Of a DNA stretch of 64,000 bases, positions 1-64,000 are shown piece after piece. The number at the start of each line of letters is the position of its first letter. The stretch's first letter is position 1. The translations under genes and the position numbers were made by a program. The notes beneath the pieces are model-generated. The model saw nothing but the letters and a program-made list of their open reading frames with translations. It did not search any database and was not told the origin of the DNA. Origin of the DNA: Clostridia bacterium (lineage in GTDB: Bacteria > Bacillota > Clostridia > TANB77 > CAG-508); the NCBI GenBank assembly GCA_045643465.1, contig JAZUKV010000033.1, forward strand, positions 24,295 to 88,294. Reading direction: 5' to 3'.

Positions 1-18
1 ATATTTAGCTTAAGCAAG

Positions 19-46
19 TTCGTAGGAACGAATGTTGCACGGAGGT
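19..46 (+). repeat. Copy 1 of an imperfect direct repeat, TTCGTAGGAAC-GA-ATGTTGCAC followed by GGAGGT
   Basis: Read directly. It matches 190-213 except for a 2 vs 4 nt central difference. The trailing GGAGGT is the complement of the ACCTCC that trails copy 2. Confidence 0.6.
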
Positions 47-75
47 ATGTGGTCGCATATCTCTATTTTTTTGTC

Positions 76-105
76 TCAAAAAGAAAAGACAGGTGGTCGC
101 CTGTC
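76..105 (-). terminator. Candidate Rho-independent terminator for the minus-strand mini-gene
   Basis: Hairpin gacagg-N6-cctgtc at 88-105. On the minus strand it is followed by TTTTCTTTTT. Confidence 0.5.
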
Positions 106-114
106 TAAAAGAAA

Positions 115-204
115 TTAATCTTTTTTGTTGTCTTGGTTTTCATTGTTATAATTACTTGTTAGTAATAATACAATTAGTCGCCAAATTAATTCGTAGGAAC
201 TCAA
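115..204 (-). CDS. Candidate 29-aa small hydrophobic peptide, (M)SSYELIWRLIVLLLTSNYNNENQDNKKD, with a TTG start
   Basis: GGAGGT lies 7 nt upstream of the TTG. An extended -10 promoter is upstream and a terminator follows immediately downstream. It is too short for the ORF track. Confidence 0.3.
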   Translation of the reverse strand: MSSYELIWRLIVLLLTSNYNNENQDNKKD

Positions 205-217
205 ATGTTGCACCTCC
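190..217 (+). repeat. Copy 2 of the direct repeat, TTCGTAGGAAC-TCAA-ATGTTGCAC followed by CTCC
   Basis: Read directly. On the minus strand it covers the SD and TTG start of the 29-codon ORF. Confidence 0.6.
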
Positions 218-251
218 TTTCACAAAGATTTCCTTTGAAAAGGATAATTCA

Positions 252-280
252 ATTATAACATTTTAAACCAATAAAAACAA
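252..280 (-). promoter_or_regulatory. Candidate sigma-A promoter for the minus-strand mini-gene
   Basis: On the minus strand: TTGTTT, 17 nt spacer, TATAAT, with TG at the extended -10 position. Confidence 0.35.
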
Positions 281-326
281 TACATTCTCAAACAAATTTT
301 CGGGAAAATAAAATTTAAAATACCTC

Positions 327-355
327 TTGCAAATTACCAAAATTTATGTTAAATT
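327..355 (+). promoter_or_regulatory. Candidate sigma-A promoter
   Basis: TTGCAA (327-332), 17 nt spacer, TAAATT (350-355). Confidence 0.45.
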
Positions 356-361
356 AAAACC

Positions 362-512
362 AAGTTAAACGGAGCTGTAACACAAATTTCTATTTATAAA
401 AATTTGTAAACCTCAGCTGAAACGGAGCCATATAATATTTTTGTTGAACTATATAAGTTCATCAAGATAAAAGATGAAAAGAGTTCAAATGTAAAAGTTT
501 GAACTCTTTTTT
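362..512 (+). promoter_or_regulatory. Unclassified 5' leader or attenuator upstream of the 548 ORF
   Basis: Two AAACGGAGC boxes flank a nested hairpin (agctg / acaaattt...aaatttgt / cagct). A second hairpin arm, ttgaact, can pair either locally or with the 5' arm of the terminator. Confidence 0.4.
479..512 (+). terminator. Rho-independent terminator of the leader
   Basis: gagttcaaa-tgtaaaa-tttgaactc followed by TTTTTT. Confidence 0.6.
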
Positions 513-547
513 GTAAGAAAATATATGAACAAAGGAGAATATATAAA

Positions 548-1099
548 ATGGAAGATTATGATAATAGAATAAACCGCAACATTTTTGGTTTTGAAAATAT
601 GATAAATGATTTTGAAAAAGGATTAGAGCAATATCTTACAGAGGGATATACATTAAAAAATAATTCAGAAATTATATATCAAGATCCAGAAAATGCTGAC
701 CAGATATCAAAAGCACGTAAATCAATAAGATCATCTATGGCAATTTCAATTATAGTATTAGTGTCACTAGTAGCAATGCTTATTGGAATGATTATAATTG
801 GCTCAAATATAGGATGGATAATTTTTATGGGAATATTTGTTGCAATAGTTGGATTTGCAATGTATAAAGATAGACCTGGTAAGCAAATAAAAATAATGAA
901 AAGTAAAGCTGTTTGCAAATATCGAGTTAAAATTGGAAGTGCTTCTAGTAAAAATTACAATTATTTTGTAACAGTAATACCAGATAATGAAGTAAAAACT
1001 ATATATAGAGAGCTACAAGTTTCTAAAAAAGATTATGAACTTATTCAAGAAGGTACACCAATAATGGTAGTAAAAGGCGGAAAGGCTTGTATTTTATAA
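548..1099 (+). CDS. Hypothetical membrane protein, 183 aa, two predicted TM helices
   Basis: The ORF has an aaaggag SD. Two hydrophobic stretches are present, AISIIVLVSLVAMLIGMIII and IGWIIFMGIFVAIVGFAMY. No family recognised. Confidence 0.75.
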   Translation: MEDYDNRINRNIFGFENMINDFEKGLEQYLTEGYTLKNNSEIIYQDPENADQISKARKSIRSSMAISIIVLVSLVAMLIGMIIIGSNIGWIIFMGIFVAIVGFAMYKDRPGKQIKIMKSKAVCKYRVKIGSASSKNYNYFVTVIPDNEVKTIYRELQVSKKDYELIQEGTPIMVVKGGKACIL

Positions 1100-1243
1100 T
1101 TATGATAAATTTATATAAATAGTAGTAATTATTTTTTTATTGTGTATAATAATTATGGTGAAATTTTACTAAAGAAAGGAAAAATTTTTATGAAAAAGAT
1201 AAAAATATGGAGAAAAATAGCAATTATATAAGTAATATTATTA

Positions 1244-1504
1244 TTGGTGATGATACCAAGCAAGGCATTAGCAATGCAAATATTTGTAAAAACACTTAAA
1301 GGGAAAACAATAACATTAGAAGTTGAACCAAGTGACACTATGGAAAATGTTAAAGCAAAAATTCAAGATAAAGAAGGAATAACACTAGATCAACAAAGAT
1401 TGATATTTTCAGGAAAACAATTAGAGGATAATAGAACATTAGCAGATTATAATATTCAAAAAGAAAGTACATTACAGTTAATATTAAGATTAGAAAGACT
1501 TTAA
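1244..1504 (+). CDS. Ubiquitin-like protein (core 1274-1504), ending LRLERL with no Gly-Gly
   Basis: The translation [76 protein letters not shown] is identical to human ubiquitin at 64 of 76 positions, by hand alignment from memory. Confidence 0.85.
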
Positions 1505-1533
1505 ATTTTGATGCTAATGGTGGAGAAGGAACA

Positions 1534-2118
1534 ATGGAATCTGTTTCTGATATTACTGGTGAATATATATTACCGGAAAATAAATTTATACCTCCATCAG
1601 GTAAGAGATTTAAAGGTTGGTCAACAGAGCAAAACGGTGAGATAATTACGAAAATAGTTGTTGATGAAACAAGTAGTAATGTTCCTGATACAGTATATGC
1701 TATTTGGGAAGATATTCCTACAATAAATTTTGAAAAATATGAATGTAATTACGGAGAATTAAGTAAAAGCCTTAGTGAATTTGGAATAACATTTACTGGA
1801 AAAATACCAACAAAATTAACTGTCAATTATTATGTAAATAATGAATTAAAATATACTGAAAATATTAATATGAATAATGAAAATGCTACTATTCTTAATG
1901 AAAAATTAAATCCAGGAAATTATGATGTAGAAATCTCAGGAATATATGATAATGATGAAAGCTATACTGTAAAAGGAAAGCTTATTATAAATAAAGTAAA
2001 AGATGAAAATACTGTACAAAAGAAAAGTAATAGTCCACAAACCGGTGACACAATATTTTTTGCAATTGGAGTATTGACAATATCATTAATAAGTATTTTT
2101 ATAATTAAAAGAAAATAA
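1534..2118 (+). CDS. Cell-wall-anchored surface protein fragment with a Listeria-Bacteroides (Flg_new) repeat and an SPQTG sorting signal
   Basis: FDANGGEGT...GKRFKGWSTEQNGE fits the Flg_new consensus. The C-terminus is SPQTGD plus a hydrophobic helix plus KRK. The frame is open upstream to 1453 and has no SD of its own. Confidence 0.7.
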   Translation: MESVSDITGEYILPENKFIPPSGKRFKGWSTEQNGEIITKIVVDETSSNVPDTVYAIWEDIPTINFEKYECNYGELSKSLSEFGITFTGKIPTKLTVNYYVNNELKYTENINMNNENATILNEKLNPGNYDVEISGIYDNDESYTVKGKLIINKVKDENTVQKKSNSPQTGDTIFFAIGVLTISLISIFIIKRK

Positions 2119-2130
2119 GTATAAATAAAT

Positions 2131-2163
2131 GAGGTTTGATATATTTCAGACCTTATTTTTTTG
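2131..2163 (+). terminator. Rho-independent terminator
   Basis: aggtttga...tcagacct followed by a T-run. Confidence 0.5.
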
Positions 2164-2352
2164 GTAAAAATTCAAAAATATATATGGAAAAACGCCTATA
2201 TATGTGTTATAATGCAAAATAATCTTATTATTAAGATACTCCATTTGCAAGTTATTTGCAAAAAAATATATTAAAGGAGGTAGATAAAAAGGATTAATGG
2301 TCAGTTAAAAAGGAAAAAAGTTCATTTCGGCGTACTAAGGAGGTAAGGAAAA

Positions 2353-4269
2353 ATGCAACGGATAGCAAAAGCATTTAGTGATGAAGAAACACTACGAGTT
2401 TTTTTAGAAGATGTAAAAGATTCTGTAAGAAACTTGAAAGTTGCTAAATTGCTAATGCAGGTCAATTGGTCTAGCGAAACATCTTACAAAGCAATTCAAG
2501 ATACAATTAAAATCATTGAAGAATATTTCGGACATGATATTTTAATTGTAGGCAATACCACAACTGGCTGCGTATTAGACGGAAAAGTTAATAGAACGCA
2601 GTCAACAATCAGATGCACAATTTACGAAGAAGAAACAACAGAATTGCAAGTGTTGCAGTTCGATTTTTCCGGAAAAAACATAAGCTCAATAGCACGAGAA
2701 GTAGTTAACATGATTAAATTTCAAAAGCATGTAAAATCATTGGAGTTTATATCAACAAAGATGATTGGAAATGTTGAAGAATTTTGCAAAATTTTAGGTG
2801 AATGCGATAAAAGCATAACCATATATGGAAGCACAATACCAAAAAATTATGAAAAAAATACTAATCAGTATGTATTTTCAAATAAGTTTGGAATAACATC
2901 AGATGGTATGATTTTTATAATAACAAAAGGTGAAGATTTCCATTGTAAAATGGATTTTTGCTTTGAGGGTTGGAGAATACTTGGAAATGAAAAATTTCAA
3001 GTAACAAATTGTTCAGAATCAGGTTTTTTTACAGGCATGGACATAGGAAACGTAACAGATGTTTTCAAGGAGTTGGGAATAATAACGGGTAATAAAAGCT
3101 ATGTGAATAAAATTGTTTTTTCATATAACAAAGGTAAATCAAAATATATTCGCTCCATAAAACATGATGACAGTAGAAATCATGGAGGATTACAGTTGGA
3201 TTTACCTATTGAAAATAATACGTATGTAAATATATCGTATTTTTATCCGATACGGTTCTTAGAAGGCTTTTTGGAAAAATGCAAAAAGATGGATGGATTT
3301 AGTCCGAATTTCATATCGACAATTTATGATATAGACAGGATTGGATTTGATGAGACGTTGGAAATTAAGTCATTGGATGAAATAGCACCTACGACAGGCT
3401 ATTGTGCTGAATCTTGTTTTGTAAGAAAAAGCACAAGCAGTCATATAACTACAATAAGTAAAGTACCTATTTATATAGGAATCCGTGAAGGAAAAAAACA
3501 AAGCAGGAAAAAAGATAATTTTCTTAATTTGTTAAAAAGCTATATAAAATCTAGAAAAAATTATAACGAAAACGCAGAAAATGAATACTATGAAATGCTG
3601 TGTCATTGTTTATCAAGTTATGGAAATCGAGTATATAAGTTATATACAACAGATGACCTTACAGGAATAAGCAATAGAGCAATAATAAAAAAATCCATAA
3701 AAGAAGCATTAATTGATTTGAACAATGATAGATGCAAATATGTATCATTAATGTTCCTTGATGTTGACAAATTCAAGAAAATAAATGACATATATGGACA
3801 TACCTCTGGTGATATTGTTTTGCGCAAAATCGGAGAAATTTTAAATGGTATTGAACAAAAATATGAAAATGTCAAAGTAGCCCGATGGGGCGGAGATGAG
3901 TTTCTAATTTTGTTAAAAGATTACAATTACGAAAGAGCCAAATCTTTAGCAAAGGAAATTCAGAATGAATATTCAAAAAAGATTTTTATGTTTTTGCCAT
4001 TACTTGAAAACTCTGAAAGCAAAGTAATAGTGACAGGCTTAAAGTTCAGCATAGGAGTAGCTTTTGCAGAGAAAAACTTTGAAGAGCAAGTGTTGGTTGC
4101 ATTAGCAGATCACGCTTTATACTATGTAAAGAAGAATGGCAGAGGTTTTATAAAATTTTATGATGACGAATGCAAGAAAAGCTTTCAAGCAAGATCAAAT
4201 ATTATTGACAATGAAGATAATAAGAAGATTAATCTTGTCGAAATGCTGAAAAAAGCAGGAGGCTCATAA
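2353..4269 (+). CDS. Diguanylate cyclase (GGDEF domain) with a large uncharacterised N-terminal sensor region
   Basis: The C-terminus carries DDLTGISNR...FLDVDKFKKINDIYGHTSGD...RWGGDEFLILL. Strong SD (aaggagg). Confidence 0.9.
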   Translation: MQRIAKAFSDEETLRVFLEDVKDSVRNLKVAKLLMQVNWSSETSYKAIQDTIKIIEEYFGHDILIVGNTTTGCVLDGKVNRTQSTIRCTIYEEETTELQVLQFDFSGKNISSIAREVVNMIKFQKHVKSLEFISTKMIGNVEEFCKILGECDKSITIYGSTIPKNYEKNTNQYVFSNKFGITSDGMIFIITKGEDFHCKMDFCFEGWRILGNEKFQVTNCSESGFFTGMDIGNVTDVFKELGIITGNKSYVNKIVFSYNKGKSKYIRSIKHDDSRNHGGLQLDLPIENNTYVNISYFYPIRFLEGFLEKCKKMDGFSPNFISTIYDIDRIGFDETLEIKSLDEIAPTTGYCAESCFVRKSTSSHITTISKVPIYIGIREGKKQSRKKDNFLNLLKSYIKSRKNYNENAENEYYEMLCHCLSSYGNRVYKLYTTDDLTGISNRAIIKKSIKEALIDLNNDRCKYVSLMFLDVDKFKKINDIYGHTSGDIVLRKIGEILNGIEQKYENVKVARWGGDEFLILLKDYNYERAKSLAKEIQNEYSKKIFMFLPLLENSESKVIVTGLKFSIGVAFAEKNFEEQVLVALADHALYYVKKNGRGFIKFYDDECKKSFQARSNIIDNEDNKKINLVEMLKKAGGS

Positions 4270-4293
4270 AAAACAACCAGAATAAATCCTTTT

Positions 4294-4330
4294 AAGAGAT
4301 AACTATGTTTTTCATGGTTATCTCTTTTAT
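4294..4330 (+). terminator. Rho-independent terminator
   Basis: aagagataac...gttatctctt followed by a T-run. Confidence 0.55.
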
Positions 4331-4367
4331 TATGAATAAATATTAAAAAAAATCAAAAAATATAAGT

Positions 4368-4730
4368 ATGAAGAATAAAGAATTTATTTATAAAATATTA
4401 ATAGGCTTTTTGGCTGGAATAGTAAATGGATTATTTGCAAGTGGTGGTGGAATGATATTAGTACCAGCATTTATATATTTACTAGATATGAAAGATAAAG
4501 AAGCAAGGGCAACATCAGTAATTTGTATATTGCCAATGGTAGTTACCAGTGGATTTTTTTATTATAGAAATAATTATATTGATTGGAAAATAGGATTACT
4601 TTGTGCTATAGGAGGAACATTGGGAGGAATTGTAGGTGCAAAGTTATTAAATAAAGTTCCTACTAAATATTTAAAATATGCCTTTACATTATTCTTGATA
4701 TATGCATCATATAAGTTAATTTTTATTTAG
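4368..4730 (+). CDS. Half-size TSUP (TauE/SafE) family membrane protein, 4 TM
   Basis: GLFASGGGMILVP motif and four hydrophobic segments. Confidence 0.8.
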   Translation: MKNKEFIYKILIGFLAGIVNGLFASGGGMILVPAFIYLLDMKDKEARATSVICILPMVVTSGFFYYRNNYIDWKIGLLCAIGGTLGGIVGAKLLNKVPTKYLKYAFTLFLIYASYKLIFI

Positions 4731-4747
4731 GAAAGGAACGAATTTTT

Positions 4748-5120
4748 ATGATAGAAATTTTGACAGGATTTGTTTCGCGGAATAATAAGTGGAACTGGAA
4801 TGGGGGGTGGCACTATATTAATATTGTGCTTATCAATATTTTTAAGTTTGAACCAAAAGATAGCTCAAGCTACGAATCTAATATTTTTTATACCAACATC
4901 AATAGCTGCGATATATATTAATATAAGACAAAAAAATATTAATTTTAAAGTTGCTCAAATAATAATAGTATTTGGAATTATAGGAGCTATAGTAGGAGCC
5001 ATTATAGCTCAAAAGATAGATGTGAAATTGTTAAAAAAGTTATTCGGAGTTTTTCTTGCTATTGTTGCTATACATGAAATATATGTAATTATTAAAGAGC
5101 GTAGAGGCAAAGTAGAATAG
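4748..5120 (+). CDS. Second half-size TSUP (TauE/SafE) protein with an apparent 1-nt frameshift near 4769-4775
   Basis: An SD plus ATG at 4748 gives MIEILTGF. The family-like sequence FRGIISGTGMGGGTILI continues in the next frame from 4770. Confidence 0.65.
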
Positions 5121-5207
5121 ATAAATAAAAAAATATGTTATAATCATATTGCAAAAATTTGATATTTAGTATAAAATTTAAAACATATTAAGAAAAGGAG
5201 TAAGAAA

Positions 5208-5678
5208 ATGAAAAAAAGAATTTTATTAATAAGTGTTATAAGTATAATGTTAGTAGCTATGTTATTTTGTTTAACAGGTTGTACAAAGACAAAATCATTT
5301 ACATATGATGTTTCAACAGGTGAAAAAATAGAGCTAAAATTAAAGACAGATAATGGTTATGATATAACTTCTAATATCCCATTTGCAATCAAAAAGGATG
5401 ATAAAACTATTTTACAAGGAAGTTTTATAACAGAAGAGGGATATAATCAATATATAGCTTTAACAAAAACTGTTTCAGGAGCAACGATACTAGATAGTGG
5501 AGAAAAAAATGGTGCTGAATATACTTTCTACAAATATGAATACCCAGGACAAGATACTGAATATAACTTTATTGTTAAAGTTAAAAAATCAAAGACAGGA
5601 GTATTAATAGGAAGTACTGCATCTGAAAAAGAAGCAAAAGAAGCTTTTGAACGTTTAAATTTTTCTAAAGTAGATTAA
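5208..5678 (+). CDS. Lipoprotein, function unknown
   Basis: Signal peptide with an LTGC lipobox. Strong SD. Confidence 0.8.
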   Translation: MKKRILLISVISIMLVAMLFCLTGCTKTKSFTYDVSTGEKIELKLKTDNGYDITSNIPFAIKKDDKTILQGSFITEEGYNQYIALTKTVSGATILDSGEKNGAEYTFYKYEYPGQDTEYNFIVKVKKSKTGVLIGSTASEKEAKEAFERLNFSKVD

Positions 5679-5684
5679 TATTTT

Positions 5685-5724
5685 AGAGCAGAGATACGTT
5701 TATTATCTCGGCTCTATTTTTTTT
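5685..5724 (+). terminator. Rho-independent terminator
   Basis: agagcagagata...tatctcggctct followed by T9. Confidence 0.6.
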
Positions 5725-5751
5725 ATAAATATGAAAGAAGGAAAATGTGTA

Positions 5752-6336
5752 ATGAAAATTATATTAGCATCAGGATCTCCAAGAAGAAAAGAGCTATTAA
5801 GTTTATTTGTTAAAAATTTTGAAGTTATGATAAGCGGGGTAGATGAAAACATAGCAGAAAATTTAATACCAGAAGAATTAGCTTCAAAATTAGCATATAT
5901 CAAAGCTAAAGATATTTTTGATAAAACTAATGGAGATAGAATTATTATTGGATCAGATACAATAGTAACAAAAAATGGGAAGATATATGGAAAACCCAAA
6001 AATAAAGCTCATGCTAAAGAGATGATAAAGGATTTGATAAGTGGAAATGGTGTTCATAGTGTAATAACAGGACTTTGTGTAATTATAGAAGAAAATGGTA
6101 AATATAAAGAATATAAGACATTTGATGAGGTAAAAGTTTTTTTGAAGCATATCACAGATGAAGAAATAGAACGTTGGATAAATACCGGAAAGGCAATGGA
6201 CAAAGCAGGGGCATATGGAGTGCAAAACGAATTTTGTGTATTCGTAGAGAAAATTGAAGGAAATTATACAACAGTAGTAGGACTTCCAACACATAAATTA
6301 TATGATATAATTAAGGATTATATAAGGGAATTTTAA
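5752..6336 (+). CDS. maf: Maf-like nucleoside triphosphate pyrophosphatase (septum formation protein)
   Basis: MKIILASGSPRRKELL N-terminus. An SD precedes the ATG at 5752, so the track start at 5731 is probably too early. Confidence 0.9.
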   Translation: MKIILASGSPRRKELLSLFVKNFEVMISGVDENIAENLIPEELASKLAYIKAKDIFDKTNGDRIIIGSDTIVTKNGKIYGKPKNKAHAKEMIKDLISGNGVHSVITGLCVIIEENGKYKEYKTFDEVKVFLKHITDEEIERWINTGKAMDKAGAYGVQNEFCVFVEKIEGNYTTVVGLPTHKLYDIIKDYIREF

Positions 6337-6342
6337 TATTCC

Positions 6343-6371
6343 AAAAACAGATTTTATATCTGTTTTTTTTG
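6343..6371 (+). terminator. Rho-independent terminator
   Basis: aaaacagat...atctgtttt followed by a T-run. Confidence 0.6.
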
Positions 6372-6472
6372 TGGAAATAAGAAAAAAATTATAGTTATAT
6401 ATGAACAAATTTCATTGATTTTTAATACTTTTTAATATATAATATGAAAAAATTATACAAGGGGCTGATTTA

Positions 6473-7396
6473 GTGTTAAAACAAGAAATTTTTAATTATT
6501 GTAAACAAAAATTACATATTTCAGACGTAAAAATAGATGAACCAATGAGTGAGCATACTACTTTTAAAATTGGTGGAAATGCAGATGTATTTGTGAAAGT
6601 TGATAATGAAGAAAATATAAAAAAAATATTAAATTTTGCAAAAAAAAATAATATACAAACTACGATTATTGGTAATGGAAGTAATATTTTAGTAAAAGAT
6701 AATGGAATCAGAGGTTTGGTTATTAAAATTGATAACAAAAATATTAATATAAATAAAATAAATAATAAAGAAGTAGAAGTAACTGCAGGAGCAGGAGTTC
6801 TTTTAGGAATGTTAGCACAAAAATTATTAAAAGAAAATATAAGTGGATTTGAATTTGCAGCAGGAATTCCTGGCACTATAGGTGGAGCAATTAAAATGAA
6901 TGCAGGAGCTTATGGTGGAGAATTCAAAGATATAGTAGTAAGAACAAAATATATGGATGAAGAAGGTAACACAAAAATACTAAGCAATAATGAGCAAGAT
7001 TTTTCATATAGGCATAGTATTTTTTCAAAAAACAAATGGATTATTCTTGAAACAACTTTAACTTTAAATCTTGAAATAAATTCAGATAAAATTAAAGAAA
7101 AAATGGATGAGTATGTTGAATCAAGAAAAAGTAAACAACCTTTAAATTATCCAAGTGCAGGAAGTACATTTAAAAGAGGTAAAGATTTTGTAACTGCAAA
7201 GTTAATAGATGAAAGCGGTTTAAAAGGATATTCTATAGGTGGAGCATTAGTATCTGATATACATGCAGGTTTTGTTGTTAACAAAGGAAATGCTACAGCT
7301 AAAGAAGTTTTAGAGCTAATAGAATATGTACGAAATGTAGTTAATAAAAAATTTAATAAAAAGTTAGAGCTAGAAATAGAAGTTTTAGGTGAATAA
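6473..7396 (+). CDS. murB: UDP-N-acetylenolpyruvoylglucosamine reductase
   Basis: FKIGGNADVF and GGAIKMNAGAYGGE motifs. GTG start with an aagggg SD. Confidence 0.92.
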   Translation: MLKQEIFNYCKQKLHISDVKIDEPMSEHTTFKIGGNADVFVKVDNEENIKKILNFAKKNNIQTTIIGNGSNILVKDNGIRGLVIKIDNKNININKINNKEVEVTAGAGVLLGMLAQKLLKENISGFEFAAGIPGTIGGAIKMNAGAYGGEFKDIVVRTKYMDEEGNTKILSNNEQDFSYRHSIFSKNKWIILETTLTLNLEINSDKIKEKMDEYVESRKSKQPLNYPSAGSTFKRGKDFVTAKLIDESGLKGYSIGGALVSDIHAGFVVNKGNATAKEVLELIEYVRNVVNKKFNKKLELEIEVLGE

Positions 7397-7417
7397 AGAA
7401 AGAGGTATAAAGCAATA

Positions 7418-8989
7418 ATGAAAGGTTTTTTTTCATGGTTTAAATCAGGAAATAAAATGAAGAGATGGTTATTTTTAATATTATTATCAATGATAGCAAT
7501 TTGCTATGCATTATCAATAATATTAGTAACAAATTCATTGGATATTAAAACAATTATTAAAATAGTAGCATTATTTGTATTTGGTTTTGTAGGAATTGTA
7601 TTTGGATGCATTTCTTTACAAAAACGTAATTTAGAGATCTTAGTCAAACAAACAGACAAGAGAGCAAATGTAAAATCATTAATATATAATAAAAAAGTAT
7701 ATAATCAAGGACCTAAAATTGTTGTAATAGGTGGTGGAAATGGATTAAATTCAGTTCTTAGAGGGTTAAAAGAATATACGGAAAATATAACAGCAATTGT
7801 TACAGTTAGTGATTATGGAGATAAAAAATCTGATTCAAGAATGATATTAGATACTTTACCATTAGATGATGTAAAGGAAAGTTTAATCGCATTATCTAGT
7901 AATGAAGAAGAAATGAATAATTTAATAAATTACCAATTTAAATATGGAAGTTTAAAATCATTATCTTTTGGAGATATATATTTATTGGCAATGCAAAATT
8001 TACATAAAGAATTTGGAAAATCAGTAGAAAAGTCAAAAGATATTTTTAATATGACAGGAAGAGTTTTACCAGTTACGCAAGATGAGTTAGAAATTTGTGC
8101 AGAGCTAACAGATGGCACTATAGTAAAAGGAAGAAGTGAGATTCCAGATGTTGTAAATGAAAAAGTTGCTGGAATAAATAGAGTTTTTATAAGTCCATCA
8201 AATTGTAAAGCTGCTCCAGGTGTAATTGAAGCAATTCTAGAAGCGGATGCGATAATAATAGGACCAGGAAGTTTATATACAAATGTTATTCCAAACTTGC
8301 TTGTTAAAGGAGTTTCAAAAGCCATAAAAGAATCTTCAGGATTTAAAATTTATATAAGTAATATAATGACAGAGCCAGGACAAACATATAATTATGCTTT
8401 ATCAGACCATATTAAGGCTATTAAACGTCATATTGGAGAAGGTATGATTGATTATTGTATCTATGATACAGGAGAAATTACGCCAGAGTATATTAGAAAA
8501 TATAATATGAAAGGTTCTGAATTAGTAGAGCAAGATATACAAAAAGCAAAAGCAGAAGGCGTAAAATTGATGAAACGTGACTTAGCAATGATAGATAATA
8601 AATACATAAGACATAATCCAAAAGAAATAGCAAGGGCAGTTATTGAACTTATATGCGAAGATTTAAAATTTAAGGATAAACAAAATGATCCTCAATATTT
8701 AATGTTAAGTCATAAACTAAGATATAAAAAATTAAAACCAAATAAAAAGAAATGGAAAAAACAAAAGTTAGATAAGACAGGAAAAAGTAAATTTTATTCA
8801 AAATATGAAGATAGAATTTTATCAATTAGAGAAAGTGATGAAAAGTTAAAAAGAAAAATAATTGCTGAAAATAAAAGTAATCAGATAATAGAAAAAGTAA
8901 GTGGCATGAAGAAGTATAATACGGAGTTAAAAAAGCGTAAAGCAAAAGAAAATTCTAATAAAAGAAATTATTCAGATAGTATTAAATAG
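7418..8989 (+). CDS. yvcK: YvcK/CofD-like gluconeogenesis factor family protein with an N-terminal TM region and a Lys-rich C-terminal tail
   Basis: IVVIGGGNGLNSVLRGLK and GPGSLYTNVIPNLLV motifs. There are two N-terminal hydrophobic helices and a basic extension of about 110 aa. Confidence 0.85.
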   Translation: MKGFFSWFKSGNKMKRWLFLILLSMIAICYALSIILVTNSLDIKTIIKIVALFVFGFVGIVFGCISLQKRNLEILVKQTDKRANVKSLIYNKKVYNQGPKIVVIGGGNGLNSVLRGLKEYTENITAIVTVSDYGDKKSDSRMILDTLPLDDVKESLIALSSNEEEMNNLINYQFKYGSLKSLSFGDIYLLAMQNLHKEFGKSVEKSKDIFNMTGRVLPVTQDELEICAELTDGTIVKGRSEIPDVVNEKVAGINRVFISPSNCKAAPGVIEAILEADAIIIGPGSLYTNVIPNLLVKGVSKAIKESSGFKIYISNIMTEPGQTYNYALSDHIKAIKRHIGEGMIDYCIYDTGEITPEYIRKYNMKGSELVEQDIQKAKAEGVKLMKRDLAMIDNKYIRHNPKEIARAVIELICEDLKFKDKQNDPQYLMLSHKLRYKKLKPNKKKWKKQKLDKTGKSKFYSKYEDRILSIRESDEKLKRKIIAENKSNQIIEKVSGMKKYNTELKKRKAKENSNKRNYSDSIK

Positions 8990-9021
8990 GCACATAAGAA
9001 AAATTATGGGGGAGACTAAAG

Positions 9022-11022
9022 ATGAAATTGATGATTAATAAATTGGATTTTGAAAATTCTATTAATAAAGAATGGCTAGTAACTAATGGATTAGGGGGAT
9101 TTGCAAGTTCAACAATAGTTGGCGCAAATACAAGAAAATATCATGGATTATTAGTGGCACCATTAAATCCACCAGCTCAAAGATATTTATTACTTTCAAA
9201 ATTGGATGAAAGCATAGAAATTGATGGAGTAATTAATAATTTATATACAAATATATGCAGGAATAATATATCCGAAGGTTATAAAAATCAAGTCAGTTTC
9301 GAAAAAGAAGAAATACCTGTTTTTACATATAATGTAAATGGTGTAACAATTGAAAAATCAATTTGTATGGAGTATAGAAAGAATGTAACAATTGTTTTAT
9401 ACAAAATAAAAAATGGAGATAAATATGCAAAATTAAGAATTACTCCATTATTGAATTATAGAAATTTTCATGCAGTTAGTTATAATAGAAAATTCTATAT
9501 TGAGCAGAATGTCAATAATAGATTAGTTGATATTGTTATCGATAATAGTAATCATCATATATATATGAATTGCTCTGATGGAGAATATAGAATACAAGAA
9601 AATGATAGTTTTAAAAACATGTATTATATCCAAGAAGAAAAAAGAGGATTAGAAAGTGAAGAAAATCATGCAATACCAGGATTTTATGAAATAAATATAA
9701 ATCCAAATGAAGAAAAATGTATAACTTTTGCGTGCTCTCTTGATGAAATAAAAATAGATAGAAAAGATGGTCAAAAAATAATTCAATCTGAGAAAAAAAG
9801 AATAAAACAATTGATTGATAAATCTGATTTGAAAGGTGATTCAGAGCTAATAAAAAAATATATAATTGCAACTGATAATTTTATTGTTTCAAGAAAAAAT
9901 TTGTTAACATTATTAGCTGGGTATCCTTGGTTTTTAGATTGGGGAAGAGATACATTTATTGCTTTTGAAGGAACAGTGTTAGTAAATAAAAGATTTGATG
10001 TAGCGAGAAGTTTATTATTAACATTTACTAGAGATATAAATGATGGGTTAATTCCAAATGGATATTCTGAGATTGATAATATGCCATTATATAATAGTGT
10101 TGATAGTAGTTTACTATTTTTCGAACAAGTGAAAAAATACATAAAGTATACGTCTGATTACAATTTTGTCCAAACGAAATTATATAAAGCAATGAAAGAT
10201 ATTATTGAACATTTTATAGAAGGGATAAACCTTGAAAATAATAATATTTATCTTGATGAAGATTATTTAATTTCAGCAGGTACATTAAGTACTCAGAATA
10301 CATGGATGGATGCTAAAATTGGTGATTATGTTGTTACTCCTAGAAATGGTAAACAAGTTGAGATAAATGCTTTGTGGTACAATGCTTTAATGATTATGGT
10401 AGAGCTTTCTAAAAAATTTGAAGATGATAAAGAAATTATTAGCAAATATAGAAATTTGGCAAAGAAAACTAAAAAATCTTTTAATGAAAAATTTTATAAT
10501 CCAAAGACGAAGTGTTTATATGATGTAATTGGAGATGAAAAAATAAGACCAAATCAATTATATGCATTATCATTAAATTATCCAGTAATTGATCCAAGCT
10601 CAAGTGAGGCTAAAGAAATGTTTAATACAGTTACAAAAAAATTATTAAATGCATATGGATTAAAAACTTTAGCAAAAGGAGAGAAACATTATACTGAAAT
10701 ATATGAAGGTGATCAATACAGAAGAGATATTAGTTACCATCAAGGAATTACATGGCCATGGTTAATTGGGTTATATAATGATTCTTTTGTAAATTTGATA
10801 AATGCTGAAAAAGATAAAATAGAAAAAAATAAATTAAAAGAAGAATATAAAAATTTCGTTCAAAAATTAAGAAAGACATATGTAAAAGAGCTAAACGAAG
10901 GAATGACAATTGGAAGTTTGCCAGAGCTATATGATTCTGCAAAACCATTTAGTCCAAAAGGAGCTTTTGCACAGTGTTGGAGTGTTTCTGAAGTATTTAG
11001 GATTATTTTAAAAGCTCAATAA
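9022..11022 (+). CDS. Amylo-alpha-1,6-glucosidase / glycogen debranching enzyme family protein
   Basis: GYPWFLDWGRDTFIA and NTWMDAKIGDYVVTPRNGKQVEINALWYNAL motifs. Confidence 0.88.
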   Translation: MKLMINKLDFENSINKEWLVTNGLGGFASSTIVGANTRKYHGLLVAPLNPPAQRYLLLSKLDESIEIDGVINNLYTNICRNNISEGYKNQVSFEKEEIPVFTYNVNGVTIEKSICMEYRKNVTIVLYKIKNGDKYAKLRITPLLNYRNFHAVSYNRKFYIEQNVNNRLVDIVIDNSNHHIYMNCSDGEYRIQENDSFKNMYYIQEEKRGLESEENHAIPGFYEININPNEEKCITFACSLDEIKIDRKDGQKIIQSEKKRIKQLIDKSDLKGDSELIKKYIIATDNFIVSRKNLLTLLAGYPWFLDWGRDTFIAFEGTVLVNKRFDVARSLLLTFTRDINDGLIPNGYSEIDNMPLYNSVDSSLLFFEQVKKYIKYTSDYNFVQTKLYKAMKDIIEHFIEGINLENNNIYLDEDYLISAGTLSTQNTWMDAKIGDYVVTPRNGKQVEINALWYNALMIMVELSKKFEDDKEIISKYRNLAKKTKKSFNEKFYNPKTKCLYDVIGDEKIRPNQLYALSLNYPVIDPSSSEAKEMFNTVTKKLLNAYGLKTLAKGEKHYTEIYEGDQYRRDISYHQGITWPWLIGLYNDSFVNLINAEKDKIEKNKLKEEYKNFVQKLRKTYVKELNEGMTIGSLPELYDSAKPFSPKGAFAQCWSVSEVFRIILKAQ

Positions 11023-11043
11023 TTAAATAATGGGGGAAAATAA

Positions 11044-12063
11044 ATGATAGTTAGCGAATTGGAAAAAGAATTAAAAGAAAAAAAATTATCAAGTATTTAT
11101 TTATTATATGGAAAAGAAACATATTTATTAGAAAATGCTCTAAAAAAAATCAAGAAATTATTTGGTGAGCTTAAAGAAGGTTTAAACTATATAAAAATAG
11201 ATAGCTCTAATGTTAGCAATTTAATATCAGAGCTACAAACTCCTCCATTTGGATTTGAAAAAAAATTGATTATTGTAAAAGATACGGAATTATTTAAAAA
11301 AATAGGCAAGAAAAAAAGTCAAGATGTTTCTGATTTAATTGAAAAAAATGCTAGATATATTTCTGAAAATATTGATTCAATAAAAGATTTTAATGTGGTT
11401 GTTTTTTTAGAAGAAGAAATCGAAAAAAATGCTTTATATAAAATTATAGAAAAAGAAGGAATTGTATGTGAATTCCAAACTGAAAAATTGCCAGATCTTG
11501 CAAAAAGAATTAAATTTATTTGTACATCATATAAAGTTAATATTGATAATGTAACATTAAATTATTTTATAGATGTTTGTGGTACGAATTTGCAAGATTT
11601 AATAAATGAAATAAGAAAATTGATTGAATATGTTGGAGAAAATGGAACAATAAGCCAAGATGATATTGATAAATTATCAATAAAACAATTTGAAAGTGTT
11701 ATATTTGATTTGACAGATAGTTTAGGGCAAAAAAATGTAACAAAATCATTAGAAGTATTAAAAAATTTAATCTATGCAAAAGAGCCTGTACAAAAAATAC
11801 TGATTACTTTATATAATCATTTTAAAAAATTATATACAGTTAAACTTTGTGAAAAATACAAAAAAGATATTTTGCAAAATTTGAATTTAAAGCCAAATCA
11901 AACTTTTTTAGTGTCAAAATATAAAAAACAAGCTAATTATTTTTCAGAAGAAACTTTAAAAAATATTTTATTTGCATTTATTAAGTTAGATGAAAATTAC
12001 AAAAATGGAAATGTTGATTTAAATATTGGACTAGAAACTGTAATATGTGGTTATTGTAGTTAA
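11044..12063 (+). CDS. holA: DNA polymerase III delta subunit
   Basis: The N-terminus LSSIYLLYGKETYLL is typical of HolA. Length of 339 aa also fits. Confidence 0.85.
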   Translation: MIVSELEKELKEKKLSSIYLLYGKETYLLENALKKIKKLFGELKEGLNYIKIDSSNVSNLISELQTPPFGFEKKLIIVKDTELFKKIGKKKSQDVSDLIEKNARYISENIDSIKDFNVVVFLEEEIEKNALYKIIEKEGIVCEFQTEKLPDLAKRIKFICTSYKVNIDNVTLNYFIDVCGTNLQDLINEIRKLIEYVGENGTISQDDIDKLSIKQFESVIFDLTDSLGQKNVTKSLEVLKNLIYAKEPVQKILITLYNHFKKLYTVKLCEKYKKDILQNLNLKPNQTFLVSKYKKQANYFSEETLKNILFAFIKLDENYKNGNVDLNIGLETVICGYCS

Positions 12064-12081
12064 ATTATATGAATAAAAGAG

Positions 12082-12120
12082 AATGTTTTTCAAATAATAA
12101 TTTGGGAAACATTTTTTTTA
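12082..12120 (+). terminator. Rho-independent terminator
   Basis: aatgttt...aaacatt followed by T8. Confidence 0.45.
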
Positions 12121-12162
12121 TTAGTTTTTAGAATTAAAAAATAAAGGTTAGGAGATGATAGA

Positions 12163-13098
12163 ATGTTTAACTTTAGAACAGATATGGCTGATGAAAGACA
12201 TGATATTTACAAGAAGGCACATAATTTAGAAGATAAAATTCCAGGAATTGATTTTGAATCTAAAGATGAAAGCAAAAATGTAAAGACTACAATAGTGAGA
12301 GTTACTGATAAAGAGGGGGAAATTGCAATAGGCAAGCCTATAGGAACATATATTACGTTTGATCTTAAAAATTTACGAATTGCTAGTGAAGATGAAATTG
12401 ACGAAAGTTCAAAGATTATATCTGAAAAAATTAAAAATATTGTTGATGGAAAAATATCTTCTGAAGGGGAAATTCTTGTAATTGGACTAGGAAATCAATT
12501 TGTTACACCAGATTCGCTTGGGCCTAAAGTAGTTTCTGAAATTGAAATTACAAGGCATTTGTTAAAATATGCGCCTCAATTTGTAAAGCCAGGAACAAGA
12601 GCAATAAGTGCTGTAGCACCAGGTGTATTAGGAACAACTGGGATAGAGACTTTAGAAATTGTAAAAGGAATTGTTGATAATGTAAATCCAAAATTATTAA
12701 TAGTTATTGATAGTTTAGCATCAAAAAGTATCGAAAGAATTAGTTCAACAATTCAAATTTCAGATACAGGAATTGTACCAGGTGGAGGTGTTGGAAATAC
12801 AAGAAAAGAGCTTAGTGAGAATACATTAGGAATACCTGTTATTGCTATAGGTGTGCCAATGGTTGTTGAGTCTGCGGTATTAGTTAATGATTGTTTAGAC
12901 TTATTTATAACAAAATTACAAAATGAGGCTAGATCAAATGATTATTTAAATAGTTTAAAGGCTCAAGATAACTATGAAGAAATAAAAGAAGCGTTAAATC
13001 CAAAAGATTATAATATGGTCGTTACTCCTAAAGAAGTAGATGATTTAATTGAAAATATGAAAAATATTGTAGCGAGAAGTATAAATTATGGAATATAA
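12163..13098 (+). CDS. gpr: Germination protease (GPR endopeptidase)
   Basis: RTDMADE N-terminus and the GLGNQFVTPDSLGP motif. Confidence 0.92.
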   Translation: MFNFRTDMADERHDIYKKAHNLEDKIPGIDFESKDESKNVKTTIVRVTDKEGEIAIGKPIGTYITFDLKNLRIASEDEIDESSKIISEKIKNIVDGKISSEGEILVIGLGNQFVTPDSLGPKVVSEIEITRHLLKYAPQFVKPGTRAISAVAPGVLGTTGIETLEIVKGIVDNVNPKLLIVIDSLASKSIERISSTIQISDTGIVPGGGVGNTRKELSENTLGIPVIAIGVPMVVESAVLVNDCLDLFITKLQNEARSNDYLNSLKAQDNYEEIKEALNPKDYNMVVTPKEVDDLIENMKNIVARSINYGI

Positions 13099-13103
13099 AT
13101 AAG

Positions 13104-13142
13104 AAAAAATTAGTGTTTCACATTAAAGAAACACTAATTTTT
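13104..13142. terminator. Bidirectional Rho-independent terminator
   Basis: aaaaaattagtgtttc...gaaacactaatttttt. Confidence 0.65.
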
Positions 13143-13146
13143 TAGG

Positions 13147-13314
13147 TTAACGATTTAATAAAAATACACATAAGTTTGTAAATATTAACTGAAATATCGC
13201 CAAAACGATTATCGTAATACCACCAGATTTATTTTTCATAGATATTTCATATTTACCATAGCTTATAGAATAAAAACATATATAAATCGTAGATAGTAAT
13301 ATTAAAAATTTCAT
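13147..13314 (-). CDS. Candidate 55-aa small membrane protein downstream of the ger operon
   Basis: agaaagg SD plus ATG. The translation MKFLILLSTIYICFYSISYGKYEISMKNKSGGITIIVLAIFQLIFTNLCVFLLNR has two hydrophobic stretches. It is below the ORF-track cutoff. Confidence 0.3.
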   Translation of the reverse strand: MKFLILLSTIYICFYSISYGKYEISMKNKSGGITIIVLAIFQLIFTNLCVFLLNR

Positions 13315-13332
13315 AAAAAACCTTTCTAATTA

Positions 13333-14583
13333 TTAAGATTTAGTAAAAATATTTCCAGATTTCATTATTAAGTGGACATTTACATTAAAATTGGAATTTT
13401 TATAATTATCAAGCCAATTTGAATTATACCAATCGTCTAATGTTAAATAATGCTTTACAGCATATCTTCCAAAGCCTGATATATCAGAGCTATATTCTCT
13501 GGACGTTTTGTATAAATAATTTTGTATTTGGTCATGTAGATATTTGGTAGCAGAATTTTCAATTTGTTTTAATTTATCATTAGAATTATATTTAGTTTTT
13601 TCATCTAAAGATTGTCCATAAGCAACAAGATAGACATCAAGATGAATATTGGCAGAATTTTCATTTAGCTCTACAGTGCATTTTGTATTTTTTTCTGATG
13701 TTAATATTAAATCTAAATATTTATCTTTTTCAAAAGGATTAGGCACAGAAAGACTACATTGTTCTAAGTTATTATTAACAATTATATGGCATAAGCTATC
13801 AAGACCTGTTAATTCCCCGACCATTTTATCGCCATTAAATACAGCAATTCCTAAGGTTTCAGTCATATCAGAGTCTTTTATAGGATTTTCACCAGCAGTG
13901 TAATCAGCATTAATATGAGTTGGCTTGTCTAAAGAATTTTCATTGATATTTCCAAGAATGGCATATGCTTGGGAATATGTGTCTTTCATTTTTGAATAAA
14001 ATTCAGATAAAGTAATATCTATTGTATAGCCAACATATTCAGCGGAATGTAGTGAAGATTCATAATATCTAGCAACTAGAGATTCTAAAGATGGTTTTAC
14101 ATTTTCCAGATATTCACGTGCATCACATTTGGTAATAACAATACTACAATCTGTACGAAGTTGGATATTATTTAATAAAGTATCTAAATATTCAGATAAT
14201 CCTTGTTTGGCTAGTTTTTCAGATATGAGAATTTCTTGACAATGGGATAGATTTACTTTTTTACTAATATGATTATTTATTAAGGCAAGTCCAGAATTTA
14301 TAGATGTGCACTTTACTGTAGTTATGCTGGCATTAGATGATTGGGAAGAGCCTTCAGAAGACTCGCTATTTGAACTACTTTCCTCAGATTTTTCACCAGA
14401 AGAATTACCTTGTGTAGCAAATTGCAATGAAAGTTCAAGTTCATTATTTTCATTAATATCAAGTCCGATGGCAACTACATAAGCTAGCTCTTCGATTCCT
14501 CTAGCATCATAGCAACCTGTTAAATTTAGTAGAATACTTATTAAAAGTAAAAAAATTAAAATTAATTTTAAAAATTTTTTCAT
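13333..14583 (-). CDS. Ger(x)C-family spore germination lipoprotein
   Basis: LTGC lipobox followed by YDARGIEELAYVVAIGLD. Third gene of the A-B-C receptor operon. Confidence 0.9.
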   Translation of the reverse strand: MKKFLKLILIFLLLISILLNLTGCYDARGIEELAYVVAIGLDINENNELELSLQFATQGNSSGEKSEESSSNSESSEGSSQSSNASITTVKCTSINSGLALINNHISKKVNLSHCQEILISEKLAKQGLSEYLDTLLNNIQLRTDCSIVITKCDAREYLENVKPSLESLVARYYESSLHSAEYVGYTIDITLSEFYSKMKDTYSQAYAILGNINENSLDKPTHINADYTAGENPIKDSDMTETLGIAVFNGDKMVGELTGLDSLCHIIVNNNLEQCSLSVPNPFEKDKYLDLILTSEKNTKCTVELNENSANIHLDVYLVAYGQSLDEKTKYNSNDKLKQIENSATKYLHDQIQNYLYKTSREYSSDISGFGRYAVKHYLTLDDWYNSNWLDNYKNSNFNVNVHLIMKSGNIFTKS

Positions 14584-14597
14584 ATATTTTAATGTGT

Positions 14598-14634
14598 CCT
14601 AAATTCCACTTTTGTGGAATTTAGAACCGTCCCC
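14598..14634 (-). repeat. Collapsed copy of the GGGGACGGTTCTAAATTCCAC repeat family: a full left arm, AAAA, then the inner half of the right arm
   Basis: The minus strand reads GGGGACGGTTCTAAATTCCAC-AAAA-GTGGAATTTAGG. The 21-mer is identical to 61706-61726. Confidence 0.7.
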
Positions 14635-14635
14635 T

Positions 14636-14681
14636 TTTCTCTTTTTTCTCTTTTTTTCTCTTTCTTTCTCTTTCTTTCTCT
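14636..14681 (-). repeat. Imperfect purine microsatellite, (AGAGAAAGAA)n-like on the minus strand
   Basis: Read directly. It fills the gap between the ger B-subunit stop codon and the repeat at 14598-14634. Confidence 0.7.
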
Positions 14682-15764
14682 TTATCGTTTTTCTTTTTTT
14701 ATGCTTGCAGCAATTAAAATGATGGGGGTTATGACATCTACGAGGATTAGAGACATATATTTAAATGCATATTCCATAGTGTTCATAAATTGCCCATAGT
14801 TTTGTAGTAGAATTGTTGTGCCTAATAAAATTGAACAGATGCATAAATTGGCGGATGACGTATCTTTTAGATGCGCAATTCTTTTGAAAATATATATAAT
14901 AAAAAATATTGTTATACTTACATAAGCAATAACTGAAAGAATCCAAATTACAACAAATATAGTATTGGCTCCTTGGATAAAATCACCATAATTAACTATT
15001 CTAGTTAATAAATATAAAGATAGACTTTCATTTGTATCAAGTATAAATGAAAAAACTAATAGTAAGCAGCATACACTTAAAAGTAAAAATATACCTGCTA
15101 TACCAAGTGATATGAGTGTTATCTTTTTTACATCATTAGAGTTTTTTAATAGTCTTGGTAAAAAGAAAATATAACTAAATCCTACGAATCCATATAAATT
15201 TGATAAACCACTAAAAAAAGTTTCTTTCGCACCATATCCTAATATTGGTAATAGTCTTTGAAATACAAAGTTAGGGGCTGGGGCTATTAACACAACTAAT
15301 ATGCTCAAAAATATTATTGGTGCAAGAATTAATGTTGTTTTTGCAATTGCTTTTAAGCCAAATTTGTTTGCTATTAATCCTGAGCCTATAAAAAATAATA
15401 TTATAAAGATTATTGGAGATTCATTAAAATATATTATTTTTAATGTTTCTGAGAAATCTCGTATAATTAAACTGATTATTAGAATAATTCCAGATAAATA
15501 TAATATTCCTATTAGTTTTTGTAAAAATGGTCCTCCTAGGAATTTTGAAATATCCAAAAGATCTTCTCCTGGAAATTTTTTTAATAATTTTATAAATAAA
15601 AAACCTAATAAAAATGAAAGCAAAATTATTAGAAGTGTAGTTAACCAAGCGGAACTTCCTGTAGCAGATATTATTGCTTTGGGAAGATTTAAAATAATTT
15701 TATTTGCCATTACTATTGTTAATACAGCTATTGCTTCAACAGTTTCTAATTTTGTTAAATTCAT
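14682..15764 (-). CDS. Spore germination protein, GerAB/GerKB-type permease subunit
   Basis: 360 aa with about 10 TM segments. It lies between the A and C subunits and has an SD (ggagg). Confidence 0.88.
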   Translation of the reverse strand: MNLTKLETVEAIAVLTIVMANKIILNLPKAIISATGSSAWLTTLLIILLSFLLGFLFIKLLKKFPGEDLLDISKFLGGPFLQKLIGILYLSGIILIISLIIRDFSETLKIIYFNESPIIFIILFFIGSGLIANKFGLKAIAKTTLILAPIIFLSILVVLIAPAPNFVFQRLLPILGYGAKETFFSGLSNLYGFVGFSYIFFLPRLLKNSNDVKKITLISLGIAGIFLLLSVCCLLLVFSFILDTNESLSLYLLTRIVNYGDFIQGANTIFVVIWILSVIAYVSITIFFIIYIFKRIAHLKDTSSANLCICSILLGTTILLQNYGQFMNTMEYAFKYMSLILVDVITPIILIAASIKKEKR

Positions 15765-15785
15765 AATAGTATTTCCTCCATTAAG

Positions 15786-17483
15786 TTATTGATTATTTTT
15801 TCTCCAAAGCATACTAATTTTTCCTTGGGAATATTTTTTTTCAGAATGAAGAAATTCTGAAGTTTTTTCTCTTTTCCAAGCAGGTGGTACGAAATAGCTA
15901 GATATACTGCGTTTATTAGGATTTACGAAGAATGGTGTTAGATAAGGAGAGCCAAACGATTTTAAATTACTTAATAATACTAATTGAACAAATAAGCCAG
16001 CTCCGATGCCTAAAAAACCAGCAAAATATCCTAATATTAAATAAATAAATCTACATATTCTAAATGTAAAATTTAAAGAAAAGTCAGGAATACTAAAAGA
16101 GCAAATACCTGTAATTGCGACAACTATTATTAATATTGGACTAACTAATGAAGCAGATACTGCAGCTTCTCCTAATATCAGTGCTCCTACAATTCCAATA
16201 GTAGATCCTAATGGAGTTGGAACCCTTAAACCGGCTTCTCTAATTAATTCAAAAGAAATTTCCATAGTCAAAATTTCTATAATTGTTGGAAATGGGACAG
16301 ATTCTCTAGCAGCAGCAATTGTAAATAAGAGCTCAGTAGGCAATAGCTCTTGATGAAAATTTGTTATAGCAATGTAAATTCCAGGTAAAAGCAATGAGAA
16401 AAATAATGCTAACATTCTAATTACTTTTTGCAGATTAGCAAATTGGTATTTTAAATTTAAATCTTCTGGTGAAGATAAAAAATCTACAAATACTCCAGGC
16501 ATTACTAATACATATGGGCTACCATTTACAATAACACAAACTCTGCCTTCTAGTAGAAAATTGGTTACTTTATCTGGTCGCTCTGTTGCAATCATTTGAG
16601 GGAATAGACTTTGGGGGTTATCTTGTATTAATTGTTCTAATTGACCAGATGAAGTTAAATAATCGATATTTAAATTTGATATTCTATTATAAACTTCGTC
16701 AATAAGTTTTTGATTTGCGATTCCATTTATATATCCAATAGCTATTTGGGTTTGAGTTATTTTTCCCACAGTAGCAGATTTTAAAACTAGGTTTTCATTA
16801 TTAATTAATCTTCTTAACATTGAAGTATTAGTTCTTAAATTTTCTACAAAAGCTTCTTGAGAGCCACGTACGACAATTTCATTACTGGGTATATCAATAC
16901 TTCTTTGTTTAAATCCTTTTACGTCAATATCAAATGCTGTAGATAAAGATTCAACAAAAAGGACACAATTACCCATATTAATAGCTTTAAAAACGTCTTC
17001 AAATTCAGTTATTTTATTTACACTATTTTGTGGAATTAAACTGTCATAAATGTGATTTGTTATATCTTTAGTTTTTTCGATGATGGGGTTAGAAGAATTA
17101 TTGTTTTGATATTCTTTTGAATTCGAATCAAATTCGTTTGCTTTTTTTCTTAGCATTAATGGAGAAATAGTAAAATCATTAATAGATTTTGCATCAACCA
17201 TTCCATCTATGAAAATAACGAAAGCTTTATATTCTATATTATAGGCTAGCAAAGAGAAATTTCGGATAATAACGTCTTTGCAAACTTCTGTATGATAAAC
17301 ATTTTTTAAATAGTTTAAATTTCTTTTTAAATTATTAGATACATTTGTATATTGAATGAAATTCGAATTATTTTTCTGGATAGAATCAGAAATGTTTTGT
17401 ACATTTTCAGGTATGTCAAATTCATATTTTTTTTGAGGAGTATACGTAAATGTATTAATAAATTTGTTAATAAAGTTTTTCAT
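15786..17483 (-). CDS. Spore germination protein, GerAA/GerKA-type subunit
   Basis: ATERPDKVTNFLLEGRVCVIVNGSPYVLVMPGVFVDF motif and C-terminal TM helices. Confidence 0.92.
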   Translation of the reverse strand: MKNFINKFINTFTYTPQKKYEFDIPENVQNISDSIQKNNSNFIQYTNVSNNLKRNLNYLKNVYHTEVCKDVIIRNFSLLAYNIEYKAFVIFIDGMVDAKSINDFTISPLMLRKKANEFDSNSKEYQNNNSSNPIIEKTKDITNHIYDSLIPQNSVNKITEFEDVFKAINMGNCVLFVESLSTAFDIDVKGFKQRSIDIPSNEIVVRGSQEAFVENLRTNTSMLRRLINNENLVLKSATVGKITQTQIAIGYINGIANQKLIDEVYNRISNLNIDYLTSSGQLEQLIQDNPQSLFPQMIATERPDKVTNFLLEGRVCVIVNGSPYVLVMPGVFVDFLSSPEDLNLKYQFANLQKVIRMLALFFSLLLPGIYIAITNFHQELLPTELLFTIAAARESVPFPTIIEILTMEISFELIREAGLRVPTPLGSTIGIVGALILGEAAVSASLVSPILIIVVAITGICSFSIPDFSLNFTFRICRFIYLILGYFAGFLGIGAGLFVQLVLLSNLKSFGSPYLTPFFVNPNKRSISSYFVPPAWKREKTSEFLHSEKKYSQGKISMLWRKNNQ

Positions 17484-17717
17484 AAATAATTAAACCTCAC
17501 TAAGTTATTATAGTTTTATTATTTGAAATAAAGAAAAAAATATACAGTTTTGTTAAAAAATTGTCTCAATAAAGTTTAATGAGAATATAATAGTAAGTGT
17601 AAAAAAATTAAATATGTAAAAAAATAATGAAAAATGTAAAAAAAGTATTTGTATACTTAAACTTTATATGTTAAAATATAAATGTTTAATAATATAAATA
17701 AATGAGGAGGAAAAAAA

Positions 17718-18737
17718 ATGGATAATTTTAATGAACAAAATGTTAATCAAGACAATAATACTATTGCAATAGTAGGTATGATTTTAGGAATCTTAGGAAT
17801 AGTACTTTGTTGGATTCCAATATTGGGATTAGCTTTAGGTATTGTTGGATTAATTTTAGCAATCAAAGGAATTAAAAAGTCAAAAGAAGTAAATAAAGGA
17901 AAAGGAATAGCAATAGCAGGTATATCTTGTGGATCTGTAGGTATTGTTGTTAGTATCATTTATACTATAATCTGGATTATGGCATTTATTATTGTTGGAG
18001 AAACAATGGATGTTGTAAAAGATTATAAAAATGATATAATAAATACATATTCAAATTATTCTTCAACTGTTTCTAATTCAGTAAAGAATACTATATCTGA
18101 TAGAAATAATGTATTAAATAATACAACTAATAATACAACTAACAATACAACAAATACAACAAACACAAATAGCACAACAAATACAACAACTGGTACACCA
18201 AGATTAAATCCAGATGCTAAAAGTACTACAATTAATAATCCAGTTGGTTTAAATGAATGGACATTAGGAAGTAAATCTATATATAAATCACTTACAGAGG
18301 ATTTTGGAGATAATGACTATCCAGATATGCCAGTAAGAATTACAAAAGTTACAAGAGGAGATGCTGCTAAAAATGAAGTAAAAGCATACTATGATTCAAA
18401 AAATGCAAGCGCATCATACAAAGAGCCACAAAATTCATTAGAATGGGCAGTAATAGAATATGAAGTTGACTTTACAGGAGTAAATTTCAAAAGCGGAAAC
18501 AGTGGAACAAATGCTTATATGCATTCTGCAATCCAAGGAACAGATGGAAAAAATGTAAAAGCTAATGGATATACATATTTCTTAACAACTGCAGATGTTA
18601 CTGAGTCAAAATATTATAAAGAGCCAGGTGTATTCAAAGGAAAATTCTTTGTTCAATTACCACAAGGAAGCAATGATTATGTAATTAGCTTTGGAACAAG
18701 TTCTCATGGATCATTAGGATATGTAAAACCAGAATAA
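17718..18737 (+). CDS. Membrane protein with a DUF4190-like N-terminal TM hairpin, an Asn/Thr-rich linker and a beta-rich C-terminal domain
   Basis: GILGIVLCWIPILGLALGIVGLILAIKG. The NNTTNNTTNNTTNTTNTNSTTNTTT linker follows. Strong SD. Confidence 0.8.
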   Translation: MDNFNEQNVNQDNNTIAIVGMILGILGIVLCWIPILGLALGIVGLILAIKGIKKSKEVNKGKGIAIAGISCGSVGIVVSIIYTIIWIMAFIIVGETMDVVKDYKNDIINTYSNYSSTVSNSVKNTISDRNNVLNNTTNNTTNNTTNTTNTNSTTNTTTGTPRLNPDAKSTTINNPVGLNEWTLGSKSIYKSLTEDFGDNDYPDMPVRITKVTRGDAAKNEVKAYYDSKNASASYKEPQNSLEWAVIEYEVDFTGVNFKSGNSGTNAYMHSAIQGTDGKNVKANGYTYFLTTADVTESKYYKEPGVFKGKFFVQLPQGSNDYVISFGTSSHGSLGYVKPE

Positions 18738-18748
18738 ATTTAAATAAA

Positions 18749-18774
18749 AAACAGGGTTTAACCCTGTTTTTTTA
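18749..18774 (+). terminator. Rho-independent terminator
   Basis: acagggtt-ta-accctgt followed by T7. Confidence 0.65.
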
Positions 18775-18981
18775 TTTTACACATTAATAAATATAAACAT
18801 CTAAAATATCATAATAAATATGCGAAATCAATAGAATTTTGTAAAAAATAAATTTTTAATAAAATCATTGTAATTACACTTGAAATGACTATTTTTTTGT
18901 TATACAATGAACAAGGTTAAAAATTTATTTAACCATTTTTTTACAGATGTTAGATAAAACATCGGATGGGAGGAATTTTAA

Positions 18982-19998
18982 ATGTCAGTAAAAGTAGCTA
19001 TTAATGGGTTTGGACGTATAGGACGTCTTGCATTTAGACAAATGTTTGGAGCAGAAGGGTATGAAATTGTTGCAATTAACGATTTAACAAGTCCTAAAAT
19101 GTTAGCTCATTTATTAAAATATGATTCTGCACAAGGTAGATACGAAAAAGCAGATACAGTTGTTGCAGGAGAAGATTCTATAACAGTTGATGGAAAAGAA
19201 ATTAAAATATATGCAGAAAAAGAAGCTCAAAATCTTCCATGGGGAGAAATTGGAGTTGATGTAGTTTTAGAATGTACAGGATTTTATACATCAAAAGAAA
19301 AATCACAAGCACATATTGATGCAGGAGCTAAAAAAGTTGTTATATCAGCACCAGCAGGTAATGATTTACCAACAGTAGTATTTGGTGTTAATGAAAATAT
19401 ATTAAAAGCAGATGATACAATAATATCAGCAGCATCATGCACAACAAATTGCTTAGCACCAATGGCAAATGCTTTAAATAAATATGCACCAATTCAATCA
19501 GGAATAATGTCAACAATACATGCATACACAGGAGACCAAATGTTATTAGACGGACCACATAGAAAAGGTGATTTAAGAAGAGCTAGAGCAGCAGCTTGTA
19601 ATATAGTTCCAAATTCAACAGGAGCAGCTAAAGCTATAGGATTAGTTATTCCAGAATTAAATGGAAAATTAATTGGATCAGCTCAAAGAGTTCCAGTTCC
19701 AACAGGATCAACAACTATATTAACAGCAGTTGTTAAAGGTACAGATATAACAGTAGAAGGAATTAATGCAGCTATGAAAGCAGCTTCAAATGAATCTTTT
19801 GGTTATACAGATGAATTATTAGTTTCTTCAGACATAATAGGAATTAGATTTGGCTCTTTATTCGATAGCACACAAACAATGGTAACAAAGATATCTGATG
19901 AATTATATCAAGTTCAAGTTGTTTCTTGGTATGATAACGAGAATTCATATACAAGCCAAATGGTAAGAACTATCAAATATTTTGCAGAATTAGCATAG
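18982..19998 (+). CDS. gap: Glyceraldehyde-3-phosphate dehydrogenase
   Basis: [13 protein letters not shown] and SCTTNCLAP motifs. Confidence 0.97.
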
Positions 19999-20103
19999 GG
20001 TTATAAAAAGGGGCAGAGCTAAATCTGCCTCTGTTGCTCTATTTTATAAAAAATAAATGTAAAATATGCACATAATTTTTACATTAAATTGGAGGTTATT
20101 ATT

Positions 20104-21291
20104 ATGAGTAAAAAAACAGTTAAAGATATTGATTTAAAAAATAAAAAAGTATTTGTTAGATGTGATTTTAATGTCCCATTAGATGAAAATAAAAATATAA
20201 CAGATAATAGAAGAATTGTAGGAGCTTTACCAACAATAAAATATTTGCTAGAGCAAAATTGTAAAGTTATATTAAGCTCTCATCTAGGAAGACCAAAGGG
20301 AGAATTCAAATCAGAATTTTCTTTAGCTCCAGTAGCTACTGAGTTATCTAAATTATTAGGTAAAGAAGTAAAACTTGCTAAAGACGTAATTGGAGAATCT
20401 GCAAAAGAATTAACATCAAATATGCAAAATGGAGATGTTGTATTATTAGAAAATGTTAGATTTGACGGTAGAGAAGAAAAAAATGATCCAGAGCTATCTA
20501 AAGAATTTGCATCAATGGCAGAAGTTTTTGTAAATGATGCATTTGGAACAGCTCACAGAGCACATAGTTCAACAGCAGGTATTGCAGACTATTTACCAGC
20601 AGTATCAGGATTTTTAATAGAAAAAGAATTAAAGTTTTTGGGTTCAAGCTTAGAAAATCCAGAAAGACCATTTGTTGCAATATTAGGTGGTTCAAAAGTT
20701 TCAGATAAAATTGCTGTTATAGATAATTTGATGGAAAAAGTAGATTCATTAATAATTGGTGGTGCAATGGCAAATACATTTGTTAAAGCAATGGGATACA
20801 ATGTTGGAAATTCTTTATGTGAAGATGATAAAATTGATTTAGCAAATAGTTTAATAAAAAAGGCTAACGAAAAAGGTGTAAAATTAATATTACCTGTTGA
20901 TGCTAAATTAGGTAAAGAATTTAGTAAAGATACAGAAAGCCAAATTGTTGATATTAAAAATGTACCAGATGGATGGAGTATTTTTGATGTAGGCCCTAAA
21001 ACAATAGAATTATATAAAAATGAATTGCAAAATGCAAAAACTGTTGTATGGAATGGACCAGTTGGATTATTTGAATTTGATCAATTTGCAATTGGTACAA
21101 ATTCTGTTGCAGAAATATTAGCAACATTAGATAATGCTATTACTATAATAGGTGGAGGAGATTCAGCAGCTGCTGTTGAAAAATCTGGATTAGCAGATAA
21201 AATGTCTCATATTTCAACAGGAGGAGGAGCTTCTCTTGAATTCTTAGAAGGGAAAAAATTACCAGGAATAGAATGTTTACAAAATAAATAA
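20104..21291 (+). CDS. pgk: Phosphoglycerate kinase
   Basis: RCDFNVPL motif. The ATG at 20104 follows a ggagg SD, and the track's TTG at 20089 lies inside that SD. Confidence 0.96.
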
Positions 21292-21325
21292 CATTAAAAT
21301 ATAGCTGATAAGTAGGAGGTTTTTT

Positions 21326-22078
21326 ATGAGAAAAAAAGTTATAGCAGGAAACTGGAAAATGAATATGCTTCCAAATGAAGCAATTGCAATGATTAATGAT
21401 TTGGCACCATTAGTTAAAGACACAAATAATGAAGTTATTTTATGTGTTCCATATACTGATTTATTTTATGCATTATTAACAGCACAAGATACAAATATTA
21501 AAATTGGTGCTCAAAATATGCATTATGAAGAGAAAGGAGCATATACAGGAGAAGTTTCTGGACAAATGTTAAAATGTATTGGAGTTGAATATGTAATAAT
21601 AGGACATTCTGAAAGAAGACAATATTTTGCTGAAACAGATGAAACCGTAAATAAAAAAATAAAAGCAGCTTTTGCAAATGATTTAAAACCTATTGTATGT
21701 GTAGGTGAAACTTTAGAGCAAAAAGAAGCAGGAGTAACAGCACAAATAATAACAGACCAAACTAAACTTGCATTAGACGGATTAACACCAGAGCAAGTAA
21801 AAAATACAATAATTGCGTATGAGCCAATTTGGGCAATCGGAACAGGAAAAACAGCTACTTCTGAAGATGCAAATAATAGTATTAAAGAAATAAGAAAGAA
21901 AATTTCAGAAATATATGGAAATGAAGTAGCAAATAGTGTTATAATACAGTACGGCGGTAGTGTGAAATCTTCAAATGCAAAAGAGCTATTTACAACATCA
22001 GATATAGATGGAGGATTAGTAGGCGGTGCTAGCTTAAAAGCTGATGAATTTAGCAAAATAGTTAATTTTGATAAATAG
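21326..22078 (+). CDS. tpiA: Triosephosphate isomerase
   Basis: IAGNWKMN, GHSERR and AYEPIWAIGTG motifs. Confidence 0.97.
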   Translation: MRKKVIAGNWKMNMLPNEAIAMINDLAPLVKDTNNEVILCVPYTDLFYALLTAQDTNIKIGAQNMHYEEKGAYTGEVSGQMLKCIGVEYVIIGHSERRQYFAETDETVNKKIKAAFANDLKPIVCVGETLEQKEAGVTAQIITDQTKLALDGLTPEQVKNTIIAYEPIWAIGTGKTATSEDANNSIKEIRKKISEIYGNEVANSVIIQYGGSVKSSNAKELFTTSDIDGGLVGGASLKADEFSKIVNFDK

Positions 22079-22126
22079 TCAGATAATTATATAAAAATGT
22101 GTATAAATAAAAGGATGGTAGAAAAA

Positions 22127-23656
22127 ATGGATAAAAAGACAACAATGCTAATGATATTAGATGGTTTTGGAATCAATGAAAATGACAACGGAAACGCTGT
22201 TGCAAAAGCTAATACACCTAATATAGATAAACTTATGAAAACTTGCCCTACAACAGAAGTTTATACAAGTGGACTTAATGTAGGTTTACCAGAAGGTCAA
22301 ATGGGAAATTCAGAAGTCGGACATACAAATATTGGAGCTGGAAGAATAGTATATCAAGAGCTTACAAGAATAACAAAGTCTATAGAAGATGGTGATTTTT
22401 TCAGTATTCCAGAATTTATTGAGGCAATAGAAAATTGCAAAAAGAATAATTCAAAATTGCATATAATGGGATTATTATCAGATGGTGGAGTTCATAGCCA
22501 TATGAGACACTTATTTGGAATTTTAGAGCTAGCTAAAAGAAGAGATTTTGAAGATGTATATGTTCATTGTTTTTTAGATGGTAGAGATACACCACCAGCA
22601 TCAGCTGAAGGATATATTATGCAATTAGAAGAAAAGATGAAGGAAAAAGGAGTTGGTAAAATAGCTTCTATTTCTGGAAGATTCTATAGCATGGATAGAG
22701 ATAAAAGATGGAATAGAATCCAAAAGGCTTATGATGCAATGGTAAATGGAATTGGTGAAAAAGCTACATCTGCAATTACAGCTATTGAAGGATCATATCA
22801 AAAAGAAATTTTTGATGAGTTTGTTGAGCCTACAGTAATATGTAATGGTGATAATCCAGTTGCTACAATTTCAAAAAATGATTCTGTAATATTTTTCAAC
22901 TTTAGACCAGATAGAGCTAGAGAAATTACTAGAGTTTTAGTAGATAAAGAATTTAATGATTTTAAAACAGAAGATTTAGATCTATTTTTTGTTTGTATGA
23001 CTCAATATGATGAAACAATGCCAAATGTTAATGTAGCATTTAAGCCTACAAAATTAGTTAATACATTTGGAGAATATATAAGTAATAAGGGTATGACACA
23101 ATTAAGAATTGCAGAAACAGAAAAATATGCACATGTTACATTCTTTTTTAATGGTGGAAACGAAAATCAATACGAAGGAGAAGATAGAATATTAGTTCCA
23201 TCTCCAAAAGTAGAAACTTATGATTTAAAACCAGAAATGAGTGCACCTGAAGTGTGTGAAAAAGTTGTAAAAGCAATAAAATCTAAAAAATATGATTCAA
23301 TTATTTTAAATTTTGCAAATCCTGATATGGTAGGTCATACAGGTAATTTAGAAGCTGCAGTAAAAGCAATTGAAACAATTGACAAATGTGTTGGAGATAT
23401 TGTTGAAGCAATGAATGAAAATGGCGGAGTTATTTTAATAACAGCAGATCATGGAAATTCAGAGCAAATGATTGATTATACAACAGGTGATCCACATACT
23501 GCTCATACTACAAATCCTGTTCCACTAATATTATATGGTATGGAAAATGCTAAGATAAAATCTGGTAAATTAGCAGATTTAGCACCAACTATGCTTGATA
23601 TTATGGGATTAGAAAAACCAGAAGAAATGACTGGTGAAAGTTTATTAATAAGATAA
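22127..23656 (+). CDS. gpmI: 2,3-bisphosphoglycerate-independent phosphoglycerate mutase
   Basis: [21 protein letters not shown] and ADHGN motifs. The start is ambiguous among 22097, 22115 and 22127. Confidence 0.95.
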
Positions 23657-23767
23657 TTAAATTAAAAGCATATAATGAAGTTCTAATCGGAAAATCCGGT
23701 ACAATTTCAATTATATATATATACTTAAGAAGAGAATAATAAATGTAATTTGAAAGGAGCAATTAAA

Positions 23768-24460
23768 ATGATTTATTCAAAAGAATTAGAAAATATGTGT
23801 CCAGTAGCAAAAGGAGTAAACCATGGACCAGCACCTATTCCAGAAGAGGGACAATGGGTAAAAGCAAAAGAAATTAAAGACATATCAGGTTTTACACATG
23901 GTATTGGATGGTGTGCGCCACAACAAGGTGCTTGTAAGTTAACATTAAATGTTAAAGAAGGTGTTATACAAGAAGCCTTAGTTGAGACAATAGGATGCTC
24001 AGGAATGACACATTCAGCAGCAATGGCAGGAGAAATTTTAGTTGGAAAAACAATATTAGAAGCTTTAAACACAGACTTAGTTTGTGATGCTATAAATACT
24101 GCTATGAGAGAATTATTTTTACAAATAGTTTATGGTAGAACTCAATCTGCATTCTCAGAAGGTGGATTAGCAGTTGGAGCAGGATTAGAAGATTTAGGAA
24201 AAGGACATAGAAGTCAAGTTGGTACAATTTATTCTACTTCATTAAAAGGTCCAAGATATTTAGAGCTTGCAGAAGGATATATTACAGAAATTGGTTTAGA
24301 TAAAGATAATCAAATTATTGGTTACAAATATGTTAACCTTGGAAAAATGATGGAAAACATCAAAAAAGGTATTGAACCAATGGAAGCTATTGAAAAAGCA
24401 AGTGGAAAATATGGACGTTTCGACGAAGCTGTTAAGAAAATAGATCCACGTCAAGAATAA
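23768..24460 (+). CDS. NifU/IscU-like scaffold-domain protein that partners the GGGtGRT protein
   Basis: Cys-containing segments GWCAPQQGACKL and TIGCSGMTHSAAMAGE. The ATG at 23768 follows a gaaaggag SD. Confidence 0.7.
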   Translation: MIYSKELENMCPVAKGVNHGPAPIPEEGQWVKAKEIKDISGFTHGIGWCAPQQGACKLTLNVKEGVIQEALVETIGCSGMTHSAAMAGEILVGKTILEALNTDLVCDAINTAMRELFLQIVYGRTQSAFSEGGLAVGAGLEDLGKGHRSQVGTIYSTSLKGPRYLELAEGYITEIGLDKDNQIIGYKYVNLGKMMENIKKGIEPMEAIEKASGKYGRFDEAVKKIDPRQE

Positions 24461-24513
24461 TAATATAGAATTTAGCAAAAAATCAATAACAGATTTTGAA
24501 AGGAGAATTTAAA

Positions 24514-25515
24514 ATGGCAGTAACATTTGAAAGTTATGAAAGAAGAATAAATCAAATTAAACCAGTTATGGAAAAATACGGGATTAAAGATTTTGAAGAT
24601 GCATTAAAAATATGTACAGATAAAGGATTTAATCCATATGAAATAGTTAAAGGAGTTCAAACAATTTGTTTCGAAAATGCAGCTTGGGCATATACATTAG
24701 GTGCAGCTATAGCTATCAAAAAAGGTTGTACAAAAGCAGCTGATGCAGCTAAAGCTATAGGAGAAGGTCTACAATCTTTCTGTATACCAGGTTCTGTTGC
24801 AGATGATAGAAAAGTTGGATTAGGACATGGAAATTTAGCTTCAATGCTATTATCAGAAGAAACAAAATGTTTTGCATTCTTAGCAGGACATGAAAGCTTT
24901 GCAGCAGCAGAAGGAGCTATTGGTATAGCAAAATCTGCAAACAAAGTTAGAAAAGAGCCATTAAGAGTAATTTTAAACGGATTAGGAAAAGATGCTGCTC
25001 AAATAATTTCAAGAATTAATGGATTTACATATGTAAAAACAGAATTTGATTTCTTTACAGGAAAAGTAAATGTAGTTGAAGAAATTGCTTATTCTGATGG
25101 AGAAAGATCTAAAGTTAAATGCTATGGAGCAAATGATGTTAGAGAAGGTGTTGCTATAATGCATATGGAAGGTGTTGATGTTTCTATAACAGGAAATTCA
25201 ACAAATCCAACAAGATTCCAACATCCAGTTGCTGGAACATACAAAAAAGAATGTATTGAATTAGGTAAAAAATATTTCTCAGTTGCTTCAGGTGGAGGAA
25301 CAGGAAGAACATTACATCCAGATAATATGGCTGCTGGACCAGCTTCATATGGTATGACAGATACTATGGGAAGAATGCATTCAGATGCTCAATTTGCTGG
25401 AAGTTCATCAGTACCAGCCCATGTTGAAATGATGGGATTAATTGGTATGGGTAACAACCCAATGGTTGGTGCTACAGTTGCAGTTGCAGTTGCTGTAGAA
25501 GAAGCTATGAAATAA
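24514..25515 (+). CDS. GGGtGRT family protein (uncharacterised conserved family)
   Basis: Contains the eponymous motif SGGGTGRTLHPD. The ATG at 24514 follows a gaaaggag SD. Confidence 0.8.
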   Translation: MAVTFESYERRINQIKPVMEKYGIKDFEDALKICTDKGFNPYEIVKGVQTICFENAAWAYTLGAAIAIKKGCTKAADAAKAIGEGLQSFCIPGSVADDRKVGLGHGNLASMLLSEETKCFAFLAGHESFAAAEGAIGIAKSANKVRKEPLRVILNGLGKDAAQIISRINGFTYVKTEFDFFTGKVNVVEEIAYSDGERSKVKCYGANDVREGVAIMHMEGVDVSITGNSTNPTRFQHPVAGTYKKECIELGKKYFSVASGGGTGRTLHPDNMAAGPASYGMTDTMGRMHSDAQFAGSSSVPAHVEMMGLIGMGNNPMVGATVAVAVAVEEAMK

Positions 25516-25538
25516 TAAAATATATTGTAAAATATTAA

Positions 25539-25568
25539 AACAAGAGCTTAGAGCTCTTGTTTTTTTTA
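25539..25568 (+). terminator. Rho-independent terminator closing the gap...GGGtGRT cluster
   Basis: caagagc-tta-gagctcttg followed by T9. Confidence 0.7.
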
Positions 25569-25651
25569 CAATTTTATTTAAGAAATTAAAAAATACTTGC
25601 ATTAATATTAACTAATAGGTATAATAAAACTACAAATTAAAAGGAGAAAAA

Positions 25652-26011
25652 ATGAGAAAAAGATTTATATGTGCAATTGCTATGCTTGCTTTGGGAATAT
25701 TAATTTATTACATTTCAAAAAAATATTTTCAAGTTAGTGGTGGAGAAATCCTTAAATTTATTAGAAATTATATACCAGATTCCCTATGGTCAATTAGTTT
25801 TTATTTAGTTAGTAGTTCCATTTTAAAGCAAATTTCAAAAAATTATAATTGGTTAGCTTTGCTATATTGTGCGGTTTTCTCAATTTTATTTGAAGTATTA
25901 CAAAAGTTTAATATAGTTAAAGGAACTTTTGATATTTTTGATATTGTCACATATATGGTTTCTCTGCTTTTTATTTGTTTTTTAGATGAAAAAAAGGAGG
26001 AAGGAAAATGA
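25652..26011 (+). CDS. Small membrane protein, 119 aa, about 4 TM
   Basis: Preceded by a consensus-like promoter (TTGCAT, 17 nt, TATAAT) and an SD. Hydrophobic profile. Confidence 0.75.
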   Translation: MRKRFICAIAMLALGILIYYISKKYFQVSGGEILKFIRNYIPDSLWSISFYLVSSSILKQISKNYNWLALLYCAVFSILFEVLQKFNIVKGTFDIFDIVTYMVSLLFICFLDEKKEEGK

Positions 26012-26526
26012 GTAAATTAAAGTATTTAGTGTTATTATTAATATGTGGAATTGTTTATTTTATGTTAGCTGTTGGAAGTTCATCAGATTCAACCAGTGTA
26101 TCTAGTAATAGTGATGGAAGTGGAGAAACAACGATTTATCACTTAAATGAAGATATATATATCACAAAATCTACTGGAAAATATAGAGTAAAATTTACAA
26201 ATATAAAAGAAACTAAAGAAAGAAATCAATATTCTGATAAAGAAGCAAAAAGAGTAATCGTAATAGATTATGAGTATGAAAATATTGATCAAGAAAGTGA
26301 TTTGTATGTATCTGATGTTACAAACTTCAAATTATATGATAAAGACAATAATGTATTAGAAACATATCCTGTAGATATAAAATATGCAACATCAATAGGA
26401 AAAGGAAGAAAAGGATCAGCTTCAGTTGCATATGCACTTAATAATGATTCAAATTATATAGAGCTGGAATATTACGATAATACATGGAATAGTTCTCCTG
26501 ATTGTAAAGTAATATTTGAATGGTAA
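26008..26526 (+). CDS. Secreted or membrane-anchored beta-rich protein (DUF4352-like), start overlaps the upstream stop
   Basis: N-terminal TM or signal sequence followed by a Ser-rich linker. ATGA overlap with the upstream gene. Confidence 0.75.
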   Translation: MSKLKYLVLLLICGIVYFMLAVGSSSDSTSVSSNSDGSGETTIYHLNEDIYITKSTGKYRVKFTNIKETKERNQYSDKEAKRVIVIDYEYENIDQESDLYVSDVTNFKLYDKDNNVLETYPVDIKYATSIGKGRKGSASVAYALNNDSNYIELEYYDNTWNSSPDCKVIFEW

Positions 26527-26557
26527 AATATTGAATTTTTAGGGAAATAATTTATAA

Positions 26558-26598
26558 AAAGCAAGGTAGACTTCAGATGAAGTAACCTTGCTTTTTTA
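26558..26598 (+). terminator. Rho-independent terminator
   Basis: agcaaggt...accttgct followed by T6. Confidence 0.65.
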
Positions 26599-26606
26599 TT
26601 GAGCAA

Positions 26607-26638
26607 AGAAAAAACGACATTGCAGTAGACAATGTCGT
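26607..26638 (-). terminator. Candidate terminator downstream of tRNA-Gln
   Basis: acgacattg...caatgtcgt. On the minus strand it is followed by a T-run. Confidence 0.5.
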
Positions 26639-26727
26639 AAAAATAAAATGAAAAAAAGGATGGAACGTGTTATGATCGAATAATTGAAGATTTCATTTTA
26701 TATAAATACAAATGTATAATAACATAT

Positions 26728-26802
26728 TGGCTGGGGTACTGTGATTCGAACACAGGAATGTCGGAGTCAGAGTCCGATGCCTTACCGCTTGGCGATACCC
26801 CA
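26728..26802 (-). tRNA. tRNA-Gln (anticodon CUG) with encoded CCA
   Basis: The reverse complement folds as a cloverleaf. The acceptor stem is TGGGGTA/TACCCCA, the anticodon stem is tcgga/tccga with loop cuCUGac, a GTTCGAATC T-loop is present, and the 3' end is GCCA. Confidence 0.9.
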
Positions 26803-26883
26803 ATATAAGTAAATTACATTAAAAATAATAACATAGTATGAATCAAAAATCAATTAAAATTTTATATTATATATAACTTTTTA

Positions 26884-27188
26884 AACTTTTTTTCATAGAA
26901 TATATAAACTATTTTATGGAGGAAAGATATGGCAAAAATTTTAGTATATAATAATAATACAAATAGAATGGAAACATATTATCGTGGAGAGCAAGAAGCA
27001 ATGCCGTATAATGCTAATAATACACTATTAGTAAGAGAATTTAGAGGAGCAAGTAAAAGTAAAACTTTATGGACTACTAGAAGCACTATGCTTGCATGGA
27101 ATTCTTTAAGATATATATATGGTGCTCCAATAAAAGTAGGATTTGCTTTTAGAAGACCATGGGAAGGTGGCCATACAGGGTAATCACA
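26884..27188 (+). repeat. Left copy of a ~305 bp direct repeat covering the promoter, SD and first 84 codons of the M15 peptidase gene
   Basis: Aligned by eye to 37334-37635. The coding part is 253/255 identical. The upstream ~45 nt is more diverged and has one indel. Confidence 0.9.
26929..27183 (+). pseudogene. Truncated 5' copy (84 codons) of the M15 peptidoglycan peptidase gene
   Basis: Identical to the N-terminus of 37376-38056 except K45 for Q45. It ends at a TAA where the full copy has CAA, just before the metal-binding SQHxxxxxxD motif. Confidence 0.85.
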
Positions 27189-27445
27189 TGACTAAATACA
27201 TACAGTTGAACATATAAAAATTTGAGATAGAAGATAGATAGAAATAGTGTTTTTAGATAATATGTAATTTATAATTATTAGTGATACTTATAGTGTGTAT
27301 AAGAAAAAAGAATTGGAAAGAACTCCTAATTTATGTTAACATAAAACATAATAGACATGTCATAAATACGAAAGAATATGTAATAGTTTTGTAATAGCAA
27401 TAAATTAAATGGATTATTTAAATATAAATTTTAGGAGGGAAAAAT

Positions 27446-29107
27446 ATGACAAGAGACGAGTTAGAAGAACAAATAAGAAGCGTATTAAGTAAAAAATTAT
27501 CACAAGAACAAATGACAAGAGGAAAAATAAGTGAAGAAAATGTGGCTATTATAGCAGACAGAATAGTAAGTGCTATGGGACCAGAACTTGAAAAATATAT
27601 ATCAGAAGTTGAAATTGAAAGGACTTCTAATCCAGATGAATTTGCTGAAAAAGTAATTGAGAGCAAAATAGAATACGGTTATTATGGCGACAGGAGTGGT
27701 TATCACAAGGATGATGGTACTAGCTCTAGTTTTACAACACCAGTATATGGAAACTTAGAACCAGGAAACTATCATTATGATTATGTTGTCTATTCAGATT
27801 TATCTAGTGAAGAAAACGAAGAAAAGAACTTACCAGATTTTTCAATGAATGGATTACAAGTTGCTATTGTTGACAGAATTGATGATTATGCTTCAGGAAC
27901 AGCAATTCAAATATATATACCAGAAGAGAGAGAATACGAAGTTGTAAGTTATAAAGAAATGAAAGAAATTGCTGAGAAGGAAAAAAGAACACCATTTGTT
28001 AAATTAGTAAATCAATTAATGCTAAAAATGGAAGCATCATTAATAGTAGAAGGGTCAGAAGGATACAGAAACTATACTGATTTTGGAAGAAGAATATTGA
28101 GTGAAATAATGGGAACAGACGAATATATGACTGGTGCAACAGAAACTAGCGAAAGTGAAATTAATAAAGATAACTGTTTTACTATTGGAATGTTGAAGGG
28201 TGAATATTCTGAAACATATAGTTATGATAAGAAAATGGATTGTGATATTGCATTTGAACAATATCTTGATATAGAGTTGTTAGAAAATGATAAAGTTAGA
28301 TTAATGGTTAGAACTATGGACTATGATGAAACTAGAGCTGATGAAGATATGGAAAGAAATTATTATCCAGTAAGTGTGGTAGTTTCTATAGAAGAATTAC
28401 AGAAGTTTTCTGATTCTTTACCAGGATTGTATCCAAAGCTTCCTGAGGGAATGATTGCTAATGAACAGTTTTTCAATGATAATGGAAGATTTTCTGAAGA
28501 TGAAGTTAGAGAGTTTTTGAAACAAAAATATGTACCAGGACAATTCTTAGATATTGGTGAGTATAAACATGGAGACAAATATATAAATATTCCAAATGAA
28601 ATGGTAACCGAGCTAACAGCTGATATGTATGAACAATATAAAGAAAATTTAGTTGAGGTGTCTATACCATACTCAGTTAAAAAAATAGATAAAGGAACTT
28701 TTTCTAATTGTCCTAAATTAAAAACTGTAATAATGTTTGATATTCCAGAAGTGAAGAATCCTTTCGAATTATTTGAAAACTGTAATGAATTGGATAAAAT
28801 ACTTATTGTACCACAAGAGGCAAGCAAATTTTATAGAAAAGAAAATGATCTTCATGAAAATTTATCTATTGGACAAAGTATTAGACAAAATGAAAATGGA
28901 GAAATGGTAACGACTTACCATGTGTTAGATTGTAATTTTGAAAAAAAATGTAGTTTAAAGGAGATTAATAAGCCTAAACATGATATTTCAGATGTTACAG
29001 AGGTAATTTCTGATAGAAGAAAAGAGAGCATTAATGGAGTTGTTAATGAAATTGTTAAAGCTACGCGTGATACTGAGAAAGACGTTAAAGAATCACAAGA
29101 AATATAA
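27446..29107 (+). CDS. Orphan acidic protein A (553 aa) with a C-terminal BspA-type leucine-rich repeat
   Basis: Strong SD. VSIPYSVKKIDKGTFSNCPKLKTVIM...FENCNELDKILIV fits the LRR_5 pattern. No signal peptide and no NTPase motif seen. Confidence 0.8.
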   Translation: MTRDELEEQIRSVLSKKLSQEQMTRGKISEENVAIIADRIVSAMGPELEKYISEVEIERTSNPDEFAEKVIESKIEYGYYGDRSGYHKDDGTSSSFTTPVYGNLEPGNYHYDYVVYSDLSSEENEEKNLPDFSMNGLQVAIVDRIDDYASGTAIQIYIPEEREYEVVSYKEMKEIAEKEKRTPFVKLVNQLMLKMEASLIVEGSEGYRNYTDFGRRILSEIMGTDEYMTGATETSESEINKDNCFTIGMLKGEYSETYSYDKKMDCDIAFEQYLDIELLENDKVRLMVRTMDYDETRADEDMERNYYPVSVVVSIEELQKFSDSLPGLYPKLPEGMIANEQFFNDNGRFSEDEVREFLKQKYVPGQFLDIGEYKHGDKYINIPNEMVTELTADMYEQYKENLVEVSIPYSVKKIDKGTFSNCPKLKTVIMFDIPEVKNPFELFENCNELDKILIVPQEASKFYRKENDLHENLSIGQSIRQNENGEMVTTYHVLDCNFEKKCSLKEINKPKHDISDVTEVISDRRKESINGVVNEIVKATRDTEKDVKESQEI

Positions 29108-29124
29108 TAACTAAGGAGTAAAAT

Positions 29125-29454
29125 ATGGTAAGTGTAGAATTTAGAGAGAGCATTACTGAAATTTTGGAGATATTAAATCATATGGAGAAACGTTATACAG
29201 ATAAGATTCCTAAAAAGTTTATGTCATTTTTAGAAGAAAATAAGTCTACTGCCTATGAGCCTAATTTTGATCATTCAAGAAAACTAAGTGAATTGAATTT
29301 AAAGGAAAAGACAAAAGACTTTTTGGCAATTATGTATATTAAATATTGGTGCTCTCTAGAAGAAAAAGCAAAGTATGAAGATTCCCTTATAGAAAATGAA
29401 AGAAGATATCAAGAAAAAATAAAAAGATTATATAATGTTACTAATAATTTTTAA
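29125..29454 (+). CDS. Small partner protein a (109 aa), paralogous to 32195-32635
   Basis: SD (aaggag). It shares a DKIP...(D/A)YEP...D motif and overall spacing with protein b. Confidence 0.75.
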   Translation: MVSVEFRESITEILEILNHMEKRYTDKIPKKFMSFLEENKSTAYEPNFDHSRKLSELNLKEKTKDFLAIMYIKYWCSLEEKAKYEDSLIENERRYQEKIKRLYNVTNNF

Positions 29455-29461
29455 TTATAAA

Positions 29462-29505
29462 AGAAACTCAAAACAAGTAATGATACGGCTTTGAGCTTCT
29501 TTTTG
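29462..29505 (+). terminator. Candidate terminator
   Basis: agaaactcaaa...tttgagcttct (one mismatch) followed by a T-run. Confidence 0.5.
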
Positions 29506-29575
29506 GCTATACATAGAGTATTGTTTACAAATAAATTTATATGGTATAATGAATGTGTGGTTAAGGAGGTTTAGT

Positions 29576-29614
29576 TTGAAAGAAATGAACTTTCTTTGCT
29601 ATATGTGCCTTTGA
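29576..29614 (+). CDS. 12-codon uORF (TTG start), or the displaced true start of protein B
   Basis: The only strong SD in the region (aaggagg) lies 6 nt upstream. It reads MKEMNFLCYMCL and overlaps the B frame out of frame. Confidence 0.3.
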   Translation: MKEMNFLCYMCL

Positions 29615-32217
29615 GCGAAGTGAGAAAGGAATGTGAGTTTTCTATGAATGTAAGTAAAATGTTTAATTATATGAATAGGCTACCAATAGAATTAGACAGA
29701 CTTTTAGAGGAAATAAATAAATTAAATTCTGGAAAGTTAAATTATTCTATCCAAGAGCTACAATCACTTGATTTATCATCGGATAAAAGTGAAAATTTCA
29801 GAATTTTAACGGAGACAAATGAGTATCTAGGATTGTGCAATGCTTATTTTTCAGAGAATCGACCTGGAAACTCACGTGCAAGAAATGCATATGGAGAGTA
29901 TTTAGATAAGAAAAACTTAAGCGATGATGTAGATATTGACATTTCTGATTTAAAAAATAAAGTATTTACGTTAGCGGATTTATCGTTTAAAGCAAATAAG
30001 TTAACAAAGGTAATTTGCGAAAATACTATTGATGTTTTAGAAGGTAAAAGAATAAATTCAGATGGTGCGGATGTAAAAAATCCTGAACTTAAATACGTAA
30101 TTGAAGAATTGCAAGATATATATATAAATTCTAATGAAGAAAAATATCGTAGAAATTCTGTTGAGGACCAATTATCAGGTTTAGTTGAAAAACTTAAGGT
30201 GAAAAAAAATAATGCTTGGAGAAAGAATTTTGACCCTTCTCTTTCTGATGAAAAGGCAATAGATCTGTTATTTAATGACTTGTGTTGTATTTGGAATATT
30301 AGAGATGTATTGTACGAAGTGAAAACTCAGCTAAACACGGAGTTAATTAGATGTTTAATTGAAGATAATTATACAGAATTTAAAAATTGGGGATTTGCGA
30401 AAGATGAAAATGGCAAATTAGTATTTAATTTTGATTCGAAGCAAGTTGCTGAGAGATATGGATATCATATACCGGAAAAAATGCAGGATAGAGTCTTAAG
30501 TGAGCAATTAATTAAAGAATATGAAAATGGTAATGTTCCGTACATATTAGATTTTACGAGCATAATCAGAAAAAACAATCTTGATAGAATTGTAAATAAT
30601 TTGGGCTATGATGGAAGGGAATTCTTGAGTCAGTACCGACCAAGAGCTGTAGATTTATTGACGAGTATTGATTTAGAAAATTACAATCAAGCTAATTATG
30701 AGAAGATAAACGAACTATATTTATTGGGAAAGTTCATGTCAGAAGGCTTATACAATCGAATTCAGAAGGATCATCCAGAACTTGAAAAGAACTGTAAAAT
30801 ATTAAAAGAATGGGTTAATCCATCAAAAGATAGTAAATTTGACCTATCAGAATTAAAAAAACAAGCTTATCACACAAAATATGAAGAGTATCTTAAAGGT
30901 AAGATAGAAGAGATTCTAATGGGGACAGGTGATAGTAATGGAAGAATTTATATTCAAAGTGGAAATAATTTGGATATACAAGCATCAATATATGCATTAA
31001 AAAAGCATATGAAGGATAATTTTCAAAAGAATATTGATGTTTATAAAATAGATGCTGGTGAGCAAATTGAAGGTAGAGGATTATACTTAGATGCTGGAAG
31101 ATTAGAAGGCATTGAAGGTTATGTTAAAAATGTGAAAAATTACGAAAAAATCCCCGTAGTAAGAGTTATAAATGCAAATATTTTAAGAGCACAAAAGTCG
31201 ACTTGTGGAGTATTAAAGCAGTATGGTATTTATGTACCGGACAAAATTGTTCAATATGCAGATGGCGTACATGTTGAAAAGATTCTATTGGCAAGACATG
31301 GTGTAAATGTATGCCGATACTTATCGAATAAAAAATTATTTGATTTTGCTGAAGAAAGAAGAGCAGATGGTACATATTTATTTGATACGGAACTTACAGA
31401 CGAGGAGCTAAAAAAATATTCTACAATACCAAAAAAAGGTAAAGGTCAAGCGGTTGACTTAATTGCAGAATGTGACAAAAGGGAAAAAATGATTAGAAGA
31501 GATGTAAAGTATATTGCTAATAATACGTATACTATACATACAAAAGAAGGAGATAAATATTTAGCTATTGCAGATCACCATGTAAACAATGGTGCTATGA
31601 TTTCATACTCGTTAGGATGTGATTATTATTTATCTGTAGCGGATAATCCTGCAGAATTTGATAAAACTCAAAATTATTATATACCGGGCCGTGCGACGTT
31701 TGCGGTTAATGCTAATCCAAGAAAAGGTGATGGAACATTGCCTGAACAGCTGATAGAATGGTGCAAACAATTAAGAGATGATGGTAAAAATGATAAATTT
31801 AAGATGTATACCGTTGCAAGAGATTGGTCAAGTGGAATTACAAGAAAAGAAGGTACAGAGGAAAAGCCTTTTGTAAAAAAGACCAAAGATCAAGTTGTAT
31901 TTGGAGGACGAAAAACGCCGCATTTATTTGTTACATTTAATGATAACAAAAAAAGTGGAGATAATTTGAAAGATGAAATAATTGCTGCTTTGTTGGATGA
32001 AATTAGAGGTAAAAACAAAATTGAGAAGACAAATCCTATGTTTCTTATGAATACAAGTGTAGGTAATATGAATCTTGCTAATGCTAAAGATTTAATGTAT
32101 AGTATTATAAATAGTTTTGAGACAGAGCTAACAATGGAAGAGCAACAAGTTAAAGTTATTGAGGCTATTGCTAAAGAAAAGGGAGAGGTTGATCATGGTA
32201 GTATCATTCAAAAGTAA
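29596..32217 (+). CDS. Orphan protein B (about 857-873 aa), no family recognised
   Basis: Long ORF. Candidate starts are TTG 29596 (no SD), ATG 29644 (weak SD), or 29576 if a 1-nt indel is corrected. It has its own TATAAT promoter at about 29545. Confidence 0.8.
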   Translation: MLYVPLSEVRKECEFSMNVSKMFNYMNRLPIELDRLLEEINKLNSGKLNYSIQELQSLDLSSDKSENFRILTETNEYLGLCNAYFSENRPGNSRARNAYGEYLDKKNLSDDVDIDISDLKNKVFTLADLSFKANKLTKVICENTIDVLEGKRINSDGADVKNPELKYVIEELQDIYINSNEEKYRRNSVEDQLSGLVEKLKVKKNNAWRKNFDPSLSDEKAIDLLFNDLCCIWNIRDVLYEVKTQLNTELIRCLIEDNYTEFKNWGFAKDENGKLVFNFDSKQVAERYGYHIPEKMQDRVLSEQLIKEYENGNVPYILDFTSIIRKNNLDRIVNNLGYDGREFLSQYRPRAVDLLTSIDLENYNQANYEKINELYLLGKFMSEGLYNRIQKDHPELEKNCKILKEWVNPSKDSKFDLSELKKQAYHTKYEEYLKGKIEEILMGTGDSNGRIYIQSGNNLDIQASIYALKKHMKDNFQKNIDVYKIDAGEQIEGRGLYLDAGRLEGIEGYVKNVKNYEKIPVVRVINANILRAQKSTCGVLKQYGIYVPDKIVQYADGVHVEKILLARHGVNVCRYLSNKKLFDFAEERRADGTYLFDTELTDEELKKYSTIPKKGKGQAVDLIAECDKREKMIRRDVKYIANNTYTIHTKEGDKYLAIADHHVNNGAMISYSLGCDYYLSVADNPAEFDKTQNYYIPGRATFAVNANPRKGDGTLPEQLIEWCKQLRDDGKNDKFKMYTVARDWSSGITRKEGTEEKPFVKKTKDQVVFGGRKTPHLFVTFNDNKKSGDNLKDEIIAALLDEIRGKNKIEKTNPMFLMNTSVGNMNLANAKDLMYSIINSFETELTMEEQQVKVIEAIAKEKGEVDHGSIIQK

Positions 32218-32635
32218 AAATACATATTCAGAGGTTTTTGAATTATTGAAATATGTTGATAGAAATGATTTAGATAAAATACCAATAGATATTTTAAATG
32301 CGATAAAAGATAACAGAAATAAAGATTATGAACCGAAAATTGATTTTAGTAATTTAAAGAATTGTATAAGCGACGAAGCGGCAGCTCTTTATGTAGGATT
32401 ATGTAAAAAGTACATAGTTCAAGATAAGAGCGAGATTCAGGGTATTAATAAGGTATTATATGAAAATGAAATAAAGAAAAATGCAAAGACGGATTATGCT
32501 GTTTTTCATACTGAAGATGAAAGTAAGAATGAAAGTACTGAGTCGTTAGTGGTGTACAAAGAGAGCTCTATACGTAAAATTATAAATAGATTGAAATCTA
32601 TATTTAGAAGCGGAGGGAAAAAGCGTGGCAATTAA
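32195..32635 (+). CDS. Small partner protein b (146 aa), paralogous to 29125-29454
   Basis: SD (gggagagg) plus ATG at 32195, overlapping the end of B by 23 nt. It carries the DKIP...DYEP motif. Confidence 0.75.
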   Translation: MVVSFKSKNTYSEVFELLKYVDRNDLDKIPIDILNAIKDNRNKDYEPKIDFSNLKNCISDEAAALYVGLCKKYIVQDKSEIQGINKVLYENEIKKNAKTDYAVFHTEDESKNESTESLVVYKESSIRKIINRLKSIFRSGGKKRGN

Positions 32636-33506
32636 TTTTGATTATTACAAAACATTTTATTATGTAGCAAAATATAAAAAGATATCGTTAGCTGCAGAGA
32701 AGCTTTATGTTTCTCAACCGGCAATAACACAGACAATACAGAAGCTTGAAGATCAGCTAGGAAGCAACTTGTTTACTAGAACAAAAACGGGTATGGAGCT
32801 GACTGAAGTCGGAAAGAAACTATATGAGTTTACAAGTCAGAGTGTTGAGGTTTTAGATAATGTTGAATACAGATTTAGTAAATATGAAAATCTCGAAGAG
32901 GGTGAGGTTCGTATAAGAACAGGTAGCAATGTTGCGAAAATGATTTTATACGATGCCATTGAGAAGTTTGGTAAAGATTATCCAAATATTAAAATCGAAA
33001 TTGCAACAGGTGCCCCAAATCAATCAGTAGAGATGCTTCATACAGGCGAAATTGATATGGTACTAGTATATTTACCATATGAGCTAGAATATAGCAATTT
33101 ACAGGTTACAGAGTGCGCCAAAAAGGAATATCTTTTTGCTATGAGTAAGAAATATCAAGAAGATAACAATGTTGTAATAAACGAGATTACGGATTTAAAC
33201 AAGTATTCACTAATAATACCAAAAAAGAATTCAGCAACGAGAAAAATATTTGATAGCTACTACAAGGATTACATAACTTCATATCATTACGAAGTTGCTC
33301 AAGAGCAAATGAAAAAAGAGTTTATTAAGAGGGATATGGGGATAGGTTTTATCATCAAAGATGAAGTAAAAGAAGAACTAAAAAGTGGCGAAATTGTTGA
33401 GATTGAACTACCAAATATGAATGTTGAAGGTGCTATAGGTGCTATTACTTTTAATCATAAGTTAAACAGTTTTGCAACAAATAAATTATTGCAATATATG
33501 AAGTAA
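32625..33506 (+). CDS. LysR-family transcriptional regulator
   Basis: The N-terminal HTH reads FYYVAKYKKISLAAEKLYVSQPAITQTIQKLEDQLG. GTG start with a ggaggg SD, overlapping the end of b by 11 nt. Confidence 0.9.
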   Translation: MAINFDYYKTFYYVAKYKKISLAAEKLYVSQPAITQTIQKLEDQLGSNLFTRTKTGMELTEVGKKLYEFTSQSVEVLDNVEYRFSKYENLEEGEVRIRTGSNVAKMILYDAIEKFGKDYPNIKIEIATGAPNQSVEMLHTGEIDMVLVYLPYELEYSNLQVTECAKKEYLFAMSKKYQEDNNVVINEITDLNKYSLIIPKKNSATRKIFDSYYKDYITSYHYEVAQEQMKKEFIKRDMGIGFIIKDEVKEELKSGEIVEIELPNMNVEGAIGAITFNHKLNSFATNKLLQYMK

Positions 33507-33515
33507 AAATGTGGT

Positions 33516-33559
33516 GGATACCATTTATAAGTTAAGCTTATAGATGGTATTCTTTTTTT
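33516..33559 (+). terminator. Rho-independent terminator
   Basis: gataccatttataag...cttatagatggtat followed by T7. Confidence 0.65.
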
Positions 33560-33627
33560 GTATTTTACGAGAGGCAGGGAATATGCTAATATTATTATGT
33601 AAATAAAAAGAAGGGAATTTATTTGAT

Positions 33628-35850
33628 ATGGAAAAGTATGAAAATAAAACAAATGAAGAAATAGAATTTAAGAAGTACTTAGAAGAGTTTGAATTTAATC
33701 AAATGCATAGTAATAAAAGAATCTATGATGAAGATAATGACGAGGTTGAATATTTTGATGATGTAGATGAGGATGCTAGACATCAACTAATACATCAGGA
33801 GAGTAAGATAGGTCAAAGAGTATGCGAGACGAAGCTTTTTATTGATGAGAATATAGATTTCTTTAATTATGACACCAAAGGCCATAGCAAAGCAGATTGT
33901 GACACTAAAGATTCTTGTATGTTTTGGGCGTTATCAATGTACTGTGGCGGATGTGAATTTAATGAAAAAATATTTTTCAAAGCCTTTGAATTAATGGAAA
34001 ATAATGATATAGTGTATTTTTTATCGCATGAAGATGTTAATCATTTTTGTGACAATATTGACTTTGTAAAGAAAATGATAGAGCATTCAGGTGCGCCTAT
34101 AGAAGTATTTTCTTCAATACCAGAAAGCTCAATTAGAAAATACTTAAACAGTAAGGATACAATGCAAATGTTGTATGATATGGATGATGTTAAGTCTAAG
34201 TTCAACGGAGCTGAAATACTATCAATCTTATTGGTTCAAGTGAAAAAAATAAAAGAATTATCAGAAGACAAAGAATTTTTAATTAATTTGATGAAAAATA
34301 TCAGAGCAATTGAAAAAATGGATGATAAATCAAATTATCTGATTTCAGGAACTATTGTCGGTATATTATCTAATATAGATAAAAAATTTTTTGCAGATAG
34401 AAATAATATAGAGGCTGTATTAAGCTTTTTTGAGGATTCAAAATATGAATTTTTATTTTTAGAGGATAGCGAGAAGGAAGAATTTTTTGATAGAGTTGTA
34501 AGTAATCCAGAGATGGCTAATGATAAGGAATTAGCATATAGATATATGTCAGTTTTTGATAGAAATGAAGGAGTAAATCCAAAGTTATATGAAGATGAAG
34601 AGTTTTTATTAAGAGTTTTGAATAACATACATGGAGCATCTTTTAGTAATATTGAAATACCTCACAGTCTATACAAGAATGAGGAAATATTGAGTAAGTA
34701 CATACACAGCAAAGATTTTTTGACGAACAAACTATTTTATGATTTTGATAATGATGTGCTTAAGAAGCTATTCAATGAGTACTATGGATATAGTATGGAA
34801 TACAGCGTTAGAAGTTTTATTGAATATTTAATAGAGAAAAAGCAATCAATAGTTGTATGCGGTGATGACGATACAAATATTGAAGAGGCGGTTAACATTA
34901 TACAAGCATGGGCTGAAGATAAAGACCTAGTTAAAATTGGACATAAAATAAATGTTATAAAAAGTACTGATAATAAAATACAAGAGAATCACTTAAATAT
35001 TGTGACTGGTGAAAATGGAAAATGTATGGGAAATAAGGAATATAATGAAGAAACGCTTGTATTGGACGGTAATAAAATATTGGAAACTTTAAAAATACTT
35101 GGGTTAGATACACGATTAGATATATATAAAATGCATGAACAATGTGAAGCTATGATTGAAAAAATTAATCAAGAAAGTAAAGAGCGAAAAATAATACCTA
35201 GAGATATTATTTATGCTGTGAATAATTCAGATTTAACAAACGGAGGGAAGAACCTCGTAGATATAAAATATCGAAGAGGATGTGATCCATATATTATTGT
35301 TTCAGTACCTCATCCTGAATATAGAAATGAGTATATTACTGAAAAAATCGATTGCAGAGAATTATATGAAATTATTAGAATTGCTAATGAAAATTCTTAT
35401 GAAGAAGGAATCGAAAAATTAAATAAAATTGCTGATGAAGGAATTAATGAGATTGTACCGATAGATAACTGGGCATCAAAAATAAGATTTAAAACCAAAG
35501 AAAATATTAAAAAAATAATTGGAACTATTGGAGAAGGCGATGATTCTCCATATGTAATTAAAAATGATATCCAAGATTCTGAAGAAGATTATCAATATGA
35601 AGTAATTATGCCACGCGAAGTTTTGGATGAAGAGTTTGGAACGGATAGCATTATATTAAAGTATGGTGAAATCAAAATGAATAAAGAGCAATTAGAGAGA
35701 TTAAATCAGAAACAAAAAGAAGTACAAAATATTATGATGAAGGCTCAAGAAAAAAAGTATATGGAAAAAAAAGTTGATGAGGCTAAAGATTTATTAAATC
35801 AATATGAAGATTTAACTGGAAATAAGAATAAGACATTTGATGGAGAGTAG
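33628..35850 (+). CDS. Orphan acidic protein C (740 aa), helical-repeat-like, no family recognised
   Basis: Long ORF. Has a Cys-rich N-terminal segment and repeated EFL(I/L)..(M/L)(K/N)N-type helices. No NTPase motif. Confidence 0.8.
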   Translation: MEKYENKTNEEIEFKKYLEEFEFNQMHSNKRIYDEDNDEVEYFDDVDEDARHQLIHQESKIGQRVCETKLFIDENIDFFNYDTKGHSKADCDTKDSCMFWALSMYCGGCEFNEKIFFKAFELMENNDIVYFLSHEDVNHFCDNIDFVKKMIEHSGAPIEVFSSIPESSIRKYLNSKDTMQMLYDMDDVKSKFNGAEILSILLVQVKKIKELSEDKEFLINLMKNIRAIEKMDDKSNYLISGTIVGILSNIDKKFFADRNNIEAVLSFFEDSKYEFLFLEDSEKEEFFDRVVSNPEMANDKELAYRYMSVFDRNEGVNPKLYEDEEFLLRVLNNIHGASFSNIEIPHSLYKNEEILSKYIHSKDFLTNKLFYDFDNDVLKKLFNEYYGYSMEYSVRSFIEYLIEKKQSIVVCGDDDTNIEEAVNIIQAWAEDKDLVKIGHKINVIKSTDNKIQENHLNIVTGENGKCMGNKEYNEETLVLDGNKILETLKILGLDTRLDIYKMHEQCEAMIEKINQESKERKIIPRDIIYAVNNSDLTNGGKNLVDIKYRRGCDPYIIVSVPHPEYRNEYITEKIDCRELYEIIRIANENSYEEGIEKLNKIADEGINEIVPIDNWASKIRFKTKENIKKIIGTIGEGDDSPYVIKNDIQDSEEDYQYEVIMPREVLDEEFGTDSIILKYGEIKMNKEQLERLNQKQKEVQNIMMKAQEKKYMEKKVDEAKDLLNQYEDLTGNKNKTFDGE

Positions 35851-35862
35851 TTGGAGGCAAAA

Positions 35863-36117
35863 ATGGAAAATGAATTCAGAAAAAAATTAAGAATGAGAAA
35901 ACAATATGATATTGTTAAAATTCTTGATGCTCAAAGAAATATTGATATAAATATAAATGATGAGTCAAAAGTACATAGTATTTTAAATAAATTAACAGCT
36001 GAGGAAAGAAAAGTACTTGCACAGTTGTATGATAATCAAATATTTGAATTAAAAAGCGTATTTAAAGACTATAAGAATCGAATTATAACGGAAAGAAAAC
36101 AACTTGGTGTTATATAA
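35863..36117 (+). CDS. Small partner protein c (84 aa)
   Basis: A ggagg SD lies 5 nt before the ATG at 35863, immediately after the stop codon of C. Confidence 0.7.
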   Translation: MENEFRKKLRMRKQYDIVKILDAQRNIDININDESKVHSILNKLTAEERKVLAQLYDNQIFELKSVFKDYKNRIITERKQLGVI

Positions 36118-36143
36118 CAGATTACTTGTTGTATCACAATAAG

Positions 36144-36176
36144 AGAAGGAGGGATTTTTCCCTCCTTTTCTTTTAC
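36144..36176. terminator. Bidirectional terminator
   Basis: gaaggaggga-ttttt-ccctcctt followed by a T-rich run. Confidence 0.65.
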
Positions 36177-36235
36177 AGTAATGATAAACGTATCAGCGAC
36201 AAAATTATCTACAACGTTTTTATCATGTCTAAGGT

Positions 36236-36613
36236 CTATTCATTTTTATCTTTATCGTTCTTTACACTTGCGACACCTTTTGTAATCTCTTCAGCCATTG
36301 TTCTTGCAGTTTTCGATACAGTAGGAGTCATTTTTTCAATTCCTTCCTGAGCAACAGGCATAACTTGTTGTGTATGGAATGCAATAAGTTCTCTTTTTTT
36401 AGAAGTCATATAGATAAATCCTGAAAACATAAGCGAAGAAATAATAACAAAAGGACCAAAGGTAATACCAAAACCTCCAGGAGATATTGTATTTCTTTTG
36501 TTAGATAGTTTTGAGCATTCTTTTTCCAATGTAGTTATTTTCGAATCAACTTCGGAATACCTATCACTAAAAGACTTATCATCTCTCCATATTTTATTTT
36601 TTTCTATTTTCAT
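36236..36613 (-). CDS. Hypothetical single-pass membrane protein (125 aa)
   Basis: ORF with a central hydrophobic segment, GFGITFGPFVIISSLMFSGFIYM. No SD is visible. Confidence 0.55.
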   Translation of the reverse strand: MKIEKNKIWRDDKSFSDRYSEVDSKITTLEKECSKLSNKRNTISPGGFGITFGPFVIISSLMFSGFIYMTSKKRELIAFHTQQVMPVAQEGIEKMTPTVSKTARTMAEEITKGVASVKNDKDKNE

Positions 36614-36655
36614 TGGTCTGTATTAAAAAATAGATTAAAAAAAGAAGGTAGTGAA

Positions 36656-37318
36656 GTGACTACAAAATGTAGTCAGTTAAAAATGTTAGCGCCTGATGGA
36701 AAAATACGTTTACGAGATGCAATGGCAACAAGTGACATATTTAGACTTATAGAATCAGTTCCAAGTCCAAAAGCCGAACCTTTTAAACTATGGCTTGCGT
36801 CTTTGGGTAAAGAAAGAATAGATGAAGTTTTTGATCCAGAAATAGCTGTTAATAGAGCGATTGATTATTATAGAAATAAAGGATATTCGGATAAATGGAT
36901 TGAAGCAAGACTAAAAGGAATACTAGATAGAAAAAATTAACAGATATATGGAAATATAATGGAATTAAAGAAAACTATGAATATGCAGTATTAACAAATG
37001 AGATATACCAAACATGGTCAGGAATGAAAGCATCAGAATATAAAAAATACAAAAATATTAGAAAAGAATCTTTAAGAGATAATATGACAGATGTTGAAGT
37101 TGCACTTACAGATTTGGGAGAAATTGCAACCCGTGAACTTGCAAAAAAAACATAAACCCCAAGGATTAAAAGCAAATAGAAAAATTGCAAAGGCAGGCGG
37201 AGAAGTTGCAAAAACTGCTCGTGACGATTTAGAACGAAAACTTGGAGAAACTGTTATTAGTAGAGATAATCAATTAAATTTTGAGTACATAGAAGATGTA
37301 AAAAAACTAAAAAAATGA
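36656..37318 (+). pseudogene. Bro-N/DinD-like (DNA-damage-inducible protein D family) gene remnant, 5'-truncated with two frameshifts
   Basis: SPKAEPFKLWLA...NRAIDYYRNKGYSDKWIEARL continues in a second frame as LTDIWKYNGIKENYEYAVLTNE...LRDNMTD. It then continues in a third frame as HKPQGLKANRKIAKAGGEVAKTARDDLE. The frame changes fall at A6 (36931-36936) and A8 (37143-37150). Confidence 0.8.
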
Positions 37319-37333
37319 AAAACGAAAAATACA

Positions 37334-37635
37334 AAACTTTCATAAAATATACAAATATTTTATGGAGGTTTTTTTATGGCAAAAATTTTAGTATATAATA
37401 ATAATACAAATAGAATGGAAACATATTATCGTGGAGAGCAAGAAGCAATGCCGTATAATGCTAATAATACACTATTAGTAAGAGAATTTAGAGGAGCAAG
37501 TAAAAGTCAAACTTTATGGACTACTAGAAGCACTATGCTTGCATGGAATTCTTTAAGATATATATATGGTGCTCCAATAAAAGTAGGATTTGCTTTTAGA
37601 AGACCATGGGAAGGTGGCCATACAGGGCAATCACA
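37334..37635 (+). repeat. Right copy of the ~305 bp direct repeat
   Basis: See 26884-27188. Confidence 0.9.
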
Positions 37636-38056
37636 GCATTTTGCAGGAGTGGCTTTTGATGCAGGCCAAACATTATCAGATAGTCAAAGATTAGTTTTAT
37701 ATAATACAGCAGTAAGTAGTGGGGTTTGGTCTTATGTGGAGCCATTAAATTTAACACCAAGATGGGTTCATTTCGATAAAAGACAATTTCCACCAGCATG
37801 TACCGCAGGAGGATATCCTTTAATTTCTAGCGGATCTAAAGGGGTATATGTATTAATAGCTCAAGATGAACTTAATACTTTAGGTTATGCAGCAGGAAGC
37901 TTAGATGGAATTTTTGGAAATAATACAAGAAATGCAGTTATAAGATATCAGAGGGCTAAAGGTCTTACAGCTGATGGAATTGTAGGATGTAATACATGGA
38001 AATCGTTACAATCAGATGTAGTGGGAATAGGCAAAAAAAATACAACGGTAGATTAA
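37376..38056 (+). CDS. M15-family peptidoglycan metallopeptidase with a C-terminal PG_binding_1 domain
   Basis: HTGQSQHFAGVAFD and WVHFD metal-site motifs. The PG-binding repeat reads LGYAAGSLDGIFGNNTRNAVIRYQRAKGLTADGIVGCNTW. Confidence 0.85.
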   Translation: MAKILVYNNNTNRMETYYRGEQEAMPYNANNTLLVREFRGASKSQTLWTTRSTMLAWNSLRYIYGAPIKVGFAFRRPWEGGHTGQSQHFAGVAFDAGQTLSDSQRLVLYNTAVSSGVWSYVEPLNLTPRWVHFDKRQFPPACTAGGYPLISSGSKGVYVLIAQDELNTLGYAAGSLDGIFGNNTRNAVIRYQRAKGLTADGIVGCNTWKSLQSDVVGIGKKNTTVD

Positions 38057-38061
38057 GAATA

Positions 38062-38097
38062 AAACGAGATTGAAGCTAAGCTTCAGTTTCGTTTTTT
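38062..38097 (+). terminator. Rho-independent terminator
   Basis: aacgagattgaagc...gcttcagtttcgtt followed by T6. Confidence 0.65.
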
Positions 38098-38190
38098 CTA
38101 TTGACAAATAATTTTTGTTAGAGGATAATATATCTATAAAAAATATGCAGAAGAAGAGTTTGTTAAATTACGAAGGAGGAAATTAAAAAT

Positions 38191-40764
38191 ATGTATGTTT
38201 TTAATAAAATAACTGTTATGCCACAGTTACCCGAAAGAATAAGAGGATTATCAATAATTGCTAATAATTTATGGTGGTCTTGGAATACTGAATTTTTACA
38301 ATTATTTAAAGTCATAGATATAGATTTATGGGAAAAAGTTAATAAAAATCCTATAAAATTTTTAAATCTGATATCTCAAGAAAAATTAGATTCAATAATA
38401 GAGGATAAAGATTTCTTAAAAGAATATGACGAAATATATGAAAATTTTAAAGATTATATGGAAAGCAAATCTACTTGGTTCACAAAAAAATATCCAAATA
38501 ACCAAAATGATTTAATAGCATATTTTTCGGCAGAGTACGGATTGGATGAAATTTTACCAATATATTCAGGAGGTTTAGGAATCCTTTCAGGAGATCATTT
38601 AAAATCAGCAAGTGATTTAGGAATTCCACTTGTTGCAGTAGGTTTACTATATAAAAACGGATATTTCCATCAAGAAATAGATGGTGCAGGATATCAAAGA
38701 GAGCATTATAAGACTATGGATGTTGGCTCTTTACCAATATTACCTGTTAAAGATGAACATGGTGAAGATGTATATGTAGAATGTGAATTGCCAAAAGGTA
38801 CGTTATATTTAAAAGTTTGGAATATACATGTTGGTAGAGCAAAACTTTATCTAATGGATTCAGATAATGAAAAAAATATAGAAGAATATAAAAAAATTAC
38901 ACTTTGCTTATATGGTGGAAACCAAGAAGATAGAATAAAACAAGAAATTGTTTTAGGAATGGCTGGTACAAAATTGTTGAAACAATTAGGCTATAATCCT
39001 ACAGTATATCATATGAATGAAGGACACTCATCATTTTTGACGTTAGAGCTTATAAAAAATATAATGGAAGAGCGAAAAGTTTCGTTTAATATTGCAAGAG
39101 ATATAGTGTCTTCAAAAACAATATTTACAACACATACACCAGTGCCAGCAGGAAATGATATTTTTCCAAAGGATTTGGTTAATAAATATTTTGATGGATT
39201 ATGGGATAAATATGGTATTTCCCATGAAGAATTTTTAAAATTAGGTATGGAACCAAAAGCTAATGTAGATAATAGTGATTTTAATATGGGGATTTTAGCT
39301 TTAAAAATAGCAGGAAAGAAAAATGGTGTAAGTAAATTACATAGAGAAGTTTCAAGTGAATTGTTTGCTGAAGTTTGGCCAAATATTAGTTCAAATGAAT
39401 CTCCAATAACATATGTAACAAACGGTATTCATACATGTTCATGGCTTGCTCCAAATTTAAAAAGATTATACAATAAATATTTAATTCCATTTTGGCAAGA
39501 TTCAATATATGATGATAATGTTTGGAATAATATTAGAAATATTCCAAATGAAGAGCTTTGGGAAGAGCATTTGTTAAGAAAGAAAAAATTATTTGAATTA
39601 GTTAAAGAAAGTACTACAAATAGATTAAGAAGAAGCGGATATACATATGAACAAATAAATCAGATAACAAGCAAGCTTAATCCAAATGCTTTAACAATTG
39701 GATTTGCAAGAAGATTTGCAACATATAAAAGAGCTACTTTAATATTTAAAGAATTAGAGCGTATAACTCAAATATTAAATGATGAGAATAGACCAATTCA
39801 ATTAATCTTTGCAGGAAAAGCACATCCAATAGATAAAGAAGGCAAAGATTTGATTAAATTTATACATGAGATTTCTATGAAACCTCAATTTATAGGAAAA
39901 ATATTCTTGCTTGAAGACTATAATATTGGTATGTCAAGATATTTAGTAAGTGGTGTTGATGTTTGGCTAAATAACCCAAGAAGACCATTAGAAGCTTCAG
40001 GAACTAGTGGACAAAAAGCATCTGTAAATGGTGCAATTAACTTTAGTGTTTTAGATGGCTGGTGGGCAGAAGGATATAATACAAAAAATGGTTGGAAAAT
40101 AGGATCTGAAATTAATTATGATAGTTATGAAATACAAGACAATGAAGATTCTCAGGATTTGTATAATATTCTAGAAAAGAAAATAATTCCAACATATTAT
40201 GAAGAAGATAATGGAGTTCCAAATAAATGGGTTGATATTATGAAAGAATCTATTGCAACTACAGGTGGAAAATTTAGTACTTCAAGAATGCTTGTAGATT
40301 ATATGGAAAAATTATATATGCCATTATGTAATTTAACGAATAAATATTATACAAATTTGGAAACTGTTGGGCAGTTTAATGAATGGAAGAAAAAAGCTTC
40401 TTATAATTGGAAAAAAATTGAAATAACACAAAAAGATATTAATAATTTTAATAATGAAATTATAGAAGCAGGCAATAAAATAAATGTTGCTTGTAGAGTT
40501 AAATTACCAAATATTTCAATGGAAAATATTGAAGTTCAAGTGTATTGTGGACAAATAATGGATAATGGAAAATTAGAAAATGTAACTATAACAAATATGA
40601 ATTTTAAATGTAAAGATGAAGAGCTTGATGAATATATTTACGAAGCAGATATAGAGCTAAAATCAGGAGGTAATTTCGGTTATACTTGTAGAGTTATGCC
40701 AAAGCATGATATGATTTTAGATGCAGAAAATTTAGATTTAATTAAATGGATGGAAGAAAAGTAA
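38191..40764 (+). CDS. glgP: Alpha-glucan (glycogen/maltodextrin) phosphorylase, GT35
   Basis: GGLGILSGDHLKSASDLG and EASGTSGQKASVNGA (PLP-Lys region) motifs. Confidence 0.92.
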   Translation: MYVFNKITVMPQLPERIRGLSIIANNLWWSWNTEFLQLFKVIDIDLWEKVNKNPIKFLNLISQEKLDSIIEDKDFLKEYDEIYENFKDYMESKSTWFTKKYPNNQNDLIAYFSAEYGLDEILPIYSGGLGILSGDHLKSASDLGIPLVAVGLLYKNGYFHQEIDGAGYQREHYKTMDVGSLPILPVKDEHGEDVYVECELPKGTLYLKVWNIHVGRAKLYLMDSDNEKNIEEYKKITLCLYGGNQEDRIKQEIVLGMAGTKLLKQLGYNPTVYHMNEGHSSFLTLELIKNIMEERKVSFNIARDIVSSKTIFTTHTPVPAGNDIFPKDLVNKYFDGLWDKYGISHEEFLKLGMEPKANVDNSDFNMGILALKIAGKKNGVSKLHREVSSELFAEVWPNISSNESPITYVTNGIHTCSWLAPNLKRLYNKYLIPFWQDSIYDDNVWNNIRNIPNEELWEEHLLRKKKLFELVKESTTNRLRRSGYTYEQINQITSKLNPNALTIGFARRFATYKRATLIFKELERITQILNDENRPIQLIFAGKAHPIDKEGKDLIKFIHEISMKPQFIGKIFLLEDYNIGMSRYLVSGVDVWLNNPRRPLEASGTSGQKASVNGAINFSVLDGWWAEGYNTKNGWKIGSEINYDSYEIQDNEDSQDLYNILEKKIIPTYYEEDNGVPNKWVDIMKESIATTGGKFSTSRMLVDYMEKLYMPLCNLTNKYYTNLETVGQFNEWKKKASYNWKKIEITQKDINNFNNEIIEAGNKINVACRVKLPNISMENIEVQVYCGQIMDNGKLENVTITNMNFKCKDEELDEYIYEADIELKSGGNFGYTCRVMPKHDMILDAENLDLIKWMEEK

Positions 40765-40773
40765 AAACATTGC

Positions 40774-40802
40774 TTGACATAAATAAATATGAATGATATA
40801 AT
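40774..40802 (+). promoter_or_regulatory. Consensus sigma-A promoter
   Basis: TTGACA (40774-40779), 17 nt spacer, TATAAT (40797-40802). Confidence 0.7.
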
Positions 40803-40808
40803 TTGCCG

Positions 40809-41050
40809 TGATGATTGCTTAGAATGAAGGATAATAATCATCTGCCATAAGGTGATATTTATATAATGAGCTCCCTCGCATAGTACATATGCATAGTTTT
40901 ATAAATATCACCACTAATTTACTATATTGGGGTAAATTGGCTTTCCCCATGCCCTCAACTAAAGAGTATGGGGTAATCAAGCTCAAGGGGGCTAGAGCTT
41001 GTTATTATATATTGCGTAGGCGTTCTTATAGAGCGTCTACGCATTTTTTT
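40809..41050 (+). ncRNA. Unclassified structured RNA of about 240 nt
   Basis: It lies between a perfect promoter and its own terminator (gcgtag...ctacgc plus T8). Internal helices include gatgatt/aatcatc, a 12-bp ggtgatatttat/ataaatatcacc, ccccat/atgggg and caagctc/gagcttg. There are two TGGGGTAA boxes. pyk has a separate promoter downstream. Confidence 0.5.
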
Positions 41051-41155
41051 TATAAAATAAAACGCAAAATATTAAAAAAAACGTCAAATTAGGTTGTATC
41101 TAAGACATTTTAGTGATATACTATTATAGTTAAATTGAATTTGGAGGAATATAAA

Positions 41156-42595
41156 ATGATTAACACTAAAAGAACTAAAATTGTATGTACAATAGGACCA
41201 GCAACAAAAGATGTTGAGGTTTTAAAGAAAATGATGATAGCAGGAATGAACGTAGCAAGATTAAATTTCTCACATGGATCTTTTGAAGACCAAGAAGTGT
41301 ATTACAATGCGGTAAAAAAAGCAAGAGCAGAAGTTGGTTTACCAGTTGCAATACTTTTAGATACACAAGGACCTGAAATAAGAACAGGAAAATTAGTAGA
41401 AAATCCTGTAACATTAAAGGCTGAAGAAACATTTACTTTAGTAAATGAAGATATAATAGGAGATAATACAAAAACTTCTGTAACATATAAAGAATTATAT
41501 AAAGATGTAGAGCCAGGAACAACAATTTTAATCGATGACGGAAAAATTGAATTAGAAGTTGAAAGAATAGATGGAAAAGATATAGTTTGTAAGGTAATGA
41601 ACGGTGGAAATTTAGGAAATAGAAAAAGTATAAATGTTCCAGGAAGACATATCAATTTACCTGCCTTAAAGGAAAAAGATATTCAAGATTTAATTGATGG
41701 TTGTAAGTATGATTTTGATTTCATAGCAGCTTCATTTATAAGAAGTGCTGATGATGTAAGAGCTATTCGTAAAGTTTTAGCTGAACATGGAGGAGAAAAA
41801 ATTAAAATTATATCTAAGATAGAAAGCCAAGAGGGTGTAGAAAACTTAGATGAAATATTAGAAGTTTCAGATGGTATAATGGTTGCACGTGGAGATATGG
41901 GTGTAGAATTACCAATGGAAGAAGTACCGCTAGTTCAAAAGAGAATTATAAAAAAATGTAATAAATTAGGAAAGATAGTTATCACAGCTACACAAATGTT
42001 AGAATCAATGACAGAAAATCCTCGTGCTACAAGAGCAGAAGTAAGCGATGTGGCTAATGCTATATTTGACTTAACAGGAGCTGTAATGCTTTCTGGAGAA
42101 AGTGCTATGGGAAAATATCCTGTACAATGTGTTGAGACAATGTCAAAGATTGCTCATGCAACAGAATCTGCAATTAGTTATGATAAAAGAATCGCTAAAA
42201 GAGATTTTGAATTAGGTATTGATGATTATGAATTTTATTTAGATCAATCAATTTGTTCAGCAGCAAGAAAAATGGATGCCAAAGCAATATTTGCATATAC
42301 AGAGGAAGGAAATACTCCAAGAAAAATTTCAAGCTTTTTCCCAAATTGTCCAATAATAGCTGTAACAAATAATGAAAAAACATATAGACAATGTGCATTA
42401 GTTGCAGATGTTATTCCATTATACATAGAAGAAAAGGCAGAGCCTAAAGACGTAATTTCAAAAGGAATAGATAAAGCTATTGAATTAGGAATTATTAATA
42501 AAGGTGATGTAATAGCAATTGCTGGTGGAGAAACTATTTTAGCAAACAATGTTTCAGAAATGAATAGAACAATTGGTGGAGTTATATATGCATAA
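41156..42595 (+). CDS. pyk: Pyruvate kinase
   Basis: KIVCTIGP and MVARGDMGVE motifs. The ATG at 41156 follows a ggagg SD. Confidence 0.96.
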   Translation: MINTKRTKIVCTIGPATKDVEVLKKMMIAGMNVARLNFSHGSFEDQEVYYNAVKKARAEVGLPVAILLDTQGPEIRTGKLVENPVTLKAEETFTLVNEDIIGDNTKTSVTYKELYKDVEPGTTILIDDGKIELEVERIDGKDIVCKVMNGGNLGNRKSINVPGRHINLPALKEKDIQDLIDGCKYDFDFIAASFIRSADDVRAIRKVLAEHGGEKIKIISKIESQEGVENLDEILEVSDGIMVARGDMGVELPMEEVPLVQKRIIKKCNKLGKIVITATQMLESMTENPRATRAEVSDVANAIFDLTGAVMLSGESAMGKYPVQCVETMSKIAHATESAISYDKRIAKRDFELGIDDYEFYLDQSICSAARKMDAKAIFAYTEEGNTPRKISSFFPNCPIIAVTNNEKTYRQCALVADVIPLYIEEKAEPKDVISKGIDKAIELGIINKGDVIAIAGGETILANNVSEMNRTIGGVIYA

Positions 42596-42613
42596 GTAGA
42601 TATTTTAAATTAA

Positions 42614-42664
42614 AATAATCCAATTCAGTAGATTAAGAAATCTATTGATTGGATTATTTTTTTA
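42614..42664 (+). terminator. Rho-independent terminator
   Basis: aataatccaat...attggattatt followed by a T-run. Confidence 0.65.
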
Positions 42665-42762
42665 CAAAAAATACATTAATATTACAATAATATTACGGTA
42701 ATATTACAAGTAATTTGCAAAAATATTACAAATATGGTATAATTAACTATATTAATTGGTAG

Positions 42763-43110
42763 GTGATGATTATGGTAATTATATATATATTGTATTTTAT
42801 AATAGTTATAGCTATCGCTGTAATAGGTTGTGTATGTTTAAAAATTAAAGCAAGTGGCATGAACGTAAAAGACTTTTTAGATTTTGTTTTTGCAATAAAT
42901 GATTTGGATAATTTATATTTTTATTCAAAAAATAAAATTAAAATGACTGAAAATGAACAAAAAATATTTTTAAAAGAAGCAGAAAAATTATTTGCTAAGT
43001 TTGAAAAAGTACCATCAATGCTATGGGAAGATGAATATGAAAAATATGAATCAGTTTTGGAAATGTATAAAAATATAAGATTATTAAATTGGGAAGAAGC
43101 CACAGTATAA
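42763..43110 (+). CDS. Small membrane-anchored protein (about 112-115 aa)
   Basis: N-terminal TM segment. The start is probably the ATG at 42772, after an aggtg SD. Confidence 0.7.
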   Translation: MMIMVIIYILYFIIVIAIAVIGCVCLKIKASGMNVKDFLDFVFAINDLDNLYFYSKNKIKMTENEQKIFLKEAEKLFAKFEKVPSMLWEDEYEKYESVLEMYKNIRLLNWEEATV

Positions 43111-43125
43111 TAATTAAGAATATAG

Positions 43126-43159
43126 AAACACTAAAATTTAAATTTTAGTGTTTTTTTTA
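43126..43159 (+). terminator. Rho-independent terminator
   Basis: aaacactaaaattt...aaattttagtgttt followed by T8. Confidence 0.65.
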
Positions 43160-43211
43160 TTTTTGACTAATATAATTAATTATATAATAAAGTTTTAGGA
43201 GCGAGGAATTT

Positions 43212-44354
43212 ATGCAAATCAGATATTTTGATAATGCTGCCACAACAGCTGTTAGACCAGAAGTTATTAAAGAAATGATTCCATACTTAGGTGTAGAGTA
43301 TGGAAATCCATCATCTTTGTATACATTAGGTAGAAGAAACCACAAAGCTATAGATAAAGCAAGATTACAAATTGCTAAAGCATTAAATTGTAGGTCAGAT
43401 GAGATATATTTTACGTCATGTGGAAGTGAAAGTGACAATTTGGCAATAAAAGGAATTATGTATGCAAATACAAATAAAGGAAAACATATGATAACATCTA
43501 AAATTGAGCATCCAGCAGTACTTAATACATGTAGGTGGTTAGAAAAAAATGGTTATGAAGTTACTTATATAAATGTCGATGAAAATGGTAAAATTGATAT
43601 GGAGGAATTAAAAAGCTCTATTAGATTAGATACAGTTTTGATATCAATAATGTTTGCTAACAATGAAATAGGAACTGTGCAACCAATAGAAGAAATTGCA
43701 GAAATTGCAAAACAGAATAATGTAATTTTTCATACTGATGCAGTTCAAGCTGTTGGTAATGTAAAAATTGATGTACAAGAAATGAAAATTGATGCACTTT
43801 CTTTATCAGGTCATAAATTATATGCACCTAAAGGAATTGGAGCTTTATATGTAAAAAATGATATAAATTTTGAAAGAATTCAACATGGTGGACATCAAGA
43901 GCAAAATAAAAGAGCAGGTACAGAGAATGTAGCTAGCATAATTGCTTTAGGCAAAGCTATAGAGCTTATATACAGTGATTTTGAATCATATAATAACCAT
44001 TTAAAAAAGCTAAGGGATTTTTATATTAAGGAAATTGAGCAAAATATAGAAGATATAAAATTAAATGGAGATAGAATTAATAGATTACCAGGAAATGCTA
44101 ATATATCATTTAAAAACATTGATGCAGGTCAATTATTATTATATTTAGATTCTTTTGGAATTTGTGCATCTGCAGGGTCTGCATGTACAGCAGGTTCATT
44201 AGAGCCATCACATGTATTACTAGCTATTGGTTTAAAAGAGCAATATGCTTCAGGAACATTAAGAACAAGTTTTGGGAAAGATAATACTATAGAGGATGTT
44301 AAATTTTTGATAGAAAAAATTTGTGAATATGTTAAATTTGTAAATAAAAAATAA
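43212..44354 (+). CDS. nifS: Cysteine desulfurase (NifS/IscS class V aminotransferase)
   Basis: FDNAATT, SGHKLYAPKGIGALYV (PLP Lys) and SAGSACT (active Cys) motifs. Confidence 0.92.
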   Translation: MQIRYFDNAATTAVRPEVIKEMIPYLGVEYGNPSSLYTLGRRNHKAIDKARLQIAKALNCRSDEIYFTSCGSESDNLAIKGIMYANTNKGKHMITSKIEHPAVLNTCRWLEKNGYEVTYINVDENGKIDMEELKSSIRLDTVLISIMFANNEIGTVQPIEEIAEIAKQNNVIFHTDAVQAVGNVKIDVQEMKIDALSLSGHKLYAPKGIGALYVKNDINFERIQHGGHQEQNKRAGTENVASIIALGKAIELIYSDFESYNNHLKKLRDFYIKEIEQNIEDIKLNGDRINRLPGNANISFKNIDAGQLLLYLDSFGICASAGSACTAGSLEPSHVLLAIGLKEQYASGTLRTSFGKDNTIEDVKFLIEKICEYVKFVNKK

Positions 44355-44412
44355 TAGTTGTTTTTTTTACCTAAATAGTATATAGTAAATATTAACTAGG
44401 AGGTATGCACAA

Positions 44413-44598
44413 ATGAAAAAAAAATCAAAATATGATGAGTATTTATTTTATTTGCAAAAGATATTGGATTTATTAGAAAATATAGCTGATGAAGATTTAA
44501 GAAAAAATATTCTAAAAAATATTTTAAAATGTAATAAAGCTATATCTGAATTTAATGAAATAGAATTAAAAAAGTTGAATGAAATGATTTTTAAGTAA
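44413..44598 (+). CDS. Small helical protein (61 aa), unknown function
   Basis: Strong SD (aggagg). Confidence 0.65.
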   Translation: MKKKSKYDEYLFYLQKILDLLENIADEDLRKNILKNILKCNKAISEFNEIELKKLNEMIFK

Positions 44599-44666
44599 AA
44601 ATTGGTAATGCATATATTAATAAAAAAAAGATATACTAATAACAAAATATTTTAGGAGGTATGTCA

Positions 44667-44801
44667 ATGAAATTTCTTAAAGGTGTTTTAGTTGGTAGTA
44701 TGTTTTGTGCAGGAACTATGATTATGTATAAAGAAGGTTTATTTGATTGTAATAAAGTTATGAAAAAATGCAAAAAAATAGCTAAAAAAATGAAAATATA
44801 G
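44667..44801 (+). CDS. Small membrane protein (44 aa), below the ORF-track cutoff
   Basis: Strong SD (aggagg) 6 nt upstream. It reads MKFLKGVLVGSMFCAGTMIMYKEGLFDCNKVMKKCKKIAKKMKI. Confidence 0.5.
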   Translation: MKFLKGVLVGSMFCAGTMIMYKEGLFDCNKVMKKCKKIAKKMKI

Positions 44802-44805
44802 TATA

Positions 44806-44846
44806 AAACGAACATTTAAGAGCTTAGCTCTCTAATGTTCGTTTTA
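44806..44846. terminator. Bidirectional terminator
   Basis: aaacgaacatt...aatgttcgttt. Confidence 0.65.
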
Positions 44847-44849
44847 TTA

Positions 44850-45275
44850 TTATTTATTTTTTTCTTCTTCCATAGATCTATCAAAAAATTCATTACAGTT
44901 ACAATCTAGTTTCTCACCTTTTAAGCATTTTCCTTGGTGATGGCAAGTTGTACAGATTTTTGAATGTTTTACTTTATTTGCCCAAATTTCTATTTCATAA
45001 AATTTATTTGCACATAATGGTCCAAAAACAAATTGACCAGCTTTGTCTGTAATAGTATGAGTAACAGGTTTTCTTTCTATTTTTCCACAATCTTTGTCAA
45101 CTTCTATTAATTTTACAACAGCATCTTGTATAGGTTCATCATAGCAATCTTTAATTACACCATATATAACAGAGCGATTGTCTTCTGGTAAATGGATATC
45201 GACATCAAATTGTTTTCCAGCAGAAACAAAACCTTCGACTCCTATAACAGGGCATACATTTTTATCATATTCCAT
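44850..45275 (-). CDS. Carboxypeptidase-regulatory-like (prealbumin fold) protein with a Cys-rich tail, possibly spore-associated
   Basis: DAVVKLIEVD...TDKAGQFVFGPL pattern and a CxxC/CxC-rich C-terminus. A CATACAATA element upstream resembles a sigma-K -10. Confidence 0.7.
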   Translation of the reverse strand: MEYDKNVCPVIGVEGFVSAGKQFDVDIHLPEDNRSVIYGVIKDCYDEPIQDAVVKLIEVDKDCGKIERKPVTHTITDKAGQFVFGPLCANKFYEIEIWANKVKHSKICTTCHHQGKCLKGEKLDCNCNEFFDRSMEEEKNK

Positions 45276-45393
45276 AATAATTCTCCTTTCAATATATAAC
45301 AGCTCTTTTTCTGTTTATGTTATATTGTATGAAAAAAAAATCGAATTGTGCAAAAAAATAAAGCTTTATATTGCATAAGGCTTTATTTTGATA

Positions 45394-45828
45394 TTAATTA
45401 TTTATTGTTGGTATTGTTTGAGGTAACAAAAGCGGAATATCGCTTTTAAATCTTAATTGTTTTCTTGTAAATAGGTGACCCAATTTATAGAAAAAAGTTT
45501 TAAAGAAGCTATAGTAAGTTTTGAATTTAAGTAACTTTACAGTATACATCAAATTTTTGTAAGTTTTTTTACCATGTTTATCATATAAAGTAAGATAGTT
45601 TTGTGAATTTATCAAATTTGCTAAATCTTGTTTTTGATAAATATTTGGAACAAATTTTCTATATGCTTTTGGTCCATAAATTTCGTATATTAAATTAAAT
45701 TTTTTATAAGAGCTTTTAAAAGTAACATATGTTTTAAAAACTTTATTAAACATATATTCTTCATATTCTATTTCTGCTTCAATATCGCGAACATCACTTT
45801 TAATTACATATTTTAAATATTTATTCAT
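45394..45828 (-). CDS. Basic hypothetical protein (144 aa)
   Basis: ORF with an agagg SD. No family recognised. Confidence 0.65.
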   Translation of the reverse strand: MNKYLKYVIKSDVRDIEAEIEYEEYMFNKVFKTYVTFKSSYKKFNLIYEIYGPKAYRKFVPNIYQKQDLANLINSQNYLTLYDKHGKKTYKNLMYTVKLLKFKTYYSFFKTFFYKLGHLFTRKQLRFKSDIPLLLPQTIPTINN

Positions 45829-45963
45829 AAAAAACCTCTTTTGTTATATTTGAAAATATTATATCACATAATAATTTAATGTAAAATAAAAAATAACAAA
45901 ATGCTTATCATTTTTTTTGTTTAATAATAATTTATTTGGTTAATATATAATTAGGTGATGTAA

Positions 45964-47208
45964 ATGAAAAAATTAAAAAAAATATTGATTATATCATTTT
46001 TCTTAATAATATATGTGTATGTTTGCAATATTACGTTATTACCACAAAATGTAATAATTTTTGCAGGAGAAGAGCTTAATATTAAAACAATATTTGGACT
46101 AAGAATAAGTAATGCTAATACACAAGCACCTCAAATAGTACATGCTGCTAAAAATATTGAAAGCGATAGTAGGATATATAAAACAGCAGGAACATTTGAA
46201 TTAAATTTAGATTTATTTGGAGCAATTCCAGTTAAAGAAATAAACGTAAATGTAATTGATAGGACAAAGGTAATTCCTTGTGGAGATTTAATTGGAATTA
46301 AAATGTATACTCCAGGTGTTTTAGTTGTTGGGATGTCTGAAATTCAAGGAAATGATAGTAAAAAATATCGACCATACGCTAATTCTGGGATAGAAGAAGG
46401 TGATATGATTGTTGAAATGAATAATATAAAAATTTCAAATACGAATGAACTAATAGAAGTTGTTAATGCTTCAAAAGGAAAAGAAATTAAAATAAAATAT
46501 GAGAGAAATGATGAACAATTTTTGACAAGTATAACTCCAATACAAACTGGAGTAAAGGATTATAAAATTGGCTTATGGGTAAGAGATGCTGCTGCTGGTG
46601 TTGGTACGTTAACATTTTATGAACCTTCTACAGGAAATTTTGCAGCACTTGGTCATGGAATAATAGATAGTGATACAGGTGGAATTTTTAATATAGCAAA
46701 TGGTGAATTAGTCGGAAGTAAATTATTATCAATAAAAAAAGGGGAAAGAAATAATCCAGGAGAAATAAAAGGAGCTCTAGATTCATTTGAATTTATAGGA
46801 AAAATATCAAAAAATACTAATTTAGGAGTATTTGGATCAGTTTCAAATCAAGGAGAGCTAAATTTAACTAAAAGTAAAGAATATGAAGTAGCACTGAGAA
46901 GCGAAATAACTACAGGCGAAGCAGAAATTATTTGTGAATTAGAAGATGGTAAAAAAGATTTTTATAAAATAGAAATTGAGAAAATTTATACAAGCAATAA
47001 TTATGATAATAAAAGTATGCTTATTAAAGTTACTGATGAAAGATTACTAGAAAAAACAGGAGGAATAGTACAAGGAATGAGCGGATCACCAATAATACAA
47101 AATGGAAAATTTATTGGTGCTGTAACAAATGTATTAGTTTCAGATCCAACAACAGGTTATGCTATTTTTGGAGATTTAATGGTTAAGAAAATGAGAGAAA
47201 TAGAATAG
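45964..47208 (+). CDS. spoIVB: Stage IV sporulation protein B (S55 signalling peptidase with a PDZ domain)
   Basis: GVGTLTFYEPSTGNFAALGHGI and GMSGSPI motifs. Confidence 0.93.
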   Translation: MKKLKKILIISFFLIIYVYVCNITLLPQNVIIFAGEELNIKTIFGLRISNANTQAPQIVHAAKNIESDSRIYKTAGTFELNLDLFGAIPVKEINVNVIDRTKVIPCGDLIGIKMYTPGVLVVGMSEIQGNDSKKYRPYANSGIEEGDMIVEMNNIKISNTNELIEVVNASKGKEIKIKYERNDEQFLTSITPIQTGVKDYKIGLWVRDAAAGVGTLTFYEPSTGNFAALGHGIIDSDTGGIFNIANGELVGSKLLSIKKGERNNPGEIKGALDSFEFIGKISKNTNLGVFGSVSNQGELNLTKSKEYEVALRSEITTGEAEIICELEDGKKDFYKIEIEKIYTSNNYDNKSMLIKVTDERLLEKTGGIVQGMSGSPIIQNGKFIGAVTNVLVSDPTTGYAIFGDLMVKKMREIE

Positions 47209-47213
47209 TAAAA

Positions 47214-47242
47214 AAAACAGTAGATTACTGTTTTTTTTTTTT
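47214..47242 (+). terminator. Rho-independent terminator
   Basis: aacagta-gat-tactgtt followed by T12. Confidence 0.65.
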
Positions 47243-47257
47243 GCACTTAAATAAATG

Positions 47258-47290
47258 CAAAAGGCAGGAATTAAATTCCTGCCTTTTATA
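47258..47290. terminator. Hairpin terminator, probably serving the SASP gene
   Basis: aaggcaggaat...attcctgcctt flanked by A/T runs. Confidence 0.5.
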
Positions 47291-47401
47291 TTTACAGATA
47301 AAGCAAATACAAAATCAAGAGCTAATTCCTGTCTTTTATATAATTTAGTAGGTATAAACTACTTTAATAGGTTAATTAGTAAAATAAATAATTAACTAAA
47401 A

Positions 47402-47602
47402 TTATTTTGAAAGCATATTGTCTTCAGCTTGTTTAATCATTTTTCTAACCATTTGTCCACCTATTTTACCAGCATCTTTAGCTGATATATCACCATTGTA
47501 TCCATCTTTTAAGTTAACACCTACTTCACTAGCTACTTCATATTTAAATTTGTTTAAAGCATCCTTAGCTGCAGGAACAACTTTGTTATTTGAATTTGAC
47601 AT
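47402..47602 (-). CDS. Alpha/beta-type small acid-soluble spore protein
   Basis: KFKYEVASEVGV and GGQMVRKMI conserved blocks. Strong SD. Confidence 0.93.
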   Translation of the reverse strand: MSNSNNKVVPAAKDALNKFKYEVASEVGVNLKDGYNGDISAKDAGKIGGQMVRKMIKQAEDNMLSK

Positions 47603-47823
47603 TATCTGTTCACCTCCTGTTGTTTAAAACTAAACATTTCGAAAAAACTTAATTGCTTTTTCTTGATATTATGATGTGTAATTTTAAATAAAATAAACTG
47701 GTAATTTTTTGAAATTTTTATAAAAATAATTCAAAAAATGTTGACATAAAATAATATAATTAGTATTGAAAATTTATAAAAAATATGATACAATGCAAGC
47801 CGTGTAAAGGAGAAGTTTTTAAA

Positions 47824-48102
47824 ATGGAAAAATATATTTTTATGTTATTAGGAACAATATTAGGAGTAGCAATTTCTCTTTATGTATATGCTATAAAAAA
47901 GGAACGTGTTGTTAAAAAAATAAAGATTGATCAAGAATATTATTCAACACAAAAATTAGATGTAGCATTAGATAAAGCAGTAAAAGATATGCAACTAGAA
48001 ATGAAGGCATTAGGTAGAAAATTAACAGAAGATGAAAAAAATAAGATTATATTTAGTCATTTAGATGAAAATAATGAAGTAAATAACGAAGCAAATCAAT
48101 AG
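47824..48102 (+). CDS. Small single-TM protein (92 aa)
   Basis: The ATG at 47824 follows an aaaggag SD. The track start at 47785 lacks an SD. Confidence 0.65.
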   Translation: MEKYIFMLLGTILGVAISLYVYAIKKERVVKKIKIDQEYYSTQKLDVALDKAVKDMQLEMKALGRKLTEDEKNKIIFSHLDENNEVNNEANQ

Positions 48103-48132
48103 TAAGAAAATTATTAAAATAGAGGTAAGATT

Positions 48133-48693
48133 ATGAAGGAAGAAAAAATTAAAAAAATAGAAAAATATATAGTGTTTTTTTATGTATATGCTTTTTTAGG
48201 TTGGATTGTTGATGTACTTGTATGTTTTATAGGTGGAACATTAGTTGATGGACATGGAATTTTAGAAAATAGAGGATTTTTATATGAAACAATTTGTCCA
48301 ATGTATGGTTGGGCTGCTTTAGTGTTGATATTAATTACAAGTAAGATGAAAAAGGGCAAAGGCACATATATCAAAAGTTTTATTGTAGCAACAATATGGT
48401 GTACGATTTTAGAATATTTAACTGCTTTAATATTAGAAACATTTTTTGGACTAAAATGGTGGGATTATTCAGAAGTTAAATTTAATATTCAAGGTAGAAT
48501 ATGCCTTGCAGCCTCAATTTTCTGGGGATTATTATCAGTTATATTTATGAATGTAATACATCCATTTATAGTAAAAATATTGAAAAAAATTTCATCAAAA
48601 TTAAAAGAAAAAACAAAACATATATTAGTATGGACTGCTTTTGGAATTACAACTATAGATACAATAATATCAATAATAATGTATTTAAAATAG
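48133..48693 (+). CDS. Membrane protein of the 'putative ABC-transporter type IV' (CmpB-like) family
   Basis: FFYVYAFLGWIVDVLVC...ENRGFLYETICPMYGWAALVL pattern. Confidence 0.75.
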   Translation: MKEEKIKKIEKYIVFFYVYAFLGWIVDVLVCFIGGTLVDGHGILENRGFLYETICPMYGWAALVLILITSKMKKGKGTYIKSFIVATIWCTILEYLTALILETFFGLKWWDYSEVKFNIQGRICLAASIFWGLLSVIFMNVIHPFIVKILKKISSKLKEKTKHILVWTAFGITTIDTIISIIMYLK

Positions 48694-48703
48694 TAATAAA
48701 AGC

Positions 48704-48732
48704 TTGAAAATACATTAATAAGGTGGTATAAT
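48704..48732 (+). promoter_or_regulatory. Sigma-A promoter of the proS leader
   Basis: TTGAAA, 17 nt spacer, TATAAT. Confidence 0.6.
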
Positions 48733-48739
48733 TTCAACA

Positions 48740-48958
48740 TAATTTAATATAATACAAATTGTTGATTAGGACATAATTAAATATTTAATTATACAAAGAG
48801 AGCTTGGGTTAGGTGAGAGCCAAGTTATAAAAATATTTAATTCCTACCTATGAATGAAATAGCAAACTATTTCCGGTGTTAAATCGTTAAAATAAAAAAA
48901 GATAAATAAAGGATGGTACCGTGCAAAGCACGCCTTAGTACTATTCTTTTTTTGTTTT
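48740..48958 (+). promoter_or_regulatory. T-box leader (tRNA-Pro specifier)
   Basis: AGAGAG/GGTGAGAG stem I elements and a CCU-A candidate specifier at 48843-48846. The T-box sequence AAAGGATGGTACCGTG lies at about 48908-48925, with a T-run at 48947-48957. Confidence 0.8.
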
Positions 48959-48986
48959 ATAATAAAAATAAAAAGGAGAGATTAAA

Positions 48987-50285
48987 ATGAGAGTATCAAA
49001 AATGGGAATGAAAAATGTAAAATTAAGTAATTTGGATGAAATGTATCCTGCACAAGATATATTAATGCAGACAAACCAAGTTAGACAATATGGAAGTGGT
49101 GTATATGCTTATGACAATATACCATTAAAATTGCAAGATAATATTGAAGAAGTAATTAAAAAACACTTTAATAAAGTGGATTGTATAGAAGTTCAAATGC
49201 CATTATTACAAATAGATGAAATTTGGAAAAGATCTGGAAGATATGATAAATACATAGAAGATGGAGTTATGATGCTTTCTGAAACAGATAAAGGTAATTA
49301 TTGTTTAGCACCAACAGCAGAAGAAGCAATTACAACATTTGTTGAAAATAGAGTAACATCACATAAACAATTACCAGTAGCTTTTTATCAAATAGGAACT
49401 AAGTTTAGAAATGAAATTAGAAACAGAGGATATTTGTTAAGAGGAAAAGAATTTTTAATGTTTGATTTATATAGTTTTGACAAAGACGAAGAAGGTATGA
49501 TGGAAACATATAAAAAAGTTAGACAAGCATATTTTGATACATTTAAAGAGCTAGAGCTTGATATAGTTGCAGTTGCTGCTGATAATGGGTCTATGGGAGG
49601 AAAAAATTCTGAAGAGATAATGGCTTTATCAAGAATTGGTGAAGATACAATTTTATTTGATAAAGAAACAAAACAAGGTTTAAATGTTGAAGTTTTAGAA
49701 AAAGAAAATGCAAAAGAATATTTAGCTGAACAATATGGAATTAATGATGTAGATAAACTTGAAGAGCGAAAAGCAGTTGAATTAGGGCATATTTTTGCAT
49801 TGGGAACAAAATATTCTGACTCAATGGGAATTAATTATATTGATAATGAAAATAATAGTAAACCATTTTATATGGGATGCTATGGTATTGGTGTAAGTAG
49901 AGTATTAGGTTTAATGTATGAAAATAATGTAATAAAAGAAAATGATAAAGTAGTAGGATATTCAATACCAGTGGCTGTTACTCCATATTATTTATATATA
50001 ATTAGTAATGATAAGAAAAGTGAAGTTGCTGAAGATTTATATGCAAAATTTAATGAGAAAAATGTAGAAGTAATAATTGATGATGTAAAGGGTTCAATTG
50101 GAGAAAAAATAAGAAATGCAAAAATTTTAGGAATTCCATATATTGCAATTATGGGAAATAATACTGAAGATGGATATATTGAAGTTGAACGTACTAAAGA
50201 TGGAGCAAAGAAAACTCTAAAAATAGAAGAGCTAATATCTGAAGTAGAAAAAATGAAAAATTTGAAGAAAGATTTAGAATTTTAA
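48987..50285 (+). CDS. proS: Prolyl-tRNA synthetase, short form lacking the INS editing domain
   Basis: Class II motif 2 (FRNEIRNRGYLLRGKEFLMFD) and motif 3 (GCYGIGVSR) are present. Only about 130 aa lie between them. It sits behind a T-box with a Pro codon. Confidence 0.85.
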   Translation: MRVSKMGMKNVKLSNLDEMYPAQDILMQTNQVRQYGSGVYAYDNIPLKLQDNIEEVIKKHFNKVDCIEVQMPLLQIDEIWKRSGRYDKYIEDGVMMLSETDKGNYCLAPTAEEAITTFVENRVTSHKQLPVAFYQIGTKFRNEIRNRGYLLRGKEFLMFDLYSFDKDEEGMMETYKKVRQAYFDTFKELELDIVAVAADNGSMGGKNSEEIMALSRIGEDTILFDKETKQGLNVEVLEKENAKEYLAEQYGINDVDKLEERKAVELGHIFALGTKYSDSMGINYIDNENNSKPFYMGCYGIGVSRVLGLMYENNVIKENDKVVGYSIPVAVTPYYLYIISNDKKSEVAEDLYAKFNEKNVEVIIDDVKGSIGEKIRNAKILGIPYIAIMGNNTEDGYIEVERTKDGAKKTLKIEELISEVEKMKNLKKDLEF

Positions 50286-50297
50286 AGAAAACAAAAA

Positions 50298-50327
50298 AAG
50301 CGAAAAGTTAACTTTTCGCTTTTTTTA
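50298..50327. terminator. Bidirectional terminator
   Basis: gcgaaaagt-ta-acttttcgc flanked by A7 and T7. Confidence 0.7.
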
Positions 50328-50333
50328 GTAAAA

Positions 50334-51776
50334 TTATTTATTTGATGTTTTTTCATAAATTTTATTTCCATTATAATCATAATAAGCATTATTGAAAAGT
50401 AAAGCATTAATTCCTGAAACAGGTACTGGTTGTTTTGAATCACCATGATAATCCCATGTAATAGATTTATTTTGCAAATCATAAACTTGGAATCCATCTT
50501 TATAAACGAATAAGTATTTGTTAGATCCGTCATTTAATGCTTTTGCAGGATAAGAAGCAGTTGGTTCACTATCTGCTCTTTGCTCTACAATAGTTTCATT
50601 GCAAACAAAGAAAGTTTTTCCATCTTTTACATAATTGTCAGAATTGATTTTTGTAATATCATCTAATGCTATAGATCCATCTAAATTATAAGCTGTATAT
50701 TTAGAGCTAGATTTTTTTACAAGTATATGATTTGTTCTTGAGCCAGTATAAACTTTTGTATTATTTGAAAGTTCAACAATTGTTTTAAATTCTGAATTTA
50801 AGATTTTTGTAGAATCATAAAAATATGGTTTGTCATTTTTTGTTTCGCCAGAGCTTAAAATTCCATTATGAGTATATGCAATTTCACCTTGTTCATTATA
50901 TACATCAGTTTTAGTAGAATTATTATCTTTTGTAGACATTAAGACAAATTTTCCGGCATAACTTATAGAGCCAGATGCATCAATTTTTTTAGTTAAGTTT
51001 AGGGCATTATCAAAAAATTGAATTGATTTTTGTGAATTTTCTGTTACAGCAATACAATTCTTTTGTACTTCAACTTTAGTGTATCCGTTTTTTTCAGATT
51101 TAGCAAGAACAGTACCATCTTTACTGCTTATGTATATAGAGTCTAAATTTGAATTAAGGTATTTAATGATTCCACTATTAATACCATCAACAGGATAATA
51201 AGATATTTCTCCACCAAAAGGTGAACTATATAAATCAATGCTTGATGCTATTTTTCCTTTGTTAGAAAAATAGATATCATAAGTATTATTAGAATTTTTT
51301 GCTGATGCAATATAAAGATCTTTTAAAGATGTATTATCAAATAAAGAAACACTTATTTGTTCATATGTAGCAGGAATAATTTCATTTTTGTTCATATCAA
51401 TTAATCCATATTTATTATTTTTATATATAGTAAATACATTTCTATATTGATTTTTTACATTATAACTTTCATCTATTAGAATATTTTCATCAGAATCAAT
51501 TACAACAGATTTTTTAGAATTATCAGAAACTAAAAGGCTATTTTTTTCAAAGTTTTTACCTAATTTATATTTTTCATTAGAAATTTTCTTTAAATTGCCA
51601 TTCTTATCAATATAAATATAACAGTTATTAGCTTTATCTTCTTCTATAAATGCTAAATAATCAGTATTTGATTCATTACTTGTATTTGATTTTTTACCTT
51701 TCATAAAGAATATTAGCAAAATTCCAGCAATTAATAATATTGCAATTGTAATAATTAAAATTAACTTTTTTTTCAT
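50334..51776 (-). CDS. Membrane-anchored WG-repeat (KWG-like) protein
   Basis: N-terminal TM segment. NKYGLIDMNKNEIIPATYEQI is a typical WG repeat. Confidence 0.8.
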   Translation of the reverse strand: MKKKLILIITIAILLIAGILLIFFMKGKKSNTSNESNTDYLAFIEEDKANNCYIYIDKNGNLKKISNEKYKLGKNFEKNSLLVSDNSKKSVVIDSDENILIDESYNVKNQYRNVFTIYKNNKYGLIDMNKNEIIPATYEQISVSLFDNTSLKDLYIASAKNSNNTYDIYFSNKGKIASSIDLYSSPFGGEISYYPVDGINSGIIKYLNSNLDSIYISSKDGTVLAKSEKNGYTKVEVQKNCIAVTENSQKSIQFFDNALNLTKKIDASGSISYAGKFVLMSTKDNNSTKTDVYNEQGEIAYTHNGILSSGETKNDKPYFYDSTKILNSEFKTIVELSNNTKVYTGSRTNHILVKKSSSKYTAYNLDGSIALDDITKINSDNYVKDGKTFFVCNETIVEQRADSEPTASYPAKALNDGSNKYLFVYKDGFQVYDLQNKSITWDYHGDSKQPVPVSGINALLFNNAYYDYNGNKIYEKTSNK

Positions 51777-51956
51777 TTAATATATCTCCTTTTTTTAAAA
51801 TTTACAAAGCAATTTTACCATAATATAAAGTAAGAATCAATAATATTTTTATAATAGAAATATAAGCATTTTTATTGAAAATTTTAATATAATGTGATAG
51901 AAATAATATAATAAATATGAAGAAATTTATCATAAAATTAGTAAAGGAGTTTAATA

Positions 51957-53255
51957 ATGCAAATTATAATAATTATTATATTAATATTTTTAAATGCTTT
52001 TTTTGCAGCGGCAGAAATTGCATTTATTTCTTTAAATGATGCTAAAATAGACATATTAGCTAAAGAAGGAAACAAAAAAGCTAAAAAAATTAAAGGAATG
52101 CTCGTAAATCCAAGTAAATTTTTAGCAACAATACAAATTGGAATAACATTGGCGGGATTTCTTTCCAGTGCATTTGCATCAGAAACATTTGCAAGTGAAT
52201 TGGCCCCTGTTTTAAATAAGCTTATTCCAGCTATTAATGTAGAAACATGGAATGGTATTTCAATAATAGTTATAACAATTATATTGTCATATTTTACATT
52301 AGTTTTTGGTGAATTAGTACCTAAAAGAATTGCAATGAAGAATTGTGAAAAAATTGCTTTTGGTACAGTTGATATAATTAAGGCTATTGCAGTTGTTACA
52401 GCTCCATTTGTTAAATTTTTAACATTTTCAACAAATATTATTTCAAAATTATTTGGTGTTTCAGCAAATGATGAGAAGACTGTGACAGAAGAAGAGATTA
52501 GAATGATGGTAGATGTAGGTGAAGAAAATGGAACAATCGAAGAAGAAGAAAAAAATATGATTAATAATGTATTTGAATTTAATGATAAAGTTGTTTCTGA
52601 AATAATGATACCAAGAACTGAAATATATGCTTTAGATAATAGTTTAACAATAAAGGAGTCTTTAGAAGAATTGACTGCTAATAATATTAGATTTAGTAGA
52701 ATTCCGGTATATGATGAAAATATAGATAATATTAAAGGTGTTGTTCATATAAAAGATATTCTTATAAATGTAAAAGATAAAGCAAATGAAAAAATAGAAA
52801 ATTTAGTAAAGGATCCATACTTTATACCAGAAACAAAACCAGTTAATGATTTATTTGAAGAATTAAGAAAAAATAGAAAGCAAATTGCGATAGCTATAGA
52901 TGAATATGGTGGAACTTCAGGAATTGTCACTATGGAAGATATCTTAGAAGAAATAGTTGGAGATATTTATGACGAATATGATGAAGTTACAAGTATGATT
53001 GAAAAGATTGATGATAATACTTATATGATTGATGGTAAACTTGCTATATATGAAGTTGAAGATTTATTAGATATTGAAATTGAAGAAGGAGATTATGATA
53101 CATTATCAGGTTTTTTAGTTGATCAGATAGGAAAAATACCAACTCAAAATGATAAAGACTTAATTATAGAAGTTGATAATATAACATATAAAGTAGAAGA
53201 AGTTAAAGATAAGCATATAGTAAAAGTTAAGGTGTGCAAAAATTTAAATGCATAA
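51957..53255 (+). CDS. CNNM/DUF21-CBS-CorC_HlyC family protein ('hemolysin family')
   Basis: FFAAAEIAFISL N-terminus and GELVPKRIA motif. A CBS pair and a C-terminal transporter-associated domain are present. Confidence 0.9.
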   Translation: MQIIIIIILIFLNAFFAAAEIAFISLNDAKIDILAKEGNKKAKKIKGMLVNPSKFLATIQIGITLAGFLSSAFASETFASELAPVLNKLIPAINVETWNGISIIVITIILSYFTLVFGELVPKRIAMKNCEKIAFGTVDIIKAIAVVTAPFVKFLTFSTNIISKLFGVSANDEKTVTEEEIRMMVDVGEENGTIEEEEKNMINNVFEFNDKVVSEIMIPRTEIYALDNSLTIKESLEELTANNIRFSRIPVYDENIDNIKGVVHIKDILINVKDKANEKIENLVKDPYFIPETKPVNDLFEELRKNRKQIAIAIDEYGGTSGIVTMEDILEEIVGDIYDEYDEVTSMIEKIDDNTYMIDGKLAIYEVEDLLDIEIEEGDYDTLSGFLVDQIGKIPTQNDKDLIIEVDNITYKVEEVKDKHIVKVKVCKNLNA

Positions 53256-53324
53256 ATGTTGACAAAAAATGAAAAGTTTGTTAACATAGTTTGCATAATA
53301 AATATAGAAAGAAGTGATTATAAA

Positions 53325-53360
53325 ATGAAAAATATGAAAAGAGCGGTAAAGCAAAATTAA
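53325..53360 (+). CDS. 11-codon uORF (MKNMKRAVKQN) in the ABC exporter leader
   Basis: Read directly. The SD is weak. A hairpin and then a terminator follow. Confidence 0.25.
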   Translation: MKNMKRAVKQN

Positions 53361-53460
53361 ATATTTGAGTTATAACAAATGTAATTTTTATTTGTTCTAG
53401 CTCTATTTGGAATGAATAAAAATCACAAAATTTCTATATTATGTATGTTGAACGGAGAAA

Positions 53461-53487
53461 AAGGCAGATTTTTAATCTGTCTTTTTA
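53461..53487 (+). terminator. Leader terminator immediately upstream of the ABC exporter genes
   Basis: ggcagat-ttttaa-tctgtc followed by T5. Confidence 0.5.
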
Positions 53488-53500
53488 TGTTACACAATAA

Positions 53501-55276
53501 ATGTTAAGAACAAGGGGGGAAAAGATATTGAAAAAAGAAATAATAAAATTATTAAAAAAATATAAATGGTATATATTAACAGAAATAGTTTTTATAATAG
53601 TAAATGTATATTTAATGGCTATTCCATCAAGAATTATAGGTAACTTAATAAATTATTTATATGATGTTAATACTAATAAATTGGAAATTATTAATTCTAT
53701 AATTAAATTAGTCTTAGCATGTACAGGTTTTTTAGGAACAAGATTAGTTTGGAAAACTGTAGATTTAAAGTTTGAAGTGTATATCCAAAAAGATTTAAAG
53801 GATGATATGTTTGAAAAATTTTTAAAATCTAAAATTGAAAAATTGGAAGAAATTAAAAATGGAAAAATTATGACATTTTTCGTAAGTGATACAAGAATGG
53901 TAGGTAAAACTATTGCTAGATTTATTTCATCTGGAGCAAGAATTTTAACAAATTTTGTTATAGTTAGCTATCTGATGTTAAAGGCCTCAAATGTAAAATT
54001 GACAATAATAGCATTAATACCAATAATATGTACAATAATTATAATTATATTATTAAGGAATAAAGTAAGAGATAATTTCAAAAAATCACAAAAAAGTTTT
54101 ACAGAGCTTTCTGAATTTGTACAAGAAAGTACAGATAGTATTAGAACAACAAAAGCTTTTTGCGGAGAAGATATGCAAATAGAAGAGTTTGCTAAAAAGA
54201 ATTCTGAAGTAAGAGCAAATAATTTAAAGGTTACAAAAAATCAGAGCCTATTGGATATTTGCATAACTACTGGATTTGGAATAGCTTTTGGAATAACTTT
54301 ATTTTATGGTTCAAATTTAATTCTTCAAAATGCTATGAATATAGGGGATTTGATAGCTTTTAATGGTTATTTAGCTATATTAGAAATGCCTGTAAATTGG
54401 ATACCATGGATTTTGGTAAGATTGAAAAAAGTAAAAGTTTCAATAAATAGATTAAATGAACTTATAAATTTAGAAGAAGAGCAAATTGAAGTATTAGATA
54501 ATAAAAATTATGGAAAGCTTAATGGTAACATTCAAATTAAGAATCTTACATATAATTATCCAGGATATATTGAAAGAGTTCTTGAAGATATAAACATAGA
54601 TATAAAACAAGGAGAATCTTTAGGAATAATAGGCGTTATAGGAAGCGGAAAAACAACTTTAATGAATTTATTATTGAAATTGTATGATGTCGAACCAGGA
54701 AAAATCTATATAGATGGAGTTGACATTAATGATATTCCAACAAAGAAGATTAGAGATAATATTTGCTATATTACTCAAGATAACTTTTTATTTTCAGCTA
54801 CATTAAAAGAAAATATTAATTTATTTAAAGATGAATATAAAGATAGTGAAATAGAAGAATCTACTAAAAAAGCTATGATATATGAAGAAATTTCAGAAAT
54901 GCAAGAAGGAATACATACAATTATTGGGGAAAAAGGAATAGATCTTTCAGGAGGACAAAAGCAAAGAGTTGTTATATCTAGAGCATTTTTAAATAATAGC
55001 AATATTGTAATATTTGATGATACATTTTCAGCATTAGATAATAGAACAGAGCAACATGTATTGAATAATATAAAAGAGCTAACAAAGGACAAAACTTGTA
55101 TAATAATATCAAATAGAATATCGGATATTAAAGATTGTGATAAGATAATAGTTTTAGATCAAGGTGTAATTGTAGAGCGCGGAAACCACGAAACTTTATT
55201 AAAGAACAAAAAGGGAAGATATTACGAATTTTTTGAAAATCAAGCGCATAAAGCAAATTTTGAAATATTACAATAA
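53501..55276 (+). CDS. ABC exporter half-transporter (TMD-NBD) with a degenerate Walker B catalytic residue
   Basis: Walker A is GVIGSGKTT and the signature is LSGGQKQR. Walker B is IVIFDDTFSALD, with Asp in place of the catalytic Glu. The start is probably the TTG at 53528, after a gggggga SD. Confidence 0.9.
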   Translation: MLRTRGEKILKKEIIKLLKKYKWYILTEIVFIIVNVYLMAIPSRIIGNLINYLYDVNTNKLEIINSIIKLVLACTGFLGTRLVWKTVDLKFEVYIQKDLKDDMFEKFLKSKIEKLEEIKNGKIMTFFVSDTRMVGKTIARFISSGARILTNFVIVSYLMLKASNVKLTIIALIPIICTIIIIILLRNKVRDNFKKSQKSFTELSEFVQESTDSIRTTKAFCGEDMQIEEFAKKNSEVRANNLKVTKNQSLLDICITTGFGIAFGITLFYGSNLILQNAMNIGDLIAFNGYLAILEMPVNWIPWILVRLKKVKVSINRLNELINLEEEQIEVLDNKNYGKLNGNIQIKNLTYNYPGYIERVLEDINIDIKQGESLGIIGVIGSGKTTLMNLLLKLYDVEPGKIYIDGVDINDIPTKKIRDNICYITQDNFLFSATLKENINLFKDEYKDSEIEESTKKAMIYEEISEMQEGIHTIIGEKGIDLSGGQKQRVVISRAFLNNSNIVIFDDTFSALDNRTEQHVLNNIKELTKDKTCIIISNRISDIKDCDKIIVLDQGVIVERGNHETLLKNKKGRYYEFFENQAHKANFEILQ

Positions 55277-55319
55277 TTTTTGAAAAATGAGTTTAAGGAA
55301 ATATTGAAAGGAGGAAAAG

Positions 55320-57062
55320 ATGCAGAAAAAATCGATATCAAGGTTTAAAAAGATGCTTAAACCATACAGAAAAATTTTAATAATAGTTACTATAATGGCT
55401 TTGCTTATAGATATTTGTGAATTAATAAAACCGGTTTTGGTAAAGGAAATAATGGAAAAATATTTACCAAATCAAGTTTTTGAACAAAACGGAATAAGCA
55501 TAGCAATTATATGTATAGCATATTTAGGCATAGTTTTAATAGGAAATATTATAGATTATATAAACAGAATTACTACTAGTAAAATTGGAGAAGATGTAGT
55601 CTATGGATTAAGATCTAAATTATATAAATATATAGAAAAATCTAATATTACTTTTCATGATAAAACTCCTTCGGGGAAATTGTTTGTGAGAGTAGTAAAT
55701 GATACAGAAGACGTATATTGCTTATTTAGTGATGTAATAACTACTTTTCCAAAAGATGTTATCATTATAATTGGTCTTTTAATAGTTATGATTTGCTTAA
55801 GTATTCAATTATCATTAGTAAATATATTAGTAATACCATTAATATTAATAGTTTCAATAACAATTACTAAAGCACTTAATAAAATATATGCTAAATCAAA
55901 AGAAGTCAGAACAAAATTGAATACATTTTTGGCAGAATCAATTTATGGTGTAAAATTAATAAAAATATTTAACAGACAAAAAGAAAAACAAGAAGAATGT
56001 GAAAGATGTACTACAGAGCATAGAAATACAGCAAAGGGATTAGGATTTCTATTAGGAATCTTGCCGGCAGCTATGGAAATAATTCAAAATATTGGTTGTG
56101 TTATAATTATATTAATTTGTGCTAATAAGTGGTTAGGCGTAAATGTAGATCCAAGTATTACATATTTATTTGTTACATATTTAAGAAAAATATTTGATCC
56201 GATAGATAGAATTATTGAAAATATGGAGATTGTTGAAGATGCGATGAGCTCTATAGATAAAGTATATGAAATATTAGAGCATGAAGAGTTTGTAGAGAAT
56301 CAAACTGTTGGGTTGAATTTAGAAAATCCGAAAGGAAAAATAGAGTTTAAACATGTATGGTTTGCTTATGAAGATGAAAATTGGATTTTAAAAGATGTTA
56401 GTTTTACTATAAATCCAGGTGAAAGCATTGCTTTAGTTGGTAAAACAGGTTCAGGGAAGACTACAATTACAAATTTGATTAATAGATTTTATACTATACA
56501 AAAAGGTGAAATTCTATTAGATGGTGTTAATATAAATGATATTAGCTTAAAGTCATTAAGAGCAAGTATAGGAACTATTTTGCAAGATCCATTTATATTT
56601 GCAAAATCTATAAAAGAAAATATTAAATTGTATGAAGATATATCAGATGAAAAGGTAGAGGAAGCTGTTAAATTAGCCTCAGCAACAGAATTTGTTAATT
56701 CTTTAAATAATGGATTAGAAGAAATTGCTTCAGAGCGAGGAAATTCATATTCGGCAGGGCAAAAACAATTAATAGCTTTTGCAAGGATATTTGCTAAAAA
56801 TCCTTCAATATTTATATTAGATGAGGCAACTGCAAATATTGATACAAAGACTGAAAATTTAATACAAAAATCGGTTGATAAGATTTCATCAGAAAAAACA
56901 TCAATTTTTATTGCACATAGACTTTCAACTATTGTAAATGTGGATAAAATATTTGTCCTAAACCAAGGTGAAATTATTGAGCAAGGAAATCATGCAGAGC
57001 TTATAAAGCAAAATGGATATTATTCTAAGTTATATAATGCTTATTATAATAGTTTAATATAA
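55320..57062 (+). CDS. ABC exporter half-transporter (TMD-NBD) with a deviant signature motif
   Basis: Walker A is GKTGSGKTT. The signature is YSAGQKQL, which is deviant. Walker B is IFILDEATANID, which is canonical. Confidence 0.9.
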   Translation: MQKKSISRFKKMLKPYRKILIIVTIMALLIDICELIKPVLVKEIMEKYLPNQVFEQNGISIAIICIAYLGIVLIGNIIDYINRITTSKIGEDVVYGLRSKLYKYIEKSNITFHDKTPSGKLFVRVVNDTEDVYCLFSDVITTFPKDVIIIIGLLIVMICLSIQLSLVNILVIPLILIVSITITKALNKIYAKSKEVRTKLNTFLAESIYGVKLIKIFNRQKEKQEECERCTTEHRNTAKGLGFLLGILPAAMEIIQNIGCVIIILICANKWLGVNVDPSITYLFVTYLRKIFDPIDRIIENMEIVEDAMSSIDKVYEILEHEEFVENQTVGLNLENPKGKIEFKHVWFAYEDENWILKDVSFTINPGESIALVGKTGSGKTTITNLINRFYTIQKGEILLDGVNINDISLKSLRASIGTILQDPFIFAKSIKENIKLYEDISDEKVEEAVKLASATEFVNSLNNGLEEIASERGNSYSAGQKQLIAFARIFAKNPSIFILDEATANIDTKTENLIQKSVDKISSEKTSIFIAHRLSTIVNVDKIFVLNQGEIIEQGNHAELIKQNGYYSKLYNAYYNSLI

Positions 57063-57068
57063 GATAAA

Positions 57069-57108
57069 AAATAGATGATAATAATGTGCTTTATTATCAT
57101 CTATTTTT
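57069..57108. terminator. Bidirectional terminator
   Basis: atagatgataata...tattatcatctat flanked by A/T runs. Confidence 0.65.
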
Positions 57109-57111
57109 ATA

Positions 57112-57603
57112 TTAATTAAGTATAGCTCCGGCTGCTCCGAATGCACCTGCTGAAGCTAGACCCATAATTATTCCTGCTAATATAACTCCTGCCATTACTG
57201 CAATGCTGCTCTTTTTGAAATCTAAATCTAAAAAGCTAGCAGCTAAAGTTCCAGTCCATGCACCTGTTCCAGGAATAGGAATTCCTACGAAAAGGAATAA
57301 TGCAAAATAAATTCCACGTCCAGCTTTTTTTTGTAATTTTTCTCCACCTTTTTCACCTTTTTCTAGGCAAAATCTAAAAAATTTGCCAATAAATTTTTTA
57401 TCAGATCCCCAAACTAAGACTTTTCTTGCAAAGAAGAAAATAAGTGGTACTGGAAGCATATTTCCTAAAATGCAGGTGATGTATAATGGAATTAAAGGTA
57501 ATGGATCTCCCATCCAAGGACTTAGACCTACTGGAATAGCTCCTCTTAGCTCTACAATTGGAACCATAGATATTAAAAATACTATTATTAATTTTTTAAA
57601 CAT
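57112..57603 (-). CDS. Small multidrug export-like membrane protein (COG2426 / Sm_multidrug_ex)
   Basis: The N-terminus is ISMVPIVELRGAIPVG. About 4-5 TM segments. Confidence 0.8.
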   Translation of the reverse strand: MFKKLIIVFLISMVPIVELRGAIPVGLSPWMGDPLPLIPLYITCILGNMLPVPLIFFFARKVLVWGSDKKFIGKFFRFCLEKGEKGGEKLQKKAGRGIYFALFLFVGIPIPGTGAWTGTLAASFLDLDFKKSSIAVMAGVILAGIIMGLASAGAFGAAGAILN

Positions 57604-57747
57604 AATTATTCTCCTTATTTAATATTGACTGGAAATAATTTTACTATAATATTTATTAATTGTCTAGAGAAAAATTTATTTAATGAGTTGACATAAGCAT
57701 AAAAAATATGATAATATATAATAATCAATAAAAAAGGAGGGGCTAAT

Positions 57748-58227
57748 ATGCCTAATTCAGCACTGTTGCAAGATTGTATTCAAATGTCATCAACTGTAGA
57801 AAAAAAGCAAGACATTAATATTTCTGGAACTTATTATCCGGAAGAAAAAACTGTAAAAAACTATACAATTTGGTTTGAAGAAGCAATTCCAGATTCTTTT
57901 CAAGCTGATTGTGAAACTAGCAATGTAGAAGAATTACCTATTATACGGTTACTGAAAGATGCATATAATCATGAAAAAATACCAACAAAGTATATATCGC
58001 TAGAATATGAAATACCAATTTTAGATAATTACATAACATATTGTAGATTAAAGTTAAATAAGTATGAAGAGCGAGTATTTAGCATACGTTCAGAGCATTG
58101 GATGATATATATTTATTTTGACCACGTGAAGTGTGTAAATGTTCATCCAGGTATAAAAAGCAAATTATCTAAAAAGTTAGATTTTTTTAAAGAAATTTTA
58201 AATAAAATCGAAGTTTTTTACAAGTAA
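57748..58227 (+). CDS. Hypothetical cytoplasmic protein (159 aa)
   Basis: Strong SD (aaggagg). No family recognised. Confidence 0.7.
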   Translation: MPNSALLQDCIQMSSTVEKKQDINISGTYYPEEKTVKNYTIWFEEAIPDSFQADCETSNVEELPIIRLLKDAYNHEKIPTKYISLEYEIPILDNYITYCRLKLNKYEERVFSIRSEHWMIYIYFDHVKCVNVHPGIKSKLSKKLDFFKEILNKIEVFYK

Positions 58228-58341
58228 ATTATATGTTTTATGGGCTGTACAATTATTGTATGGCTCTTTTTCTATATAATTATTGTAATTATAATATATT
58301 TGGAGTAATATAATTTTATAAAATGCTTTGGAGGTAGATTA

Positions 58342-58962
58342 ATGAAAGTTATATTAATAAATGGAAGTGGACATCAAAATGGTTGCACATATACAGCTTT
58401 GAAAGAAGTTGAAAAAGTATTGCAATGTAATAATATAGAAACAGAAATCATCTGGTTAGGTGTTGAGCCAATTGCCGGTTGTATAGGCTGTGGGGTGTGT
58501 ATCAAAACGGGTAAATGTTTTAGAAATGATATTGTAAATGAATTTATAGAAAAAGCTAAAGAAGCAGATGGATTTATATTTGGAAGCCCTGTACATTATG
58601 CATCAGCAAGTGGAATGGTTACATCGTTTATGGATAGAGCATTTTACGGGAGAGCAAGCATATTCAAAAATAAACCTGCAGCAGCTATAGTTTCTTGCAG
58701 ACGAGGTGGAGCAACTGCTGCTCTTGATATGTTAAATAAATATTTTTCAATGAATTGTATGCCTATAGTAACTTCTCAATATTGGAATATGGTTCATGGA
58801 AATAACCCAGAAGAGGTAAAACAAGATCTTGAAGGAATGCAAACAATGAGAACACTTGGAAACAACATGGCTTGGTTACTAAAATGTATTGAATGTGCAA
58901 AAACAAATGGAATTGAGTATCCTGAAAATGAACAAATTGTTAGAACAAATTTTATAAAATAA
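58342..58962 (+). CDS. Flavodoxin-like fold NAD(P)H-dependent FMN reductase / iron-sulfur flavoprotein-like
   Basis: MKVILINGSGHQNGCTY N-terminus and the Cys cluster GCIGCGVCIKTGKC. Confidence 0.8.
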   Translation: MKVILINGSGHQNGCTYTALKEVEKVLQCNNIETEIIWLGVEPIAGCIGCGVCIKTGKCFRNDIVNEFIEKAKEADGFIFGSPVHYASASGMVTSFMDRAFYGRASIFKNKPAAAIVSCRRGGATAALDMLNKYFSMNCMPIVTSQYWNMVHGNNPEEVKQDLEGMQTMRTLGNNMAWLLKCIECAKTNGIEYPENEQIVRTNFIK

Positions 58963-58969
58963 GAAATTA

Positions 58970-58994
58970 GAAGTGGTTAATACCACTTTTTTTA
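58970..58994 (+). terminator. Rho-independent terminator
   Basis: aagtggt-taat-accactt followed by T7. Confidence 0.6.
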
Positions 58995-59074
58995 ATGTAA
59001 GAAATGTAAGAATTGTTGTATTAAAAAGAGTTGTATGTTATAAATTAAAGAGATTTTTATAAGGAATGGTGTAT

Positions 59075-59707
59075 ATGAAATATTATAATTGGATAAAAAG
59101 TATAGACGAAAAAGAATTAAATGAAGTGATAGAAATTTTAAAAAATGATGGAATAATTATATTTCCAACTGAAACTGTTTATGGCATAGGTGGAAATGCA
59201 TTATCAAATGAAGTAATAGATAGAGTTTATGAAGCTAAAAAAAGACCAAGAGAAAAAGCAGTAAACATTATGGTTTCAAATATAAATGAAATAAAAAAAT
59301 ATGCAGATATAACATGTGAATTAGAGCAAAAGATTATTGAAAAATGCATGCCAGGACCAATAACTTTAATATTGAAGAAGAAAGAAAATTTTGGCGATTA
59401 TTTTACTGCAGATAATGATACAATAGGTGTTAGAATTCCAGATAATAAAATAATTAACAGTATATTAGATAAAATTGATTTTCCAATAATAGCTCCAAGT
59501 GCTAATATTTCTGGTCAGCCTAGTGGGATTGATGTTAATGGAATAATTGATGATTTTAGAGATAGTGTTGATGCAATAATAGATGGTGGACAAGCTAAAT
59601 TAGGATTAGGTTCAACAATTATAAAGGTTATAGATGGTGAAATAAATATATTAAGAGCTGGAAAATTATCAAAACAAGATATTTTAAATCAAATATCTGA
59701 AAAATAG
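59075..59707 (+). CDS. tsaC: L-threonylcarbamoyladenylate synthase (TsaC/YwlC type)
   Basis: IIIFPTETVYGIGGNA and APSANISGQPS motifs. Confidence 0.9.
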   Translation: MKYYNWIKSIDEKELNEVIEILKNDGIIIFPTETVYGIGGNALSNEVIDRVYEAKKRPREKAVNIMVSNINEIKKYADITCELEQKIIEKCMPGPITLILKKKENFGDYFTADNDTIGVRIPDNKIINSILDKIDFPIIAPSANISGQPSGIDVNGIIDDFRDSVDAIIDGGQAKLGLGSTIIKVIDGEINILRAGKLSKQDILNQISEK

Positions 59708-59726
59708 AATAATAAGAGAGGTAAAA

Positions 59727-61733
59727 ATGAATTACAGAATTACAAATGGATCTGTAGAATTTGGTGCGGAAACGATTTTAGAGCAGATTAACATTGAAAT
59801 AAAAGATAAAGAAAAAATTGCAATAATAGGTAGAAATGGTGCAGGAAAATCTACTTTATTAAAAGCTATTATAAATAACGAAATGCTTACAGAAGGTAGT
59901 GGTGAAGAAAAATTTAATATATACAAAGAGGGAAATCCAGTAATTGGATATCTAAAACAAATGGAATTTGAAGATGATAGTATTACTATGATTGATGAAA
60001 TTTTAAAAGTTTACAAGCCAATGATTGATTTAGAGAAAAAAATAGACATGCTAGTAGAAAAAATGCAGTTTGATAAATCTAATGAATTAGCAAATGAATA
60101 CTCAAAAGCGATGGATAGATATGAGTTTTTAGATGGATATACATATAAAAAAGAATATGAAACAGCAATTAACAAATTTGGATTTTCAGAGCAAGATAAG
60201 TTCAAAAAAATTAGTGAATTTTCAGGTGGACAGAGAACAAAAATTGCGTTTATAAAGTTACTATTAAGCAAACCAGATATATTATTATTAGATGAACCAA
60301 CAAATCATTTAGATGTTACAACAATAGAGTGGTTAGAGCAATATTTAAAAAATTATCCTAAATCGGTAGTAATAGTTTCACATGATAGAATGTTTTTAGA
60401 TAAAATAGTTAGTAAAGTTTACGAGATTGAATATGGTGAAATTACTGAATATTCTGGAAATTACACATTTTTCGAACATCAAAAAAAGGTAAATTATGAA
60501 AGACAGCTTAAAGATTATGAATATCAGCAAAAAGAAATAAAACGTTTAAATGATATTGTTACAAGATTTAAATATAAGCCAACAAAAGCTAAAATGGCAA
60601 TGTCAAAATTAAAACAAATAGAGCGTATGGTTAAAATTGAGGAACCAAATCGTTATGATTTAACAACATTCAAAACGAATTTTATTGTAGAAAAGCAAAG
60701 TGGAAAAGATGTAATATATGCAAAAGATTTAGAAATAGGGTATACAAGCTCTATTCAAAAGATTTCTTTTAATTTATACAAAGGACAAAAGTTAGCGGTA
60801 ATAGGAGAAAATGGAATTGGAAAATCTACACTATTAAAAACATTGGTAGGAACGATAAAAAAGGTTAATGGGGAATTTCAATTCGGGCATAATGTAACTA
60901 TTGGATATTTTGATCAACAAATGGCATTACTTGATTCAGAAAAAACAGTATTAGAAGATTTTGCAAATGAATTTCCAGATTTAACAACAACACAATTAAG
61001 AAATTCTTTAGCAGCATTCATGTTTTATGGGGAAGATGTTTTCAAAAAAATAAATATGTTATCTGGAGGAGAAAAAGTAAGGCTACAATTATGCAAAATA
61101 CTAAAAAAAGGTCTAAATTTATTAATATTGGATGAGCCAACAAACCATATGGATATTATAGGAAAAGAAAGTTTAGAGCTATTACTAAAAGAGTATACGG
61201 GGTCAATAATATTCGTATCACATGATAGATTTTTTGTAAATAAAATAGCAGATTCATTATTGATATTTAAAAAAGAGAATGTTACATATTTTGATGGAAC
61301 ATATGAGGAATACCAAAAAAATGAATTAGAAAAAAATGGTGAAAAAATAGATTTAAAAGAAACAAAAATAAAAAAGGTAAAAGAAGAAAATTCAAATGTG
61401 AAAGCATCAAACATAAAAGAATCAAACATAGAAGAAACAAATGTTGAAAAATCAAAAGTAAAAGATAATAACATAAAAAAGGCAAATAATACATATTTAA
61501 TGCAAAAAGAAAAAAACAAAGCTTTAGCCAAAACAAAAAAAATAGAGCGAGAAATAACTGACTTAGAAAACCAAATAAAAGAATACAACGAACAATTACT
61601 AGACGAGAGCAATTTCTCAGATTATGAAAAATTAGCCGAAATTCAAAATAAAATAGAAGAATGCAATACATTAATCGAAAGCAAGATGCAAGAGTGGGAG
61701 GAATTGGGGACGGTTCTAAATTCCACTTTTTAG
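59727..61733 (+). CDS. ABC-F family ATPase with a Lys/Glu/Asn-rich C-terminal tail
   Basis: Two NBDs (GRNGAGKST / FSGGQRTK and GENGIGKST / LSGGEKVR) and no TMD. The last 8 codons (GTVLNSTF) and the stop codon are supplied by the repeat at 61706-61726. Confidence 0.92.
   Translation: MNYRITNGSVEFGAETILEQINIEIKDKEKIAIIGRNGAGKSTLLKAIINNEMLTEGSGEEKFNIYKEGNPVIGYLKQMEFEDDSITMIDEILKVYKPMIDLEKKIDMLVEKMQFDKSNELANEYSKAMDRYEFLDGYTYKKEYETAINKFGFSEQDKFKKISEFSGGQRTKIAFIKLLLSKPDILLLDEPTNHLDVTTIEWLEQYLKNYPKSVVIVSHDRMFLDKIVSKVYEIEYGEITEYSGNYTFFEHQKKVNYERQLKDYEYQQKEIKRLNDIVTRFKYKPTKAKMAMSKLKQIERMVKIEEPNRYDLTTFKTNFIVEKQSGKDVIYAKDLEIGYTSSIQKISFNLYKGQKLAVIGENGIGKSTLLKTLVGTIKKVNGEFQFGHNVTIGYFDQQMALLDSEKTVLEDFANEFPDLTTTQLRNSLAAFMFYGEDVFKKINMLSGGEKVRLQLCKILKKGLNLLILDEPTNHMDIIGKESLELLLKEYTGSIIFVSHDRFFVNKIADSLLIFKKENVTYFDGTYEEYQKNELEKNGEKIDLKETKIKKVKEENSNVKASNIKESNIEETNVEKSKVKDNNIKKANNTYLMQKEKNKALAKTKKIEREITDLENQIKEYNEQLLDESNFSDYEKLAEIQNKIEECNTLIESKMQEWEELGTVLNSTF
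61706..61726 (+). repeat. Left terminal inverted repeat, GGGGACGGTTCTAAATTCCAC
   Basis: Identical to the 21-mer at 14614-14634 on the minus strand. It is an inverted match to 62354-62373 (17 of 20 by eye). Confidence 0.75.
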
Positions 61734-61783
61734 AAAAAAGGGACAGATTTAATTAAAAGAATATACTTAATTGGGAGGAAAAT

Positions 61784-62344
61784 ATGAATACAATTAAAAA
61801 AATCTATAAACATTTTTGTTTAGTATCAAAGCATAGGTGGTATGTGTTTAAATTATCAATAAAAGCAGGAATTCCTTTTAGAGGATTTTTGCATGATTTA
61901 TCAAAATTTTCTCCAACTGAGTTTTTTGAAAGCGTAAAATATTATAATGGGCAAAAGAGCCCACTTCAGGTTTGTAGGGAGCAAAACGGATATTCAAAAT
62001 CTTGGCTTCACCATAAAGGCAGAAATAAACACCATTTAGAATATTGGGAAGATATTTCTATTCTAGGAAGAAAAGGGGCTGTTATTCCATATAAATATTT
62101 AGTAGAAGCAATATGTGATAAGGTAGCCGCAGGGATGGTGTATAAAGGAAAAGCTTGGAATCAGGAAGAGCCATTAAAATATTGGGCGAATGTAGAAAGC
62201 AAATCACCAGTGGATAAACATCCAACAACAATGGCTTTTATAAATACAGTACTGAAAAAAATAGCTGATGATGGAATAAATGCAGCAATTAATAAAAAGT
62301 ACTTAATGAAAACGTATAATGAAATAGTAAATAATGAAAAATAA
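61784..62344 (+). CDS. Conserved hypothetical with His-rich motifs (resembles DUF5662)
   Basis: FLHDLSKFSPTEF and WLHHKGRNKHHLEYW motifs. Strong SD. Confidence 0.75.
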   Translation: MNTIKKIYKHFCLVSKHRWYVFKLSIKAGIPFRGFLHDLSKFSPTEFFESVKYYNGQKSPLQVCREQNGYSKSWLHHKGRNKHHLEYWEDISILGRKGAVIPYKYLVEAICDKVAAGMVYKGKAWNQEEPLKYWANVESKSPVDKHPTTMAFINTVLKKIADDGINAAINKKYLMKTYNEIVNNEK

Positions 62345-62353
62345 TTTAAAAAA

Positions 62354-62382
62354 GTGGAAAAGAGAACCGTCCCGAATTCCAC
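62354..62382 (+). repeat. Right terminal inverted repeat region, GTGGAAAAGAGAACCGTCCC-GAATTCCAC
   Basis: The reverse complement of 62354-62373 is GGGACGGTTCTCTTTTCCAC. GTGGAA...TTCCAC also forms a local stem. Confidence 0.75.
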
Positions 62383-62399
62383 TAAAAGGAGGAAGAAGA

Positions 62400-63488
62400 A
62401 TGGAAGATATTACGAGACCAACAGTTTTGGAGATTAATTTGGAAAATTTTGAATATAATATTTCAAAGATTAAAGAGAAAATTGGCAATGATGTAACTGT
62501 GATGCCTGTTATTAAGGCTAATGGGTATGGAACATATATTAATAAAAGACTTGATGTTTTAAATATGTTTGAAATAGTTGCAGTTGCAACTGTTGATGAA
62601 GGTGTGCATATTAGAAATCTTGGATTTGATAAAGAAATTTTTGTGTTAAATCAACCTTTTGAAACTGAAATTGATAAGATTATTAAATATAATATTACAG
62701 TGGGAATAAGTTCATATAGTTTTGCTGAAAAATTAGGTGAAACTAATAAAGATGTAAATATACATATTGAAATTGGTACTGGCATGGGAAGAACAGGAGT
62801 ACATCCATATAAAGTAGAGCAATTTTTAAAATCGTTAAAACAGAATGTTCATGTTGAGGGAATCTACACACATCTATCATCTGCTGATATAGATGATGAT
62901 TATACAAAAGCTCAATTAAAGTCATTCAATTTGGCAGTTGATAATGCTAAATCAATTTTAGGAGATATAAAATATATTCATGCGGCAGCATCTAATGCAA
63001 TTTTAAATTATCCAGAGTCTCATTTTAATTTGGTAAGACCTGGAATAATTATTTATGGATATCCAGCTTCAGATGATACATTAACTAAAATTGATTTGAA
63101 ACCGATAGCAACTTTAAAATCAAAAATTTCATTTTTGAAAACTGTAGATACTGGTACAAGTATAGGATATAGTAGAAGCTATATTACAAAAAAAGAAACA
63201 AAAGTTGCTACAGTTCCAATTGGTTATGCCGATGGAATGAGAAGAACGTTTTCTAATGGTTGGGAGGTTCTTATAAATGGTAAAAAAGTACCGATTATTG
63301 GAAAAGTTTGTATGGATAGTTTTATGGTTGATGTTACAGGTCTAAATGATGTTGAATTGGGTGATGAAGTAATAATTTGGGATAATAAAAATATTACATT
63401 GGAGCAGTTAGCAGATAAATGTAATACAATTAACTATGAAATTTTATGTACAATAGGTGATAGAGTTCCAAGAAAGTTTATAAAATAA
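62400..63488 (+). CDS. alr: Alanine racemase
   Basis: VMPVIKANGYG (PLP Lys) motif. The ATG at 62400 follows an aaaggagg SD. The track start at 62334 runs through the repeat. Confidence 0.93.
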   Translation: MEDITRPTVLEINLENFEYNISKIKEKIGNDVTVMPVIKANGYGTYINKRLDVLNMFEIVAVATVDEGVHIRNLGFDKEIFVLNQPFETEIDKIIKYNITVGISSYSFAEKLGETNKDVNIHIEIGTGMGRTGVHPYKVEQFLKSLKQNVHVEGIYTHLSSADIDDDYTKAQLKSFNLAVDNAKSILGDIKYIHAAASNAILNYPESHFNLVRPGIIIYGYPASDDTLTKIDLKPIATLKSKISFLKTVDTGTSIGYSRSYITKKETKVATVPIGYADGMRRTFSNGWEVLINGKKVPIIGKVCMDSFMVDVTGLNDVELGDEVIIWDNKNITLEQLADKCNTINYEILCTIGDRVPRKFIK

Positions 63489-63544
63489 AAGAAAAAAATT
63501 GTAAAAAAGTAAACCACGAAAACCCAATAGAAATGGGATTTGTT

Positions 63545-63576
63545 AACTGCAGTTGACAAATTTCCAACTGTAGTTG
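63545..63576 (+). promoter_or_regulatory. Candidate operator/promoter of the XRE-family gene
   Basis: Inverted repeat aactgcagttg-N10-caactgtagtt overlaps a TTGACA. A further gcaactg half-site lies at 63584-63590. Confidence 0.4.
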
Positions 63577-63630
63577 GTGGTGTGCAACTGATAAAAATGG
63601 TAAAATTTAACACGAAAGAGAGGTAAAAAA

Positions 63631-64000
63631 ATGGACTTAGGAAAAAAGCTATTTGAATTAAGAAAAAAGAAAAATTTGTCACAAGAAGATGTTGCAAATA
63701 ATTTAAATGTAACAAGGCAAACAGTATCAAAATGGGAAACTAATCAAAGTACACCTGATTTTGATAAAATAGTACCTATATGTGAATTATTTGAAATTTC
63801 GACAGAAGAGCTTTTAAAAGAAGAAATAAAAAAAGAAGATGTCGAAGAAAATGAAGATGTAAAAAATGAAGAAAAATTAAAAAAACATTTATTTATTAGA
63901 GGGAAAGAAGATAAGATTAATTATGAAAATATGAATAAAAATCAAATTAATCAAAAATCTGCAGAAGTAGTTAGTAGCTCAATCTTATTGTTTTTCATAG
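63631..64000 (+). CDS. XRE-family HTH transcriptional regulator (3' end beyond the window)
   Basis: It begins MDLGKKLFELRKKKNLSQEDVANNLNVTRQTVSKWETNQSTPD. SD is agagagg. The frame is open to the window edge. Confidence 0.85.
   Translation, partial: MDLGKKLFELRKKKNLSQEDVANNLNVTRQTVSKWETNQSTPDFDKIVPICELFEISTEELLKEEIKKEDVEENEDVKNEEKLKKHLFIRGKEDKINYENMNKNQINQKSAEVVSSSILLFFI

Follow-up and report, generated by a model that had tools for sequence, protein, structure and literature searches.

Positions 1190–2118 of the window (that is, the whole stretch of 64,000 nt under analysis) very probably constitute an inactivated allele of a gene for a 309-amino acid surface protein, which is polymorphic in the population and belongs to a widespread class of genes encoding exported ubiquitins. 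The same gene exists as one intact open reading frame (ORF) at the same locus in a metagenome contig from a conspecific strain, named L084. There, a complete signal peptide of 28 aa (..SKALA↓MQIF..) precedes ubiquitin, after which come a single Flg_new-like repeat, the stalk and, at the C-terminus, SPQTGD, the hydrophobic helix and KRK; ubiquitin is, thus, fused to 207 further residues, the last part of which is a cell wall-sorting signal. An earlier note on this DNA, made from the letters of the window alone, had supposed that the signal peptide, the ubiquitin and a sortase-type surface protein once formed a single ORF, and had advised to look for an intact fusion in sister strains. L084 provides both, and another contig, L085, carries the same intact 5′ part.

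Anatomy of the Gene and Its Two Lesions

In the window, the frame that opens with ATG 1190 encodes MKKIKIWRKIAII, is interrupted by TAA 1229–1231, and resumes through 14 residues to reach MQIFVK at 1274. This frame, comprising signal peptide and ubiquitin, terminates at TAA 1502–1504, while a second frame is open from 1453 to 2118 and finishes in the SPQTGD signal. The n-region of the signal peptide, its interruption by the TAA and the cleavage site right at Met1 had been read correctly in the earlier note, and the signal peptide is uninterrupted in L084. One missing base separates the two frames, as had also been proposed, but it is not located in the AAA run where it was first sought: the alignment of the window (AGA -TT AGA AAG ACT) with L084 (AGA CTT AGA AAA ACT) identifies a C missing at 1489/1490, which shifts the ubiquitin frame into the stop at 1502–1504. 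Relative to L084, the window carries, therefore, TAA versus GCT at codon 14 as well as a 1-nt deletion at codon 73 of ubiquitin, and in the sequence of this assembly, the allele is dead. The features of the locus are listed in Table 1.

Table 1. Features of the exported-ubiquitin locus in the window.
Feature	Positions	Strand	Remarks
−10-like hexamer TATAAT, TG in front	1145–1150	+	putative promoter; read from the sequence
Shine–Dalgarno sequence AAGGA	1176–1180	+	9 nt before ATG 1190
Signal-peptide coding region, 28 codons	1190–1273	+	broken by TAA 1229–1231; signal peptidase I predicted to cut ALA↓M at 1273/1274
Lesion 1, in-frame TAA at codon 14	1229–1231	+	falls within the signal-peptide hydrophobic core; GCT (Ala) in L084
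Ubiquitin domain	1274–1500	+	codons 1–72 in frame; codons 73–76 = L-R-K-T after restoring the missing C
Lesion 2, 1-nt deletion (missing C) in ubiquitin codon 73	1489–1490	+	alignment to L084
One Flg_new-like (Listeria–Bacteroides) repeat, GKRFKGWS...AIWEDIP	1501–1719	+	sub-threshold PF09479 match and homologues
Stalk domain, unassigned family, ~100 aa	1720–2031	+	97.9% identical to L084
Cell wall-sorting signal SPQTGD + 19 hydrophobic residues + KRK, then TAA stop	2032–2118	+	regex scan
Intrinsic terminator, 13-bp stem then T-run	2127–2165	+	1 found versus 0.2 expected in shuffles

The stretch that includes the TATAAT hexamer does not differ among the window, L084, L085 and a third strain, L003; a consensus scan listed no full −35/−10 pair at these positions, and the hexamer may function as a promoter. 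Rfam returned no riboswitch or other leader RNA within positions 1–2400. At the other end of the gene, the sorting signal, SPQTGD-TIFFAIGVLTISLISIFII-KRK, already recognised as such in the first reading, is the only one found by the regex scan in the 64 kb. It is weakly similar to the sortase-dependent protein model NF053819, and xPQTGD tails also occur in P0126, P0129, P0132, P0135, P0136 and L026. The sortase signature TLxTC is absent from the 64-kb window. The flanking genes are chromosomal genes of a spore former (GerXA, glycolysis). The proteins encoded in the window fall in singleton or very small 90% clusters (one to three members), and exact look-ups of its 194-, 76- and 84-aa products gave no record.

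The Flg_new call of the earlier note was not sustained by Pfam itself, the similarity with PF09479 (E = 7.5e-4; 20 bits) staying below the cut-off of 27 bits, but homologues lend it support: the repeat region is 48–55% identical to the repeats in the PF09479-annotated proteins P0123–P0136. In L084, there was no PF09479 match at E ≤ 1e-4. P0131, in which a membrane anchor follows the signal peptide, the ubiquitin-like domain and Flg_new, is an intact distant homologue. Its 40% identity to the product of the gene runs unbroken across the ubiquitin/repeat junction; its ubiquitin-like domain has drifted to ~25% identity, with the architecture unchanged. The single-sequence AF2 model of P0131 reached a pLDDT of 37 only, and when used as a query, P0131 matched nothing but itself and one Flg_new protein. 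A scan of a metagenome collection with the non-ubiquitin part of the gene yielded only generic Flg_new proteins (≤46% identity), and the matches of the repaired fusion in the protein database were dominated by eukaryotic polyubiquitins. For the stalk, there was neither a Pfam match nor a PDB sequence match; it resembles the P0130 and P0135 tails, from which we guess that it could be an Ig-like beta-sandwich.

Intact and Null Alleles in the Population

The neighbours of the gene are the same in L084 and the window (a 183-aa gene upstream, FIST-GGDEF downstream), and the flanks of the two alleles are 98.7–99.8% identical. By contrast, nucleotide identity is 75.8% over the signal-peptide segment and 90.4% over ubiquitin, with ~99% elsewhere; pS in ubiquitin is 0.19 between the alleles. 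Since the segment for signal peptide and ubiquitin is 76–90% identical versus ~99% in the flanks, the alleles are evidently mosaic, with this segment as a recombinant, divergent cassette. In strain L003, 611 bp are lost, including the start codon and ubiquitin, with an 8-bp microhomology, GGAAAAAT, at the deletion junction. In the population, the intact allele occurs side by side with the nonsense plus frameshift allele and the 611-bp deletion allele. The earlier note had left three options for the window: a recent pseudogene, a set of assembly errors or three separately expressed pieces. The first of these is the best, as an intact allele and a different null allele (L003) segregate and the alignment of the window with L084 has only one indel in 2.4 kb.

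Other mechanisms were considered and rejected. A diversity-generating retroelement acting on the hypervariable segment would be expected to leave an adenine bias; there is none (24 of the 44 substitutions involve A, versus an A content of 49%). Programmed frameshifting or phase variation finds neither a slippery heptamer nor a long homopolymer at 1489–1500, and would leave the TAA uncured. Recoding of TAA is not compatible with the neighbouring genes and the gene itself, all of which terminate in TAA. L087 (P0128) might have been a third, rearranged allele, but the contig is chimeric, its GT8 part having a much higher GC.

The Ubiquitin Domain

In a Pfam profile search, the 76-aa product of 1274–1504 matched the ubiquitin family (PF00240) with E = 5.3e-30 and 103.4 bits (cut-off 25.4); the L084 allele scored 105.7 bits. 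The product shares 64 of its 76 residues with human ubiquitin, with exactly the 12 differences originally listed, and 65 of 76 after frame repair. The AF2 model has a pLDDT of 87.6, and its top matches in the PDB (Foldseek) are all ubiquitin, with TM scores of 0.89–0.95 and RMSDs of 0.9–1.8 Å; the domain is, thus, predicted to adopt a beta-grasp fold superposable on ubiquitin. Judged from its sequence, 1274–1500 encodes a bona fide ubiquitin.

All seven lysines (K6, K11, K27, K29, K33, K48 and K63) are kept in the window, as are L8 and I44. Residue 70, which had been counted among the conserved residues of the hydrophobic patch, is altered (V70I), and so is residue 68 (H68Q); the changes in the patch of L084 are H68D and A46E. 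The two ubiquitins are the most diverged of the compared set at patch residues 46 and 68, which fits poorly with strict mimicry in this species. The ending LRLERL, reported before, is what the window reads, but it is an artefact of following the frame past the frameshift: in the repaired window, as in L084, the tail is LRLRKT and runs into the repeat. LRLRGG is missing all the same, as the earlier note had it, and in the absence of Gly-Gly, this ubiquitin would be neither processed nor conjugated.

The GC3 of the ubiquitin segment is 0.10, in a genome of 27% GC. Other gut Clostridia, Fibrobacter and Synergistes share with the window ubiquitin the residue change G53N (with S57A), which none of the eukaryotic polyubiquitins retrieved has. 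With its GC3 fully ameliorated and G53N shared among bacteria, the gene was not freshly taken from a eukaryote. The horizontal acquisition postulated in the earlier note is supported as to a horizontally derived origin, but not as to a fresh eukaryotic donor.

Exported Ubiquitins across Prokaryotes

A scan of species-representative prokaryotic genomes for exact 8-mers from a ubiquitin query uncovered 463 ubiquitin stretches (the genome of the window was not among the matches), contrary to the initial assumption that bacterial ubiquitin is essentially limited to Bacteroides fragilis. In 45 of the 57 loci on long contigs, a hydrophobic signal peptide with A/G at −1 and A/V at −3 directly precedes Met1. 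As members of the class, we count genes whose ubiquitin shares at least ~80% of its residues with the eukaryotic protein, begins with Met1 immediately behind a signal peptidase site and leads into a surface or anchor module; this arrangement is present in L084, the window and 45 of the 57 long-contig loci, and extends over more than 10 phyla. Following up one locus has exposed hundreds of ubiquitins at least ~80% identical to that of the window. In a full-text literature search, no paper was found to describe surface proteins that carry ubiquitin between a signal peptide and the passenger; as far as could be found, the architecture is undescribed, as the earlier note surmised, but it is common in genomes.

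The passengers and anchors of the class include the autotransporter beta-domain (eight), the T9SS tail (two), Flg_new (three), GLUG (three), and choline-binding and PG-binding modules; nearly all of the ubiquitins begin right at a signal peptidase site and would be held at the surface through whichever anchor their lineage employs. Flg_new arrays come after ubiquitin in L069, L021 and L039, and sortase-type tails are present in L005 (SPKTGD) and L026 (IPQTGDS). LRLRGG is retained before the passenger in L004, L010, L016, L022, L044 and L083, and such fusions would formally be substrates of deubiquitinases (DUBs). Dyella OK004 (L019) and Sphingomonas (L052) have free secreted forms with the ending RGG. 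The carriers span Clostridia, Fibrobacter, Proteobacteria, Verrucomicrobia, Planctomycetes, Bacteroidota, Actinobacteria and archaea. Carriage by phages was considered and rejected: the 80 viral loci are mostly giant-virus ubiquitins, and none has a real signal peptide.

The GC3 of ubiquitin tracks the GC of the host (r = 0.91). Synonymous sites are saturated in the class and pN is ~0.085, a high conservation that is partly an ascertainment effect of the exact 8-mer requirement; purifying selection on the ubiquitin of the class appears strong. Amongst 14 homologous pairs, ubiquitin is 90–100% identical, beside passengers 40–100% identical in the 12 pairs that have one. Ubiquitin so conserved next to passengers down to ~40% identity calls for a functional explanation. 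In genome annotation, a ubiquitin found on a bacterial contig should not be discarded by default as a contaminant.

Possible Functions

The 309-aa protein would be exported by the Sec pathway, after which signal peptidase I would cut SKALA↓MQIF, so that Met1 of ubiquitin becomes the mature N-terminus. The Flg_new-like repeat and the stalk would serve as a spacer, and a sortase, probably one with a preference for (S/P)PxTG, would cut SPQT↓G and link the protein to peptidoglycan, leaving a near-authentic ubiquitin exposed at the outward tip. With its tail LRLRKT and no Gly-Gly, this ubiquitin would act as a permanent, non-conjugatable binding or mimicry module. We infer that it serves to engage ubiquitin-recognising partners of eukaryotes.

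For the class as a whole, we put forward only tentatively that prokaryotes of many phyla, some archaea included, display real ubiquitin on the outermost end of proteins that are secreted or anchored to the surface, under eukaryote-grade purifying selection, and thereby engage the machinery with which eukaryotic grazers or hosts recognise or process ubiquitin, the present locus being a decayed member. In that case, host DUBs could cleave the members that retain Gly-Gly, or host E1 could charge them. Ruminococcus albus 8, Clostridiales NK3B98, Dyella spp. and Limnohabitans DCL3 are culturable carriers in which a manipulation of eukaryotic predators or hosts could be tested.

It is likewise possible, though we would not count on it, that ubiquitin caps the N-terminus in this class only because it folds fast and is hyper-stable, helping secretion or folding or resisting proteases, with no part in recognising or mimicking eukaryotic partners. 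Its extreme N-terminal position, after the signal peptide and before unrelated passengers and every kind of anchor, is in line with such a role, as are the loss of Gly-Gly in 43 of the 57 loci, the P0131 domain that occupies the same architecture at ~25% identity, and the free-living soil and freshwater bacteria among the carriers (Dyella and Limnohabitans have no obvious host). However, constraint by the fold leaves the near-invariant surface residues (the seven lysines, L8, I44, H68, V70 and the TEK-box) unexplained; in yeast deep mutational scans, many surface positions of ubiquitin reportedly tolerate change as regards stability. Nor does it account for ubiquitins that stay 90–100% identical where their passengers are down to 40–55%.

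Alternative Readings of the Locus

Could the gene be intact in the organism, with both lesions being assembly or consensus errors? The frameshift involves one base only, in an AT-rich context, and an intact allele of identical length is present in the population. We nevertheless consider this improbable. The single indel over 2.4 kb relative to the short-read contig L084 speaks against an indel-prone assembly, and the missing C adjoins a run of only two T, outside any homopolymer. The TAA is of the substitution type and differs from the GCT of L084 at all three bases. Moreover, two lesions fall in one 930-nt gene, the neighbouring genes being clean, and the unrelated null allele in another strain implies that loss is tolerated.

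That the pieces are used separately, with a cytoplasmic ubiquitin made by re-initiation (at TTG 1244, GTG 1247, ATG 1250 or ATG 1274) and a 194-aa protein from ATG 1534, is very unlikely, even if the re-initiation codons lie 13–45 nt past the TAA, a weak AAGG occurs 9 nt before ATG 1274, and both ORFs appear in the mechanical ORF list. The orthologous L084 allele is one ORF. Both remaining ORFs in the window lack an export signal, which speaks against the separately expressed pieces of the earlier note; the 194-aa product, in particular, has a sorting signal but no signal peptide and, hence, no route to a sortase. The last residues of the ubiquitin ORF, ERL, stem from the frameshift, neither product has an exact copy in other records, and no E1, E2 or DUB partner is evident among the window ORFs scanned.

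Eukaryotic contamination or a chimeric assembly join is scarcely credible for this ubiquitin, despite the many short ubiquitin contigs in bacterial assemblies that look contaminant (23 of the 80 best matches are shorter than 1.2 kb) and the chimeric nature of the related contig L087. Its GC3 is 0.10 in a genome of low GC, it is in frame with a bacterial Shine–Dalgarno sequence, signal peptide and sorting signal, its junctions recur unchanged in assemblies made independently (L084, L085 and the window), and spore-former genes lie on its flanks.

Comparison with Known Systems

The inactivated surface-protein gene can be compared with BfUbb, a secreted eukaryote-like ubiquitin of Bacteroides fragilis, which, with BoUbb of B. 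ovatus, is treated in the literature found as nearly the sole bacterial ubiquitin (PMC3352274, PMC5705921, PMC11467351). BfUbb, a free protein of ~76 aa with 63% identity to human ubiquitin, is an intraspecies toxin that is imported via a SusCD transporter and targets a periplasmic PPIase (PMC3352274, PMC5705921, PMC11467351). Both systems involve a ubiquitin-family gene of eukaryotic or viral ancestry in a bacterium, with a Sec-type signal peptide immediately before Met1 of ubiquitin (TAA-interrupted in the window) and no functional C-terminal Gly-Gly; only some strains carry the gene, and the product acts outside the producer cell, as it presumably would in our case. The ubiquitin studied here is 84–88% identical to the human protein. 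Unlike free-standing BfUbb, it is the N-terminal domain of a 309-aa Gram-positive protein that continues through a repeat and a stalk to a sortase-type anchor, and there is no indication of toxin activity.

Signals of the type (S/P)PxTG characterise the substrates of SrtB in Clostridioides difficile. With these substrates, the gene has in common the tripartite C-terminal signal (SPQTG, hydrophobic helix, basic tail) and a small, modular, adhesin-like build with an N-terminal signal peptide. We know of no described SrtB-type substrate that carries ubiquitin. The cognate sortase was not found within the 64-kb window, and the organism is a low-GC spore former other than C. difficile.

With the Flg_new or InlB B-repeat proteins, the gene shares the pattern TxxFDANGGxGxM...GxxFxGW...AxWexxP, here right after ubiquitin. 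The homologues P0123–P0136 are typical multi-repeat wall proteins with xPQTGD tails, whereas the present gene has one divergent repeat, sub-threshold in Pfam, plus a ubiquitin cap.

Finally, N-terminal ubiquitin fused head-to-tail is also a feature of the eukaryotic fusion precursors (polyubiquitin and ubiquitin–ribosomal protein). Eukaryotic and giant-virus ubiquitins differ in being cytosolic, without a signal peptide, and unlike the eukaryotic fusions, the window gene is devoid of Gly-Gly. The locus represents a different use of ubiquitin, in which a sortase-type surface protein of a Gram-positive bacterium would carry it permanently as a cap.

A ubiquitin in a disrupted gene for a putative surface protein

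The 76-codon ORF at position 1274 is a ubiquitin by every test applied. It matches the Pfam ubiquitin profile PF00240, named for this check in the earlier note, with 103 bits (E = 5e-30); the best PDB matches of its AF2 model (pLDDT 87.6) are all ubiquitin (TM 0.89-0.95), and it is identical to human ubiquitin at 64 of 76 positions as read, the differences being exactly the 12 counted in the note. The Shine-Dalgarno sequence, signal-peptide start, TAA and ubiquitin ORF described there agree with the sequence. The tail described for the second frame (SPQTGD, hydrophobic helix, KRK) is likewise present and is the sole sorting signal in 64 kb; the product has the sequence features of a sortase-dependent wall protein. 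The proposed Flg_new repeat is 48-55% identical to the repeats of PF09479-annotated proteins, but its profile match is weak (20 bits, under the cut-off of 27).

Features of the gene (1190-2118) and of other loci in the window
Feature	Position	Observation
Shine-Dalgarno AAGGA	9 nt 5′ of ATG 1190	read from sequence
Codons 1-13	from ATG 1190	MKKIKIWRKIAII
Codon 14, TAA	1229-1231	frame open again beyond, on into ubiquitin
Ubiquitin ORF, 76 codons	start 1274, stop 1502-1504	in frame with ATG 1190
Second open frame	1453-2118	ends SPQTGD, 19-residue hydrophobic stretch, KRK
Intrinsic terminator	2127-2158	3′ of gene
FIST-GGDEF diguanylate cyclase	2353-4269	directly 3′ of the ubiquitin gene; kept in contigs of all alleles
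Half-size multi-pass membrane ORFs	4368-4730, 4770-5120	adjoining; 120 and 116 aa
ABC-F protein	59727-61733	best NCBIfam match: OptrA ribosomal-protection model, E=1e-206

An intact allele and the two lesions

With the C-terminal half of the gene as the query, few homologues were found; the adjoining 183-aa gene led to L084, a conspecific contig from an ENA metagenome assembly with the same neighbours as the window and flanks 98.7-99.8% identical. At the same locus, L084 carries a single unbroken 309-aa ORF, composed of a 28-aa segment, a 74-aa segment and then KTLKFDANGGEGTM ... SNSPQTGDTIFFAIGVLTISLISIFIIKRK, and the Logan contig L085 has the same intact 5′ part. Signal peptide, ubiquitin, repeat, stalk and sortase signal do therefore form a single gene, as reconstructed before, and L084 supplies the intact fusion to be looked for in relatives.

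In the alignment to L084, the window TAA stands opposite GCT (Ala), and a C is absent between 1489 and 1490, where L084 reads AGA CTT AGA AAA ACT and the window AGA -TT AGA AAG ACT. The single-base loss postulated earlier is thus borne out by the alignment, but its site is here and not in the AAA run at 1494-1496. Putting the C back gives ...LQLILRLRKTLNFD and raises the identity to human ubiquitin to 65/76; the ubiquitin tail is LRLRKT, the LRLERL reported before being a frameshift artefact.

A third allele occurs in L003, a contig from the same study with identical flanks, from which window 1186-1796 is absent. This deletion of 611 bp has an 8-bp microhomology (GGAAAAAT) at its junction and takes out the start codon, signal peptide, ubiquitin and repeat; the remnant of the gene is only ~90% identical over 1797-2004. 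Intact and independently inactivated alleles coexist, and therefore loss is tolerated.

Amongst the options that had been left open, a recent pseudogene agrees with the null allele in L003, and in all likelihood the window allele is a genuine one. It is improbable that assembly error accounts for the lesions: a single indel separates window and L084 across 2.4 kb, so the window assembly is not indel-prone, and the TAA is a substitution, not a homopolymer error. Use of the residual ORFs as separate pieces is countered by the first lacking a complete signal peptide and the second any signal peptide, while the sequence supports neither programmed frameshifting nor phase variation nor stop-codon recoding.

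Identity between window and L084 is 75.8% over the Shine-Dalgarno and signal-peptide segment, 90.4% over ubiquitin and 98-99% from the repeat on. The synonymous divergence of the ubiquitins (pS 0.19, pN 0.07), far above that of the flanks, is beyond what decay alone explains, so the signal-peptide/ubiquitin segment is a divergent cassette acquired by recombination. A diversity-generating retroelement was ruled out, the substitutions having no adenine bias. At residues 46 and 68, on the rim of the I44 patch, neither ubiquitin has the residue of the clade consensus. In its behaviour the gene resembles a surface antigen that is polymorphic and dispensable; the finding is real, its earlier interpretation essentially right, and the window copy has very probably become a pseudogene only recently, the gene being polymorphic and coding for a wall protein tipped with ubiquitin.

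Genomic surroundings

The host is a low-GC spore former: the window (27% GC) encodes the spore-germination protein GerXA and enzymes of glycolysis and glycogen metabolism, and its proteins fall into 90% clusters that are singletons or very small (1-3 members). Eukaryotic contamination was rejected, as the ubiquitin is fully ameliorated (GC3 0.10). Neither a sortase gene nor a second ubiquitin was found in the 64-kb window, an Rfam search gave no leader RNA, and no c-di-GMP riboswitch was found ahead of the surface-protein gene.

Directly upstream of the locus, L084 (1-1085) and L003 (1-1044) carry a stand-alone 5S rRNA and a tRNA. The window has unrelated sequence there (1-423), similarity beginning exactly at the tRNA 3′ end (..GGAGCCA, about 424), and ARAGORN detected no tRNA at the window start; it seems that sequence was inserted or rearranged at the 3′ end of the tRNA, and the window starts inside that sequence. 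In a related 1,087-bp contig, L087 (ENA ERZ27247217 k141_595255), the final 266 bp of the gene are joined to part of a GT8 glycosyltransferase whose GC is much higher; only about 14 nt at the join are common to both parts, and the tail has an extra 1-nt indel in the T-run of the anchor. It is probably a chimeric assembly, albeit with an overlap oddly short for a k>=21 assembler.

By eye, the adjoining membrane ORFs look like a TauE/SafE-type exporter in two halves; they are either a naturally split pair or one more disrupted gene. For the ABC-F protein, the OptrA label was rejected (688 bits, far under the model cut-off of 1450); the model that it does satisfy is the generic ABC-F ribosomal-protection-like one.

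A class of prokaryotic ubiquitins behind signal peptides

The main value of the locus is as a way into a widespread, apparently overlooked class. When one genome was scanned for each prokaryotic species, with exact-8-mer seeding that biases the set towards conserved members, 463 stretches coding for close ubiquitin relatives came to light. Of the best 80, 23 lie on tiny contigs and look like eukaryotic contamination; the other 57 are on long contigs, some of them from isolates or complete chromosomes (Ruminococcus albus 8, Clostridiales NK3B98, several Dyella, Limnohabitans DCL3, Conexibacter, Sphingomonas). A hydrophobic signal peptide (A/G at -1, A/V at -3) ends exactly at the ubiquitin Met1 in 45 of the 57. 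Behind the ubiquitin follow surface or anchoring modules of all kinds: autotransporter beta-domains (8 loci), T9SS tails, arrays of Flg_new, GLUG, SdrD_B or Big_2, choline-binding and PG-binding repeats, or membrane anchors. Sortase-type tails occur in L005 (SPKTGD) and in L026 of Ca. Limiplasma, which consists of signal peptide, ubiquitin, PT linker and IPQTGDS, nothing more. Some loci stop straight after ubiquitin, part of them retaining RGG.

The ubiquitin domains of the class are 64-75/76 identical to human ubiquitin, with saturated synonymous sites, pN ~0.085 and GC3 from 0.07 to 0.96, correlated with host GC (r=0.91). Within homologous pairs, ubiquitins are 90-100% identical and passengers down to 40-55%. 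G53N, accompanied by S57A, is common to the window ubiquitin and those of other gut Clostridia, Fibrobacter and Synergistes; no eukaryotic polyubiquitin retrieved has G53N, and its sharing points to inter-bacterial spread following an old acquisition. P0131, an intact protein with signal peptide, Ubl, Flg_new and anchor, is a distant homologue, with 40% identity over the junction when compared with the repaired window protein; it shows that the domain can also drift. Viral contigs encode many ubiquitins, mostly in giant viruses, none with a signal peptide ahead.

In two Methanobacteriota MAGs (L018:2522-2929; L024:4911-5429), an archaeal ubiquitin, 72/76 identical to human, lies ~120 residues into the protein, behind what look like an archaeal pilin-type signal and TM segments, not directly behind a Sec signal peptide. 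A Burkholderiaceae MAG (L076:4947-5579) has a canonical and a diverged ubiquitin in tandem, then a membrane anchor, with no obvious upstream signal peptide. In free-living Proteobacteria (Dyella spp., Sphingomonas canadensis; L019, L052, L059, L009, L023, L074), signal peptide and ubiquitin stand alone; an intact LRLRGG closes L019 and L052, and such a secreted ubiquitin would in principle be open to conjugation by a eukaryotic E1.

Possible function and known systems

Beyond the gene anatomy, intact allele, lesions and class observed here, the intact protein would be exported by Sec, cut by signal peptidase I ahead of the ubiquitin Met1 and attached by sortase at SPQT|G, to display a non-conjugatable ubiquitin outward on a short stalk. 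Surface lysines and hydrophobic patches hardly vary across the class, which speaks for a domain that eukaryotic ubiquitin-binding machinery (e.g., of grazers or hosts) may recognise or take for its own ubiquitin. The main rival, that the ubiquitin does no more than cap the N-terminus as a hyper-stable module for folding or protection, appears possible but rather doubtful.

The earlier note held the architecture to be undescribed, and full-text literature searches turned up no account of surface proteins that carry a fused ubiquitin after the signal peptide; for novelty we claim "not found", no more. Among described systems, BfUbb/BoUbb of Bacteroides fragilis and B. ovatus comes closest, being secreted, strain-variable and without Gly-Gly; BfUbb is a free toxin (63% identity) with SusCD import and a PPIase target (PMC3352274, PMC5705921, PMC11467351). 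The window-type protein, in contrast, lacks the defining features of that family and does not suggest toxin activity; its ubiquitin is fused and would be anchored.

Follow-up and report, generated by a model that had tools for sequence, protein, structure and literature searches.

When phage 21 and e14 integrate at icd, a 3' end carried by the element keeps the target gene functional. The locus described here invites comparison with these systems, with the difference that it is the 5' end of a gene which occurs twice. Within a window of 64 kb (the whole stretch of DNA that was analysed), 10.1 kb of sequence are bracketed by a 261-nt direct repeat plus an upstream hairpin of about 42 nt that has diverged between the copies. 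In our view, this island is probably a decayed, non-phage element of a large serine recombinase (LSR), whose LSR end has been replaced by an uninterrupted allele of the target gene. The same explanation, held with the same degree of confidence, includes a family of elements whose LSRs insert into a conserved peptidoglycan-peptidase gene of spore-forming gut Clostridia, at its codon 85 (core AATCACA).

The direct repeat and its attachment site

The first-pass annotation had reported direct repeats offset by 10,447 bp, with only two differences in their coding part, and self-comparison confirmed both points. The copies (26928-27188 and 37375-37635; 261 nt, 99 % identical) consist of exact runs of 133, 119 and 7 nt separated by two mismatches. 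The first (A versus C at 27061) lies at coding nucleotide 133 and therefore in residue 45 (K/Q), while the second (T versus C at 27181) gives TAA versus CAA at codon 85. The latter change had been placed exactly at the end of the homology; the substitution is there, but the homology runs 7 nt further (AATCACA), to 27188/37635. The greater divergence noticed upstream of the ATG is also real: the stretches 26886-26927 and 37333-37374 (about 42 nt) are still recognisably related despite divergence and indels, and the leader before the ATG reads AAAGAT in the left copy and TTTTTTT in the right one.

The end of the repeat falls exactly on the crossover dinucleotide of an LSR (CA in AATCACA). The attL of this LSR element (27165-27258, plus strand) comprises a host half-site, the core at 27182-27188 with its CA at 27187-27188, and a conserved element arm (CATGACTAAATACATACAGTTGAACATATAAAAATTT...GTGTTTTTAGAT) that occupies the next ~70 nt (27189-27258). 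The arm, about 90 % conserved, is found at the same codon in three further genomes (L058, in which the peptidase has 75 % amino acid identity, L083/84/85 and L102). The arms that adjoin the LSR in L055 and L083 are its inverted complement; in L055, ATGTTCAACTGT next to the LSR is the reverse complement of window positions 27203-27214. The L055 recombinase (L055:1083-2690) has Resolvase, Recombinase and Zn_ribbon_recom domains, with peptidase residues 86-226 encoded 115 bp further downstream. The sequence TCACA is common to the attL and attR of L083, the reconstructed attB encodes GNQSQHYAG, and the dyad of the reconstructed attP is centred on CA. At the level of sequence, these comparisons show the inner end of the left repeat (27187-27258) to be a bona fide LSR attL. 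The peptidase gene as such is targeted by three LSR lineages at two sites.

A search of the 64-kb window revealed no att arm besides that of attL, and neither an LSR or a remnant of one, an attR nor a recombination directionality factor was present in it; a cognate LSR may lie elsewhere in the genome. Tblastn with a related LSR gave a best E value of 3.4 anywhere in the window, and the island contains no integrase, transposase or relaxase, so that the absence of a recombinase, claimed earlier, holds for the whole window.

Cargo of the island and its relatives

The first gene behind attL, i553 (27446-29107, plus strand), encodes a cargo protein in which a single BspA-type LRR stretch is recognised (Pfam LRR_5 at E 6e-6, which is below the cut-off; PDB 4gt6, E 1e-9 over residues 378-456), for which only 9 homologues were found among 5.8 billion proteins. 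It is followed on the same strand by i109 (29125-29454), a small cargo protein, and i873 (29596-32217; database start 29644, 857 aa), the core of a conserved cassette. For i873 we found 12 homologues and, among 1.84 billion sequences, 76 representatives at E <= 1e-3, with no Pfam, NCBIfam or PDB sequence match; the top fold matches of its AF2 model (pLDDT 65) are RecJ/DHH-like, a possible resemblance at an E value of 0.1 only. The small cassette protein i158 (32159-32635, plus strand) is a paralogue of i109 (blastp, 29 % identity, E 3e-8). Next comes a LysR-family regulator (32625-33506, plus strand; Pfam HTH_1 and LysR_substrate), 76-84 % identical in all copies of the cassette, and 3' of its gene the terminator scan placed a terminator-like hairpin at 33516-33552. 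The fast-evolving cassette protein i740 (33628-35850, plus strand), which has no family or PDB match, is 28-35 % identical to its counterparts in L083, L086, L091 and L094, and the small i88 (35851-36117, plus strand), the last gene of the cassette, is 39-43 % identical to those in L083 and L091. On the minus strand, i125 (36236-36613; terminator-like hairpin at 36167-36146) encodes one hydrophobic stretch, judged by eye, and no homologue of it was found in related loci. The cargo may plausibly be linked to sporulation. As for base composition, the interior had been thought slightly less AT-rich than its surroundings; the direction is correct (GC content of 29.2 % versus 27.1 % elsewhere), but the difference is not significant, since a GC content at least equal to that of the island occurs in 24.5 % of 10-kb windows.

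The last gene of the island is a Bro/DinD-like pseudogene (36656-37318, plus strand) in two parts (36656-36940 and 37091-37318). Its matches to phrog_15286 and PADLOC PDC-S13 cover positions 62-153 and 208-273 of 286, and the gene is therefore 5'-truncated and frameshifted, as had been described. The gene belongs to the backbone of the element family, its 5' end having been cut by the cassette, and the truncation is common to the window and L083; in L102 a full-length Bro/DinD-like gene stands immediately after the attL arm.

A collinear relative, L083, has the order i553-i109-i873-i158-LysR-i740-i88-Bro, followed by the LSR, attR and peptidase codons 86-226. Amino acid identities with the window are 74 % (i553), 67 % (i109), 57 % (i873), 59 % (i158), 84 % (LysR), 35 % (i740), 43 % (i88) and 78 % (Bro). 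The LSRs of L083 and L055 are 94 % identical over the first 325 residues and 77 % in the C-terminal part. The LSR of L083/L084 is frameshifted, and no fully intact cassette-carrying element was therefore seen. Two further species (L089, L091) lack an LSR at this place, and in them the cassette is immediately followed by an intact peptidase gene; the adjacency of cassette and peptidase could therefore have another cause.

The peptidase gene and the right junction

Uninserted sites, whose search the first-pass annotation had recommended, were found in four conspecific metagenome contigs (L100, L101, L001 and L002; 99.5-99.7 % identity), where tRNA-Gln directly adjoins a single intact peptidase gene with glgP behind it. 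The 7.6-kb contig L100 has the order GGGtGRT-mem119-mem172-pep-glgP, and its sequence matches the two flanks in the window at 99.7 % and 99.5 % identity. These sites support the view, already put forward in that annotation, that the island is an accessory insertion. The tRNA-Gln(CTG) reported near its left end (26728-26802, minus strand; ARAGORN and Rfam) is unchanged beside the empty site in L100/L101 and L001. Being intact in filled and empty sites alike, it was rejected as an integration target and regarded as a bystander.

The left repeat begins with the native upstream hairpin or palindrome of the peptidase gene (up_L, 26886-26926, plus strand), which contains CATAGAATA, is predicted to sequester the SD (RNA fold of -14.2 kcal/mol, z -4.9) and is 100 % identical to the empty-site contigs. 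The truncated gene copy behind it (26929-27183, plus strand; codons 1-84 plus TAA) is host-derived, with the H2-type leader AAAGAT; the changes 27061 C>A (Q45K) and 27181 C>T (Q85stop) are private to it. Its 84 codons stop just short of the invariant motifs S86-Q87-H88...D95 and W130-V131-H132-x-D134, in agreement with the earlier remark that this copy is cut off before the metal site. The intact right gene (37376-38056, plus strand; 226 aa) encodes an M15-like domain and a C-terminal PG_binding_1, and it agrees with the L001/L002 allele in every nucleotide. The M15 label it had been given is weakly supported: Pfam Peptidase_M15_3 reaches E 0.025-0.058 on the peptidase of the window and matches 8 of the 23 orthologues (best 1e-4).

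The right repeat begins with a foreign-type hairpin (up_R, 37333-37374, plus strand; CATAAAATA...TATTTTATG, SD, TTTTTTT; RNA fold of -16.1 kcal/mol, z -6.7), which is unlike up_L at several positions and resembles the promoter of L005. It is joined 15 nt past the stop codon of the Bro pseudogene, and the sequence to its left shows no homology to the native upstream region; this join would be an illegitimate junction. In the place of LSR and attR, the window therefore holds a variant promoter/SD hairpin and codons 1-85, seamlessly fused to the remainder of the gene, which makes the locus an attL, an intact peptidase gene and, inside the latter, an unoccupied attB (about 37612-37660; core AATCACA at 37629-37635, CA at 37634-37635).

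Single nucleotide differences downstream bear on the origin of this gene. At 38005-38058 the window agrees with L001 and not with L100 (six H1-type SNPs), whereas from 38296 on, in glgP, it agrees with L100 and not with L001 (H2-type). The H1-like tract runs from up_R to 38058, about 420 nt past the crossover point, and the SNP table places the switch from H1-like to H2-like within 38058-38296, which may represent the homologous end of a repair tract. These haplotypes favour a replacement by an imported uninterrupted allele. A donor haplotype combining up_R with an H1-like gene was found in no database contig.

Possible histories of the island

The route which we tentatively prefer is recombination of an element-bearing H2 chromosome with DNA of a strain that had the uninterrupted allele. 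The H2 chromosome would have held the integrated element; one end of the incoming DNA would have recombined homologously in the interval from the peptidase 3' end to the beginning of glgP (38058-38296), and at the other an illegitimate join would have formed at the base of the hairpin palindrome, most likely as homology-facilitated illegitimate recombination. LSR and attR would have been deleted thereby, and the ~300-bp duplication made. This route rests on few informative sites (one indel-substitution in the leader and the cluster of six SNPs), and a mosaic host combined with Campbell integration fits the same data. The latter can be pictured as an aberrant excision in a donor, comparable to lambda-dgal, which released a circle (up_R, peptidase codons 1-85, attL, cargo and Bro, without LSR and attR) that then integrated by a single homologous crossover, within ~300 bp of homology, into an intact peptidase gene. 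The observed layout of truncated copy, insert and full copy would result exactly, up_R would look foreign, the att junction on the left copy would necessarily be older than the event, and the number of events equals that of repair by an imported allele (one illegitimate, one homologous). We nevertheless consider such a circle unlikely, since it would need to be transferred and to survive without replicating, and since it requires an unobserved mosaic recipient with the H2 leader AAAGAT, H1-type SNPs at 38005-38058 and an H2-type glgP. An in-situ origin could manage with the resident element: unequal illegitimate exchange between sister chromosomes would create a tandem duplication of peptidase 5' end, attL and element, from which the LSR excises the distal copy, leaving the observed order. 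It predicts, however, that up_R equals up_L and that the leaders are identical, and the several substitutions and indels within 42 nt, AAAGAT versus TTTTTTT and the H1-type 3' SNPs contradict this unless gene conversion from a third allele is added; we give it little credence. The comparison with icd suggests a further reading, in which the element by design carries its own promoter and codons 1-85 beside attR, and only the LSR gene was lost later. The right copy does start with a non-native hairpin straight after an element gene. Yet in the LSR-bearing L083, L055, L056 and L059 the LSR abuts attR with no replacement 5' end, the H1-type tract reaches well beyond the crossover, and the two copies are 99 % identical although peptidase orthologues differ by 15-30 %, which makes designed replacement very unlikely as well.

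The first-pass annotation had pointed to Campbell-type integration of a circular element with a gene fragment; in the pure form of this reading, a recombinase-free circle with a peptidase 5' fragment integrated by homologous recombination alone, and no site-specific system ever took part. Direct repeats, a window free of recombinases and the existence of an empty site would all be expected of it, but the crossover dinucleotide is precisely where the repeat stops, the 70 nt beyond it form a conserved att arm that occurs at the same codon in other species, and collinear L083 as well as L055 have LSR plus attR. An att structure, which the annotation itself had named as evidence against its reading, is thus present, and we now regard this origin as highly improbable. 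The same judgement applies to a degraded prophage or plasmid remnant, also proposed there, and to a genomic island targeted to tRNA-Gln, whatever the Bro/DinD-like gene, the lysin-like PG_binding_1 of the peptidase and a tRNA 80 bp away may suggest. Phage genes for structure, packaging or replication are missing from both the window copy and the 11.6-kb relative, and the island has no plasmid genes; the peptidase gene is chromosomal and lies in conserved synteny (pep-glgP-pyk-nifS in L003, L005 and L055); megablast against 50,697 phage and 72,556 plasmid records gave no match, the att arm is absent from IMG/VR, the tRNA is intact, and no tyrosine integrase is present. An assembly artefact, with the left copy or the whole arrangement arising from a mis-join of two strains across the repeat, comes to mind as the window probably derives from a metagenome assembly. 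It is extremely improbable: diagnostic sites distinguish the two copies, whose exact shared runs are only 133 and 119 nt long, both inner junctions are unique sequence, the attL junction was seen independently in other genomes, and the Bro-up_R junction cannot come from a strain chimera.

If the imported allele did replace the LSR end, the target peptidase gene has been restored and the island left stranded. Only attL is left in the island, which can therefore be lost solely via RecA recombination between the repeats, as had been supposed. Site-specific excision would no longer be possible and the cargo would be fixed unless such recombination removes it, while the left stump of the peptidase gene appears to be drifting (Q45K, Q85stop).

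Duplicated start of the peptidase gene and its uninterrupted alleles

With 27 % GC, the window is a chromosomal segment of low GC content, and it has a single tRNA gene, tRNA-Gln(CTG) (26728-26802, minus strand). A repeat search recovered a two-copy direct repeat of 261 nt at 26928-27188 and 37375-37635, with 99 % identity between the copies and an offset of 10,447 nt. Base-by-base comparison of the copies, which cover the start of a peptidase gene (pep), yielded exact runs of 133, 119 and 7 nt and two mismatches only: 27061 (A in the left copy, C in the right; residue 45, K versus Q) and 27181 (T versus C), where codon 85 reads TAA on the left and CAA on the right. Past codon 85 a further 7 nt (AATCACA) are homologous, and the repeat then stops at 27188/37635. 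The ~42 nt 5' of the ATG are related but diverged between the copies (a 4-T indel, a 1-nt indel and substitutions), and the spacer between the Shine-Dalgarno sequence (SD) and the ATG is AAAGAT in the left copy and TTTTTTT in the right. The left ORF comprises 84 codons and lacks the invariant SQH...D and WVHxD motifs, and the right one encodes 226 aa with a C-terminal PG_binding_1 domain. To judge from their sequences, the right copy is the functional gene and the left stump is accumulating mutations.

The island interior holds i553, with one BspA-type LRR stretch, the paralogous ORFs i109 and i158 (29 % identity, E 3e-8), the cargo ORFs i873 (29596-32217), i740 (33628-35850) and i88, a LysR regulator that is part of the cassette, a minus-strand ORF and a Bro/DinD-like pseudogene (profile positions 62-153 and 208-273 of 286). 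No recombinase was found in the island or in the 64-kb window, either with Pfam or by tblastn with a related large serine recombinase (LSR; best E = 3.4). The first-pass annotation had thus described the repeat, the truncated and complete gene copies, the cargo and the missing recombinase accurately. Its impression that the interior is less AT-rich is borne out numerically (29.2 % GC inside the island versus 27.1 % outside), but composition is not a distinctive signal here, the island being no outlier. The tRNA-Gln does face the island with its 5' end, as had been noted; we rejected it as the target of insertion, as it is also not duplicated and is unchanged at empty sites.

A comparison for such empty sites (a single intact pep gene next to tRNA-Gln) was proposed as a check in the same annotation, and they exist. 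Exact-protein look-ups identified four short-read contigs of the same species with an uninterrupted site, representing two strain haplotypes. The species is present in the samples behind ERZ27247123, ERZ27247192, ERR6929684 and ERR6929713. Haplotype H2 (L100, 7.6 kb, and L101) carries GGGtGRT-mem119-mem172-(tRNA-Gln)-peptidase-glgP unbroken, L100 matching window 23105-27188 at 99.7 % and 37338-41162 at 99.5 % identity; this haplotype has AAAGAT before the ATG and differs by six SNPs at the 3' end of pep (window 38005-38058). In haplotype H1 (L001 and L002), which has TTTTTTT before the ATG, the upstream sequence of the tRNA side is joined to a pep gene that is nucleotide-identical to the right copy of the window. 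Other species (L003, L005 and L055) carry pep in pep-glgP-pyk-p115-nifS synteny, and in L005 tRNA-Gln is also present, 715 bp upstream of pep. Because of these empty sites and the conserved synteny, pep is to be considered a resident chromosomal gene and the 10 kb an insertion.

RecA-type deletion between the repeats of the window would be expected to leave up_L (the hairpin 5' of the left pep copy), AAAGAT, K45 or Q45 and the H1-type 3' SNPs. This combination is absent from all four empty-site contigs, which are therefore uninserted alleles rather than revertants. The possibility that they are assembler collapses of a window-type genome was likewise rejected on SNP combinations: AAAGAT with Q45 and the H2 3' SNPs, or up_L with TTTTTTT, are unreachable by jumping between the window copies, except within a 13-nt stretch. 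Exact-sequence look-ups with the 84-aa stump and i740 gave no match, and a second copy of the window-type junctions was not found.

Attachment site and serine recombinases in relatives

A genome scan revealed several pep orthologues split at the same residue. In L055, from a close relative (glgP 81 % identical), only residues 86-226 are present, and 115 bp 5' of this remainder lies a 535-aa ORF whose Resolvase, Recombinase and Zn_ribbon_recom domains identify it as an LSR. Contig L058 (pep 75 % identical) has the complementary part, residues 1-87 only, followed by ~70 nt that are ~90 % identical to window 27189-27258; beyond this arm L058 and the window diverge into different genes. The same arm follows the same codon in L083, L084 and L085 and in the human-gut contig L102, and the sequence adjoining the L055 LSR, ATGTTCAACTGT, is the reverse complement of window 27203-27214. 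The arm had no match in IMG/VR, and its single match in a JGI/ENA metagenome scan was L102.

The collinear relative L083/L084 (MAG GCA_017511745.1) has the order pep(1-87)-attL-cargo-Bro-LSR-attR-pep(86-226), with the gene order of the window. Its attL reads ...AATCAATCACA/TGATTAAATACATACGGTTGAACAT and its attR AAATGTATCAACTGTATATACATAGTCACA/ACACTACGCAGG, with TCACA common to both. When the host halves are joined in silico, an in-frame GNQSQHYAG results, and joining of the element halves gives an attP, AAAATGTTCAACTGTGTGGTAATAATCACATGACTAAATACATACAGTTGAACAT, with its dyad centre on the CA of the core. In the window each copy of the direct repeat ends with this crossover CA (27187-27188 and 37634-37635). 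The attL is conserved (27182-27258), one arm only is present, and attR is absent; where attR would be expected there is an unoccupied attB (~37612-37660, core 37629-37635). The single arm and the position of the CA therefore define an attL plus, 10.4 kb rightward, an unoccupied attB, which also occurs uninserted in L100/L101 and L001/L002 and is reconstituted from attL and attR of L083. Read against these relatives, the left internal boundary of the repeat is best interpreted as an LSR attachment site.

The L083 element is 11.6 kb long and has no phage genes. Its products are 74 % (i553), 67 % (i109), 57 % (i873), 59 % (i158), 84 % (LysR), 35 % (i740) and 43 % (i88) identical to those of the window, and its Bro gene (78 %) has the same 5' truncation. 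The backbone without cargo was found in L102, which consists of the attL arm, 190 nt and a full-length Bro/DinD gene; the block from i553 to i88 is therefore cargo which, in the lineage of the window and L083, replaced the first ~61 Bro codons. Since the L083 attL keeps CAA at codon 85, the TAA of the window arose later. The L083 LSR is 94 % identical to that of L055 over the first 325 residues and is frameshifted. The frameshift in this LSR, which belongs to the only complete element that carries the cassette, is located at residue ~325 (L083:17562-19158, L084:17562-19159), with a second one at residue 49 in the NCBI version of the MAG. Genuine decay or a faulty assembly could account for them, and L083 and L084 are probably derived from the same data.

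LSRs were thus found in L055 and L083 and, in addition, in L056 and L059; no recombination directionality factor (RDF) was identified. In L056 a different LSR (2523-4573, ~35-44 % identical, three ORFs by frameshifts) is inserted at the same codon-85 site. Its att arms, AAGTATACA...TGTATACTT, and its cargo are unrelated, and this looks like another decaying intervening element. The L059 element (5666-11263) encodes a third LSR (519 aa, 9314-10873, ~33 % identical), two radical-SAM/SPASM enzymes and a GNAT acetyltransferase, and splits pep at a second site, in the WVH metal-ligand motif at residue ~130. Both att sites are situated in active-site-coding sequence. Judging by these split alleles, pep is a recurrent LSR target, which at least three lineages would have used at two sites.

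Right end of the island and routes to its present form

At the right end, the stop of the Bro pseudogene (37318) is followed by 15 nt, then by the hairpin and SD of up_R (the hairpin 5' of the right pep copy, 37333), and then by codons 1-85, continuous with the remainder of the gene; no trace of an LSR remnant was detected there. The up_R region is not a copy of the native up_L and resembles the promoter region of other species, the upstream region of L005 being identical to it over ATATACAAATATTTTATGGAGGTTTTTTTATG. The left flank and left copy are of haplotype H2 (AAAGAT), with the private changes Q45K and Q85stop; the right copy has the H1 leader (TTTTTTT) and the H1 state at each of the six SNPs of 38005-38058; and from 38296 onward the sequence is H2 again. 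The six SNPs at the pep 3' end fall within 54 nt, and seven more lie within 264 nt at the start of glgP (38296-38559). Clustered SNPs in differing combinations in the three haplotypes indicate frequent short-patch homologous recombination in this species.

The most economical account, in which our confidence falls just short of even, assumes an H2 chromosome with the element integrated, which took up DNA from an uninterrupted allele by homology-facilitated illegitimate recombination. The acquired tract would extend from up_R to a point between 38058 and 38296. Homology would have resolved it on the right; on the left, an illegitimate join at the foot of the palindrome (37333) would have deleted the LSR-attR segment. 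This type of recombination was reportedly described by de Vries and Wackernagel in 2002 and by Prudhomme et al. in the same year. The layout would be explained equally well by an aberrant circle re-entering the chromosome by Campbell recombination, as in the lambda-dgal-type aberrant excision and subsequent Campbell integration of classical lambda genetics, but this route needs a mosaic recipient, which was not observed, and we consider it unlikely. Both processes share with the window one homologous and one illegitimate junction, a duplicated anchor and the loss of adjacent DNA; they are mechanisms and not element families, and are inferred here from junction anatomy and SNP haplotypes alone.

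Worse fits are given by duplication in situ with subsequent excision, a replacement end carried by the element, a pure recombinase-free Campbell insert, an assembly artefact and a prophage or plasmid origin. Tandem duplication in situ was rejected, as up_R differs from up_L. The recombinase-free Campbell origin put forward in the first-pass annotation has the layout on its side (direct repeats with one truncated and one complete gene copy), but it would place the boundaries at the extent of homology, and the 3' boundary of the repeat falls exactly on the LSR crossover CA, the 5' boundary being the foot of the palindrome. A replacement gene end is carried by phage 21 and e14, which insert into icd by means of a tyrosine integrase; their duplicate is the 3' end, element-borne by design and diverged from the host. 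The window resembles them in that insertion into an ORF left a duplicated segment and an intact gene beside a fragment, whereas its duplicate is the 5' end with the promoter, is 99 % identical and is missing from the LSR-bearing relatives. The prophage or plasmid ancestry that had also been suggested was abandoned: the island has no phage structural, packaging or lysis genes and no plasmid replication or transfer genes, a PHROG scan matched only the Bro-like pseudogene (a match of unknown function) and the PG-binding domain, and megablast of the island DNA against phage and plasmid collections gave no match.

As it retains attL only, the island should no longer be excisable site-specifically, and would be removable only by recombination between the ~300-bp repeats. 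Neither of the two defining features of an active member, an LSR and an attR, is present in the window copy, which is best described as a fossil of an LSR intervening element with a repaired target. Its stranded attL, the restored attB next to it and the duplicated 5' gene end arise from known processes, although to our knowledge their joint occurrence is not described as an outcome. The locus illustrates how a site-specific element can decay until it is fixed, with one att site surviving and the target restored by duplication instead of excision; island callers that seek an integrase and att repeats would miss or misread such loci.

Target gene, known intervening elements and cargo

Peptidase family M15 (LAS metallopeptidases), of which pep is a candidate member, is marked by H-x6-D and a downstream H as zinc ligand; across 23 pep orthologues SQH88xxxxxxD95 and WVH132xD do not vary. 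Orthologues at 55-56 % occur in cultured relatives such as Amedibacillus dolichus and Pygmaiobacter massiliensis. The Pfam M15_3 match of the protein is below threshold, a PDB profile search matched only the PG_binding_1 part, and a fold search with the AF2 model (pLDDT <50 around residues 77-91) likewise matched PG_binding_1 and no catalytic domain. The host is a spore former, the window containing gpr, a gerAC-gerAB-gerAA operon (minus strand) and spoIVB (12163-17483 and 45964-47208). The motif CATAnnnTA matches the sigmaK/sigmaE -10 consensus. About 29 of 33 orthologues (at least 60 % identity) have it 22-51 nt 5' of the ATG, versus 11.7 % of 213 control ORFs. It sits inside a hairpin that sequesters the SD (12 of 14 species, z -3 to -8.5), so that regulation at the RNA level is just as good an interpretation. 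The stem partners of this hairpin shift between species. It has no Rfam family, and RNAalifold on a MAFFT alignment returned no consensus pairs because the stems are in different registers across species. Candidate roles are those of an SD-sequestering riboregulator, an attenuator and a palindromic operator. Hairpins that pair with the SD are present at 26886-26926 and 37333-37372 and also in L004-L022 and L091, directly 5' of the pep ATG; an invariant TCATAnAATA belongs to the stem or to the loop depending on the species, and a U-run follows the hairpin in several of them.

Whether pep is a sporulation-linked gene seems to us evenly balanced. LSR elements in Firmicutes typically split mother-cell sporulation genes, i.e. 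sigK, spsM, spoVFB, spoVR, gerE and yabG (PMC4191935, PMC5595907, PMC10747680); the pep gene in the window is not interrupted. A wider reading, possible yet doubtful, is that pep is a recurrent, hitherto unrecognised target of developmentally excised intervening elements in uncultured gut Clostridia, that repair strands the element, and that the cassette may be coupled to pep. If true, the window would show a new fate of such elements, in which the host repairs a split gene by importing an intact 5' half, leaving the element with attL only and fixing its cargo.

The skin (sigK), SPbeta (spsM), vfbin (spoVFB), vrin (spoVR) and yin (yabG) elements are prophage-derived and 15-135 kb in size. They are responsible for LSR-mediated sporulation gene rearrangements (PMC4191935, PMC5499854, PMC5025042, PMC10747680), and have in common with the present family an LSR at one end, a split gene, imperfect inverted-repeat arms around a short core and an endospore-forming host. 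The present family differs in having no phage genes, in its target, which is not a documented sporulation gene, and in the use of several LSR lineages and two sites; the repaired, non-excisable state of the window is not described in these papers. In its mode of action the family resembles the gene-intervening LSR elements known from spore formers, and it is closest to the gin element in gerE of Bacillus cereus ATCC 10987, a non-prophage gene-intervening element (PMC5595907). Like L083, L055 and L059, gin is a small non-phage element in a gene of a spore former, with short att cores, a serine-type recombinase and unrelated cargo. The target of gin is gerE, and here it is a peptidoglycan peptidase for which sporulation-timed excision is only a candidate; in the window copy, moreover, the recombinase and attR are gone and the target is no longer interrupted.

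In the retrieved literature on gene-intervening LSR elements no peptidase target is listed, and the target gene, att sites and LSR lineages appear to be new. They would constitute a new natural LSR/attB system, with a 40-50-bp target in a conserved peptidase motif and three putatively orthogonal recombinase lineages, whose reconstructable attP/attB pairs are of practical interest for the discovery of serine-integrase tools. With pep, a candidate cell-wall hydrolase is added to the few spore-former genes known to be interrupted by intervening elements.

The cargo that travels on these elements is rare: i873 has 12 full-length homologues among 5.8 billion clustered proteins and, in a profile search, 76 unannotated relatives among 1.84 billion representatives. 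Many of the profile matches cover the C-terminal half only (positions ~390-800), in other architectures. Both i873 and i740 represent very rare protein families, and next to each of the large proteins, i553 and i873, a small one is encoded downstream (i109 and i158, respectively), the two small proteins being paralogues. Searches of Pfam, NCBIfam, PHROGs, PADLOC and PDB sequences for a cargo function were empty or marginal. The AF2 model of i873 has a pLDDT of 65, and its best Foldseek matches, RecJ/DHH proteins, are not significant (E 0.1); the protein contains an ADHH tripeptide.

The cassette i873-i158-LysR-i740(-i88) was found in six contexts: with pep and the LSR in L083; 5' of an intact pep gene and with no LSR in the window, L089 and L091/L099; elsewhere, adjoining an IS110 transposase, in L086; and elsewhere in L094. 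It is thus 5' of pep in four of the six species contexts, and instead of travelling passively it could be functionally coupled to this gene, e.g. in a module of the spore envelope or cell wall. In two further species the cassette is directly 5' of pep (L089:10001-17440; L091:8202-16673 and L099), the pep gene of L089 being frameshifted at residue 96. At these loci, whose flanking genes differ, neither an LSR nor an attL nor a left gene fragment is present; they are either further repaired insertions or an indication of functional linkage. On another Clostridia contig, an i553-like/i109-like pair is located directly 3' of a tyrosine integrase (L097:8582-11638), and this module therefore rides on different integrative elements. 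Elsewhere in the window, a TauE/SafE sulfite-exporter homologue (4368-5120) is split into two adjacent ORFs, which match the C-terminal (120 aa) and N-terminal (116 aa) Pfam halves in swapped order and represent either a two-gene arrangement or a rearranged gene.

Follow-up and report, generated by a model that had tools for sequence, protein, structure and literature searches.

Large proteins with small tail-linked partners as cargo of a decayed integrative element in a Clostridia genome

Some type IV secretion substrates carry a C-terminal signal and have a dedicated adaptor or chaperone, as in VirE1-VirE2 and IcmS/IcmW. In classical toxin-immunity pairs, the immunity protein co-varies with the toxin domain. 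The folds of the DHH family typically bind nucleotides or oligonucleotides. In toxin-antitoxin-chaperone (TAC) systems, the ChAD tail is recognised by a SecB-like chaperone (PMC5105189, PMC6377645), and serine-recombinase integrative elements are described to decay by losing recombination genes, with which the locus presented here agrees (PMC5704250). We analysed a 64,000-nt stretch of a Clostridia bacterium genome (the window), in which three large proteins (A, B and C) are each followed by a small one (a, b and c), with a LysR gene after b (Table 1). ORF calls, all on the + strand, reproduced the sizes, order and overlaps given in an earlier sequence-only reading.

A decayed element and a recurrent gene module

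The cassettes lie within an island, as had been proposed, and this 10.4-kb island is a decayed integrative element: the recombinase is absent here and an intact copy of the peptidase gene follows a ~297-nt duplication. In another Clostridia genome (locus L001), an 11.6-kb element breaks up the same peptidase gene at codon ~87; it contains A-a-B-b-LysR-C-c, a Bro-like fragment and the gene for a large serine recombinase. Alignment showed the left junction to be common to both elements, and their left ends share ~80% nucleotide identity (blastn, 26871-29465 against L001 7264-9844). Given that the L001 element splits the same gene and shares this junction and left end, A-a, B-b and C-c are accessory cargo of a decayed integrative element of the large-serine-recombinase type. 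The two peptidase-gene 5′ copies flanking the window element contain a 261-nt repeat of 99% identity; to the left of the right copy (37338-37635), neither a recombinase nor attR was found. No relaxase or oriT was identified in the window element, and transfer genes are absent both from the island and from the 4.7-kb L012 element. The Bro-N-type gene (293 aa), a pseudogene in the window, is intact in L012 and L014, and a family search with the 125-aa ORF gave no recognisable match. A ubiquitin-like gene, previously raised as a hint to the function of the cassettes, lies at 1244-1504, 26 kb off and outside the element, and the link is unsupported.

Table 1 Features of the element and its flanks (window coordinates)
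Feature	Position	Strand	Basis or remark
Left duplicate of M15-peptidase/PG_binding_1 gene 5′ end	26892..27188	+	261-nt repeat, 99%; alignment with right copy and L001
Truncated 84-aa peptidase ORF, stops at left junction of element	26929-27183	+	
Shared core AATCACA at left junction	27182-27188		
Left element end, homologous to L001	27189..27445	+	blastn and alignment
A, 553 aa, polymorphic client protein	27446..29107	+	ORF; LRR; tail profile match, E 1e-20
a, 109 aa, short-form a/b-family partner	29125..29454	+	profile
Weak terminator-like hairpin 3′ of a	29461..29501	+	-11.2 kcal/mol, z -2.5; missed by consensus scan
Sigma-70-like promoter TTTACA-N17-TGGTATAAT after the hairpin of a	29524-29550	+	read from sequence
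B: N-terminal helical region, DHH/DHHA1-like domain, tail	29644..32217	+	857 aa from ATG
b, 146 aa, full-length a/b-family partner	32195..32635	+	profile
LysR, 293 aa, GTG start	32625..33506	+	Pfam HTH_1 and LysR_substrate
Conserved terminator hairpin	33516..33552	+	-20.3 kcal/mol, z -6.6
Promoter/operator block 5′ of C: GTATTTTAC then ATGnTAnnATTATTATGTAAA	33560..33603	+	nearly invariant, 7 loci
C, 740 aa	33628..35850	+	DUF4116-like helical repeats, degenerate DHH-like copy, tail
c, 84 aa, small helical partner of C	35863..36117	+	12 nt past C
Strong bidirectional terminator hairpin 3′ of c	36143..36171	.	-22.7 kcal/mol, z -6.6
125-aa ORF with one hydrophobic segment, inside element	36236..36613	-	
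Bro-N-type pseudogene, fragments 36656-36940 and 37091-37318	36656..37318	+	phrog_15286 / PADLOC PDC-S13
Right duplicate (37338-37635) running into intact 226-aa peptidase gene (37376-38056)	37338..38056	+	

The order B-b-LysR-C-(small gene) was found again in at least six other contigs, in unrelated genomic contexts (L001, L004, L007, L010, L105 and, with a truncated B, L103), whose neighbourhoods differ from one another. It is strictly kept, while A-a occurs in only some loci. LysR is the best conserved protein of the module, with 76-84% identity across loci (tblastn), as compared to 48-57% for B, 48-60% for b and 31-35% for C. Because the same gene order recurs in this many contigs, the pattern does exceed chance, in line with the earlier view of a modular big-plus-small design rather than random hypothetical genes, and the cassette type is a widespread, hitherto undescribed one in uncultured gut Clostridia.

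The large proteins, their partners and the regulator

Previous remarks on composition were borne out, in that A, B and C are all acidic (pI 4.6, 6.0 and 4.7) and contain neither a Walker A motif nor hydrophobic segments. Searches of Pfam, NCBIfam, PHROGs, PADLOC and the PDB likewise gave no known defence, toxin or phage family that fits them, as the sequence-only reading had found for defence and toxin families. Its description of three equivalent orphans has to be revised, since B has ~10 close relatives (among 5.8 billion proteins) and ~75 distant representatives, the a/b family spans 247 clusters, and B and C are paralogous, with B being DHH-like, whereas A is a different, polymorphic tail-bearing protein. 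A indeed contains the short BspA-type LRR noted before (aa 378-458; Pfam LRR_5 26.6 bits, just below the 27.7 cut-off; PDB 4gt6, phmmer E 1e-9), along with a conserved C-terminal tail, 'H-x-I-S-D/E-V...SDR' (~aa 505-550), and is 74% identical to its L001 homologue. Its stop lies 17 nt ahead of a, a truncated family member that consists of the helical bundle only and is without the linker and C-terminal amphipathic helix. The hairpin and promoter that follow a are arranged alike in the window, L001 and L010.

For B, the ATG that matches the start in homologues gives 857 aa and a TTG at 29596 gives 873 aa; a 12-codon uORF stands where homologues have the start of B. Its residues ~430-770 form a two-lobed DHH/DHHA1-like domain with degenerate catalytic motifs, followed by a tail, 'LT(L)TDVE...KEKG'. 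DHH-family proteins headed the Foldseek lists in two independent libraries, with E-values of 1e-3 to 1e-1 and target-normalised TM-scores of at most 0.42, and profiles of the DHH family from Pfam or the PDB did not match B at the sequence level. Motif-like positions comprise GNNLD, DAG, QYAD and FGGxK, with the DHH His pair swapped for an invariant N-A-N. By fold comparison, the C-terminal half of B has a DHH (RecJ/NrnA/Cdc45)-like fold. Remote paralogy links B to C (hhalign 98.7%, E 4e-16), with the relatives P0013, P0154 and P0163 as bridges; at ~aa 378-685, C retains the B-type domain in truncated and degenerate form, with half of it lost. Since the canonical His/Asp catalytic set has gone from the DHH-like fold of B, B and C are less likely to cleave phosphoesters than to act in binding or as scaffolds. 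The repeated helices of C, remarked on earlier, match DUF4116-like repeats of its relatives, and C ends in a tail of its own, 'AK.LL.QYE.L'.

The paralogy of a and b was upheld (blastp E 1e-8, 29% over 72 aa; both score strongly against one family profile). Paralogous partners throughout, however, were not found, as c was rejected as a member (hhalign probability 0.5%) and constitutes a separate family, kept after C in L001, L007, L010 and L103. In the full-length b, the helical bundle takes up aa 1-97 and is joined by a disordered linker to an amphipathic C-terminal helix that is cationic (YKESSIRKIINRLKSIF; net charge ~+5) and whose hydrophobic moment is 0.76, as compared to 0.46 +/- 0.13 in shuffled sequences. 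With b overlapping B by 23 nt and LysR overlapping b by 11 nt, the proposed translational coupling of the three genes gained support, the arrangement being tight in every locus examined.

Of the three terminators proposed in the earlier reading, those after LysR and c stood, while the first is weak (Table 1). In the hairpin after LysR, 7 of 16 pairs show compensatory changes across 7 loci, and no non-coding stretch is better conserved than the LysR-C intergenic region. The invariant inner dyad of this hairpin, ATAAG-N5-CTTAT (33527-33541), makes a T-N11-A box, the centre of which lies ~65 nt 5′ of the start site that the -10 box predicts, and it is a candidate for the site at which LysR recognises the C promoter. 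Given that the dyad also falls within a covarying RNA hairpin, its conservation may stem from termination alone.

Tail-partner units and their possible role

The a/b family is unannotated, with members of ~150 aa; it gave 128 hits at 79 loci in species-representative genomes and no relatives in IMG/VR phage contigs. Conserved linkage of the small genes to upstream ones, which the sequence-only reading had proposed to check, was seen for ~78 of 90 family genes, located directly 3′ of a same-strand ORF; members nearly always come straight after the gene for a variable protein. A tail profile matched 31 of 76 partner tails versus 11 of 745 control tails (Fisher p 3e-26), several of the latter looking like further tail-bearing proteins of the same elements. 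Among cassette pairs with small proteins at least 60% identical, tails were similar in 81% and bodies in only 38%; tail and partner were shared between unrelated bodies in 35 pairs, and the reverse held for only 2. At L105, the tail and the downstream partner of a C-like protein are both of the a type. The small gene and the C-terminal ~45-60 residues of the large protein before it are hence inherited as one unit, transferable among unrelated bodies. With tail and small gene as the constant unit, contrary to toxin-immunity pairs, the effector-immunity relationship once considered for the cassettes is disfavoured. Overall, what had been observed is confirmed, and how it had been interpreted is partly supported.

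Client bodies of a/b cassettes include Amidoligase_2, Fic, HD and LRR domains, and the cassettes are associated with mobile elements, often adjoining relaxase, integrase or conjugation genes. Among 78 loci, a Mob_Pre relaxase was present at 13, a tyrosine integrase at 9 and a serine recombinase at 8, although a recognised relaxase or integrase lay within 7 kb at only 21. At L098, a TraG/VirD4 coupling protein gene flanks the cassette on one side and SSB/PcfJ/PcfK/primase genes on the other.

We tentatively favour, with slightly less than even confidence, a role for the small proteins as adaptors or chaperones specific to the tails of client proteins of mobile elements, here left as cargo of a decayed one. 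Each would be dedicated to one client, whose tail it would bind, and the cationic amphipathic helix of b-like, full-length partners could bring the pair to the membrane or to a conjugative coupling protein. Such membrane docking cannot be universal, as a, c and ~12 of the 90 family members are short forms without the helix. LysR, co-translated with B and b, would most likely control the C-c promoter via the T-N11-A dyad, and B and C may serve in binding or scaffolding, not phosphoester cleavage.

Were the cassettes instead addiction or abortive-infection-type conflict modules, with the large proteins as toxins or effectors and the small ones as neutralisers or stabilising chaperones, in analogy to TAC systems or to a promiscuous antitoxin domain, their persistence on mobile elements would be accounted for. 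The tight translational coupling of small to large gene, the mobile location, the Fic, HD or Amidoligase_2 domains of some clients, MazE and YoeB/YefM genes near some cassettes and the fact that B and C evolve fast compared to LysR fit this idea, and a dedicated chaperone reading a C-terminal tail has precedent in TAC (PMC5105189, PMC6377645). Even so, we consider it unlikely: A, B and C lack a toxin domain (no PADLOC or Pfam match), the catalytic residues of the fold are lost in B and C, the partner tracks the tail and not the variable body, the reverse of toxin-immunity logic, and the TAC tail is on the antitoxin, not the toxin.

It also seems improbable that B, b, LysR, C and c work together in a cytoplasmic complex, resident and ligand-regulated, that senses or processes a nucleotide-derived small molecule; in this view, the DHH-like domains are binding modules, the small proteins are assembly subunits, the mobile location is incidental and A-a is an unrelated neighbour. 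Their strict order beside a facultative A-a, strong purifying selection on LysR, the conserved LysR-C promoter region, the nucleotide and oligonucleotide binding of DHH-family folds and the fuller metal-binding motifs of more distant relatives (THFGDDLD, DTGGH, ELAD) argue for it, and control by a metabolite-sensing LysR is no less compatible with a resident role in the cell than with one in transfer. What speaks against it is the patchy distribution (only ~10 close B homologues in 5.8 billion proteins), a context that is always variable or an island, the pairing of the family of b with entirely unrelated clients and the lack of consistently linked metabolic or transport genes. That these are hypothetical genes without functional connection, or decaying pseudogenes, carried along passively by a dead element, the big-plus-small pattern having no mechanistic meaning, is already disfavoured and highly improbable. 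While the element is decayed, without recombinase and with a fragmented Bro-N gene, a is truncated and a uORF occupies the homologous B start, all seven ORFs (A, a, B, b, LysR, C and c) are intact, tail and partner co-vary, and order, overlaps and the intergenic regulatory block are retained across loci although the proteins have diverged to 31-57% identity.

Comparison with described systems

As in serine-recombinase integrative (mobilizable) or skin-like gene-interrupting elements, the L001 relative sits inside a gene with a large serine recombinase at one end, and the window copy has the same left junction. It differs in being without recombinase, attR, or an identified relaxase or oriT, and in being flanked by the ~297-nt, 99% identical duplication of the target-gene 5′ end that leaves the gene intact; to our knowledge, such duplications are not a product of serine recombinases. 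The domain of B shares its two-lobed fold with DHH/DHHA1 phosphoesterases (RecJ, NrnA, GdpP, family II pyrophosphatase) and their inactive relative Cdc45, yet differs by the lack of a sequence-level match and by N-A-N in place of the His pair, and only half of it remains in C; known DHH proteins are without the long N-terminal helical region and the C-terminal tail.

Compared to type IV secretion substrates, the cassettes likewise combine a constant C-terminal element on unrelated proteins with a small dedicated partner, and reside on conjugative or mobilizable elements, once adjoining a coupling-protein gene (L098). In contrast, the partners have no homology to any known adaptor and many cassettes lie on elements without transfer genes; we know of no such adaptor system in Gram-positive gut Clostridia. 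Polyvalent or polymorphic conflict proteins of phages and conjugative elements (PMC5512222) resemble them in their variable enzymatic bodies (Amidoligase_2, Fic, HD, LRR) on mobile elements and in domain shuffling between elements, but fuse many domains in one polypeptide, where the cassettes have one body, a constant tail and a separate partner gene; cassette relatives were not found in IMG/VR phage contigs. Finally, although the partner is all-helical, ~150 aa and not SecB-like, and the tailed protein is large (100-930 aa), variable and not recognisable as toxin or antitoxin, the cassettes share with TAC systems a transferable C-terminal extension and a dedicated small partner in the same operon, on which the tailed protein may similarly depend.

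Gene content and junctions of the island

All seven ORFs that a sequence-only reading had placed in the island, i.e. three large proteins (A, B and C), the small partner encoded directly 3′ of each (a, b and c) and a LysR regulator gene following b, were recovered on the plus strand with the same boundaries, and its observation of three big-plus-small cassettes was confirmed overall. The three large proteins are acidic and hydrophilic, and a search for Walker A motifs and transmembrane-like segments in them returned none. The paralogy of a and b held in direct comparison (blastp E = 1e-8), as did the BspA-type LRR of A at residues 378–458, which matches Pfam LRR_5 (E = 6e-6; 26.6 bits at a cut-off of 27.7 bits) and, by phmmer against PDB, 4gt6 (E = 1e-9), 4fs7 (E = 6e-9) and TpLRR (E = 8e-5), with the match spanning about three repeats only. 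Terminators had been proposed to separate the three units; the hairpins following LysR and c are strong, and the one following a is weak. The ATG chosen for B aligns with the start of its homologues, and an alternative in-frame TTG at 29596 would yield 873 aa. A 12-codon uORF (TTG...TGA) directly past a strong RBS occupies the position of the homologues' B start codon, and the ATG of B in the window has a poor RBS.

Features of the island and its surroundings (window coordinates)
Feature	Position	Strand	Description
Ubiquitin-like ORF	1244-1504	+	eukaryote-type ubiquitin sequence, without terminal GG
tRNA-Gln(CTG)	26728-26802	-	just upstream of the peptidase gene
Left repeat copy	26892-27188		truncated 84-aa ORF
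A	27446-29107	+	553 aa
a	29125-29454	+	109 aa; starts 17 nt past the A stop
Hairpin after a	29461-29501	+	weak, z -2.5
uORF	29576-29614		12 codons
B	29644-32217	+	857 aa
b	32195-32635	+	146 aa; 23-nt overlap with B
LysR	32625-33506	+	293 aa; 11-nt overlap with b
Hairpin after LysR	33516-33552	+	strong, z ~ -6.6
C	33628-35850	+	740 aa
c	35863-36117	+	84 aa; 12 nt downstream of C
Hairpin after c	36143-36171		strong, z ~ -6.6
125-aa ORF	36236-36613	-	one hydrophobic segment
Right repeat copy	37338-37635		runs on into an intact 226-aa gene

The 10.4-kb stretch that carries all cassettes is flanked by a 261-nt repeat of 99% identity, which alignment extends to ~297 nt and which duplicates the 5′ end of an M15-peptidase/PG_binding_1 gene. 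In another Clostridia MAG (GCA_017511745; locus L001), the orthologous peptidase gene is split by an 11.6-kb element whose cargo comprises A-a-B-b-LysR-C-c, a Bro-like fragment and, adjoining the right junction, a frameshifted large serine recombinase gene. The left junction falls at the same peptidase codon, ~87, in the window and in L001, indicating site-specific insertion, and an AATCACA core and homologous left-end element sequence are common to both. Between 27189 and 37337 of the window, no large serine recombinase (Resolvase + Recombinase + Zn_ribbon_recom) was found, and attR is absent from the element. Since the recombinase is missing here and present in the L001 homologue, the window copy is a decayed derivative rather than a functional member. 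The island is thus a decayed integrative element, and its cassettes are mobile-element cargo. Gene-disrupting serine-recombinase elements, and their decay, have been described (PMC5704250).

The layout in the window fits an insertion-duplication that put an intact gene copy in the place of the element's right end, perhaps through exchange, illegitimate or homologous, with an empty allele. The left repeat copy retains the native upstream region; the intact right copy begins only ~37 nt upstream of its ATG, and the intact peptidase gene may therefore need read-through from the element. RecA-mediated recombination between the repeats could delete the island precisely. The tRNA-Gln(CTG) gene is not the integration site; it is the sole part to match plasmid or E. 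coli records, and it alone was matched when the island was compared by megablast with plasmid and phage collections. The 125-aa ORF within the element has no family match and no homologue in L001.

Similar cassettes lie on other mobile elements. Two further loci (L012, 8024-13133; L014, 1279-6652) carry a 4.7-kb element composed of a 317-aa upstream protein, an a-type partner and a Bro-N-type gene (phrog_15286 / PADLOC PDC-S13), which is intact there (293 aa) and broken into two fragments in the window. It is flanked by the repeated 5′ end of an EPSP_synthase-family gene, with repeats of 415 nt (97% identical) and 681 nt (88% identical), and thereby represents a second, unrelated instance of the repeat-flanked arrangement; it encodes no integrase, and a Mob_Pre element adjoins it in L014. 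Long flanking duplications were rejected as a hallmark of all a/b elements, as they are confined to the window and the L012/L014 element. Within 7 kb of 78 species-representative loci, the commonest neighbours were Mob_Pre relaxases at 13 loci, ABC-F ATPases (not a mobility gene) at 10, tyrosine integrases at 9, large serine recombinases at 8, DUF6076 at 7 and LysR at 6, with a relaxase or integrase of these clusters at 21 loci at least. At one locus (L098), the cassette has genes for SSB, PcfK, PcfJ and primase on one side and, on the other, a gene for a TraG/VirD4 coupling protein; this locus also contains sortase and adhesin genes of the type usual in conjugative elements of Gram-positive bacteria. 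Scans of IMG/VR for a/b and B relatives returned none.

Small partners and the tails of their clients

A profile built from a and b sequences retrieved 247 clusters of ~150-aa proteins; a and b are thus members of a large family of partners, for which neither a Pfam family nor a PDB relative was found. An AlphaFold model of b (120 sequences) comprises a helical bundle (residues 1–97), a disordered linker and a C-terminal helix, and Foldseek found no match for it in PDB (best E = 2.8). Across the family, the C-terminal helix is strongly amphipathic and cationic (hydrophobic moment 0.76 vs 0.46 ± 0.13 for shuffled sequences; net charge ~+5); a of the window is a short form devoid of linker and C-terminal helix. 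As for c, its assignment as a divergent a/b member was rejected at the sequence level (hhalign 0.5%). At one locus (L105), an a-type gene stands at the c position.

Scanning one genome per species with 12 a-type sequences yielded 128 hits, of which 79 loci were kept. The hosts are nearly all MAGs of uncultured gut Clostridia/Bacillota, plus one Bacilli and one Erysipelotrichaceae MAG. The small gene lies directly 3′ of a same-strand ORF of 44–930 aa in ~78 of 90 cases, mostly at a distance of -98 to +35 nt. These upstream proteins, here called clients, are mostly unannotated and mutually unrelated, the few annotated ones being Amidoligase_2 (5), LRR_5 (3), HAD, Fic, HD, LysM/CI-HTH or DUF4116 proteins. 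Many of them end in a common C-terminal tail, H-x-I/L-S/D-E-V...SDR..E.IN. A profile of this A-type tail matched 31 of 76 tails encoded next to a partner and 11 of 745 tails of neighbouring genes (Fisher p = 3e-26), several of the latter 11 looking like further tail-bearing proteins from the same elements.

The tail, i.e. the last ~45–60 residues of a client, and the partner are co-inherited independently of the variable body. Among 78 pairs of small proteins with at least 60% identity, tails were similar in 81% and bodies in 38%; tail and partner were common to 35 pairs with unrelated bodies, and the reverse was seen in only 2. Moreover, tail type goes with partner type: B-type tails (LT.TDVE...KEKG..EHDIT) are always followed by a b-type partner, C proteins with an AK.LL.QYE.L ending by a c-type partner, and the C-like protein of L105, which bears an a-type HSIDEV tail, by an a-type partner. 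It is mainly this co-variation that points to an interaction between tail and partner.

Two arrangements at other loci concern the same genes. In L010, the 3′ (tail-coding) ends of two adjacent client genes (4676-4822 and 6090-6236) are 94–97% identical and their bodies differ, which suggests recent recombination at the tail. In L015 (35-5583; also L096/L097), three client-partner cassettes (412+150, 341+150 and 341+150 aa) stand in tandem, two of them 100% identical; they adjoin a YefM/YoeB pair in L097 and lie upstream of trypsin/PDZ, Peptidase_S24 and DUF2357 genes.

The B-b-LysR-C module: predicted folds and proposed regulation

Close homologues of B are rare, with only ~10 among 5.8 billion proteins, all unnamed and from Clostridia metagenomes, and an exact-sequence look-up of B returned no record. 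Neighbourhoods of B homologues and b-type partners revealed that the order B-b-LysR-C-(small gene) recurs in unrelated contexts: within the peptidase gene (L001), adjoining an Xre gene and IS110 (L004), between an AAA_14 ATPase and a ChW protein (L007), with a second LysR and a TnpV gene (L010), after a NADase_transloc protein (L105) and, with a truncated B, in L103/L104. The A-a pair is optional, being present in L001 and represented in L010 by a related 444-aa + 156-aa pair. Identity to the window proteins amounts to 76–84% for LysR, 48–60% for b, 48–57% for B and 31–35% for C, and LysR is thus under far stronger constraint than its neighbours.

In an AlphaFold model of B (11-sequence alignment), residues ~430–770 are confidently predicted (pLDDT mostly 80–94). 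The ~30 top Foldseek matches in PDB are all DHH-family proteins (NrnA, RecJ, RecJ-Cdc45, family II pyrophosphatase; E = 9e-3 to 0.5), and those in BFVD are DHH phosphohydrolases of phages and giant viruses, along with RecJ (probability up to 1.0); scores are weak but consistent (E of the order of 1e-3 to 1e-1; target-normalised TM ≤0.42). The model thus predicts a two-lobed DHH + DHHA1-type fold, and B is assigned a DHH-like fold on consistent if weak structural support. Sequence methods gave no such link: Pfam/NCBIfam searches detected neither DHH nor DHHA1 in B or C, PDB sequence and profile searches with B, the C family and a widened DHH-like alignment found nothing, and the DHH-like profile showed no hhalign signal against an authentic NrnA-like protein (probability 0.2%). 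Given these results and the weak Foldseek scores, the assignment applies at the fold level only.

The catalytic motifs of DHH proteins (I DxD, II D, III DHH, IV D, DHHA1 GGGH) are not retained in B. At the corresponding positions, matched by order and spacing rather than superposition, the B family has invariant yet altered residues: GNNLD for DxD, DAG, INAN (no His) for DHH, QYAD, and FGGxK for GGGH. Membership of B and C in the DHH/DHHA1 phosphoesterases therefore fails on motifs as well as on sequence. C of the window consists of DUF4116-like helical repeats followed by a truncated degenerate domain with CGDDD and LDGN remnants only. It was not detected directly by the B profile, and a word-indexed search with C gave one relative only; further relatives were drawn from the neighbourhoods and from an exhaustive B-profile search. 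The latter yielded 75 representatives, three of which (P0013, P0154 and P0163) bridge the two families by combining a C-like N-terminal region with a fuller domain (THFGDDLD, DTGGH, IIDGD, ELAD, AGGFKNP). Compared as profiles, the B and C families align (98.7%, E = 4e-16; B 396–779 with C 378–685), which identifies B and C as distant paralogues.

The regulator is a genuine LysR-family protein (HTH_1 E = 4e-18, LysR_substrate E = 2e-25, both past the Pfam cut-offs). Among non-coding segments, the one between LysR and C is conserved best (62–76% column identity where the C proteins are 31–35% identical), and it contains a 16-pair hairpin; compensatory changes in 7 of these pairs indicate an RNA terminator. 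Its inner dyad, ATAAG-N5-CTTAT, is invariant in 7 loci and forms a T-N11-A box within the covarying hairpin. Downstream, a poor -35 element is followed by ATGTTATnATAATTATGTAAA, a block that hardly varies and stands at the -10 position, and the dyad centre lies ~65 nt upstream of the C-promoter start site predicted from this -10 box, the genes being tandem, not divergent. LysR-type regulators usually have their recognition site, a T-N11-A dyad, near -65 of the regulated promoter. As the candidate dyad lies at about this position, we infer that LysR, made from the B-b-lysR transcript, may control C-c. The B promoter region is plain sigma-70-like and less conserved.

Possible roles and relation to known systems

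No described defence or toxin family fits the cassettes, in agreement with the sequence-only reading, which could tie them to none. PADLOC-DB gave no match for A, a, B, C or LysR, a non-significant match of c to a CARF model (E = 0.015) and a weak match of b to a 'homing endonuclease' model (E = 1e-5, 23 bits); the only strong match was that of the fragmented Bro-N pseudogene to PDC-S13 (E = 7e-40). Pfam, NCBIfam and PHROGs scans returned nothing significant for A (LRR aside), a, B, C and c, and phage families were not indicated either, with no significant PHROG match for any of the six large and small proteins and no megablast match in the phage collection. The proposed interpretation, a modular system with effector-plus-chaperone, effector-plus-immunity or sensor-plus-adaptor pairs, was supported in part. 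The modularity holds. The cassettes do not fit polymorphic toxin-immunity or type II toxin-antitoxin pairs: A, B and C carry no toxin domain, and the partner co-varies with the tail, not the body. The ubiquitin-like gene, once taken to hint at host- or competitor-directed proteins, lies 26 kb outside the element, and no link between it and the cassettes was found.

The most likely account, to which we give slightly less than an even chance, is a joint mechanism in which the small proteins would be adaptors or chaperones specific to tails, full-length partners would tether clients to the membrane or the conjugation machinery, B and C would be binders without catalysis, and C-c would be gated by LysR. 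An addiction or abortive-infection type module is unlikely, as toxin domains are absent and, here too, it is the tail and not the body that the partner goes with. That the cassettes form a resident ligand-regulated complex is an equally improbable alternative, and we attach very little credence to their being meaningless hitch-hikers. A further reading is an undescribed 'address-tag' system in gut Clostridia mobile elements, a scheme that we regard as unlikely when taken as a whole. The transferable ~45–60-residue tail would mark unrelated clients (DHH-like, LRR, amidoligase, Fic and HD bodies), to be recognised by cognate ~150-aa helical a/b adaptors and by the analogous c family. The cationic amphipathic helix might then bring clients to the membrane or to the conjugation machinery of a helper element, allowing protein co-transfer or establishment functions in conjugation, and the element-encoded LysR might place some modules (B-b-LysR-C-c) under small-molecule control.

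If the pairing of tail and partner is real, it constitutes a new, abundant protein-protein recognition module (247 clusters in many uncultured gut Clostridia species) that is absent from Pfam, NCBIfam, PHROGs, PADLOC and PDB. In a major part of the gut microbiome that has received little study, such a module would give order to what integrative and mobilizable elements carry as accessory cargo. The rule that links tail and partner is new and can be tested directly; if true, looking for a tail plus a small gene would be a simple way to find cargo or effector proteins of such elements, and the cassettes would be testable candidates for protein delivery or conflict functions. A new, probably non-catalytic, DHH-like branch is added as well. 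Should the partner serve only as the dedicated chaperone of hypothetical proteins from dead elements, the module would be of modest practical importance.

Though widespread, the cassettes represent a variant of the accessory cassettes of mobile elements that had not been described before, and no known family considered here covers the system. Effector-adaptor pairs of type IV secretion are among the closest analogies to the tail-partner system. The likeness is circumstantial and comprises the constant C-terminal tail, one cassette located by TraG/VirD4 and relaxases near 13 of 78 loci. The others are the ChAD-SecB pairs of TAC systems (PMC5105189, PMC6377645) and the polyvalent conflict proteins (PMC5512222).
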